Shown: positions 1 to 39,258 of the stretch, piece after piece
Numbering within the stretch: the first letter of the stretch is position 1
Layout of the letters: every line of letters begins with the position of its first letter
Source of the DNA: Craspedostauros australis
Lineage: Eukaryota
DNA length: 39,258 nucleotides
Direction: 5' to 3'
Assembly: GCA_030167865.1 (NCBI GenBank)
Contig: JALAGF010004940.1
Location: forward strand, 1-39,258
Position numbers and translations under genes: made by a program
Notes under the pieces: generated by a model
What the model was told of the DNA's origin: nothing
The model's database searches: none
What the model saw: the letters and a program-made list of their open reading frames with translations, nothing else

Positions 1-350
1 TTGGGGACACAGCAACCAGTCCCCTCGCAGGGACAGCACCCTCGATCAATCACTTTCGTGAACCAATCCGAATCACGAATGAGTCACCTGAGGAAAAATT
101 CAAATGTCAGTATTGGGTCGTATTAGTCAATCGAGGAATCTGACTGGCATGTTTGGCGATAGACTCCGACAGAAATAACTCCATTTTCACTTTTTCCGAC
201 AACTCCCTGAGAGGTCACCGCTCTTGTGCTCTACAACTACTATTCTTCTTTATTTCCTGTCCTTTCTATTCCAGTTCACTGCATTGCATTCCATTCCATT
301 CCACTCCGTGTATAACCAACAACAACACACCGCTCCACAAGTCCACGTTG

Positions 351-1214
351 TCATGCAACATCCAACGAAATGCAACTCTCCTTCAGCTGCATGCCACGTT
401 GCCACGCCCACACTTCTTCATGAACATACCGATGTTCATCGCGCGACGACCAATCCGCGCAGGCCGCGTTCACATCCTCCAACCGCACATGATCCACATT
501 CTGTATCATCGCTTCCCATTGCATGGCATCGACCAACGATATCGCAATGCGCGGCACCGACAATCGCACGGGCGGCACCAGATCCACGATCGCGCAGATT
601 GTCGCGATGCAGACATCGTCAAAGGCGTGGCAGACGCCCACGACGTGCCGATCCAATGGATTGCCGTGCGCGTTGCATTGTCCTTGGAAGTTGCCGACCG
701 AACGGTGGTCTTCCAGGAATCGCGCGCCGAACGGCAGGGCGGGGTAGAGGTGGGTCGATGTCCAGTCGGTTATTCTTTCTGCTGTCGTCGAGTTGGGTTG
801 TTGCTGTTGCGAAGAAGTGTTCCACGGAACGATCACCTGGTCCAATTGCAGCATTTCTGCGTTCGAGGAAGTTTGGAGGATGCCCGATAATCGATCAAAT
901 TGTCGCTCCACGTCATCTGTCGTGCAGCATGGTTCGAATCGGCAGATCGTGCGGACGCATTGCTGCTGCTGCTGCTGCTGTGTCAGGATGTGTTCCAGTT
1001 GGGACACCGTCATGTCCATCCCTCGTTCCTGCTGTTGCTCTTGTTGCGCGTTCTCGCCATGGCTCGCTTCTTGATCGTTCGCTACGTTGTTCCTTGGTTT
1101 GGCAATCGCAGACAGGGCTGGTTGGAGCCGACTCAATGCGGGCTTCACTCTGTCGTAGAAGATTGGTCGCATGATGGGATGGGATGGGATGGGATGAGAT
1201 GAGATGGGATACAA
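351..1214 (-). CDS. Hypothetical protein (~270-290 aa; start uncertain)
   Basis: Long ORF with polyQ tracts and a globular-looking C-terminal half. The 5' end runs into a pentanucleotide microsatellite, so the true start or first exon is unclear; it may be the upstream ATG at 1333 via an intron I could not phase. Confidence 0.5.
   Translation of the reverse strand: MYPISSHPIPSHPIMRPIFYDRVKPALSRLQPALSAIAKPRNNVANDQEASHGENAQQEQQQERGMDMTVSQLEHILTQQQQQQQCVRTICRFEPCCTTDDVERQFDRLSGILQTSSNAEMLQLDQVIVPWNTSSQQQQPNSTTAERITDWTSTHLYPALPFGARFLEDHRSVGNFQGQCNAHGNPLDRHVVGVCHAFDDVCIATICAIVDLVPPVRLSVPRIAISLVDAMQWEAMIQNVDHVRLEDVNAACADWSSRDEHRYVHEEVWAWQRGMQLKESCISLDVA
1173..1210. repeat. (GATGG/GATGA)n pentanucleotide microsatellite
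   Basis: gatgggatgggatgggatgggatgagatgagatgggat read directly. Confidence 0.9.
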
Positions 1215-1434
1215 AGGAATGCATGCGATAGCACCTTCGACGACAAAAGCGTATGCTTCGTTCCATCCAAATCTTTGGATCTTGTGTGTTCAGCGATGTT
1301 GGTGTTGACGTTGTTGGCGTTTTCGTCGGTCATGTGTGCATCCGCCAGAAATGACGAAGGTTCAGTCGATGTTGTCGGCAGTTTTGGAATCTGGTCTGTT
1401 GTGTGCCAGACGGATGCGATGGGTCTGGCGCTAG

Positions 1435-1484
1435 TGCCTCAAAGAGCCGGCTGTAACCAAAAAAATTGGTTACAGTTGGTTACA
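1435..1484. repeat. Left bipartite terminal inverted repeat
   Basis: 16-bp outer TIR, 10-bp spacer (ctgtaaccaa), and 24-bp inner repeat aaaaattggttacagttggttaca (1461-1484), which is the reverse complement of 5153-5176 with one mismatch. Confidence 0.9.
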
Positions 1485-1928
1485 AGAAAAATGTCGTGTA
1501 GATCGTGGTACACATTCTACGCAAGTCCCGAACAAAAACAGGCCAAAAAACAGCATAAACCAAAGTTAAGCTCTCCGCGCTAAGCTCGTATGGGTCATAC
1601 TGTACTCGTATTTCCAATATAGCATCACATAGCGTTTATATATAGAATACTGAAGTTTGGTGGCTGTTGCTCTCTTGCTCGGTGAGCATTGATGTGATCC
1701 GTCAAGCACCCCAATCATTCACGAATGCGTTCAGGCAATCGAGACGTGTTTGGGCACCACAGACACGTTTGGACTCGTCACACACATCATCTCCGCTTCC
1801 CCACCTCACAATTTTGTTCATGATGCATTGCCAACACCTCGGTAAGAGACAACAGCACAGTCAAATCAATCAATTGATGCCCTCTTCAGATGCATACGGA
1901 TCATATTGTATAACAGTGTATTTATGGA

Positions 1929-4574
1929 TTATTGTGCATTTCCCTCGTCGCTCGTGGCATGTGTGTGGAAGCATGTGCGGGTGTCCCCTTTTTTTGGAAC
2001 TGCTGGGCAGCACCACACGAGCGATCCAGGCGCAGATGATGGGCAATGTTCGCACATGAAGCAGACAACCTTCTTGCAGATGACACATCTTCCTCGTGCC
2101 GATCTCTGTCCTTGCTTCAAGCGCCCATTGGTGTCCTTATAGACATTTGATAGCTGTTTCTGTGCTTTCACCAGGTGGTGATGGCCGATTCGGTGTGGTG
2201 ATTGTTTCTGTTGCTGTTGCTGTTGTGGTTGGCTGTTGTTGGTCGCGCTGTCGTTTGGCTCGTTGGATGCTTTCGCCCCATCGTCCACGGCATCGTTGGC
2301 ATGCCCTTGTGGCAGAATAGATGTGGTTTCCAGACACCGCGGCATGTCATGTTCCTTGTTGAAGATCATGTCCTCTGCGAGCATGTTGATGAAAGTTCGC
2401 AGGGTGACCTGTTTGTGCCTGTGCCGAGACCCGAGATGATACGTGTACGCCTTCATTGCATCCACGACAGTGAGGGCGAACAATGTTGTAACCAGGCGGA
2501 AATACCCGTCCTTTGTCACCCAGATCCTCTCGAGTCCCAACACATCTTGGCGGACATGATTGTGCGTGTCCACGGCATTGCACGCACCAAAATACTTACT
2601 CGCCACCTCGGGTCTTGGGACCTCCTTCATTTGATGCCCGCGTTCGTCGTCGATCCATCTCGCGATGTAGGGTGTGGATGCCCCCAAATGTCCTGATCCA
2701 GAGGAGAACACAAATGGAATCACTGAATTGCGCGAGTACTTGTATCCCAGGGCGTGTATTTCTGTTGCAGCATCATCACAATTGACATCCCCATCGTCAC
2801 GGTTGCGTTTCAGAAGCAGCTGTGTTCCGGAGGGCCAATCGCTCATCTTTTCTTGGAGAAACTTGAGAGGGAAGCCGGCGGACGAGGTTTTGATGATTCC
2901 GATGAATCCAGAATTTGCCTTCGCAGCGATCTCCGAGCACGTCTGCACAGAGGCAAACCATGAATCTCCAATGAAAATGCTTCTTGGGAAGGAAAACTCT
3001 GACGTGTCGATGTGAATGTTGTTTCGACCCATGTCATGCGTCGCGAGAGCCATGCGCAGAGAACAGGCAACAGTTGCTTTCCTGCAATCTCTCACGTGAT
3101 CGGCCTGATCCATCTCTCGCTTTCCGCGTTGAATCTCCAAATGAAGCATGATACCGGTTTCGCCATCAGCAACGGTTTTAAACTCCACCCCAAGTGGTTC
3201 CGGCTTGCGTGGAATGTGTGTCAGATGTGGAAGGTTTCCAGTGGGCGTCAGACAAGGCTTATACGCAGTCATGCTTTCGTCCATGACTTTTACCTGGCCC
3301 GGAATGATCGTGTCACAACGACGTTTGTTGAATAACTCCACCCCAGGTTGAATTTGCCACCACTTATCACTGTGTTGCCTGGCCGGGTCAGAGAACAAGT
3401 AAGGGATGAAGTGTTCGCGGATGTGTTTGAATTGGTGGAAAGGCATGTGCTTCGTGAGATCCCTTACCTCACAGAACCCTTCACTCATCCGGTCACCCCA
3501 GAGCTTCGTGGTGGATTCCAGCTTGCCCACGAGCATGATCCCAAAAAACACCCACAATTCGCGCTCTGATACAGGGTGTTCGTTGCACCGGCCGCCAACA
3601 TCAATTACACCTGCATTGATTTGCCTGTTGAGAGCGTCGATTTGTCGCTTCCAATCACCTGGCCACAGATGTTGAACCAGTCCCAGCAGGTTGATGCGGT
3701 CACGGTTGGTGTCATCTTGCACACATCTCTTGCCAAAGTCAAAATCTGCGACGCCGACCTTGGTTTGGGGCTCTTCGCCACACTGTTGGATCGAATCGTC
3801 ATCAACTACTGTCCATGACACTGCATGCTTCTGCTTGCCAACTGTGACTGTAGTATTCATCAATTCATGCTTCTCCTCCATGTGTGAGTATCCTGCTGGC
3901 TCTTGTTCGCGTAGCATGACGTAGTCGAATTTGTCGCCCGTGAGCAAATTGCCTGTGCTCGAGTCAAAGGTGCCTTGGAGGTTATCTGTTGCATCATCGT
4001 CGCCGCAAACCAAGATTCCTGGTGCAGACTCATCCGTGTTTCGGTTGGAGATGTCCATGGCCGAGCCATGGCTGGTTGATGTACTGTTGGGAGGGGAGAA
4101 GACATTGGCGCTTTGCGAATAAGACTCGTCACTGAACGTTGATGTGGCACGGCAGAGGTTGTGGTACTGCGAAGTCTTGTAGTGTTTATCTAGCTCTGCT
4201 GATCCTCTCCCAACACTCTGCATGCGGATGAGCTCCTCAACACAGCTGCTGTCCAATTCAACTCGCGTCTTGTCAAGTACAGTCAGCTTGGTTCCTGCAT
4301 GTTCACACACTGCGTTGATGGAACGCCAGTGTACAACCCAGTGATTCTTGGGGAGGGACTTGAGGACGACACCATAAAGGACGCTTCGGACCTTGCCCTT
4401 GCTGTTTCCAGAGGTCACAAGAGGTCCACAGGGACTCGATACGTGGCTTCCAGGGCGGATCTTCATGGTGCGATGTTCAGTGGAGANTAGATAGAGAGGA
4501 GGGCGATGTCGGTTGGGGTAGAGAAAAGCTGGTGCTGCACCTGTTGTTGGTGTTGCATCTGTTGCTGTTGCCAT
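1929..4574 (-). CDS. piggyBac-like (PGBD / DDE_Tnp_1_7-type) transposase, 881 aa
   Basis: Catalytic-type motifs VMDESM, FIGDSWFAS and NAVDTHNH, plus PRKPEPLGVEFK. C-terminal Cys-rich domain CVICKK..CFMCEHC...CC...CFHTH. The single N (4487) lies in codon NTC, which cannot be a stop. Confidence 0.93.
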   Translation of the reverse strand: MATATDATPTTGAAPAFLYPNRHRPPLYLXSTEHRTMKIRPGSHVSSPCGPLVTSGNSKGKVRSVLYGVVLKSLPKNHWVVHWRSINAVCEHAGTKLTVLDKTRVELDSSCVEELIRMQSVGRGSAELDKHYKTSQYHNLCRATSTFSDESYSQSANVFSPPNSTSTSHGSAMDISNRNTDESAPGILVCGDDDATDNLQGTFDSSTGNLLTGDKFDYVMLREQEPAGYSHMEEKHELMNTTVTVGKQKHAVSWTVVDDDSIQQCGEEPQTKVGVADFDFGKRCVQDDTNRDRINLLGLVQHLWPGDWKRQIDALNRQINAGVIDVGGRCNEHPVSERELWVFFGIMLVGKLESTTKLWGDRMSEGFCEVRDLTKHMPFHQFKHIREHFIPYLFSDPARQHSDKWWQIQPGVELFNKRRCDTIIPGQVKVMDESMTAYKPCLTPTGNLPHLTHIPRKPEPLGVEFKTVADGETGIMLHLEIQRGKREMDQADHVRDCRKATVACSLRMALATHDMGRNNIHIDTSEFSFPRSIFIGDSWFASVQTCSEIAAKANSGFIGIIKTSSAGFPLKFLQEKMSDWPSGTQLLLKRNRDDGDVNCDDAATEIHALGYKYSRNSVIPFVFSSGSGHLGASTPYIARWIDDERGHQMKEVPRPEVASKYFGACNAVDTHNHVRQDVLGLERIWVTKDGYFRLVTTLFALTVVDAMKAYTYHLGSRHRHKQVTLRTFINMLAEDMIFNKEHDMPRCLETTSILPQGHANDAVDDGAKASNEPNDSATNNSQPQQQQQQKQSPHRIGHHHLVKAQKQLSNVYKDTNGRLKQGQRSARGRCVICKKVVCFMCEHCPSSAPGSLVWCCPAVPKKGDTRTCFHTHATSDEGNAQ

Positions 4575-4601
4575 GGTCGCAGTCGTGTTGCTGAGTCCTC
4601 C

Positions 4602-4615
4602 TCATGACGTCATGA
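4602..4615. promoter_or_regulatory. Perfect 14-bp palindrome TCATGACGTCATGA (CRE/bZIP-type core) just upstream of the transposase ATG
   Basis: Palindrome is seen directly 28-41 nt upstream of 4574; its regulatory role is inferred. Confidence 0.35.
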
Positions 4616-5142
4616 TGACACGAAGAACGGAAATTAATTTTCAGACATGCTTCCGAGAGTGGATCCGAGTGGTCAAACAGCATTCCGATTGTCATGGGAG
4701 CACTAAACGCGAGCATACCAACACACCATGGCAATCCAACAATGCATATACCATATTATTGTGACCGCCTTGGAGAGAAGATTCTGAAATGATATCTATT
4801 GTGCAGATTGAACCAAAGACCGCTCAGCGCGGAGACTTCAAAGATGGAGGGTCGAATTTCTCGAAAAAAGAGGCAAGATCCTACCGGACTCCTGTAGAAT
4901 CCTACGTGTAACCAACTGTAACCAATGAGATAAAAAAAATCCGGTCTGTCCGTCGTCCGAAGGAAAAACCACACCAATGGGGTCAACAAACACTAAAAGA
5001 TCGACTAGATAGTAGTAACAACAAGATATTGTTATTGCTTGCCTGGATAGCCCTGGCTCTTAAGTTTATGTATATGCAAAGAGATATTCGATTGAGTGTC
5101 TATAAAACGAAGGCGGAGTTTGGGAAAAACTGATCCAAAATC

Positions 5143-5197
5143 TGTAACCAATTGTAACCAATTGTAACCAATTTTTGGGGTCCGGCTCTTTGAGGCA
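5143..5197. repeat. Right bipartite terminal inverted repeat with 3 tandem TGTAACCAAT units
   Basis: tgtaaccaa at 5143, 5153 and 5163, then a 5-bp spacer (ggggt) and the 16-bp outer TIR. Two more tgtaaccaa units lie at 4907 and 4917. Confidence 0.9.
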
Positions 5198-5516
5198 CTA
5201 GTCGTAAGTATGTATGACCTCGTTCAGGGTTCTTATGGAGTCAATTACGGATTCTAAAGATAAGCCCTTAGATCATCTTATTATGGTGTAGATAGTATAT
5301 TTTGTGAATTTATAGACTCCAGGGCCTTATGCAGGAACGGGAGTCACACGTACATGTCGCAGGAGGCAGTAATGTTGGACTTGTGACCAGCATCACGATA
5401 CTCGATACTACGGCCCCTATGCCGCAACGAACAAGGAAGGAACATGCAGAACAGACCAACAACACGAAGTGTGAGATGGCTTGTGAACGGATCCCTGATG
5501 ATAAACCAGTGAAGGA

Positions 5517-6335
5517 TTGGTGAAGTATCGGAGAGGTATTGGAGAAGTGTTGGTGAGGACCGGAGATGTTTCAGAAAGAGAAACCAAAGGAGGGACTAAA
5601 CAAGCTGTTCACGTGAAACATGGAGACTGTGATCCAATTGAATGGAACAAGTTGGATGATGCCTGTGACTTGGCAATGTCTATGCCAACAAAACTATCAG
5701 AGGCAAGCCAACGTGATGAGTGTACAAACATTGGGAAGTTGGTGGGGCATGTATGTCCATGATGAATTCAAGATGAATGCAAGATGAATGCATGCTAGAC
5801 CAATGGATGGACCCATGGAGATCTCAGGAAGAGATCTAACTTTGAAAGTTGAGAGCCATGAAGAGCTCACAGTTCAGAGAAGTAGATTCTAACAAACAAA
5901 TAGTTTTCTACTATCATTGCCACCCTGGATTTCCAACAGACTGGATCCAGAAGCAGGAGTAATGGATGCAGATGCACAAGTGTCAATATCCTGATGCCAA
6001 AGCATGGGCCAGAGAGACGGCGAGGTGGATATGGAAGGTGCCCTGGGAGGTGTGGCTGGCAAGTAACGCTAAGGTCCATGATGAAGAGCAACACCTGACA
6101 GTGCAGGACCTGCGCAAGCAGGTTTGCCACCTGACGCAAGGCGCGAGAGGGACATGAATGATTCGGAGCTACATCTGCTTCAAAAATACCACGGTATCGA
6201 GTTTGGTACGGAGGAACAGATGAAGCAATGGGTGGATTCCGTGATCGCCATTCATGTGGCGGTTAAAGCACGGTGACGATCGCGAACGACGCAAGGCGAG
6301 AGGCGAGCAATGGCGTCGTGGTTGGGGCTGGGCTG
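5517..6335 (+). pseudogene. Degenerate 3' portion of a non-LTR (LINE-like) retrotransposon ORF
   Basis: Interrupted translation gives ...IEWNKLDDA...CP*...DWIQKQE*W...AKAWARETARWIWKVPWEVWLASNAKVH...QMKQWVDSV...ERRAMASWL. This W-rich pattern resembles the C-terminus of diatom non-LTR elements as I recall it. Stops and frameshifts are present, and no RT domain is visible. Confidence 0.55.
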
Positions 6336-6425
6336 AACAGGGACACCTGAAAGCTCGCTCAAGGCATGGTCCTACAGGGCCTGCGGCGGCGAGGGTAAAG
6401 CCCTGATGGCACATTTCTAATGTAA

Positions 6426-9354
6426 TCACTGAGTTATTATTGCTTCCAGCTTCTTTTCGATCTTGGCTTCAACTTCTGCCACAAGTCTTTGAAGCACCTG
6501 TTCTTGATCTTCCTTTGCAACATACTTGAATACCATTTCTTCAATCTCTTCCATGAAGGCAGCCTCCATCACGTCGTAGCGTTCTCTGCCCAATGCATCG
6601 GCGACAGCACGATCACCAACAACTCTTTCTCTTTCGGCCGCAGCAATATCGGCTTGGCTCATCGTTTCATCCACAGGGCTTTCTGGTCGGTTCGCTACGC
6701 AGTAAACACACTCATCACCAAACGGAATTCGGAGGAGCTTGTGAAAGATCCCCGTCCTTGGTGTTGCGGATGTCTTCGTTGGAAATCTGCCGACCGGTTG
6801 TGTGATCCTTTGCCTGGATGCAGATGGTGACGAGCTTGAGGTTCTCCCACATGATCTTGTTGCCGTCCTCCTTCTTTTGAGCAACCACGACGGACACGTA
6901 TCCGTCTGCCAAGTTGCTGTTGCCTTCTGCGACGCTTGCGATTGGAGGGTGGAACACCTGCGTCCCTTCCTCCAGCGTTGGGTTTGTCTTGATGGCGTTT
7001 CGCAGGTCCCAGAGTCCCTTGAGGTAATCCTTGTCAATGGTCAGCGTTGCTTCGTCACTATGCAGGAGAGGGGCATACTTCCAGAGTACGCCAGTGTTGA
7101 TGAAGGGATCAGGATTGTTGCATTCGACCCCCCAACCTTCCAGATCCTCCCAGTAGGTTTGGTTCTGTGGCTGCTGGTGAGGGCTGCGTTGTGGTTGTGG
7201 TCGCCCCAATGACAACTGCATGGGTGACTTCTGAAGGTACATGCCCTTCATGGCAAACTCTGATGGAAAAGCAACAGGGTACCATCCGTCAAGCCCTTCC
7301 CATGAGTCTTCTATGCCCTTGTCCACGAATAGAGATGTGACAGCATCACCATCTCTCACTTCCGATGCGTACATCGCAGCGCCATCCTCGAGCATCGATT
7401 TCAGACCCTTTCGATCTTCTGGTTCAACGGTCGTGGCTGCTGCTATCACACTGGAGAGGAATTGGACTGCGAGTGCTTCATATGCGAATGGTGTCGTCCC
7501 CAAGGCTTCATCGGCATGTGCCAGGACTTTTCCGCCAGCGATCATCCAGCTACAGAGCCGCTGCATGGCAGGGTCCATGAGGAAAGGGTACATCTCAACT
7601 TCCCTGTTCTCCTGTTCTGCCCGTCTGGAGAGATCCGCGAATGATTGGATTGTCAGGAGGCCAAACTTGCCAAGGAGATCGTCTTTGTCGACGTAGTGCT
7701 CATCAAAGTGTTGGAAGCGGATGGCATCTTTCAGAGCCTTCTCTCGAACGACATGGGGAGCGTCACCAGGATACACCGTGATCTTTTTCTGGAAGAGGAG
7801 GGCAGCGTAAGCGCTTGCCGCAACCTGTAAGCGAAAGTGTGGCAAATCCCACACGGACGATATGCCGTTGGTCACGCAGAAGTACACAAAAACAGTTGTG
7901 ATGATCTTGGCTTGATGGCGGGGATCACCATATGAGAAGTTTGTGGTTGCAAGGTGGAACACCAAGGCAGAGGTCATTCTTGAGTTGTGGTGGACGATAT
8001 CGTTGAGGAGGGGATATTCTGGAAGCTGTTGAAAGGGTGGAAATTTGTGCGACTTGCCTGGATACTCTTCACAGAGAACGTTGTAGACGTCTTCAGCCTT
8101 TCTTTTGGCGATTGGTTGAAGTTGCTCGAAGTTCTTATGCACGGTTCCTTCCATGTCACCATGGAGGCTTGTCCCTGCAATGGAGAACACCACCTGCAGT
8201 GATTCCTTCTGCGTCTTCTTCCAGTTGTCCTCATCGTCACGGTTTTCGCTTTCGTCTGGGTTGTTGCATCCCATCATGATGAATGCAGCAAGATCCTGAC
8301 CAAGATCTTGGTAGTTGCGGATGATCTCATTGGCGAGGTTGGGTTGTGATCCTGCTTCATCGATGGCGACGACGATTCGCACCTTGTCTTCCTTGGTGTT
8401 GCGGTCCTTGATCATTTGAGCGATCTCGACAAAAAGAGCTCGGGTGCCCTTGTCTTGATCCACGAGCTTGTCAATGGTTGTCTTGAGACTGATTCGTGCT
8501 TCGCCTTGTCGCTTATCGCCCCACGCAGCAGTAGGAATGTCTTTGGGGACATCCAGTTGGATGGAGAAGGCAGCATCTCTCGAGTACGCGCTCGCTGCGA
8601 GCTCGGCTGTCTTGCCACTCCCGCTGGCAGAGCAGTACAGCAACACCAGGTCGCAGTCTGCCGCGTCAGTTGCCTTTTCCATGTACAGCTTCTTTGGCGA
8701 TCTTCCATGTCTGGCTTGATGTCGGAACTGAGGGTTGCCGAGGTAGAAGACCTGGCGAGAAGAATACGAATCGCCGTGTCCAGTGGAAACTTTCACTTGA
8801 TGGAGTCTTTCTGTTGTTTCGTCACGGATGGCTTGGTTCAACTTGTTGATGATGACATCTTGGAGTGATGCTGGTGAGCCTTCGTTGAGGGGTGGGAGTC
8901 CTGTGAATGATTGGCGGGCAAACTCGATGTTGTTGACGTTGCAGAACCAATGATGAAGCGTGGGTGGGGTTCTGCCTTCAGACCGACTTTCCGCTTCGTG
9001 ACGCACTTTTTGTTGGTACTCTGTGTCTTTGAACATCGGGGTGTACACGAGTCGCGAGTAGACCACTGACTCGGCAGGAGTGAGATCAAAGCCTCGATCT
9101 GTCAATTGTTGTTCAAGCTCCGTCGTGGTCCATTTGTCATCCCAGAACCAGGCATTTTCGAATACCGATTCCCATGGAGGAGGTGATACTGTGCCAGATC
9201 CGTTGGAGAGAGGCTTGGCGACAGTTGCTGCAAGTACGCTGGGTTGCTTTTCGTCCCGTGAAGAGCCGGAAGAGGAACCCAGTGGGGGAGGTTTCTGCTC
9301 GTTGTCCTCTGCAACTTTCTTGCTGCTCTTGCGCTTGTTCTTCTTCCTCCCCAT
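6426..9354 (-). CDS. P-loop NTPase + PD-(D/E)XK-like nuclease protein (Crinkler/RHS-type-like), copy A. A +1 frameshift at 6750-6753 gives 879 aa as written, or 975 aa if repaired.
   Basis: Walker A SASGSGKT, Walker B IVVAIDEAG, and NLADGY...ICIQAK. CCCC here versus CCT in copy B shifts the frame; homology to copy B continues in the 6426..7037 ORF frame. Confidence 0.75.
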
Positions 9355-10648
9355 TGCTGCAACTGTTCTTGCGGAGTGTGATATTCCAACTCTTGGGGGT
9401 GTCGTCTGTTGTATGGTGGGGGTGGATGGTTGCAGGCTTCCTGTGATGTTGGAAAGAACTGTGGGATATGCGCTGGACGTCTTGAGGAATCAGTGAGAAT
9501 GGTCATGGGAGAAAACGCGACAGAGACGATGGAGATGACGAAGCTCAGCAACAAGCAACAGCATTCAACGAGCAACAGATACAGTTGAAAAGAAGGGCAA
9601 GAGAAAGACAGATCGTGAGAGATGGATGGCAGCTGGTTGGATTTGGGATGGCACGATCAACCCCCCTTCCCACAATGGATGGGTCTCCAGTACAGTACAA
9701 TACAGCACCATACCAACATTCCATCCTCTCGAATTGAACAACTCTGACACAAGCACAAACACAATCTCCATCACAACGAGGAGACACCGACCGTGGTGGG
9801 CCTTCCTTGTCAGTGTGAATGTCATTGGTAGTGTCAGTGTGGATGTGAATATCCGTTGGTGGGGCATCGATTCGTCTTCTCAGTTCGACGAAGTTGGAAT
9901 GGTTCGAAGTGCAATACGATGCCAGGCCTGCATCCAACCATATACTTACCTTTGATCTCTCCCAGAGACTTGCGTTTGCTGCTTGTGTTGTCGGAGTCGT
10001 GGACAGCACTGAGGCTCGCATCTTCGCTCGCTTCAAGCGCGGCAGAAAGCGCCGACATCCAATCATATCCTTGCCTTTGTTCTTTCCAGAACCTTGAGAT
10101 TGCTGTGTTTGTTGTTGATTGTGTTGTTGGTTGTCAGAGTTGTGGCCAGCACTGAGGCTCGTTGCTTTGTTTGCTTCAATTGTGGCAAAACCGTGCCAAG
10201 ATGCGGACTTCGTGGTTGCCACGCCAAGAAAGGAATCAAGACAGTGGATTGTCCTGTCTTGCCGTTGTCACGACGGTCGTCTTGTTGGAGGAGTTGGTGC
10301 TCTGCGGATGCTGGCGATCGTTTCGCTGTGAGTGGGACTGTCGTCGTCACTGGCGATAATGCAGATGAAGATGCAGACGAAGATGATGACGAGGAAGATG
10401 GCCTTGCTTCTGAGGAAGGTTGATGTTTGTGGTCCTGTTTGATTGATGTCCGCAATTGTGTTTGATTTCGTCATCGTGTCGTTGTCATCGTAGTTGTCGT
10501 CGTTGTTGTTGTTGTTTCTTTCGCCATGGTGAAAGCCTGTTGTGTTCTGAAACGATGTGTTGCGTTTTCCAGGTTTTCGGTGTAACCTTGGGAGTTGTCA
10601 GGTTTTGGCGCAACCTCCTCGAACTCTGTGTTGTTCCAAGTGTGACGC
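6439..10648. repeat. Segmental direct repeat, copy A (~4.2 kb)
   Basis: Colinear similarity with 15125-18937, from attgcttccagc to caagtgtgacgc, covering coding and upstream sequence. Confidence 0.95.
9545..10527 (-). pseudogene. Degenerate ORF-like region with internal imperfect repeats, upstream of NTPase copy A
   Basis: Broken frames carry repeated peptides (LKRAKMRASVLSTTPTT / LKQTKQRASVLATTLTT; ERSKVSIWLDAG / ERTKARI*LDVG) and a TM-like stretch IFLVIIFVCIFICIIA. Also present, with different breaks, at 18072-18814. Confidence 0.3.
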
Positions 10649-11211
10649 CAATAAGAAAACGGCGACGATTGATCAATTGGCACCTCTGGGTGGAGATCCA
10701 GGTTCAAACCCATGTCACCTCCACTCACATGAACATGTTGGCACGAGGATGTTGCGCACAGTGATTGAGCAGTTGCAACATGCCACGCGAAGTGCCGTGT
10801 GTGTTGTGATGTGCTCTCCTGTGTTGTGCTGTGCTGTGCCCTCATCCAGCGTCTGTGCTTGACCAAGTCCATTCTCATGTGTTTTCAACCAATGGAACCA
10901 GTACCAAACAGGGCAGGGCATGGCGGCATAGAATCCAGGATCGTCCGGTTTCGTTCTGGGTCACGGAGGAGTCATCCACTCCAGGCAACAGCGCTGGGAC
11001 CGGGTGCAATGCTCGCTCATTTAGAATTCAACTACGCCATGCTACACTATACTCTGCAATCCAATGCAGCTCCATATCTACAAGCACAAGAATCAATGCA
11101 GCAGAGTACCCCAAACACACACGTCGACTCGTCCTATATCAGTCCACACAATCGACTCTGTCTACTCTACTCTAATCCACTCTGCTCTGCTCTATTCCAT
11201 TCTGCGACATT

Positions 11212-12030
11212 CTATGAATCAGAATCCACCGCTGGACCATCAACCGCCGGACCACCAACGATACTGTACCCACCATCCACATAGATCGTCTGACCTGTGA
11301 TGCCTGTCCCACCCATCGACAAGAATGACACCGTGTCCGCAACCTCATCCGCTGTCACATTGCCCAACGGTGCACGCTCCTGCATCTCCTGTCGCATAGC
11401 TCCAAAGTTGGCGATGCCACCCTTGGCCGCCACCGTGTTTAAGGGACCCGCGCTGACCGCGTTGACGCGCACAGGTACCATCTCCAGTGCCAGACCGCGC
11501 ACGATGGATTCCAGGCTGGCCTTGGCCGGTCCCATGACATGATACGATGGGATGGCGCGCACGGCTCCCAAGTACGTCAAGGCTGTGATGCTGGAGTGGC
11601 GTTCCATGTGAGGCTGTGCATGTCGTGCCAGTTCGATGAGGGAGTATGCTGAGATGGCATGGGCCTCTTGATAGTCTTCCAAGGTGGTGTTCAGCAAGGG
11701 TCGGTGCAGGTTGTTGGCAAATGCCACGGAATGCACGATGGCATGCAATGGACGATGGTGTTGTGACACGTGTTGAAAGAGTTTTGGGATATCGTGTTGG
11801 ACATCGCAAATGAGGCCTGTCAATGACGGATGTTGTTGTTGTTGTTGCTGCTGTTCGGTGTGCTTGTGCATCATCCGTTCCACCTTGGTGCCGATCTTTT
11901 CATTCTGATACGTGAGGATGACATCGTAGTTGTTGTTGAGAAAGGAGCGGACGCAGCTCCATGCGATGGATCTGGCATTCGCAACACCCAAGACCAATGC
12001 GAGCGGTCGTTGAGCTTGTTGGATGCTCAT
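11212..12030 (-). CDS. fabI: Enoyl-[acyl-carrier-protein] reductase (NADH), bacterial FabI-type SDR, 272 aa
   Basis: GVANARSIAW, CDV, IVHSVAFA, ISAYSL, LTYLG...YHVMGPAKASLE (Y-x6-K), VNAVSAGP, GITGQTIYVDGG. Confidence 0.92.
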   Translation of the reverse strand: MSIQQAQRPLALVLGVANARSIAWSCVRSFLNNNYDVILTYQNEKIGTKVERMMHKHTEQQQQQQQHPSLTGLICDVQHDIPKLFQHVSQHHRPLHAIVHSVAFANNLHRPLLNTTLEDYQEAHAISAYSLIELARHAQPHMERHSSITALTYLGAVRAIPSYHVMGPAKASLESIVRGLALEMVPVRVNAVSAGPLNTVAAKGGIANFGAMRQEMQERAPLGNVTADEVADTVSFLSMGGTGITGQTIYVDGGYSIVGGPAVDGPAVDSDS

Positions 12031-12334
12031 TTTTGTGGTGTGCTCTCGTGAGAGAGTTGCGGATGCAGAGCGGCTCTCTCATCTGGAATGCTTCGTGGTG
12101 TGGTCTCCATTGGAGATGATCACGCTTGTAACCATATCCAATGCAACGCAACGCAACGCAACTCCGATCTCAGTCACAACCACGAAGATCGCAGATGTGT
12201 TGATGATGTTGATGGTGTTGATGGCTTGGTTGGAGCCGAAAGATCTCATTTTCTGAGATTGTTCGGTTTCGTCGAAGTTTGTGTGACTCGTGAATGGACC
12301 CATCGGAGTAAATGTGAGTCCGGTGATGAATCCG

Positions 12335-12392
12335 ACGTCATCATTGACAGACTACGTCATCAATACTTGAAGATCTATAAGTAAGATGACGT
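12335..12392. promoter_or_regulatory. Three ACGTCATC/GATGACGT motifs in the divergent intergenic region
   Basis: acgtcatca at 12335 and 12354, and gatgacgt at 12385. The TGACGT core is a bZIP-type site; function is inferred. Confidence 0.35.
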
Positions 12393-13132
12393 CGTGTGAT
12401 TTGGTGTTCGCATGTTGAGAAAGAACAATCAGCGACAGTTGGGAACGAAATGGTTCTTGTGTTGGAAAGAACCGACGTGTGCGTGTTCATGGTTGGAGAA
12501 ACAACGAAGCACATCAATTCTTGGAGACTCCACGATACGCGTGGAACAGGAGGTGAAGACAACTGCCACTCAGGCAACAAATCAGATTGGATGAGAAACA
12601 TCACTGAGAAGAGCGCCGCCGCATTCGTCGTTGTGGGCAGAGGAGCATTGGCACGAGAAGGAGGGCTGCCACACTCCCGGGAGTCTGAGGTGTTGGCCCA
12701 GTTGATGGATTGGGACATGGCCTCGCCATTTTCTGCGTGGTTGTTGGTGCCTTGTGGACGTGGCTGATCGGGCGATCGTTGAAGTTGTGCAAAGAGGGTG
12801 TTCTTCGTTGCTCTCTCGCTTTCTGCTGATCTCTTCAGCTTTGGAGACGAGAGAGGGAGACGGAGATGCAGAGAGATAGCTTCTGCTGACTCTCTGTTGT
12901 GACAACAGCGAATCACTATCACTGCTCCGCACTCTGCGATCCTCAAAGCAACCACTGTCACTGTGATTCCTACTATTTTCTGCACATCTCTCAGATCGAA
13001 CCATTGATACAGTCACGCACAAGTGACAGGCCATCCGTGAGAACTCTCTCTCGTTCGACAGAAGAACAGCACAACATCGGCACAACGTCGGCACCACCGT
13101 AAAGACAGCGATAGATCTTGCCTCATGCAACC

Positions 13133-13993
13133 ATGTCTGGCGTTGCTCACAATTCAATGAACCCCACAACGATGACAAGCACCACAGCCATCGTGAACAA
13201 GAACTCACAGAAAGCAACCACAACCAACGAAAAAGGAACGCAAAGACGAACAAGAATGAGAACATCAGGAGCATACTGGATCGCCCTCGCGGGTGCTGTT
13301 TGGGCGGTGGGTTTGGCCTCGGCTTCCCTCATGCTGCGTCCAGATTCGGGATTGGCGACGATGCAAGCTGATCATCCCAGCGGCAGCATCCTCAATGGCA
13401 GTGCCTCCCTCAGCAGCTGGTGGCTGCAGATTCGCACCATCATGGGACATGAGGCTGAGCGGAATGTATCGCAGGAAGGCACTTCGAACTGGATCGATGA
13501 CACCATATCGCTGCAACCCAGCATGTTCCTCGTTGAAAACCTCCGCGAATCGGATGTCCTGAAGCACATGGAACCCATCTTGCCGACGTCGTTCGCTGGC
13601 AAGGTCGTCCTGGCCACCGAGCTCACGATGCTCATGCTGTTCCCGATGCAGCGGGCGTCCATCGTCTCTGGCAAGCTGGCGCTGCAGGTCAGCCGCGGCC
13701 TTGGCTGGTCCGCTAACCTGGGTCGCTCCGGCAACCTCGTCCTGCAATCCAAGCTCGTTCGCGCCGTGACGCGTCCCGTGGTCTCCGTCGCCAAGACGGT
13801 GCGCTCGATCTACAAGAACAGATCCAAGCTCTCCGTCGTCAGCGAGATCACCTACTACGCCGATCTGCCACCGCAGAACGCTTCCACGGAGATGTCGCAA
13901 GACGAGCAGCAGCAAGAAGAGGAACAGCCCGTCGGTTCGCGGAGAGAGGACTACAACCTCTTCAGCGCTTACAGCAAACACATGATCATCTGA
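13133..13993 (+). CDS. Hypothetical protein with an N-terminal hydrophobic (TM/signal-like) segment
   Basis: ORF with GC3-rich codon usage in its 3' half and the hydrophobic stretch YWIALAGAVWAVGLASASLML. Start is uncertain (several Met). Confidence 0.65.
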   Translation: MSGVAHNSMNPTTMTSTTAIVNKNSQKATTTNEKGTQRRTRMRTSGAYWIALAGAVWAVGLASASLMLRPDSGLATMQADHPSGSILNGSASLSSWWLQIRTIMGHEAERNVSQEGTSNWIDDTISLQPSMFLVENLRESDVLKHMEPILPTSFAGKVVLATELTMLMLFPMQRASIVSGKLALQVSRGLGWSANLGRSGNLVLQSKLVRAVTRPVVSVAKTVRSIYKNRSKLSVVSEITYYADLPPQNASTEMSQDEQQQEEEQPVGSRREDYNLFSAYSKHMII

Positions 13994-14907
13994 ACATCTC
14001 CGAGCAGTTCACAAGAGCTTCCATTGCGCGGCGTCAGCCAAGGCGCACCATTTTGATAAACACGCACACGCACACCAGTGCAGTTCGCACATCCCACTCT
14101 GATACCTCCACACAGCACAACACAACACAGCAACACACCGCACATATCATTTTTACATATTCATACATACCATACCATACACGATATCACACATCATGTC
14201 ACAGATCATAGCACATTAGAACACACCAATACAGAAGTACTGACTCTACACATACTAGCGCAAGTACAACACCATATAGTACAGAGGAAGGTACGGAAGA
14301 GGATACTGAACAGGATACTGAAGTGGATGACCAGGTCCAGCACAAGGAGGCAACTGAGGATAGCACGCAACACGGAGCTCTGACAGGCTGGGCGATACAC
14401 CACGAAGTAGGCATTGCAAGCCCTTCCCAACCACACCAGCGGCGAGGGAAGGACAGACCAACCAGATGGACTCACTGCGATACACAATGGTCGCACAGGA
14501 ACAGATCAAGAGCAACAACAGGCCAACCCTGGCTGGACGGTGACAGGATGCACTGCACAGAACAGCAACCTGTTCATTGTGAACCGCTCTCCACGAGTAA
14601 TATCACAACTATTAGAAATCCACCATGTTACATATAGCACACATGATACAACCTGGTTTGATGATGGTTCCTTGTCGACTTCCGAGATGCTGTGCCACGT
14701 CACTCCACTGTCATGGGCTGTCATGGAACGCCCCTCTGTCACCACATCTTCAACCCTCTTGCATCACTCATCGTGGACGTGGTCGGATCAGCTGAGTGGC
14801 TTCACTTCCACACCGTCATGCATGCAGTCCGCGTTGGCACTGGTTTTCACCACATCCACATTCCACCACTGCTGCCTCCAGCCACCTCCTGTTCTCTATT
14901 GTTCCGC

Positions 14908-17649
14908 TCACTTCGATGATGTGTGTCCGAAGTCGGTTCGAACTGAAGAGTACTTCAACTGGACACCGAAACTCTTGGTCTTCCCACACCCGCCACAGTC
15001 AATACCCACGTCCAACACCGCCTTCGAAGCGGTGGACTTACCGATCGGCATCGTGATGTATGGCTCAAGGTGGGTCTCATCAGCTTCTGCTTCTGCTGTG
15101 GCTGCATTTCTAGCTTCCTCTTCGATTGCTTCCAGCTTCTTTTCGATCATGGCTTCGAATTCTGCCAGGATTTCTTGAAGGAACTGTTCTAGATCTTCCT
15201 CTGCAACGTACTTGGGTGCCACTTGTTCCAACACTTTCATGCAGACAGCCTTCATCACGTCGTAGTGTTCTCTGCCCAATGCATCCGCGACAGCACGATC
15301 ACCAGCAACTCTATCTCTTTCGCTTTTGGCCGCATCAGCATCGGCCTGGCTCATCGTTTGATCCACAAGGCTTTCTGGTCGGCTCGCTACGCAATACACG
15401 CGATCATTGCCAAATGGAATTCGGAGGAGCTCGTGAAAGATCCTGTCCTTGGTGTTGCGGATGGATTCGTTGGAAATCTGCCCATCGGTTGTGTAATCCT
15501 TTGCCTGGATGCAGATGGTGACGAGCTTGAGGTTCTTCCACACAATCTTGTTGCCGACCTCCTCCTTTTGAGCAACCACGACGGACACGTATCCATCTGC
15601 CAAGTTGCTGTTGCCTTCTGCAACGCTTGCGATTGGAGGGTGGAACGCCTGCGTCCCTTCCTCCAGCGTTGGGTTTGTCTTGATGGCATTTCGCAGGTCC
15701 CAGAGTCCCTTGAGGTAGTCCTTGTCAATGGTCAGCGTTGCTTCGTCACTATGCAGGAGAGGGGCATACTTCTGGAGTTCATCAGTGTTGTTGGGGGGAT
15801 CAGGATTGTTGTGTTCGACCTCCCAGCCTTCCAGGCCATCCCAGTAGGTTCGGTTCCGTCGCTGCTGCACTTGTTGCTGCTGCTGCTGTGGTTGTGTTCG
15901 CCCCAATGACAACTGCATGGGCGACTTCTGAAGGTACATGCCCTTCATGGCAAACTCTGATGGAAAAGCAACAGGGTACCATCCGCGAAGCCCTTCCCAC
16001 GATTCTGCGATGTCCTTGTCCACGAATGGAGATGTGACAGCATCACCATCTCTCACCTCCGATGCGTACATCGCAGCGCCATCCTCGAGCATCGATTTCA
16101 GATCCTTTCGATGTGTTGCCTCAACGGTCGTGGCTGCTGCTGTCACATTGGAGAGGAATTGGACTGCGAGCGCTTCATATGCGAATGGTGTCGTCTCCAA
16201 AGATTCATCGAGATGTGCCAGGACTTCTCCACCAGCGATAATCCAGCTACAGAGTCGCTGTATGGCAGGATCCATGAGGAAAGGGTACATCTCAACTCTC
16301 CCGTCCTCCTGTTCTGCCATCGTGGAGAGATCCGCGAATGATGGGATTGTCAGGAGCCCATACTCTCCAATGAGATCGTGTATCTCGACGCGGTCCTCAC
16401 CAAAGTGTTGGAAGTGGATGGCATCGTTCAGAACCTTCTCTCGGATGGAATGGGCATCCTCACCAGGTGACACCTTGATCGTTTGCTGGAAGAGGAGGGC
16501 AGCGTACGCGCTTGCCACAATCTGCTGGCGTGCGTGTGGGGACTTCCACAAGGACTCCATGCCGTTGGTTGTGCAGAAGTCCTCAAAAACAGTTGAGATG
16601 ATCTTGACTTGATGGCGGGGATCATGATAGGAGAAGTTCGCGGCCGCAAGCTGGAACACCAAGGCAGAGGTCATTCTTGAGTTGTGGTGGACGATATCGT
16701 TGAGGAGGGGATATTCTGGAAGCTGTTGATAGGGTGGAAATTTGTTCTGACTGTCTGGATACTCTCGACAGAGAACGTTGTAGACATCTTCAACCTGTCT
16801 TTGAGCAATTGGTTGGAGTTGCTCGAAGTTGTCAGGCAAGCTTCCTTCCGTGTCACTCTGGAAGCATGTACCTGCAATGGAGAACACCACCCGCAGTGAT
16901 TCCTTCTGCGTGTTGATCCACTTGATCTCATCGTGACAGTTTCCGCTTCCGTTTGGGTTGTTGCATCCTGTCATGATGAATGCGGCAAGATCCTGACCAA
17001 GATCTTCATAGTCGCAGATGATCTCATTGATGAGGTTGGGTTGGGATCCTGCTTCATCGATGGCGACGACGATTCGCACCATGTCTTCCGTGGAGTTGCG
17101 GTGCTTGATCATTTCAGCGATCTCGCCAAAAAGAGCTCGGATGCTCTCGTCTTGATCCACAAGCTTGTGAATACTTTTCTTGAGACAGATTCGTGCTTCG
17201 TCTTCCCGAACATAGCCCCACTCAGCAGTAGGAATGTCCTCGTCGACAACCAGTTGGATGGAAAAGGCAGCATCTCTTGAGTACGCACTCGCTGCGAGCT
17301 CGGCTGTCTTTCCGCTCCCGCTGGCAGAGCAGTACAGCAGCACCCGATTACGGAATGCCTCGTCAGTTGCCTTTTCCATGTACAGCTTCTTTGGCGATCT
17401 TCCATGTTTGGCTTGATGTCGGAACTGAGGGTTGCCGATGTAGAAGACCTGGAGAGAAGAATGCCATTCGCCGTGTCTGGTGCAAACTTCCACTTGATGG
17501 AGTGTTGGTGTTGTCTTTTCACGGATGGCATTGTGCAACTTGTTGATGATGACATCTTGGAGTGGCACCGGTGACCTTTCGTTGGAAGGTGCGATTCCTG
17601 TGTATGATCGCTCGCTGCTCCTGTTCTTGCGCTTGTTGTTCTTCCCCAT
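14908..17649 (-). CDS. P-loop NTPase + PD-(D/E)XK-like nuclease protein (Crinkler/RHS-type-like), copy B, intact, 913 aa
   Basis: Uninterrupted ORF from MGKNNKRK (ATG homologous to copy A's start). Walker A at ~17305-17328, Walker B at ~17048-17068, ADGY...IQAK at ~15499-15600, then a C-terminal coiled-coil-like acidic helix. Confidence 0.8.
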   Translation of the reverse strand: MGKNNKRKNRSSERSYTGIAPSNERSPVPLQDVIINKLHNAIREKTTPTLHQVEVCTRHGEWHSSLQVFYIGNPQFRHQAKHGRSPKKLYMEKATDEAFRNRVLLYCSASGSGKTAELAASAYSRDAAFSIQLVVDEDIPTAEWGYVREDEARICLKKSIHKLVDQDESIRALFGEIAEMIKHRNSTEDMVRIVVAIDEAGSQPNLINEIICDYEDLGQDLAAFIMTGCNNPNGSGNCHDEIKWINTQKESLRVVFSIAGTCFQSDTEGSLPDNFEQLQPIAQRQVEDVYNVLCREYPDSQNKFPPYQQLPEYPLLNDIVHHNSRMTSALVFQLAAANFSYHDPRHQVKIISTVFEDFCTTNGMESLWKSPHARQQIVASAYAALLFQQTIKVSPGEDAHSIREKVLNDAIHFQHFGEDRVEIHDLIGEYGLLTIPSFADLSTMAEQEDGRVEMYPFLMDPAIQRLCSWIIAGGEVLAHLDESLETTPFAYEALAVQFLSNVTAAATTVEATHRKDLKSMLEDGAAMYASEVRDGDAVTSPFVDKDIAESWEGLRGWYPVAFPSEFAMKGMYLQKSPMQLSLGRTQPQQQQQQVQQRRNRTYWDGLEGWEVEHNNPDPPNNTDELQKYAPLLHSDEATLTIDKDYLKGLWDLRNAIKTNPTLEEGTQAFHPPIASVAEGNSNLADGYVSVVVAQKEEVGNKIVWKNLKLVTICIQAKDYTTDGQISNESIRNTKDRIFHELLRIPFGNDRVYCVASRPESLVDQTMSQADADAAKSERDRVAGDRAVADALGREHYDVMKAVCMKVLEQVAPKYVAEEDLEQFLQEILAEFEAMIEKKLEAIEEEARNAATAEAEADETHLEPYITMPIGKSTASKAVLDVGIDCGGCGKTKSFGVQLKYSSVRTDFGHTSSK

Positions 17650-18937
17650 TGTTGCGACTGCTCTTGCGGAGTGTGGTATTCCAACTCTTGGGGATGCCGT
17701 CTGCTGTATGTTGTGGGTGGATGGTTGCAGGCTTCCTGTGACGTTGGAAAGCACTGTGGGATATGCGCTGCACGTCTTGAGGAATCAGTGAGAATGGTCA
17801 TGGGAGAAAACGTGACGAAGGCGACGAAGCTCAGCAACAAGCAACAGCATACAACGAGCAACAGGTACAGTTGAACGGAAGGGCAAGAGAAAGACAGATT
17901 GTGAGAGATGAATGGCAGCTGGTTAGATTTGGAATGGCACGATCAACCCCTGTCCCACAATGGATGAGCCTCCGGTACGATACAATACAACGCAATACCA
18001 TACCACATTCCATCTTCTGGAATTGAACGGGCCTGACACAAGGACAACCACCTGCACAAGCACAATCTCCATCACACCAACAAGACATTGTGATGGGCCT
18101 TCCTTGTCATGTTTGTGTCATTGGTAGTGTGAATGTGCATGTCAGTGTCAGTGTGAATGTTTGTCGGTGGAGTATTGATTCGTCCTCTCAGTTCGACGAA
18201 GTTGGAATGGTTCGAAGTACAATACGATGTCAGGCCTGCATCCAAACATATCCTTACCTTTGCTCTCTCCCAGAGCCTTCCGTTTGCTGCATGTGTTGCT
18301 TGTGTTGTCGGAGTTATGGACAGCACTGAGGCTCGCATCTTCGCTCGCTTCAAGCGCGGCAGAAAGCGCCGACATCCAATCATATCCTTGCCTTTGTTCT
18401 TTCCCAGAGCGTTGCGTTGGTTGCTTGTGTTGTCTGTTGTCGGAGTTGTGGCCAGCACTGACACTCGTTTCTTTGCTCGTTTCAAGTGCGGCAGAAACGT
18501 GCCGAGATGCGGACTTCGTGGTTGCTACGCCAAAAAGGGAATCAAGATAGTGGATTTTCCTGTCTTGTCGTTGTCACGACGGTCTTCTTGTTGGAGGAGT
18601 TGGTGTTCTGTGGATGCTGGCGATCCTTTCGCTGCCAGTGGGACTGTCGTCGTCACTGGCGGCAATGCAGATGAAGATGCAGACGAAGATGATGACGAGG
18701 AAGATAGCCTTACTTCTGAGGAAGGTTGATGTTTATGGTCCTGTTTGATTGATGTCCGCAATTGTGTTTGATTTCTTTCGTCGTCGTCGTTGTTGTTGTT
18801 GTTTCTTTCGCCATGGTGAAAGCCTGTTGTGTTCTGAAACGATCTGTTGCGTTTTCCAGGTTTTCGGTGTAACCTTGGAAGTTGTCAGGTTTTGGCGCAA
18901 CCTCTTCGAACTCTGTGTTGCTTCAAGTGTGTGACGC
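15125..18937. repeat. Segmental direct repeat, copy B (~3.8 kb)
   Basis: Colinear with 6439-10648, but lacks ~400 nt present in copy A at ~8914-9321. Confidence 0.95.
18072..18814 (-). pseudogene. Degenerate ORF-like region upstream of NTPase copy B (paralogue of 9545-10527)
   Basis: Same repeated peptides as in copy A, with an in-frame TAG at 18525-18527. Confidence 0.3.
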
Positions 18938-19245
18938 GGTCTTCGTATCTGTCTAGTCTCCGACTCGTTCGATCGCGGTTCCAATCGAAAGAACGTTAAC
19001 GAACAAAATGTTCTTGAGATGTCTATTCTTTGAAAGCTGCGTTAAATTACTTTTATCTGTATACTTCCATTCGCAGATTATCTGCAATATACATAAATCA
19101 AACTCAACTCCCAAAAAGTATAACTGTATCCAATATGAATATATCGCAACCCTAAGGATCCACGCAGGCAACAACTGGCCGATCGCTTTCTTTCTTCCAT
19201 CACATGACAACGTATCGTAGCACTTGCGAATAGGAACGAGCACCA

Positions 19246-20598
19246 ATGCCAACGATGCGTTCCATCCAGACATACACGATCTTGGGATCACTGCTGCTGC
19301 GCAACACGAGCTCCTTGGCTCGAAACACTGCGGCTCCATCTCGAGGAATTGCGCCTCGCTGCGCATCTTGGGCGGTCAGCACAGCGAGCTTTGGTGGTTG
19401 CCTGCGATCGCGATTCTTGCCGTTTGCATCGCTGCGCCAGGGTTCCTGTGTTGCAGTTGCATCATCATCATCGACACGCCTTGCGTCGTCGCTGACTGAT
19501 GCACCAGCCATCCAAGATGACATCGCAGACGACGAGCTCCCGCCGGACTTTCCACGACGCGACGATGTGCTGACCGCCATCCTTGCGGCGCGCCGTGCCA
19601 GTCGGATCACCGTGGCCTTGCAACCATCGCACGATGGCAACAAGGATTCCATCGCGACCGTCGCCAAAGCCGATGCTTCGCCTGTCACGGTGGCCGATTT
19701 CGCGTCGCAAGCTGTCGTGCTGCAGCACATCCACCAACAGTATCCATCCGACTCGTTCATCGCCGAAGAGAGTTCTCAATCTCTGCAGCACGATGCCGAT
19801 TTGGCCGACTCGGTCCTGCAAGCGGCATCGGCGTTCATCGATGATCCGCAGGCGTTGTTCGACGCCATCGATTTGGGAAAGATGTACGAACGCAATGCAA
19901 CGAATCCATCCCGCGTCTGGTGCTGCGATCCCATCGACGGAACGAAGGGATTCTTGCGCGGCCGTCTGTCCGGCGGACAGTACTGCATCGCAATTGGATT
20001 GATCGAAGATGGCATCCCGACCATCGGCGTGCTGGCATGCCCCAACCTCGAGGCAGGCACACAACGCGGATGCATCTTCGTGGCGTCGCAAGGCGGCGGC
20101 TGTTACCAGCTGCCGTTGGTGGCCGGGACCGCACCGACTGTCCGACTCCACGGCGGCGCAATCACATCGCCCGCTGACGCCCGATTCTGTATCGGCGTCG
20201 AAATTGGCTTCGGTGATCCCGATGGCAAATGCAAGGAGATGGCCAAATTGCTGCACGAGGACGCCATCGATCCCGATACGGGCGATATCGCCAAGGCCCT
20301 GCGCATCGACAGCCAAGCCAAGTACGGCGTCATCGCTCGCGGGGGTGCGGAGTTGTACGTGCGATTGCCCAAGAAGGGATACCGCGAATGGATCTGGGAT
20401 GTGGCGCCTGGCGTCGTGGTTCTGGAAGAGGCGGGTGGGAAGGTGACGGACACAAATGGCGAGGCATTGGATTGCGGGTTGGGAGCACAGCTCGCGCCTC
20501 ACGTGGAGGGTGTCTTGGGTAGCAGCGACGTCACGCTACATGCCGCGCTGGTGAATTCCTACCAAACGCAAGAGGCTGCAAGAAGGGATTCCGAGTGA
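19246..20598 (+). CDS. SAL1: 3'(2'),5'-bisphosphate nucleotidase (SAL1/HAL2/MET22 family, inositol monophosphatase superfamily) with a probable organellar targeting peptide
   Basis: KADASPVTVADFASQA, IAEE, WCCDPIDGTKGFLRG, QYCIAIGLIEDG, IDSQAKYG, YREWIWDVAPG. The ~85-aa N-terminal extension is S/R/A-rich. Confidence 0.92.
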   Translation: MPTMRSIQTYTILGSLLLRNTSSLARNTAAPSRGIAPRCASWAVSTASFGGCLRSRFLPFASLRQGSCVAVASSSSTRLASSLTDAPAIQDDIADDELPPDFPRRDDVLTAILAARRASRITVALQPSHDGNKDSIATVAKADASPVTVADFASQAVVLQHIHQQYPSDSFIAEESSQSLQHDADLADSVLQAASAFIDDPQALFDAIDLGKMYERNATNPSRVWCCDPIDGTKGFLRGRLSGGQYCIAIGLIEDGIPTIGVLACPNLEAGTQRGCIFVASQGGGCYQLPLVAGTAPTVRLHGGAITSPADARFCIGVEIGFGDPDGKCKEMAKLLHEDAIDPDTGDIAKALRIDSQAKYGVIARGGAELYVRLPKKGYREWIWDVAPGVVVLEEAGGKVTDTNGEALDCGLGAQLAPHVEGVLGSSDVTLHAALVNSYQTQEAARRDSE

Positions 20599-20709
20599 CT
20601 ACATTCGAGTATCTTTTGAGCCGCGTATGCATCTAAAAATTTGTATCGTTAGAGTTTCCCCATGTTTCTCTCTTCATATTAATGCTAAACTTGTTCCACA
20701 ACAAGCGCC

Positions 20710-23700
20710 TTAGGCGGCAGCGCTCTTGTGCTTGTGTGATACGCGCTTCTTGCTGCTGCCATGCGCTGACTGCTGCGGCAACAGACTATCGCCGGAGTGC
20801 TCCGTCTGGCTCAGTGCGACGAGTCGAATTCGTCTGCTGCTCTTTGGCTTCACCGGCGACATCGGCGACTTGTCCGGGCTGTTGTTGCACATCACGATTC
20901 GTTTGGATTTGACACGCTGCAACTGCGCTTGCTCGTCCCTCGAGCTGTGCCCGAACGTGGAATCGGAATCGGAGCCGCTGCTATCCGACAAGACGTCTGC
21001 GCTGGCCACGCTGTGCCGTGACCGGGTCAGGCGATTGACGTCGGCCGGGCTAACGAGATGTTCGTTGCGTGGCGCCATCTTCTTTTTCCTCTTTTTCTTC
21101 TTTTTGAAACCAAAGCCCTGCACCTGCTGTTGCTCCTCTTCTTCTGATTCCGAGTCGCTGGAATCCGAAATCACGGCACCTCCGAACTTCAGGTTGACTT
21201 CTCGCGGCGACAGAAGACGCCTGGCCGAAGCGTTCTGTTCCGTCGGCAACTTGCACGCCTTCGCGGAGGTCTTGGTACCGCTGCGATCCGAGGGACTCTG
21301 CGATTCGCTGCGATCTTTGCTCTTGTCCTTGCGCTTCTTCTTCTTGCCATTTCTGTGCGACTTCTTGGCTTTGCGCCTTTCCTTGCTTTTCTTCGTCTTT
21401 TTGGAGCTGCGGCTCTTCTTACCGCGGCAGTCGTCTGTGGATTGCAAATCGTCGTCGTGGTGGCTGCTGTCCACGCAGTCGCTGGTGACATCGCCCGTCT
21501 TATCATCATCATCATCGTCGGCATCGAAGCTGCCCTTCAACGCGATCTCGATATCATTGTAGGACCCGTTGGTGCCCCAGAAGTCCGCTTTGGCCTTTGC
21601 ATCCGCATCGAGATGAATTTCTTGCGGCACCTGATCGGGACTGGGGTCCTTGCTTTGGCCAACGGATTTGGGAATCCTTTTCGGACTGGATAGACGGCGC
21701 GGCGTTGCGGGAGCCTCGAGACGGCGACGGCGGTTGCGTTCCGCGACTTCCTCCCGGCGTTTTTCATGACGGATATCGCGCTGCATGTGCTCTTCTTCGA
21801 CCGCGTGCACTTTCTGCACGCCAGCTTCGAACTGGGCGTCGTCCAAGAGCTGTCCGTTCTTGACGTTCGCAAAGACGCCATCGTTGAGGTCGTCGTCCTC
21901 ATCCTCCAACCATTCGCCATCCTCGTCGAAGAACTTGTCCATCCTCCAGCTGCGCTTCGGGAGCTTGGGGGCGTCATCGCGACAGGACTCGTTGCTGCTG
22001 ACGAGGGCATCGCTCATGCTCGTGTAGGATTCGTCGAACGTGGATGGAGTGACCGTGGAGGATGTCTTGCCGGATGGGCTGTTGCGGACGGGTGCGCCGA
22101 CCAACGATCGGATGCGCTCGAAGAGCTCCGATCCTTGCACGGACGACTCGTCCTCGTATTCGAAGTTGTAGTTGTCTTTGAGCGGCTCGACGATGTCGTA
22201 GCTCTTGGAGCCATCGAGCGATGGTACCTCGACTGGTTTGGACGCGATGCTCTGATCCTTGTCCGCTGGTGCATCCTCCTGTTTCTCATCGTCATCTGGC
22301 GGCAGATCCGGGTTATCACGCGTGCGTCTTGGCAGTGCCTGGACCATGTCGGGTGACAGATCCTTCCAGACGCGGCGCACGCGCCACGACAGGTGGGAGG
22401 GATCCGGACTTCGGCTGGGCGTGATCCAAACATCGGGACGCGTTTGCGCCGAGCGACTCGTTCTCTTGGAGCCATCGTTGCCGGCCGAATGGCGGCTTGG
22501 CTGGGAGGGGGCCATGTCGCTGGGCATGCCGCTGGACATGCCGCTGGTCGTGCTGAGGGCTCCGCTCCTGTGCGGCGGTGGCATGATCATGCCGTCTCCC
22601 GTGGCGAAGCGGTCCTCCGATGAGGCGAAGCGATCGAGATCGAGGGTGGTGGGGCCGTTGTAGCGGATTCGGTAGCTGGTCTGCTTCCTGGATGGTTCGC
22701 GGTAGCTGCCGGAACTGACGGAGGAGAATGACATCCCATCGAAGGCATCGTCGATGTGCAGGATCCACGTGTCAAAGCTTTCGGATCCGACCGATGTTAG
22801 GCAGTCATCTTGCGCTTGCGGCGCTTGAGCAGCAGCAGTGGCCACTGGTTGGCTGGCTTTGACATCGACGACATCCAACGATTCAAAGTTCTCCACAATT
22901 TCACCATCCTGCGTCTTCTCCGCGGAGGTTTGATCATCAAAGCCCCTCATGATTTCATCGACTGTGTCCCGCACTTGCTTCTTCAATGTCGCACTGGCCA
23001 CGCACGGTGCGCTGTCCTCGCCATCTGTGGGATGCGTGTCGATGGAGAACTCGCCGCTGTTGCACATGTCATCCTCCTCCTCATCGACGACGACGCTCTG
23101 CCGCCGCGTTTCGTTGTGATGGGCGCTCTTGCCGCGCGACGTGGCGGGCAAGGACTCGATGTTCATGGACGCGGCGCTGGCATTGTGCGTTTCGGCGTTG
23201 TTGGAACTATTGGTCGTCATGGAGGAGGAGGATCCGCTGGACGATATGGTGGGAGAAATGGGCAGCTGGTTGGTGGGCGGCATGGAGGCCTGCGCGTTCT
23301 TGGTGACAGGCGACAGCGAGGAGGATCGTCGAAAGGACAGGTACGGGTTGCGTTGGGGCTGCACGATCAACGGAGGTTGCGGTGACATGACGGCACCAGC
23401 GGCGCGCTCGTAATTCTTCCGGCGGTCCTTGACGGAGAGTCCAGGAGACAGCGGCAGATCACGCAGACTGGCGTTCTGCGGCATTCTCGTTGGCGAGTGG
23501 TAGACGGGAGAGCCGACGGGGACGACGGCGCCGCCCAACGCAGCCCTTCGCGTGCTTGGGCTCTGCGGTGGAGACACGGTGGACAAGGCCAGCGACGAGG
23601 CATTGGTGGTGCGAGAATGCCATAGCCGTCTCCTCTCCTCGACTTTCATCGCCGACGCCAATGCGTCCATCGTGGGTTGCTGTTGGAGCGGACGCTGCGG

Positions 23701-23988
23701 AGACGAGGGCACGGACTTGTTGCCATCGGTGGTCGTGTCCCATTGGGCATCCTTCTGCTGCTCCTGCTGGGCCTGCAGGTTGCGCAGCGACAACGACATC
23801 CAGGCACTCGATGGATCGACGTTGCTCAAGGAGGTCTTTCGTCGCAGGAACTGCGTGCGATGCACCACGGGTTCTTCCTTGTCCTGCTCATTGTTGCTTC
23901 TGGGTGATGCTCTCTGTTCGTCATTCTGTTGTTGCTGCCGCTGCTGCTCCTGCTGTTGGCCTTGCACATGGAGAGGATGGGACATCAT
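20710..23988 (-). CDS. Large intrinsically disordered hypothetical protein, 1092 aa
   Basis: 3.3-kb ORF, rich in S/P/D/Q, with many SP sites and Lys-rich NLS-like tracts near the C-terminus; no recognisable folded domain. Confidence 0.85.
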   Translation of the reverse strand: MMSHPLHVQGQQQEQQRQQQQNDEQRASPRSNNEQDKEEPVVHRTQFLRRKTSLSNVDPSSAWMSLSLRNLQAQQEQQKDAQWDTTTDGNKSVPSSPQRPLQQQPTMDALASAMKVEERRRLWHSRTTNASSLALSTVSPPQSPSTRRAALGGAVVPVGSPVYHSPTRMPQNASLRDLPLSPGLSVKDRRKNYERAAGAVMSPQPPLIVQPQRNPYLSFRRSSSLSPVTKNAQASMPPTNQLPISPTISSSGSSSSMTTNSSNNAETHNASAASMNIESLPATSRGKSAHHNETRRQSVVVDEEEDDMCNSGEFSIDTHPTDGEDSAPCVASATLKKQVRDTVDEIMRGFDDQTSAEKTQDGEIVENFESLDVVDVKASQPVATAAAQAPQAQDDCLTSVGSESFDTWILHIDDAFDGMSFSSVSSGSYREPSRKQTSYRIRYNGPTTLDLDRFASSEDRFATGDGMIMPPPHRSGALSTTSGMSSGMPSDMAPSQPSRHSAGNDGSKRTSRSAQTRPDVWITPSRSPDPSHLSWRVRRVWKDLSPDMVQALPRRTRDNPDLPPDDDEKQEDAPADKDQSIASKPVEVPSLDGSKSYDIVEPLKDNYNFEYEDESSVQGSELFERIRSLVGAPVRNSPSGKTSSTVTPSTFDESYTSMSDALVSSNESCRDDAPKLPKRSWRMDKFFDEDGEWLEDEDDDLNDGVFANVKNGQLLDDAQFEAGVQKVHAVEEEHMQRDIRHEKRREEVAERNRRRRLEAPATPRRLSSPKRIPKSVGQSKDPSPDQVPQEIHLDADAKAKADFWGTNGSYNDIEIALKGSFDADDDDDDKTGDVTSDCVDSSHHDDDLQSTDDCRGKKSRSSKKTKKSKERRKAKKSHRNGKKKKRKDKSKDRSESQSPSDRSGTKTSAKACKLPTEQNASARRLLSPREVNLKFGGAVISDSSDSESEEEEQQQVQGFGFKKKKKRKKKMAPRNEHLVSPADVNRLTRSRHSVASADVLSDSSGSDSDSTFGHSSRDEQAQLQRVKSKRIVMCNNSPDKSPMSPVKPKSSRRIRLVALSQTEHSGDSLLPQQSAHGSSKKRVSHKHKSAAA

Positions 23989-24617
23989 GGTTTGTGGGTT
24001 GATCTGTTGATCTGTTGACTGATTGGTTGTGTGCTTTTATGCAATGGCAATGACACTGACGCTGTCGCTGGAGACGTGGCTCTGTGGGCGGTTTCTGTCA
24101 GTATCGCGTTGCAGAGAGGCTGGAGCTGCTTTCGTTTGTGACAGAAGTGGCAATCACAAGTGGCAATCACAATAACGATCGCAGCGGTGTTGCTACTCGA
24201 AGTGCCAGTATCGCGACTCGTGACCGATCTGTGAGCCGCGTGTTCCAGAGACGCTGCGTGTCTGTAATAGGATTGCGAGGTGAGCAATGGCCACACAGCA
24301 AGCGGTGGAATGGAATGCGCTGTGATTGGTTGGGGTGTGACGGGTCTCACGTGTGGTTGGGATGTTGCAGATCGACTCTGTCGGATCGGATCGGAACGAC
24401 GCAGGAGAGTGTGTGGACGAAGGCGCTGGTCGTGAACCAATGTGTGTGGTTGTGTGGCAGACAGTGGCAGACAGCGTCAGCCACTGAGATTTGAATTCCG
24501 GTGGTCGTAGTAGAACTCGTATCGAGTATAATACGATCAACGACCTGTTCGTGGTAGAACACACACGCAGAGTGTGGTTGTTTCGCCGTTGTGGATGTGT
24601 GTGATGGTTGAGCCCGG

Positions 24618-24641
24618 CTCAACTCAACTCAACTCAACTCA
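24618..24641. repeat. (CTCAA)n microsatellite
   Basis: ctcaactcaactcaactcaactca. Confidence 0.85.
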
Positions 24642-25356
24642 GTCAGTGCGAGTACTTCTGCGGAGTCGTCTCTGTCTCTCTCTCTGCGATTGCGATCACA
24701 GGTGCAGAGTATCACTTTTTGTAGCGATGATGATCCTTGCTGAATGATTCCTGGATGGTGATTGGGGCGATTCCGTCAATCCTCGCGCGTTGGTTGCCGC
24801 AACTGGGCGTCTAATGCTGTTTGACCGAAACGGCCTTGGATGACTTTGTCTGCGTGTTGAGAAAAGAGGCGGACGGATGCGACGATTCCAAGCTGCACAA
24901 GCTCTGGGTGGCGCGAGTATTGCGATAAATGCGGTCGCAATACAGGAAACCACGCGGACCTGAGCGAATCGATCCGTAACCCAAGACGGGAGCTGCGGAT
25001 CCAATCGCCTCTGTGCTTCTGCGTCCCTTTGCTTGTCTCTTGTGAGGGTGTTGCGCCGTTTCTTGCGAGGTGTTGTGTGGATGCTTTTGCCACCAAGTCT
25101 GCTGCCTCGCCGCGATACCACAACGGAGTACTTCACTCTGTTATTGTTATGGTACAGTATGGCAGCACGGTGGTACGACGATGTTCTTTCTTGGTCGATG
25201 GATCAATTGTTTCGTTTCCCTTGGTTACATGTGTGTGAGTGTTAGCGGCCGGTCGTTTGGTGACCTGTTTGCGGTCTTGTTTGCTGTCTTGTTTGGTTTG
25301 GTTATGCGACCGTTGGCGCGAGTGTGCTTCCTTGCCGGTCTGCTCGGCTCTGTCTT

Positions 25357-25468
25357 GATTGATTGATTGATTGATTGATCGCCTGCTTGATGGTGCAGCT
25401 CAATGAAACGATGCGATGGAGAGTGAGCTATTCCACAAACCTCTCTGTCTCTCTCTCTCTCTCTCTCT
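25357..25468. repeat. (GATT)n and (CT)n microsatellites
   Basis: gattgattgattgattgattgat at 25357-25379; CT-rich run at 25441-25468. Confidence 0.85.
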
Positions 25469-27686
25469 TCGATCACAATGATGCTCCTTGAACACGCCCC
25501 TTCGACCTCCGTTCGCATCAACAAGGAGAGATGTGATTGTTGTTACGTTTTCTTGGTCGTTGTTGTTGTTGTTGCCCAAAGAAGTTGCAGGCGTGCGCCG
25601 GTACTCAATCAGCTGTCGCCTCGATCTCTCCCAAGCGCAAAACACACGCGTGAATGGATGTGAAAAGCGCCCAATGTCGTTGTGCGTGTTCCTGTTCTGA
25701 GTGAGTCATTTTTCTCTGTTACCGCAAGGCAATTACAAAAGACTTTGTCGGTAACGTTTCGTTGCCCCAGCGCTATCCCGGCGAACATACATACATTTAT
25801 TGACTGTCGTTCACGAATTCCCTTGCACTAAGTCTCACTTAACCAAAACTATTATCCCAGTCGGATTCTTTTGGGCTTCGCTGACAAGAATGACTCGCTC
25901 AAGTTGCGTTTCGCCGACTTTGCATGCGGCATAAACAATGCAACGTGCCAGCTTGTAGTACCTTCACAATATCCTATTGTGTGGTATCCATGCATGGTAT
26001 CGCATGTCGAAACCAAATCATGAGTCAACTTATTCGTGTTTCACTAAGTGCCATTTTGTCAACCCAAAGCCAAAAAGGGCTTCCCATTTCGAACCGAACC
26101 GTTTTCTCCGAAACCGCGTTTTGGTGCACGCAAAGTGGTGTGTGCCGGCAGAACGTGCACGCGAGATGTCAAGGACATCATGTGGATTCCCATTTGACAT
26201 TGTGCCTCCGCAGAGGTACAAGGCACCTCATGCGTCCTTCGCCTCTGCGTGTCAGTCAGTGATTGATTGATGGATTGACAGAACAGATTGATGGATGGAT
26301 GATGATGGTGAGCGAAATGGGCTCTGGACAAACAATGCATGCAGGTTGCGGCGGCCGGAAGAGTCGTTGTCATGTGGTGCGTTGAAGTGGCTGCAGTTTT
26401 CTACCTCCTCATGTGCGCGCAGAGAAAGAGAAAGGATTGTGATGCTTGTGGATGTGTGTGTGAAGAGCACTGTACGCAACCCAGCACAAGGCAACGAAGC
26501 AGGACCGCACAACCGCCCACGCGAAGGCCAACGACGAGGTTGGTCTTGGTGGCGAACAGGAGAAGCAGCAAGATGAGCATCAATGGCACGCACAAACCAG
26601 ATGTGAAGCAAAGACGACACTTGTTCACACACTGGTGTGCAGATGATCGCGTCATTGTTTGGAGGTGGTTCGGAAGCTCATCATGCGGCGTTGCGATTGT
26701 TCTGCTTGCGCAGTGTCGATCGTTTTGCGGGCACGTGTATGTGGAGGAGATGAGGTGCCGAAGGGCATCGTTTGCATTCGTGGGGGAAGGTGATACTCCC
26801 ATCTTTCCCAGGAAGAGTCCAACTCCTCCTGCTTCCCTTTCTTGCTTGCTTGTTTGGCTGGTTGAAGGTTTGCTTCACTCAGTTGAATTGAATTGCATTT
26901 GCATTGCCCTCTGTGCTCATCGCATTCATCAACCCACACTCTTGAACGATTCTATTATTATATTTGCACTGCTCTCCTGCTCTCTGGGACGATTCGCAGG
27001 CATCCTTTCTTGCATGATAGTACAGGAGATGAAGCACCAGTCCGCGGTCAAGGTAAATCTTGTGCACGAGCGCACACACATGAATGTGATGGATGCACAT
27101 GGCCAGTGATGCTCTCGACTCCACCTCTCTCTTGACATCAAAGATACTTTTCGCGCAACGCGCGTCACGAATGTCGTGCGAAGATGGATGTTGTGTCCAC
27201 CTGTGCACGTGTTGTAATCACTCTTGATGACAGACGCTGCACCACGATGAAGATTGTCTGACGATAGAAACATGAGTGGGGCCGTATGTACGGTATGGCA
27301 TCTTCATAGCAGCGTAGTGCTGACGCCAAGGTGCGTACATTTGTGAAAACACTATTCGTTCATCTAGAGAGAGAGAGTACCTAAGGTTTGTGTGATTGCT
27401 GAAACGGAAAATGTAGAGTATGGTCACATTGCAATTAAGTCGGGCTGCGGTGTCCTTTGGCACTTCGCGCCATTCTTGCACAGCTGCGTGGATCAGTCTG
27501 TTGCCTTGTTTTTGTTCTTTTGGATTGTTTGCTTCTTAACATGCTCTCCTTGAATACTGTCATTGAGCGGGAGCGTCGTTCTCTCTATTGTGTGTGTGTT
27601 TGTTTTGTGGTGTGTGGGCATCTGGACTCCTGGAGCTCGTATTTGTGCACCATACGAGCGCACATATGTACGTACGACCATGCCAC

Positions 27687-29336
27687 TCATTGCTCCACAG
27701 GGCCATCCTCCGTGGATGGTGTCGGTGACAGATTGAGGACGTCGTCATCGGCGAGTCGGTCGCTGTCGTCGAGACCAGGAATCTGGGGAACGCCTCCGGT
27801 GGAATCTCTCTTGACGCGGTAGTTGGGCCGCGAAGGGCTCTTCTTGGGTGAGATCCATTCTTCCGGTCGGCCGTAGGCACGCTCCTTGGCCTTCATCATG
27901 GGGCTCTTCTTCTCCTTCTTGCGATCGCCTGGAGTCAGCGGCAGGAAGTCGTGTGGTCTGTCCAGCATGCTCTGGCTGTTGTCGAGAGCGCTCATGCTCT
28001 TCCAGAGCTGCTCCTGCTCGTTGAGCGCGCGCGGCTGCGTGATGACGGGGTACGGCTTGGGGTTTCTGGAACTGTTGCTGCTGCTGTTGATGCTGCTGCT
28101 ATTGATGCTGCTGTTGCTTGTGTTCATCTGGTCGGCGGCGGCCTTTGGCCTGTTCTTCTTGGCGGCCATTTTCTTCTTGAGCTTGGCCGATCTGGAGCTG
28201 TTTCCGCTCTTCTTCGATGTGGTTGGCACGGGGCTCGCGGGCGTCGGCGACTTCTTGAGGAACGGAATGGCGTTGAGGCTGCCGTAGAAATCAACCTCGT
28301 TGGGGCCCTTGCGCCTTGGAGACTTGACGGGGGTTCGGATCTCCACCTCGTCGTCCTCCTCCTGGCGGTCCGTCTTGTCTGCCTCGTCGTCCGGCAGCTC
28401 CGGCGGAGGGTTCTTGAGAGCCTCTTCTTCTGCCTTGAGAGCCGCTTCCCACTTCTTCTGCATGAGGTTGTTGGTGACGCGTCTCCTGGCACGTTCCATG
28501 GTGGCCAGGCCGGGCTCGTTCTCATCGAGCCAATCGGGCTCCTGCGTGCCGGAGGACTTGATCTTGCTGAGATTGTCGACCTGCTGCACGACCAGCAGAT
28601 CGCTGGCATCCGGTGGTTGTTCTCTGCGGATGTTCCAATCTCTCATGGCGACGTTGTCGGTGTGCAGCCACTTCTCGTCGACGTAGACTGGATTCGTTGA
28701 TGGCTCTGTGGCCTGGTCAGCCTCGACTTCATCGTTTGGCTTGGAATCTGGCTGTTCGGCAGCAGCGCTGCTTCCATTGCCGGCGTCTGCGCTATTGTCG
28801 TGGTCGTCATCGTCCAGACTTGCCAGCTGCATGGCGGCTCGCATTTCCTTCCGACGCTGGTGCTGCTCCTGCTCGTAGGCAAGCCGTTCGTCCTCCTCCA
28901 TCTTCTGCAGTTCGGCAGGATCGAGTTCTCGCAGGTACTTGACGTTGACGCGGCTGTGGACGCGACCGCTGGGGCTGAGCCAGGCATCGGGACGCCCGTA
29001 GGCACGCTCGCGGCACTTCTTCATGTCGGCGACGGGCGTCATGGCGCTGGCCCTTCTGGTGCTGCTGTGGGTGTTTTTGGTTTTGCTGCCGCCGGCGCTG
29101 GAAAGGGAGGCACGGCGAGGTTGTCCTGGACGCAGAGGCAGGAATTGCTTGGGTCGGTCGGTCGTGAGGCCATCCGTATTGCCTCCCAAGAAGCCGCTGC
29201 TCGTGGTGATGGCGTTGCTGTCCAGCACATCAGCGTTCACCATCTGTTGCTTGCGGCCATGGCTCGTCTGCTGTGGTGTGTGGAATACAGGTGCAGCTGG
29301 GGGCGCCACTGGCATGGTTTGTTGTTGAGTGGCCAT
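27687..29336 (-). CDS. Disordered hypothetical protein, 549 aa, with a duplicated DRPxxFLPLxPG...ERAYGRPxxW[LI]SP module
   Basis: 1.65-kb ORF with GC3-rich codons; the module occurs near both termini. Confidence 0.87.
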   Translation of the reverse strand: MATQQQTMPVAPPAAPVFHTPQQTSHGRKQQMVNADVLDSNAITTSSGFLGGNTDGLTTDRPKQFLPLRPGQPRRASLSSAGGSKTKNTHSSTRRASAMTPVADMKKCRERAYGRPDAWLSPSGRVHSRVNVKYLRELDPAELQKMEEDERLAYEQEQHQRRKEMRAAMQLASLDDDDHDNSADAGNGSSAAAEQPDSKPNDEVEADQATEPSTNPVYVDEKWLHTDNVAMRDWNIRREQPPDASDLLVVQQVDNLSKIKSSGTQEPDWLDENEPGLATMERARRRVTNNLMQKKWEAALKAEEEALKNPPPELPDDEADKTDRQEEDDEVEIRTPVKSPRRKGPNEVDFYGSLNAIPFLKKSPTPASPVPTTSKKSGNSSRSAKLKKKMAAKKNRPKAAADQMNTSNSSINSSSINSSSNSSRNPKPYPVITQPRALNEQEQLWKSMSALDNSQSMLDRPHDFLPLTPGDRKKEKKSPMMKAKERAYGRPEEWISPKKSPSRPNYRVKRDSTGGVPQIPGLDDSDRLADDDVLNLSPTPSTEDGPVEQ

Positions 29337-29463
29337 TCTGTTGCTGCTGTTGCTGTTTGGTTTGTTGTTGTATTGGTATTATAACTTTGTGCGAGTATGG
29401 GCTGTGCTATGTGGTGTATTGTTTGTGCTGTTGTTTGTATTGTGACTCTCTGCCTACCTTTGC

Positions 29464-29506
29464 CGTTGTCGTTGTTGTTGTTGTTGTCGTCGTCGTCGTC
29501 GTCGTC
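29464..29506. repeat. Compound (GTT)n(GTC)n microsatellite upstream of the 549-aa gene
   Basis: cgttgtcgttgttgttgttgttgtcgtcgtcgtcgtcgtcgtc. Confidence 0.85.
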
Positions 29507-32500
29507 AGAGTTTCGTGATTGCGCTCTGTCTCTGCTTCTGCTGCAGTTGTGTCCGCTTTTGCACTTTTGCGCTTTTGTGGTTGTGGTTGTGCCAGCGGTC
29601 TTGGTGTGGTGACGATGATGACCTTCTGTGGGAAGAGTGAGTATCTTGTCCCGGTTCCGATTCCTGTTCTGATGTTTGTTCTTTCTTGCTGGCTGAGGTT
29701 GGTCGTTCCGAGAAGGAGAGAGAGCGATGTCAACGTCAACGTCGTTGTGAGGATCCCGTTTTGTCGATGCCTTTCCTACGCTGTTGGTTGTTGCCGAAGA
29801 CAGTCAAGATGGTGATGGTCTCTTGAGGATGCCGTTGTTGCAATTGATGGGTGTTGCAAGGATGAAACTGGTATAATTGTGATGACCTTGCGATGATGAT
29901 GGCGATCATGGACGCTCGATGAGATGTCGCTTTTGTTGTGCTTGGTGTGTGATTGCGATCAGGGCAACACAGAGTTGATCGCGTACCGTATTGCCAGTCG
30001 TGGTGTGTGGGCTCCACAACGAGACATTCGGTCAGGCCCATACCGTTCTGGTTACTTTTAGTGACGCGAGAAAATCGTGCGTCCGTGTGCGCACAGTGTG
30101 CAACGTACCTACCGTACTGCGTTCTACGTGCGACAGTCGGAACGTGTTATATTTTTCGAAGCATACGCCTGTTGGGGGCACAACGATGCCGAGAAATATG
30201 ACAATCACCATCTGCAAAGCGCCCAACGGTGCTCCATCTCATGTCGCAGGGCCTATCTTGTGCCCTATGTATTGTGGTCTTCTCGCCACTTATGGTGCGA
30301 CACACATGGGATCTTGGCATGAATGAAATGTGGATGTCCCGTGTGTCACGAATTCTTGAGAGCGAGGATGTTTGGTGTCACTCCGACTAGTCCGCAACGA
30401 TGGAAGCACAGAAATCGAGCCGTTCACCGGCGATGTTTGCGAAGACAATGAATTTGGCGGGATAGCGAGAGACACGACGAACGCAGGGCAAAAGATGACA
30501 CAAGACAAAAGGTGGGAAGCAAAAAGAGGCATGAACAAGAGACAAGACAGGATCGGCCAAAGGATGACCTGATCGAGGCCCGATGGTGCTTAGATGTTGG
30601 GGTTGTCAATGTCTGTGCTCTCCATCCATGCGGCATCCGCATCCGTGTACGAATGTTGTCGAGAGACGGAGATCTCGAACATGAATTGATTGAGCTGCAT
30701 CGCACCGCGTCATGGTTGTGGTCACGATCATAGTACCTTGTGTTCACAAGGCAAGATGGTTGGCGAAATGTCATCAGCCAAGACAGCCACAGAGTTGGAT
30801 GTGAGAAAGGCACGCCTCAATTCATCAGTTCTCGCGATTCTCCTCTCCTTGCTCCTCTCCACCTTCTGTTTCTCCCGAGACCACCTCTCACTCACTCATT
30901 CGCTCACTCACTCTGCCCAGGAGAGAGAGAGAGAAGCAAGACCAACTGTGCACCCGATCGCCAGAAGCGCTATAATCGGCCGAATGCCATGTCCTTCTTT
31001 GTCACGTTTGACATCATGACTATCAGACGGGGACAGCCGGAGAAGGATCAATGGCGGTCACAGCCCACCTTTCGATCTGTTCGCAATCCATCTCGTGACC
31101 AAAGGAGACGCTCCGCTCTTCGCTTTCGCGCTGCCGTTTTGGGAAAAACGAAGCAAAGGAGCGTCAGCCTGCCTCTCGCAATCCTTTGTCTCTCCCCATA
31201 CTATACTTCGTGCCACAGATCGCACGTGCATCCGTTGATGACAACGAGCGAATCTCCCCTCTGATCCTTTTGCCATCCACACGGCAACGATCCAGTGGGC
31301 GCAGACTGTGCTTCCATCGACCTTCGGGATCATCCCTGTTTGTTTCATAGTGCTCGGCATGGTAGTCTTGCCATTCTCCATTCCCACAACTCTGTTTGCA
31401 CGAGATTGACCTGCTGGATACCCATCATGGGATGAGCCGGTACCTGATCCCCTCTTGCATCAAGGATCGAAAACGCTTCGGTGTATTTAGTCCGGCGCTT
31501 CCGTCCTCGGATGCTTCATCGCCTCCTCTTGCTTTCACAGCCTCCTGTGGTTTCGTTTCTCATCTCCTTCGGATGGTTTGGTGTCTCGTCCGACCAGAGC
31601 GCGTGCATCGCTCTGCTTGCCATTGCGCAGTCCTCACATGAGGCGCGCCTCGTTGCAAGGGTGGCAGAGCCAGAGTATCTGTTGCTCGTGTCTGATCAAC
31701 TGCCAGACTTGCGCATCCATGGAAGCACCCAGACGCGGCATTCTCTTGACACTCTTGTCAACGAATACCATTCCAGACATCTTTGCTCTTCAGGAGTATC
31801 TCCTTGCCGATGCAAGAATAACGAGGGGCGAGAATCACCTCCAGCCCAAACATGGCAGCATGCACAACAGTTGAAGAGCGTTGATGCTCCCCGAAGATCG
31901 TGGAACAGATGAAGCCTTCCTTCCATCTACCATCATGCATACTCCTACATTGAATTGCTGCCTACGGTGCGCGGTGTACCATCCACGACACAGAAATGGA
32001 GCTTCGCGCATGGCGCCAAAAAGGAGAGTTGCACCAAAATGTCTCGCGTGACATGTTGCAGTCCCATCGTGACCCATGGATCTCGCGAACTTGGTTGTGT
32101 CGTGAGCTGACAAGAGGGCAATCACGTGAGGCACATGAGGCCATCGCTTGTGTGCAACTCAGGACGATTCGCCACAAGAGAGGAGGTGACCGATACCAGC
32201 AAAACAGAACCCTTGCGCACCGCATGGAGAGCAACAGCAACCGTTACAGCAACATCCATCTCCCTCTTTCTCTTCCTCTTCCTCTTCGTTGGCGACAATA
32301 GAACCAACACCTGACGAATAACAGCACCAGCAGCACCGTTACAAGCAACATCGCCGCTACAATCAATACCGACACCAGTGACCTTCGCTTCCTCTCTCTC
32401 TCTCTCTCTCTGCTCTAAACGGCGAAGGATCAGGCGATCTGGAGACAAGGCATCGCCCGATTTGCTCTCTTCCGCTCCCGTGAGAAGTGCTCGTATTGAG

Positions 32501-32633
32501 CACAGGAGACCAGCCTCCACAGCACAACAGAAAGCAACAGAAGCAAACCCAACGCGAGCCTGCTCACCGCATTCATCAATTGCCAGCAACGACACACTCA
32601 GCTACTACTATCATCACCATCAACAACAACAAC

Positions 32634-33716
32634 ATGACAGACATTCTCTTTGATGAAGAGATCATTGAGATCGAATACGATTCGGATGGCGATGAGCTGG
32701 TGGAGATCATCGAGGAGGTGTACGAGACAGACTCCGAGGGCAGCTACTACGAGGAGGAGGAGATCAACGATCTGCCTGCCGTGATGGAGGAGGAGGATGA
32801 AGAGTCGGACGGCGAGGACTTCAGCCTCAACCACCGATCCTTCTCCAGACGCCTCGACGAGGAGGCCAGCGAGGACCCCGCCTTCCACCGCAGCTTCAAC
32901 TCGGGCACCAACAACAGCGAGGGCGACGACAAGCACAACGATGCGAACAACAGCAGCTTCAGCAGCCGCGATGGAGGCAACATGAGCAATCACAGCAACG
33001 CGCACGACGACGGTGATGCGGATGGTGGCAAGCCAGCATGGGCCACGATGCGGCTGAAGAAGACATCGATGGGTCGCATGCTGGAGAAGGACGGCAATCT
33101 GGCAGCGCCCATCACCTTCACTCCCTTCAAGAACACGGACTTCAAAAATGGCGTCTGCAACCCGACCCTCCTCAAGAAGACGCCCAAGGGCAACCGCGTG
33201 CTCAACGGCGAGTACATTTCGGCGCCCATCACGCACATTCCCAAGAACACCAACTTCAAGAACAAGGTCGTCGATCCCACCAAGCTGAAGCACACCGAAA
33301 AGGGCGAAACACTCAAGAAGGGCGCCTACCTGTCCGCACCCATCACACACATTCCCCAAAAGAAGACGCAGCACAGCAACCCCATCGCCAGACCGGATAT
33401 CCTGCGTCCGACAGAAGAAGGCGAGCACGTGAAGAAGGGCGAGTACCTGTCCGCGCCGATCACCAAGATCCGCGAACACACGCAGAAGCAAAAGAAGATG
33501 AAGAAGAAGCTCGTCACGCGCAAGGTCAAGAAGAAATCGTTGGATTTGGAAGGTGAAGGGGCATTGCGGAAGGCAGGCGAGATGCTTGCCAAGGCCTCTG
33601 GGGCCAAGCAGCAACAAGGCGAGAATGCGGCGTCAGATTCCGAAATTCATGCGACGATGACGACGCTCAATTTAGAAACCAACGTCGAGCAGCCTGTGGC
33701 GCAGCCGGCCGCATAA
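32634..33716 (+). CDS. 39-aa-repeat protein 1 (acidic N-terminus, 4 APIT repeats, Lys-rich tail), 360 aa
   Basis: ATG follows a caacaacaac leader. KPAWATMRLKKT..GNLAAPITFTPFK; LLKKTPKG..ISAPIT; DPTKLKHTEKG..LSAPIT; LRPTEEG..LSAPIT. Confidence 0.9.
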   Translation: MTDILFDEEIIEIEYDSDGDELVEIIEEVYETDSEGSYYEEEEINDLPAVMEEEDEESDGEDFSLNHRSFSRRLDEEASEDPAFHRSFNSGTNNSEGDDKHNDANNSSFSSRDGGNMSNHSNAHDDGDADGGKPAWATMRLKKTSMGRMLEKDGNLAAPITFTPFKNTDFKNGVCNPTLLKKTPKGNRVLNGEYISAPITHIPKNTNFKNKVVDPTKLKHTEKGETLKKGAYLSAPITHIPQKKTQHSNPIARPDILRPTEEGEHVKKGEYLSAPITKIREHTQKQKKMKKKLVTRKVKKKSLDLEGEGALRKAGEMLAKASGAKQQQGENAASDSEIHATMTTLNLETNVEQPVAQPAA

Positions 33717-34781
33717 TCGTTGAAGGGGACGGCGTATCGTATCTATGACATGGATCCTTGGTGTCAGCAGAAACAAATGAGGCAATCGACTGATTTGATT
33801 AGCGTGGCAAACATGCGAGGAACGGGGATTTTCTGCGGTACCATCCAGATACGCATTGCCAACTGCCCCAAAGTGGATGCACAACGAGAGTCCCGCGATG
33901 GTGTGACGACAGATACGTCAGCATCGACAATTGAAACGTCGCGCGAGAGAGACAGGAGTTACGTACAAGCATCCATTGCACAAGGCAAACCACACGATGA
34001 TTGTTCAAAATTGCATTAATTTAGAGAAATGGATGTTTCATGCAATACTTGAGAGCATGCTATCGATCCCGACAGGTTGTCCATCACCATTGTTGTTGTT
34101 GTTATTATTATTGTTGCTGCATCTCGTGTTGTCCGTGTTGGAGCATTGGTGGGATTGAAGTGAGGCGTTGAGCATGCCAAAGCGTATGCAATCTTTTTGG
34201 CTCTTTTGTGTTCCGCCAACAACCCTTGACATCATTTCGCGGTGGTGTTGTCCGTCTCCATCATCGTCATCACCATCGTCACTGTCGTGATGTCTCGATG
34301 TCGGCTGCGCTTAAATGTTATCCGCACGTGACAGCATCCAATCGTGGTTGTTCTGAAAGGAATCTTGTGACCAAGAGGTATCTTGTGGAGATGACCATCG
34401 TTGTGGGAATGTTCGGATCCTCGTTTCCGATGCGCAAGGTAAGCAACGTGCCGAAGAGGCATGCCACCAACGGCGCCCTTCTTATCTCCCACGCAGGCGT
34501 CTGCTGCGTTGTGTGGGAGCGTGTGGTTGCTCTTGCTTGCGGAGTATGAGACATGAAGCAGTGCGAGACAGAGGGTCGATGGTCGATACGAACGCAGCGT
34601 GGTCGTTGTGGATGCTGTTAGTTGTGATGCAATCTGATTCAATGCGATGGGAGTTGTCATCGTGAGACATCTTCGTCGTGAGTTCTCATAAAATCGACGC
34701 ATCAACCTTCAAAAGAGCAAAATCAACACATCGCAACGCAACATCGCACCCATCACCACCACCAAACACAACAACACCAAG

Positions 34782-35564
34782 ATGTCAGACACCATAGAAG
34801 CAGAAATCGTCGACCATGGCGAAGAGGAGGCGGCCTTCGGCTGGGAGAAACCCGCATGGGCCAAGGGTGGCGTCAAGCTCCGATCAACAGGAAAGGCCGG
34901 AGCTATGAAGAAGGATGGCAATTTGGCAGCCCCCATCACCTTCACGCCATACAAGAGCCAGGACCACAGCAACAAGGTCGCCAACCAGGAGAAGTTGCGA
35001 TCCACGGGCGTCGGCGCCGCTGTCAAGTCCGGCAATGATCTCGCGGCGCCCATCACCTTCACGCCCTTCAAGAATCAAGATCACACCAACAAGGTCGCCA
35101 ATCAGGAGAAGTTGCGATCCACGGGCGTCGGCGCCGCTGTCAAGTCCGGCGAAGATCTTGCCGCACCCATCACCTTCACGCCCTACAAGAACGACGACCA
35201 CACGAACAAGGTCGCCAACCCACAGAACCTGAAGCACTCCGATGTCGGCGCCGCTGTCAAGTCTGGCGAGGATCTCGCCGCGCCGATCACCTTCACCCCC
35301 TACAAGAACGACGACCACACGAACAGGGTGGCAAATCCACAGAACCTGCAGAGAACCGATGTCGGTGCTGCCGTCAAGTCTGGGGAGGACATCGCAGCCC
35401 CCATCACCTTCACGCCCTTCAAGAGCGACGACCACACCAACCACGTCGCGAATCCAAAGAACCTCAGACAGACCACCGCTGGCCAAAAGGCCAAGACGGA
35501 TGGCAACCTCGCCATGCCCATCACGAATATCCGCAGCGTCCGGGCCAAGGACATCAAGCGGTAG
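34782..35564 (+). CDS. 39-aa-repeat protein 2 (6 APIT/MPIT motifs, 117-bp period), 260 aa, intronless
   Basis: WEKPAWAKGGVKLRST followed by near-identical units LAAPITFTP[YF]KxxDHxNxVANxxxL[RKQ]x[TS]xVGAAVKSGED. Confidence 0.92.
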   Translation: MSDTIEAEIVDHGEEEAAFGWEKPAWAKGGVKLRSTGKAGAMKKDGNLAAPITFTPYKSQDHSNKVANQEKLRSTGVGAAVKSGNDLAAPITFTPFKNQDHTNKVANQEKLRSTGVGAAVKSGEDLAAPITFTPYKNDDHTNKVANPQNLKHSDVGAAVKSGEDLAAPITFTPYKNDDHTNRVANPQNLQRTDVGAAVKSGEDIAAPITFTPFKSDDHTNHVANPKNLRQTTAGQKAKTDGNLAMPITNIRSVRAKDIKR

Positions 35565-36315
35565 GCTCATGGTCTGCCAATTTCGATACGGCACCATGCT
35601 CATGACGGCAACAAAATCCACAAGAAGTTTGCACACATCACAAAGACTGTACAGCATGAGAGGATGATGACGATGACGATGACGACGACCATGATGACAC
35701 AAGAAGGCGCAATTTGGTGACCTTCCAAGTCAACGATGACGAACGAGCCCAATGACGGGAATTCGCCACAAACATTGGCCGCATGGGCATCAACATGCCG
35801 TGCCGCACTCATCCGTCATCGTCGCTTAATCTGCCACTGCCACTTATTTTACGCACTTGATTATTCATATTTTAAGATTTTAGAGAATACGTCTTGCAAT
35901 TCGCAAATTCGGTCACCGCATTGGTTTGTCTCCAGCTTTCCATTTTGCGCTCTCTCTGTCTTTGTCTCTAGCCTGAAGCGTGCAACTAAGATCATGCAAT
36001 CGAACGAGTCAAAAAGGCATCCATCAGTGATGTCACAATGACCCTTTCTCGACAAAGATCTTCCCCTGTGCAAGGGACAAATGCCAAGAGAGAATGCCGG
36101 CGACAATGGTGCAAACCACCGCGGTTGCACGAAGAGCGGCGCGGATGGTGGAGGCAAAGAAAACAAGAAGCAAACATCTCACGAGGCGCAGCGGAATTCT
36201 GCCACGAACAGCAACACCCGCAGAGGAGGCGAAGGCACGCCATTGCACAACAACAGCAACGCAAGCCAAAGCAACGGCAACTACAGAACCGCAAGGAGTT
36301 CCGAGCGGAGGCACC

Positions 36316-37714
36316 ATGGCGGACGACGGATCAGAGTACGAATCCGGCTCGGAGTACGAGTCGGGATCCGAGTACGAGGAATACGAGGAGGACGTTGAGG
36401 AGTACGTCGAGGAGGAAGAGGACGAGCATGTCCCCATCCGCAACATCACAACCGGCGTCGAGCAGACCCGGATCTCCCAGCCACCACCGCAGCAGCAGAA
36501 GAAGGAGGAAGAAGAGGAAGAGGAGGAAGAAGACGATGGCCTGTGGGAGAAGCCGGCATGGGCGAAGGGAGGCATGAAGCTGCGAAAGACGGGCCTTGGC
36601 GATGCCATGAAGAAGGACGGAAACTTGGCCGCGCCAATCACCTTCACACCCTTCAAGAGCGAGGATCACAGCAACCAGGTGAGTGCAACGAGGATTGCGC
36701 ATTGGTCTCTTCATTGTGTGTTTGTATCTGCACAGCTCTGTCTAATGAGACCTCCGGTTCGGATGAGAAATGAGAATGCAGGTCTGATCCGAGATGTACA
36801 TCCTCAGCCACGTAGAGTATGCTTTCATCTCACCATCGTTCTCACCATTGTTTTCTGTCCACTGTTTACCGCCCAACATCTACACTGCCTCTTGCCAACT
36901 GTGTTCGCCTTGCGGTTGCCCGACTCCAACCATACACACTTCCGCACTTCGGCATCCAGGTCGCCAACCAAAACAGACTCCGCTCGACGGATGTCGGAAG
37001 AGCTGTCAAGTCCGGTGAGGATCTTGCCGCACCCATCACCTTCACACCATACAAGAACGACGACCACACAAACAGGTATGTTTCGATGCTCGGGCAATCA
37101 ATCAACAAGTGTTTTCCTGTCTCGAGGTCGTCGCCTGTCTCGAATGGGTAGTTTGATGCTGTTGCTTGTGCCATCTCTACTGCCCCCGTCGGCTCTGTTT
37201 TCTTGCGTCTCCAGAGCTGTGTGCAAATTGTGGAACTTCCCTTCCTGCTTGACAGGCCAACCACCGGGTTGTCGTTGAATAAACTTTGATGCCCCATGAA
37301 TCAATCCATGTACTGATCTCACGAATTTTCCACCTGCTTCTGGTGTTGTTGCTGCTGCTGTTGCACCCTGATCTTGATTGGACCAAACCGATGGAACGCC
37401 TCCATTGCTCTGCTCGACTCCGCTCCACTTTCATGCACTCCCACGTAATGATCCGCAGAGTTGCCAACCCCAGCAAGTTGCGCAACACCGATATCGGAGA
37501 TGCCGTCAAGTCTGGAGAGGATCTTGCCGCTCCAATCACCTACACGCCATTCAAGAATGACGACCACACCAACTATGTTGCCAACCCCACCAAGCTCAAG
37601 ACCACCCAGGAAGGTGAGTTGGTCAAGTCCGGCGGCAACCTCGCCGCCCCCATCACCCACATCCGCAAGGTCAAGAAGAAGAAGAAAAAGAAGAAGGCTG
37701 CCCCAGCCTCCTAG
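36316..37714 (+). CDS. 39-aa-repeat protein 3, three exons join(36316..36678,36960..37075,37459..37714), 244 aa
   Basis: Donors CAG/gtgagt (36679) and CAG/gtatgt (37076); acceptors atccag/ (36959) and ccgcag/ (37458). The spliced length of 735 nt restores a continuous repeat matching paralogue 2. Acidic N-terminus and poly-Lys C-terminus. Confidence 0.88.
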
Positions 37715-39258
37715 ACATTGTACACCAATCTCAACCATCATCCGCTGACTCGCTTGCTTGGTCGACTTGTCAGTTGAACCATGCAAGCGATCAGCCGGCA
37801 GCTCTTTGTCGACATTCTGCGTTGTTTGTGTGAGCATGATATGCATGCATTGCAGAAGATGAGATGGCTCTGCACCAGCCCTGGTCCCCAATGCGCAACC
37901 AACCAAAGAGGAGACACCAGCACGCGGACCATCAAAACAAGAGCCACGTCTTTAGAAGTTATCAGTTACTCCATTCGCAACCAGTCAGTCCCAATCACCA
38001 CAAGTCTCTGTAAAGATTTTATCAAAGTTTCCGCAGAACAGAGCATCTATGACACGGTTGCTGATGATGTCTCTTGTGCACATCACTTCCGCAGGTGATG
38101 CTCTGCTCGAAACCACATCCAGAGAGATGGGAATCAGGCATGTTGCGCAGCGCGGAACCACCCGTTGGGCCTAAATGTTGCGCTGTTCTGTCACGAGTCT
38201 GGATTCAAGTCAGCTTACTCGCACGTCTCCGCCAAGAGGTCTCCCGAGAGAGTGTTTCATGTCGTCCACTGATGCCCCAATGGCGATGCCACCAGTGATG
38301 CCAACTCTCTGGCTCCACGCTGCTGCTGTTGTTGTTGATGTCATCTATGCTGCCGTTGCATTGTCGGAGTGGCTGGGGAGGAATTGAGAAACACGCACGT
38401 CTGTGAACGCTGCAAAGACTTGTGCTCCGGCGATCCTCATTGCCCTTCTCGATGTCTTTATCTCTGCAGTATCATGGATGCGATCAAGAACCTTGCGCTG
38501 CGCCCAACAAAATGAATCTGTGAATCTGCTGCACACATCCTGCGTGATGAAGTGCGCACGAGGAAGAAGCAGAAAACACGTTCACCATCACCTCACTCGT
38601 TTCACGCACGTGATTTGGGTTGTACCGGTCATCATAAGACCCGGGTCAGTGAGTCGACCAGCCGTCGGTAAAGTAGAGTGGCACTTTTTCTTCGATTACA
38701 ACCAGACTAAGCATACAAACCTACTCATTATAGTCACCATAGCAACAGGAAAATTACCCAGAATCTTAAAGCCCATTTTTTAAGTTTTATGGACCATCCA
38801 ATATTTGGAATCGTTTGGGTCAAACGTAGTGTTCCACACTGTAGTTTTGCCGAAAGTTCTTTGCTATTCTGAGTTAATAACGGAAGGTGTCCATTCACGT
38901 TAGTGTCTCCAGCTTTTTCCTTCCTCCTCGTTCGTTTGGAACACGTTAAACAACGTTAGCTGNTGCGGAATCGATTGACATTTTGTGCTTGTCGGCATCA
39001 CACACATCATCACCACATGCGCACGCACACATCGTTGCCACGCAGACACAAAAACCACCGTCACATTTTTGCTTCATTCCCGAGGTGCCTCCGCCATGGC
39101 AATGCTTGTTGCATCTGTTGTGATGCAGTCGTATTGAGAGGAGTGAGAGTACAAATGACATTGGTGGTTGTTGTTTTGGCTGCTTCATCCAACACCTCCT
39201 TCGGCTTCCCCTGCTCCCCTCGCTTTCATTCATCGTTCTACAGTGCAATTCGTGCATC

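Follow-up and report, generated by a model that had tools for sequence, protein, structure and literature searches.

Introduction

The question raised by this locus is what a pair of related genes, each joining a nucleotide-binding module to a putative nuclease, might do in a free-living alga. The window analyzed here is a stretch of 39,258 nucleotides from Craspedostauros australis (contig JALAGF010004940.1), and it carries two such genes on the minus strand, W1 (copy 1) and W2 (copy 2). The original prediction, made from the sequence alone, saw in them duplicated proteins resembling Crinkler/RHS-type (CR) effectors, with a nuclear address. To our knowledge, little is known of diatom defense against viruses and mobile DNA, and we know of no CR-type protein of a free-living eukaryote with a tested function. 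No account of such a diatom family was found in the literature, and the paper that defined CR proteins (Zhang et al. 2016) or its supplement may list diatom members. The available main text of the Seminavis genome paper (PMC7335047) does not mention Crinkler, NTPase, or nuclease, and the Crinklers in the available part of bioRxiv 10.1101/2025.10.10.681168 belong to a parasite.

Our preferred reading, to which we give about an even chance, is by analogy that of an intracellular ATP-gated conflict nuclease of CR architecture, most likely defensive. The family is large and invisible to Pfam, and it offers one intact window copy, natural catalytic variants, and a decaying passenger gene as an internal control. 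Some relatives appear to be addressed to the chloroplast or mitochondrion, a hint of an undescribed DNA-defense or selfish-gene system.

The two window copies

The features of the window are as follows.

14908..17649, minus strand: W2, an intact 913-aa frame with NTPase, helical/winged-helix, and PD-QxK-type parts and a basic N-terminus, without the helical header
17305..17340, minus strand: W2 Walker A LLYCSASGSGKT, with K114
17047..17073, minus strand: W2 Walker B IVVAIDEAG, with D198-E199
16672..16683, minus strand: W2 near-invariant N-x-R (N323, R325), a probable sensor arginine
15589..15606, minus strand: W2 NLADGY, with the putative catalytic D685 at a strand start
15499..15516, minus strand: W2 ICIQAK, with the putative Q715-x-K717
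15061..15384, minus strand: W2 helical insert specific to the clade, separating the penultimate and final strands of the C-terminal domain
15040..15060: W2 YITMPIG, the family's last strand, 3' of the helical insert
17650..18931, minus strand: W2 upstream non-coding DNA, duplicated along with the gene and similar to W1 as far as about 18931
14237..14907, minus strand: W2 3' flank, common to other clade copies, each with a different end point
6715..9354, minus strand: W1, an 879-aa frame with the helical header, finishing out of frame
9142..9174, minus strand: W1 helical header motif WESVFENAWFW
8608..8643, minus strand: W1 Walker A LLYCSASGSGKT
8350..8376, minus strand: W1 Walker B IVVAIDEAG
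6898..6915, minus strand: W1 NLADGY
6808..6825, minus strand: W1 ICIQAK
6426..6753, minus strand: W1 broken 3' end, with a frameshift in the C-run at 6750-6753, the rest in another frame, and the last strand absent
9355..10644, minus strand: W1 upstream non-coding DNA, co-duplicated with the gene, with a possible 5' intron at 9473-9949
11212..12030, minus strand: passenger SDR gene of enoyl-reductase-like type (PF13561), which was duplicated together with the clade and is intact here and in 2/13 other copies
13133..13993, plus strand: passenger 286-aa gene without a Pfam match, present on two other contigs
5329..6440, no strand assigned: transposon debris at the cut W1 end, made up of a high-copy element end finishing in TTTCCAACA and a second repeat

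Walker A, Walker B, NLADGY, and ICIQAK, all reported earlier for both proteins, were located in both copies, and the basic start of each protein was likewise present. The duplication was borne out in that W1 and W2 are 87% identical at the DNA level over 2,486 nt and have 1.3 kb of upstream non-coding DNA in common (85% identity), but only W2 is intact. The C-run of W1 contains, in the assembly sequence, one base more than its relatives, which places the tail in another frame, and the likeness of W1 to W2 stops at 6439, against the transposon debris. Because of this truncation, the last strand of W1 is removed whatever the status of the apparent frameshift. The element end finishing in TTTCCAACA appears LTR-like, and a piggyBac-like transposon also adjoins the cut end. 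A helical header of ~130 aa is found in W1 and is absent from W2. The supposed coiled-coil-like tail turns out to be helical sequence inserted within the C-terminal domain, with the last strand YITMPIG coming after it. W2 can be considered a candidate active gene; W1, though broken, continues to exchange sequence with it.

The NTPase module

The AlphaFold2 model of W2 covers residues 66-792 at a mean pLDDT of 78. STAND-type modules are the best matches to the fold of residues ~70-480 (the first 410 of the model), with Z scores of 9.4-10.8 against NLRs and archaeal ATPases. These include NAIP/NLRC4 (Z 10.8, rmsd 5.0, 288 residues aligned), WRR4A (Z 10.8), and the archaeal Walker-type ATPases PAB2304 (Z 10.5, rmsd 5.9, 289 aligned) and SSO1545 (Z 9.8). 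The matches span model residues 8-412 and cover entire 350-aa archaeal ATPases, including the P-loop and the HTH-like helical part. Foldseek agrees with this assignment, and the Atlas neighbors of the NTPase part are PF01637 archaeal ATPases. Orc/Cdc6, MuB, and TnsC follow in the fold list at Z 6.6-7.9 (TnsC and MuB at 6.6-7.2), and a viral fold search returned generic AAA+/STAND matches alone, none at E 0.001 or better.

Residue conservation was counted in 31 of the 34 aligned members, namely those spanning both domains. Among these full-length members, the K of Walker A is kept in 31/31 and the DE of Walker B in 30/31; an upstream RH, like the N-x-R, is near-invariant in the family alignment. 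According to the model, the N-terminal half is a STAND/Orc-like P-loop module with intact Walker A and B motifs, followed by predicted helical and winged-helix-like parts.

The C-terminal domain

Among the same 31 members, D685 is kept in 31/31, Q/E715 in 27/31, and K717 in 30/31. In a separate model of the domain (pLDDT 84), from which the last strand beyond the clade's insert was left out, D opens one strand and QxK closes the next, followed by a helix and a strand. The modeled order, beta-beta(D)-beta(QxK)-alpha-beta with D and QxK on adjacent model strands (66-78 and 81-96), is that of PD-(D/E)XK enzymes. Q-x-K is the form used by Mrr-type enzymes. The top three Foldseek matches are AspBHI, MspJI, and EndoMS at E values of 0.05-0.08, which are not significant. 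The VIA matches, also not significant, are led by cofilin (Z 5.0), ahead of AF1548 (4.5) and NucS/EndoMS (3.9), with Hjc, LlaBIII, ACE1, and splicing endonucleases further down at Z 3.3-3.7. The REase fold that had been proposed for this domain is backed by motif and strand order but has no significant structure match, and cofilin ties. The domain is likely a PD-(D/E)XK-type nuclease, with activity inferred from motif and strand order while the fold matches are weak.

In both VIA searches the first place is taken or shared by cofilin/ADF folds (Z 5.0), and the C-terminal domain could accordingly be read as another alpha/beta module, for example a cofilin-like one, in a protein that acts as a STAND-type signaling switch. 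However, the only near-invariant polar residues of the domain are the D and QxK, in the arrangement typical of PD-(D/E)XK enzymes, many different PD-(D/E)XK-fold nucleases appear in the VIA and Foldseek lists, and the model is without the last strand owing to the insert. We therefore regard a signaling switch of this kind as improbable and retain the putative nuclease.

The insert of the window clade measures ~100 aa and precedes the family's last strand. Natural variants of the active site were found elsewhere in the family. In the L026 subfamily (four members), T-A-K replaces Q-x-K and D-D/N replaces D-E, and in L032 Q-V-M stands in place of QxK, with K lost; the frames of all these genes are still open. 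Thus, nuclease activity may not be needed by every copy.

Size and distribution of the family

The genome-wide count placed the pair within a multi-copy expansion: rather than merely two copies, the genome holds about 60-90 family loci. W2 as query gave 73 matches in the genome, and the C-terminal domain of a distant member gave 95, or 91 places after four split ones were merged. The locus count is given as a range because some short contigs look duplicated and L037 and L038, with 94% identity and the same flanks, may be alleles. In the FastTree tree (49 rows), several separate tight bursts sit on long stems. The idea of a conserved single-copy housekeeping ATPase, raised with the original prediction as the outcome that would speak against it, is refuted by a family that is multi-copy and fast-changing.

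A profile search of 1.84 billion proteins returned 151 relatives. Among the 30 looked up, those named to an organism are all diatoms (Seminavis robusta, Nitzschia sp., and a Bacillariaceae bin), in agreement with the algal setting foreseen and pointing to a diatom host, and the remainder include marine eukaryote transcriptome records. Genome member L103 is identical to the transcriptome-derived record P0155 (100% over 1,075 aa), and the family is therefore transcribed, as shown for L103. A distant eukaryote-like relative, P0168 (hhalign probability 97.5), presumably resembles kinetoplastid multi-copy proteins. When P0168 was tried as a bridge to named CR families, it led to one further unnamed protein only.

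Searches of Pfam, PADLOC, and NCBIfam gave no family match, and no sequence relative was found in the PDB. Short-word scans, which are blind to distant kin, found no relative in viral contigs, prokaryotic genomes, or plasmids, and no family gene lies on 11 telomere-repeat contigs, all of which are short.

Spread of the window clade

The window clade comprises twelve copies with protein identities of 65-87%. Comparison of their surroundings, as the original prediction had proposed, revealed common flanks with copy-specific ends. The 3' ends are scattered over several positions between about 0.4 and more than 1.5 kb beyond the stop, and the 5' ends range from the upstream non-coding DNA to past two host genes (the SDR gene and the 286-aa gene). 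The ends of the clade copies show neither terminal inverted repeats nor target duplications nor tails. The region 18900-24000 is single-copy and the clade copies sit in different neighborhoods; therefore, the copies are mostly true duplications, and an allele or haplotype artifact for the whole clade was rejected. The repeat at 5329-5939 was also rejected as a carrier element, being a high-copy element end; it occurs near family genes in 4/20 stretches of a sample partly chosen for it.

The clade copies have a mosaic structure. Over the nuclease segment W1 and W2 share 97% identity, but their nearest relatives in the NTPase are different copies, and the incompatibility of neighboring sites (0.315) is lower than in all of 200 shuffles (minimum 0.380). 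The clade has spread by ragged ectopic duplication and gene conversion, not by transposition of a defined element.

These observations bear on the earlier suggestion of a selfish element. As an autonomous transposon, the gene would employ its NTPase and nuclease as a transposase, which would account for dispersed copies with common non-coding flanks and for TnsC and MuB as fold neighbors (Z 6.6-7.2); prokaryotic NTPase+REase pairs are linked to transposons in the part of PMC5289972 consulted. However, both ends vary by copy and are ragged rather than defined, the terminal structures listed above are absent, and host genes are carried along to variable lengths. An autonomous transposon is, in our judgment, highly improbable.

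Selection on the clade

The alignment took in eleven of the twelve clade copies, excluding one whose core contains an assembly gap but retaining another with a gap. The frame is open to the normal stop in 10 of the 11 at a pairwise dS near 0.15, and in neutral simulation it stays open with a probability of 0.022 or less. The passenger SDR gene is intact in 3/14 copies. Since the clade frames remain open while the passenger decays, it follows that selection keeps the family gene. Within the clade, 19/113 family-conserved sites are variable versus 344/614 other sites. Pooled dN/dS, a crude estimate for recombining sequences, amounts to 0.82-1.04 for the core and 1.4-1.7 for the ends; the passenger genes give 0.47 and 0.32, likewise crude estimates. 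Three clade copies without the usual ATG have another ATG 17 codons upstream. As judged from the aligned sequences, there is selection for open frames and catalytic-type residues, with fast change elsewhere.

This pattern has to be weighed against domestication as a nuclear or nucleoid factor, a role suggested for trypanosome RHS proteins. Such a factor would bind DNA via its NTPase and winged-helix parts and act in chromatin, transcription, or repair, with a nuclease site that is regulatory or vestigial. RHS proteins are nuclear, mosaic, multi-copy, and tied to chromatin and transcription elongation (in the part of PMC7563717 consulted), Orc/Cdc6 is among the fold neighbors, and one subfamily has altered catalytic residues. 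However, rapid turnover and dN/dS values around 1 or higher are unlike housekeeping, and D and K are kept in 30-31/31 members, which makes domestication quite unlikely.

The main rival reading is a selfish gene of the killer or drive type, comparable to Tribolium Medea1. It would poison gametes, zygotes, daughter cells, or one parent's organelle DNA lacking the gene, and its duplicates would be kept and spread with their flanks. Medea1 shares the CR layout of NTPase and REase (in the part of PMC11342252 consulted), and the repeated bursts, the open frames beside decaying passengers, the dispersed ragged copies, and the mosaics are all compatible with such a gene. On the other hand, no antidote gene is visible, and the family is old and distributed across diatoms with conserved active sites, for which host benefit is at least as suitable an explanation. 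We rate a killer gene as possible, if rather unlikely. The DNA upstream was considered as the site of an antidote gene and rejected, because the common 1.3 kb has frame-breaking indels. The evolutionary signature also fits a selfish killer, and this counts against the defensive reading.

N-terminal address tags

The N-termini of W1 and W2 are basic and non-hydrophobic. Of 24 full-length homologues, 17 have the motif K[KR]x[KR] close to a terminus, versus 8.7% of internal windows, and the nuclear address assumed at the outset is upheld as probable: the basic N-terminus probably sends the window copies to the nucleus. The header itself is variable: W1 has it, W2 and L032 have lost it, and elsewhere it is preceded by different tags.

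In diatoms, plastid targeting relies on a signal peptide followed by F at +1 and a transit peptide with few acidic residues (in the part of PMC4329603 consulted). A crude test for this pattern, combining hydrophobicity, the (-3,-1) positions, and F at +1 (background 35/1,078), picked out 4/29 genome members with a complete 5' end. These four, L017, L114 (interrupted), L018, and L020, represent two subfamilies. In each, a cleavage site made of small residues comes with a hydrophobic segment, F at +1, and a run free of acidic residues, and the part ahead of the P-loop is longer by about 80-100 aa. The same pattern was found in 3/33 database homologues (P0006, P0007, and P0022). Moreover, L102 and L103 carry acid-free N-terminal extensions of 100 aa that look mitochondrial. 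The D and QxK are kept in the tagged members L020, L103, P0006, P0007, and P0022. Since tagged members lie on separate tree branches, repeated gain of tags is suggested, and the N-termini look like swappable address tags of basic, plastid-type, and mitochondrion-like kinds.

The word effector in the original prediction can also be read as a secreted toxin, exported against competitors, grazers, or parasites in the manner of oomycete CRNs. Such a role would be in line with the CRN-like architecture, an Atlas look-alike cluster that is 45% Crinkler, and signal peptides in a minority of relatives. However, the window copies possess neither a hydrophobic N-terminus nor a Crinkler header, and the signal-bearing relatives, with F at +1 and an acid-free stretch, conform to the plastid rather than the secretion pattern. 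Secretion is therefore not upheld for the window copies, and we think an exported toxin very improbable.

Proposed function

STAND proteins use their NTPase as a switch, and a trigger leads to oligomerization. A switch mechanism is proposed here because of the analogy with these proteins. In the defensive nuclease that we favor, the NTPase would keep the nuclease off until a DNA or protein trigger is met. Nucleotide exchange and oligomerization would follow, the nuclease domains would meet, and DNA would be cut. The basic N-terminus would bring the window copies to the nucleus, and other members would go to the plastid or mitochondrion. The purpose would be defense against invading DNA such as viruses and transposons, either through cleavage of that DNA or through death of the cell.

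More tentatively, and with chances that we place well below even, the members could be nucleus-encoded ATP-gated endonucleases that are repeatedly re-addressed to nucleus, plastid, or mitochondrion by tag swaps. Such proteins could exert surveillance or drive over the cell's three genomes, could eliminate foreign DNA or the organelle DNA of one parent, and would be renewed by ragged duplication and gene conversion. If plastid or mitochondrial targeting is true, a CR-type nuclease directed at organelle genomes would be unexpected, and it would provide a handle on algal organelle inheritance and organelle genome defense.

Comparison with known systems

The archaeal Walker-type/STAND ATPases (PF01637; PAB2304, SSO1545) and the NB-ARC/NACHT modules of NLRs provide the best folds over about 285 residues and share the Walker A/B layout with a helical and winged-helix extension. 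They differ from the diatom proteins in sequence, at under 15% identity, and in that the putative effector of the diatom proteins is C-terminal. Family profile searches found no LRR, TPR, or WD40 sensor repeats of the NLR type; the C-terminus is a compact alpha/beta domain. Among nucleases, the Mrr-like/NucS enzymes (MspJI, AspBHI, EndoMS, and AF1548) are the leading, if weak, matches, with D opening the second strand and the third bearing QxK, whereas the diatom domain has a long hairpin and helical inserts and is without the methyl-binding SRA domain.

As in Medea1, an NTPase+REase gene travels here with neighboring DNA, but the histidine that CR-REase7 places three residues after the active-site acid is absent from W2. 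Trypanosome RHS genes undergo ectopic duplication and gene conversion (in the part of PMC7563717 consulted). They resemble the diatom family in these two processes and in having many subfamilies, mosaic genes, broken copies as donors, and a nuclear address, which is probable for the diatom proteins. The differences are that there is no sequence match and that broken copies make up 1/11 of the window clade versus over half of RHS. Retrotransposon insertion in the 5' coding region, an RHS feature, was not found in the 11 aligned clade copies, nor was there an RHS model match.

With CR proteins, as described in the parts of PMC5289972 and PMC11342252 consulted, the family shares a variable header, a P-loop NTPase, a helical part, and a putatively REase-like C-terminal domain, along with lineage-specific expansion, recombination, and occurrence in free-living eukaryotes. 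Motifs, the NTPase fold, and the variable header all agree with the architecture first proposed. In contrast to CR proteins, the diatom family has no Pfam Crinkler/RHS match and no ubiquitin-like LxLFLAK header; the oomycete CRN motif is absent from the N-termini of W1 and W2, and no Crinkler model matched. It has instead a diatom-specific helical header, the helical insert that the window clade carries in its putative nuclease domain, and, in some members, plastid- or mitochondrion-type presequences that are absent from the CR accounts consulted in PMC5289972 and PMC11342252. In the Atlas, the feature score against a cluster with 45% PF20147 (Crinkler) was 0.94, at a recognition of 2140, below the 2300 mark. 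The resemblance to CR proteins thus stands on architecture, while at the level of named models it amounts to a language-model look-alike only, and the family is neither a CRN nor an RHS in the narrow sense. NTPase+HTH+REase is the commonest CR layout and is found in free-living eukaryotes, some CR members have been proposed to act on intracellular invasive DNA, and CR proteins have been viewed as a regulator plus a nuclease (all in the part of PMC5289972 consulted). By analogy of architecture, we conclude that the diatom family likely belongs to the CR NTPase+REase proteins.

Variation at and around the putative catalytic region

One subfamily of C. australis loci (L026, L028, L029, and L030) is altered at both Walker B and QxK, the motif that with D makes up the putative catalytic residues of the C-terminal domain. 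Its frames are open, its flanks are common to the members, and it is possible that these proteins serve as inactive regulators or decoys. In four other loci (L035, L036, L039, and L053), in-frame repeat expansions rich in Asp, Asn, and Tyr, reaching approximately 45 aa, occupy the hairpin separating the putative catalytic D from QxK.

The N-terminal region varies as well. Plastid-type bipartite presequences are predicted on L017, L114, L018, and L020 and on the database relatives P0006, P0007, and P0022, and mitochondrion-like extensions are predicted on two family members, L102 and L103. Another database protein, P0105, carries three SAP DNA-binding domains fused N-terminal to a family-like NTPase segment.

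Leader, neighborhoods, and remnants

As judged from the sequence, the 5' leaders of the window copies W1 and W2 may each be interrupted by an intron. The candidate in W1 (window 9473-9949, minus strand), which has a counterpart stretch upstream of W2, is bordered by donor GTAAGT and acceptor CAG, and its GT and CAG are retained in 11 of the 11 aligned copies.

At L052:2843-4110, the 3' flank of the clade containing W1 and W2 is directly joined to an SDR fragment, which is followed by an LTR retrotransposon, and the NTPase gene is absent; this locus is a remnant of the duplicated unit. Immediately upstream of two clade copies lies a gene (L037:527-2050 and L038:7333-8856) whose C-terminus is zinc-finger-like and VEFS-like and, we presume, resembles Su(z)12.

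Other features of the window

32484-37714: cluster of four genes with a common 39-aa repeat (117-nt period)
1432-5202: complete piggyBac-like transposon, with transposase frame and terminal inverted repeats

The repeats of the cluster consist of 'LAAPITFTPFK' units placed after acidic N-termini. The transposase frame encodes 890 aa and matches PF13843, and at least 40 ends related to this element are found in the genome. The transposon is flanked by CTAG, unlike the TTAA that usually flanks piggyBac elements.

Follow-up and report, generated by a model that had tools for sequence, protein, structure and literature searches.

Tandem 39-residue repeat proteins of a candidate diatom family and their tentative link to actin

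The stretch of DNA analysed here (the window, 39,258 bases) carries three co-oriented genes (32634–33716, 34782–35564 and 36316–37714; + strand) that encode four, six and four copies of a 39-residue unit and are best explained as transcribed paralogues within a so far undescribed family of diatom proteins. As judged from dN/dS, the repeat units evolve under purifying selection, and by profile comparison the 39-residue motif fits no described protein family; nor was a description of the family found in the literature searched. What might such a repeat be for? We tentatively favour, at somewhat less than an even chance, a multivalent repeat of a new type that docks onto actin.

The gene cluster and its transcripts

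Searching the window in all six frames with a unit HMM yielded 14 units and no more (E 7.7e-10 to 6.7e-16), every one inside the three genes, and thereby confirmed the paralogues with four, six and four units described in the initial annotation. The other elements of that description stood as well. In a regular-expression scan all 14 units show L[KRQ]x[TS] and, downstream of it, [AS][AMP]PIT; the AAPIT-type motif always begins 16 residues after the L. The period is 39 residues, with one 38-residue step in gene 1. A KPAWA-type cap precedes the array in all three genes, as GGKPAWATMRLKKT in gene 1 and as WEKPAWAKGG in genes 2 and 3, and the E/D/Y-rich N-termini and poly-Lys C-termini ascribed to genes 1 and 3 are present, with acidic heads of net charge −38 and −28 and basic C-terminal stretches KKMKKKLVTRKVKKK and K8, respectively. 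Gene 3 alone had to be redrawn: its unit count, cap, head and tail hold, but it consists of three exons rather than one single open reading frame. The features are as follows.

32634..33716, + strand: gene 1, single-exon coding sequence of 360 residues (open reading frame; unit regular expression and HMM), with an E/D/Y head (residues 1–131), a GGKPAWA cap, four units and a basic tail
33030..33494, + strand: gene 1 repeat array, four units with LKKT, LKKT, LKHT and LRPT, each then [AS]APIT
34782..35564, + strand: gene 2, single-exon coding sequence of 260 residues (open reading frame), with a short acidic head, the cap and six units
34854..35555, + strand: gene 2 repeat array, six units of 39 residues (dN/dS between units 0.11–0.24)
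36316..36678, + strand: gene 3 exon 1, 121 codons, with an acidic SEYE/E-rich head, the cap and unit 1
36679..36959, + strand: gene 3 intron 1, 281 nt, GT..AG, phase 0, at a unit border, skipped by contig
36960..37075, + strand: gene 3 exon 2, comprising unit 2 alone
37076..37458, + strand: gene 3 intron 2, 383 nt, GT..AG, phase 2, at a unit border, skipped by contig
37459..37714, + strand: gene 3 exon 3, units 3 and 4, K8 tail and stop codon; spliced protein of 244 residues
37715..38300 and beyond, + strand: gene 3 3′ untranslated region, at least 586 nt (contig record 3, public run X1)

Contigs from public run X1 align to the gene cluster. Contig record 1 spans 33029–34080, over gene 1, with 0 differences, and the start of this gene agrees with those of two relatives (P0021 and P0037). 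Record 2 spans 35599–35813, immediately 3′ of the stop codon of gene 2, whose repeat was also detected by Tandem Repeats Finder (period 117 nt, 4.6 copies, 82% matches). Both gene 3 introns are skipped by a spliced 1,643-nt contig that is 100% identical (0 differences), and record 3 begins at 36228 and continues to 38300 and beyond. An in-frame ATG at 36094 is probably not the start of gene 3, since relatives begin just ahead of the acidic stretch and cap; the beginning of the contig at 36228 points the same way, albeit weakly, because the start of a contig is not the start of a transcript.

Among 16 unit pairs, the ten within or between genes 2 and 3 gave dN/dS values of 0.08–0.25, which argues for real coding sequence under constraint, and the remaining six, those involving gene 1 or last units, ranged from 0.25 to 0.69.

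Distribution, conserved core and predicted disorder

With gene 2 as the query, the family comprises 166 representatives at 50% identity (E ≤ 1e-3; 91 at E ≤ 1e-10), a number that marks it as abundant in environmental assemblies. The organism-named relatives retrieved all come from raphid pennate diatoms (Nitzschia inconspicua, Seminavis robusta and a Bacillariaceae MAG), which supports the earlier notion of a lineage-specific tandem repeat family. Gene callers easily miss or mis-merge its members; one member in N. inconspicua is merged with a Rit1 gene model, and another bears the spurious name 'phage gpG-like protein'.

The 271 relatives examined contain 1–12 units. Small forms are common (93–132 residues with two or three units; many members measure 77–146 residues), and most of them, like gene 2, keep the units without a long acidic head or poly-Lys tail. 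Across 836 units from the 271 proteins, 227 of 565 unit-to-unit spacings are exactly 39 residues and 382 fall within 36–42, and so tightly held a period is what would be expected for a periodic target. The cap motif [WF]-x-[KR]-P-x-W occurs in 232 of the 271, usually once per protein or per unit, and cap-type units have a W or F 5–7 residues ahead of the L in 313 of 348 cases.

The conserved core, L-[KR]-x-[TS]-x2-G-x2-hydrophobic-[KR]-x-G-x-[ND]-[LI]-x2-P-[IV]-T, covers about 21 residues. Within it, L[KR]x[TS] is the best-conserved block (L 94%, K/R 83%, T/S 94%; 676 units from 198 proteins), and conservation continues for 17 residues past the T through G, [KR]xG, NL and PIT, the last retaining its threonine in 87% of the 676 units.

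AlphaFold2 predicted no fold either for gene 2 (34 sequences; pLDDT 57.8, pTM 0.18) or for a 132-residue relative (80 sequences; pLDDT 56.9, pTM 0.17). What recurs, at low to moderate confidence, is a helix of seven residues directly after each L[KR]xT (76–82, 115–121 and 154–160 in gene 2), resembling motifs that fold upon binding. The arrays are basic (pI 9.4–10.0), and the three window proteins have no hydrophobic segment (maximum Kyte-Doolittle 19-residue mean 0.57 or less), which together suggest a cytosolic or nuclear location and suitability for an acidic partner; no targeting peptide for an organelle was found in them. Taken with these models, the proteins are best explained as soluble and intrinsically disordered, combining an acidic head with a basic array.

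Possible partners of the repeat

If the family does dock onto actin, the core of about 21 residues would serve as a short linear docking motif and the remainder of the unit as a spacer. We infer actin as the partner and one unit per protomer, such that an array of 2–12 units might keep several protomers in register. The array could act along the filament, where it would bind the side, stabilise or bundle as do the villin headpiece and nebulin, or it could act on monomers, sequestering or clustering them in the manner of multi-repeat thymosins and tandem WH2 arrays; that polymerisation would be affected we likewise infer, and a nucleator role is pure conjecture. The motif, if it does bind actin, would be new, having only its L-K-x-T element in common with WH2 and beta-thymosin.

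Counted in favour of actin docking were the conservation of L[KR]x[TS], the tight period, a gelsolin fusion, disorder, basic arrays, purifying selection and the upstream W or F of cap-type units, whose position 5–7 residues before the L is reminiscent of F-x4-LKKT in thymosin beta-4 and of W-x4-LKK in the villin headpiece. Counted against it were the lack of sequence-profile similarity to any actin-binding module, the thinness of the gelsolin evidence, the N-P-x-x ahead of L in internal units without a predicted long helix, a G...PIT half that has no known actin-binding precedent, the fact that an acidic head and basic array are also the tau/MAP layout, and poly-Lys tails that might be nuclear import signals.

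The fusion itself is found in two relatives (P0016 and P0020, on two contigs), where the array immediately follows a Gelsolin domain (PF00626; E 1.7e-9 and 1.8e-9) that aligns best to the last domain, G6, of villin (636–718 of 823) and gelsolin (636–709 of 729). In villin, the position after the last gelsolin domain is that of the F-actin-binding headpiece. This arrangement hints, at the level of domain architecture, at an independent link between the array and actin. It is thin evidence, however: the two proteins are orthologous (74% identical across gelsolin domain, linker and three units) and represent one fusion event, in one lineage and in only 2 of roughly 271 relatives, and a fusion shows a shared process rather than a shared ligand. 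None of the three window proteins has a gelsolin domain according to Pfam.

A more specific version of actin docking, which we consider improbable, is an independently evolved, diatom-specific filament 'ruler' or stabiliser: each unit would grip one protomer via a new L-K-x-T...G...P-I-T contact, small proteins of two to six units, the three window proteins among them, would organise the stable, non-treadmilling gliding bundles associated with the raphe, and the gelsolin-fused form would be a villin analogue in which the array replaces the headpiece. Raphid diatoms glide along a pair of actin bundles that lie under the raphe, and if the family docks on actin, its members would be concrete candidates for knock-out and tagging in gliding research. 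Whatever the partner, a strongly conserved linear motif of about 21 residues with a fixed 39-residue period and no described family represents a test case for motif–partner discovery.

Could the partner lie outside the cytoskeleton? The repeats might form a multivalent docking or regulatory scaffold, for instance a phosphatase/kinase hub with L[KR]x[TS] as phospho-acceptor, or a phase-separating 'stickers and spacers' linker. Such a role, which we regard as unlikely though worth keeping in view, would suit the retention of the motif T/S and of the PIT threonine noted above and the variable valency, and an N-terminal SEKxNxKIx[FW] in 10 of the 271 relatives, all long forms (regular expression), fits an RVxF-type site, RVxF being a type of PP1 docking site. 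That N-terminal motif is absent from the three window proteins, though, a hub would not need a strict 39-residue period, no targeting peptide points to an organelle condensate, and the gelsolin fusion points elsewhere. Improbable, too, are microtubule-associated proteins of the tau/MAP2/MAP4 type, with the acidic head as projection domain and the basic repeats running along the acidic tubulin lattice. Acidic head, basic array, disorder and fixed period do fit the general MAP architecture, but the logo lacks any PGGG or KxGS signature, gelsolin, an actin module, is the sole domain to which a fusion was found, and Pfam gave no match to the tubulin-binding repeat of tau/MAP (nor to the nebulin repeat, villin headpiece or RPEL) for the window pieces and units or for 178 relatives.

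The initial annotation had proposed homology to beta-thymosin and WH2 domains. In its strict form, with truly divergent homologues whose units enter the barbed-face cleft of G-actin via helix plus LKKT and whose arrays sequester or nucleate as in ciboulot, Spire, Cobl and VopL, we rate this as quite improbable. Several features speak for it: the units conserve L[KR]x[TS], with an LKKT/V-type motif as in the WH2 definition in 14 of 14 window units; the 39-residue period is near the ~38 residues of multi-repeat thymosins; small forms of 93–132 residues with two or three units are common; and cap units combine W or F shortly before the L with a G-rich turn like the x-x-G-x-x-LKKT of WH2. Profile similarity of the unit to WH2 or thymosin, set beforehand as the test, was nevertheless absent from the HMM-to-sequence searches. 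In Pfam-A (hmmscan), which we take to include Thymosin and WH2 models, neither the four gene pieces and 11 single units (E ≤ 10) nor the 178 relatives (81 at E ≤ 1e-4 plus 97 at E ≤ 1e-3) matched Thymosin, WH2 or VHP. For WH2 this negative is not final, because few matches above E ~0.1 survive the filters of HMMER and divergent motifs escape the WH2 models. A search of 177,635 distinct PDB sequences with the unit profile and with the protein of gene 2 retrieved no thymosin, ciboulot, WH2 or actin-complex chain at E ≤ 10; the sole matches were one SAMHD1 fragment, designed propeller/trefoil proteins and one further designed protein. According to excerpts of PMC4314737, standard HMM searches recovered six of eight Drosophila WH2 motifs and thus overlook some, a point in favour of the strict reading.

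The anatomy of the unit also speaks against it. The caveat raised at the outset, that no amphipathic helix is obvious ahead of LKKT, was borne out: internal units (11 of the 14 in the window) read HTNKVANPxx-L, so that Pro as well as polar residues such as Asn occupy the place of the amphipathic helix of WH2. In the AlphaFold2 models there were only 3–4 helical residues ahead of the L in gene 2 (H25–28, residues 69–71) and none in the 132-residue relative. The logo of 676 units shows no conserved hydrophobic triad ahead of the L, and for cap units (W-x-K-P-x-W) a WH2-type upstream helix is ambiguous. The strongest conservation runs 17 residues past the T, and for this second half of the core (G..[KR]xGx[ND]Lx2PIT) we know of no WH2 or thymosin counterpart and no actin-binding precedent; the arrays, moreover, are basic and beta-thymosins acidic. 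The proposed homology thus finds no support, and on sequence grounds the family cannot be shown to belong to either group. A nuclear or chromatin-associated role, with poly-Lys tails as import signals and the heads as histone-binding, chaperone-like segments, would suit the tails of genes 1 and 3 and the strongly acidic E/D/Y heads, but we hold it to be very improbable, given that gene 2 and most small relatives do without both and that Pfam matched no DNA- or histone-binding family.

Comparison with known repeat systems

WH2 domains (PF02205) and their tandem arrays in Spire, Cobl and VopL share with the diatom proteins a short disordered module, repeated several times and containing L-[KR]-x-[TS], and in the diatom cap units the likeness extends to a hydrophobic W or F and a Gly-rich turn shortly upstream of the L. 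By definition, WH2 has an N-terminal amphipathic helix of about 2–3 turns that enters the barbed-face cleft of actin. The diatom unit, in contrast, has no profile match, lacks that helix in its internal units, continues its core for 17 residues past the T and measures 39 residues instead of about 17–27.

Beta-thymosin repeats (PF01290; thymosin beta-4, ciboulot, tetrathymosin) are similar in format: small, soluble proteins, disordered when free, in which 1–4 units or more recur every 38–39 residues or so and contain an LKKT/LKHT-type motif. In them, LKKTET is followed about 10 residues on by a second, C-terminal helix, whereas the 7-residue helix predicted in the diatom units at low to moderate confidence would come directly after L[KR]xT. 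The spacings from the upstream aromatic to L and from T to the downstream Pro also differ, profiles do not match, and the diatom arrays are basic, not acidic, with acidic heads and poly-Lys tails as extras.

Nebulin/nebulette and tau/MAP repeats are likewise basic tandem units of fixed length (about 31–39 residues), each presumed to match one polymer subunit, and disordered off the polymer; the diatom units, however, show neither SDxxYK nor PGGG/KxGS signatures in their logo and have no Pfam match. With respect to villin, the diatom array is a disordered repeat and not a folded headpiece, has no VHP match in Pfam and, in the window genes, stands without a gelsolin domain, yet in P0016 and P0020 it occupies the very position of the headpiece, behind a G6-like domain.

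Gene structures and transcripts

What do the paralogues at the end of this contig encode? Between 32634 and 37714 on the forward strand lie three genes, all in the same orientation:

32634-33716, + strand: gene 1, a single ORF of 360 aa
34782-35564, + strand: gene 2, a single ORF of 260 aa
36316-36678, 36960-37075 and 37459-37714, + strand: exons of gene 3, a split gene whose GT..AG introns were read from the sequence

The initial annotation had counted 4, 6 and 4 copies of a 39-aa unit in these genes, and a pattern search bore this out: L[KRQ]x[TS] has [AS][AMP]PIT at a constant distance behind it, with the same spacing in 14/14 units. Searched with a unit HMM in all six frames, the 39-kb window returned these 14 units and no others. 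They align with no internal gaps; L, P, I and T never vary, and T, G and A hardly do. Between units of genes 2 and 3, most changes are synonymous (dN/dS 0.08-0.25); those of gene 1 are more diverged (0.25-0.69).

The spliced gene 3 encodes 244 aa. Its introns of 281 and 383 nt, both GT..AG, are skipped exactly by a 1,643-nt contig from X1, a public sequencing run, that is identical to the window. Since this contig spans both junctions, it originates from spliced RNA of C. australis, a processed DNA copy being the only other possible source; the type of the run is given as 'RNA? (a guess)', and no run with a match is listed outright as RNA. Further X1 contigs extend over 33029-34080, comprising the 3′ half of gene 1 and 364 nt past its stop, and over 35599-35813, the 215 nt directly past the gene 2 stop. 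The lack of X1 cover at the 5′ half of gene 1 and the coding region of gene 2, where repeats were skipped, is not informative on expression. Both gene 3 introns (36679-36959 and 37076-37458) fall at exact unit borders, exon 2 being precisely one 39-aa unit, and genes 1 and 2 are free of introns. This placement suggests that the array grew via exon/unit duplication, or that introns were gained at unit borders.

The three proteins combine acidic heads (net charge -38, -7 and -28 for genes 1, 2 and 3) with basic repeat arrays (pI 9.4-10.0). None contains a segment whose hydrophobicity would suffice for a signal peptide or membrane span, and a plastid or secreted location was rejected because the N-terminus lacks a hydrophobic stretch. 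Within the acidic head of gene 1 (32634-32760, residues ~8-30) lies a conserved strand-like module, IIEIEYDSDGDELVEIIEE, found again in long relatives (P0021, P0037, P0054, P0062, P0198 and P0269) as YEIEIVEDDGDADFYLEIVDGE. Its D-x-D-x-D-x2-hydrophobic-x3-[DE] spacing is akin to that of an EF-hand calcium loop; the module has no EF-hand match in Pfam.

Elsewhere in the window, a piggyBac-type transposase domain (DDE_Tnp_1_7, E 1e-15) is encoded in an 890-aa ORF without interruptions at 1932-4601 (-), which may be an intact or a domesticated transposase. Two ordinary housekeeping genes encode an inositol monophosphatase family protein (19234-20595, +; E 7e-41) and an enoyl-ACP reductase-like short-chain dehydrogenase (11215-12078, -; E 1e-61). 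Four long open frames on the minus strand, at 6718-9489, 14911-17784, 20713-24036 and 27690-29378 (924, 958, 1108 and 563 aa stop-to-stop), match no Pfam family at E<=1e-3; GC content in the window is highest around the third (0.57-0.62).

Extent and anatomy of the family

How widespread are such proteins? Gene 2 retrieved 41 proteins of similar length (E<=1e-3) from a 90%-clustered collection. When all 1.84 billion representatives at 50% identity were scanned, it matched 166 proteins at E<=1e-3, of which 91 reach E<=1e-10 and 19 reach E<=1e-30. With the unit profile, 135 proteins passed E<=0.01, and many of these are two- or three-unit proteins of just 77-146 aa. Nitzschia inconspicua, Seminavis robusta and a Bacillariaceae MAG are the only named member organisms, all raphid pennate diatoms; most other members come from assemblies without names, and two are MMETSP transcripts. 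No named member from a non-raphid diatom appeared among the 8,000 candidates scored, and because these were the ones with most words in common, this is weak evidence that other diatoms lack the family.

A false match (P0178, a bacterial RCC1/cadherin-like protein) was removed ahead of all family counts. Across 676 units from 198 proteins, the conserved core reads L(94%)-[KR](83%)-x-[TS](94%)-x-x-G(85%)-x-x-[VLMA]-[KR](88%)-x-G(72%)-x-[ND](72%)-[LI](94%)-x-x-P(88%)-[IV](92%)-T(87%), percentages that describe the family and not independent events, because the proteins are related and were retrieved via the family itself. In a larger set, 836 units were counted in 271 proteins, with 1-12 units per protein and a unit-to-unit spacing of 39 aa in 227/565 cases and of 36-42 aa in 382/565. 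A [WF]x[KR]PxW cap is present in 232/271 proteins. Annotation look-up of ten proteins returned just two names, 'hypothetical protein' and, for P0021, the spurious 'phage gpG-like protein'.

Some relatives depart from the common layout. P0199, an 822-aa protein of Nitzschia inconspicua, joins a Rit1/phosphatase-domain protein to an apparently separate one-unit member in its C-terminal ~60 residues. This part opens with its own Met, MADEYEDDGLWEKPAWAKG; P0199 is probably a merged gene model, and it shows that a single unit can exist on its own at about 60 aa. Small genes of this family tend to be overlooked or merged by gene callers. Three more distant small proteins (P0028, P0036 and P0041; 164-238 aa) alternate full with shortened units (F-x-KP-x-W-T ... 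DLAKPITSLPH) and end C-terminally in the variant ...ARPIGGIKPVE. One of them lies on a 2-Mb contig, and they may represent an early-diverging branch or one from outside the diatoms.

Relation to WH2 and candidate actin docking

The repeats had been put forward as beta-thymosin/WH2-like, a homology that our searches did not recover. Neither four window pieces nor 11 single units matched Thymosin or WH2 in Pfam-A at E<=10, nor headpiece, RPEL, nebulin or tau-repeat, and the same six families were missing from 81 long and 97 short relatives. Similarly, in a PDB set of 177,635 distinct sequences (E<=10), neither the unit profile nor gene 2 matched a chain from thymosin, WH2 or an actin complex. 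Matches to designed beta-propeller and beta-trefoil entries (E 6e-4 to 0.011) were put down to chance, because each stretch scored 3-5 bits and the total had accumulated over identical repeats of the design. Also discounted were weak Pfam lines (Med26, PTR, YceD and Presenilin for window proteins, Umbravirus_LDM for relatives), all of them under the curated cut-offs, and ESM Atlas look-alikes of gene 2 and the relative P0200 gave no usable match. Homology of the units to WH2/beta-thymosin is thus unsupported rather than excluded, since, according to PMC4314737, divergent WH2 motifs can escape HMM-to-sequence searches.

AlphaFold2 predicted no fold for gene 2 (mean pLDDT 57.8, pTM 0.18; 34 sequences) or for a 132-aa relative (56.9 and 0.17; 80 sequences). 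The sole recurring element was a 7-residue helix behind L[KR]xT, with at most 3-4 helical residues ahead of the L.

One new piece of evidence points towards actin. In P0016 and P0020, two relatives on different contigs, the array comes straight after a Gelsolin domain (PF00626, E about 2e-9) that aligns best with the final domain of villin and gelsolin. In villin, the position after the last gelsolin domain is occupied by the F-actin-binding headpiece. The two proteins are 74% identical over gelsolin domain, linker and three units, and since it is conserved in two taxa, the fusion is no assembly artefact; it represents one lineage among about 271 proteins. A predicted complex of a metagenome-derived conventional actin (L019, 376 aa, not from C. 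australis) with gene 2 residues 15-104 and ATP, run without controls, gave scores of 0.00 and 0.01 (mark 0.34), which count neither for nor against binding. Two giant-virus MAG contigs encode actin-like proteins of 379 and 381 aa (L001, 631-1770, -; L002, 1249-2394, +), 65-70% identical to the conventional actins retrieved.

We tentatively favour a reading, somewhat short of an even chance, in which the unit is a putative docking motif. Each unit would dock onto one actin protomer, and an array would engage several, either along filaments, stabilising or bundling them, or as clusters of monomers; the motif would be a new one, with only L-K-x-T in common with WH2 and thymosin. The fixed period, basic charge, disorder and variable number of units suit a protein that binds a periodic, acidic polymer, a description that covers actin and equally tubulin. 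A docking or phospho-regulatory scaffold for a non-cytoskeletal partner, from which the gelsolin fusion points away, seems unlikely. MAP-like microtubule binders are improbable. We give about as little credence to true divergent WH2/thymosin homologues: the L-K-x-T element is common to both, but internal diatom units show no sign of the WH2-defining amphipathic helix, and their equally conserved G...PIT half has no known counterpart in WH2 or thymosin. A nuclear acidic/basic protein is very improbable.

Comparison with known systems

Our search of the open-access literature found no paper on such diatom proteins. The anatomy of the family is solid and the family large; its actin function is that of a candidate. 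Raphe-associated actin bundles are described as central to diatom gliding, and their architecture as unknown, in PMC11420354. With actin binding as its candidate function and raphid diatoms as its only named source so far, the family therefore merits testing at the bench.

Ten of the 271 relatives (P0054, P0062, P0064, P0087, P0101, P0160, P0192, P0193, P0196 and P0269) show a further resemblance; each is a long form, at about 480-780 aa. They carry SEKxNxKIx[FW] in a shared, conserved N-terminal module that is missing from the three window genes, and this motif fits the RVxF-type docking site for protein phosphatase 1 (PP1). Should the match hold, the long forms would be comparable to Phactr or neurabin, in which a PP1 anchor is paired with a cytoskeleton-binding repeat. 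A disordered tandem-motif protein, probably cytoskeleton-binding, is of a known kind; the motif and the family, by our literature search, are new.
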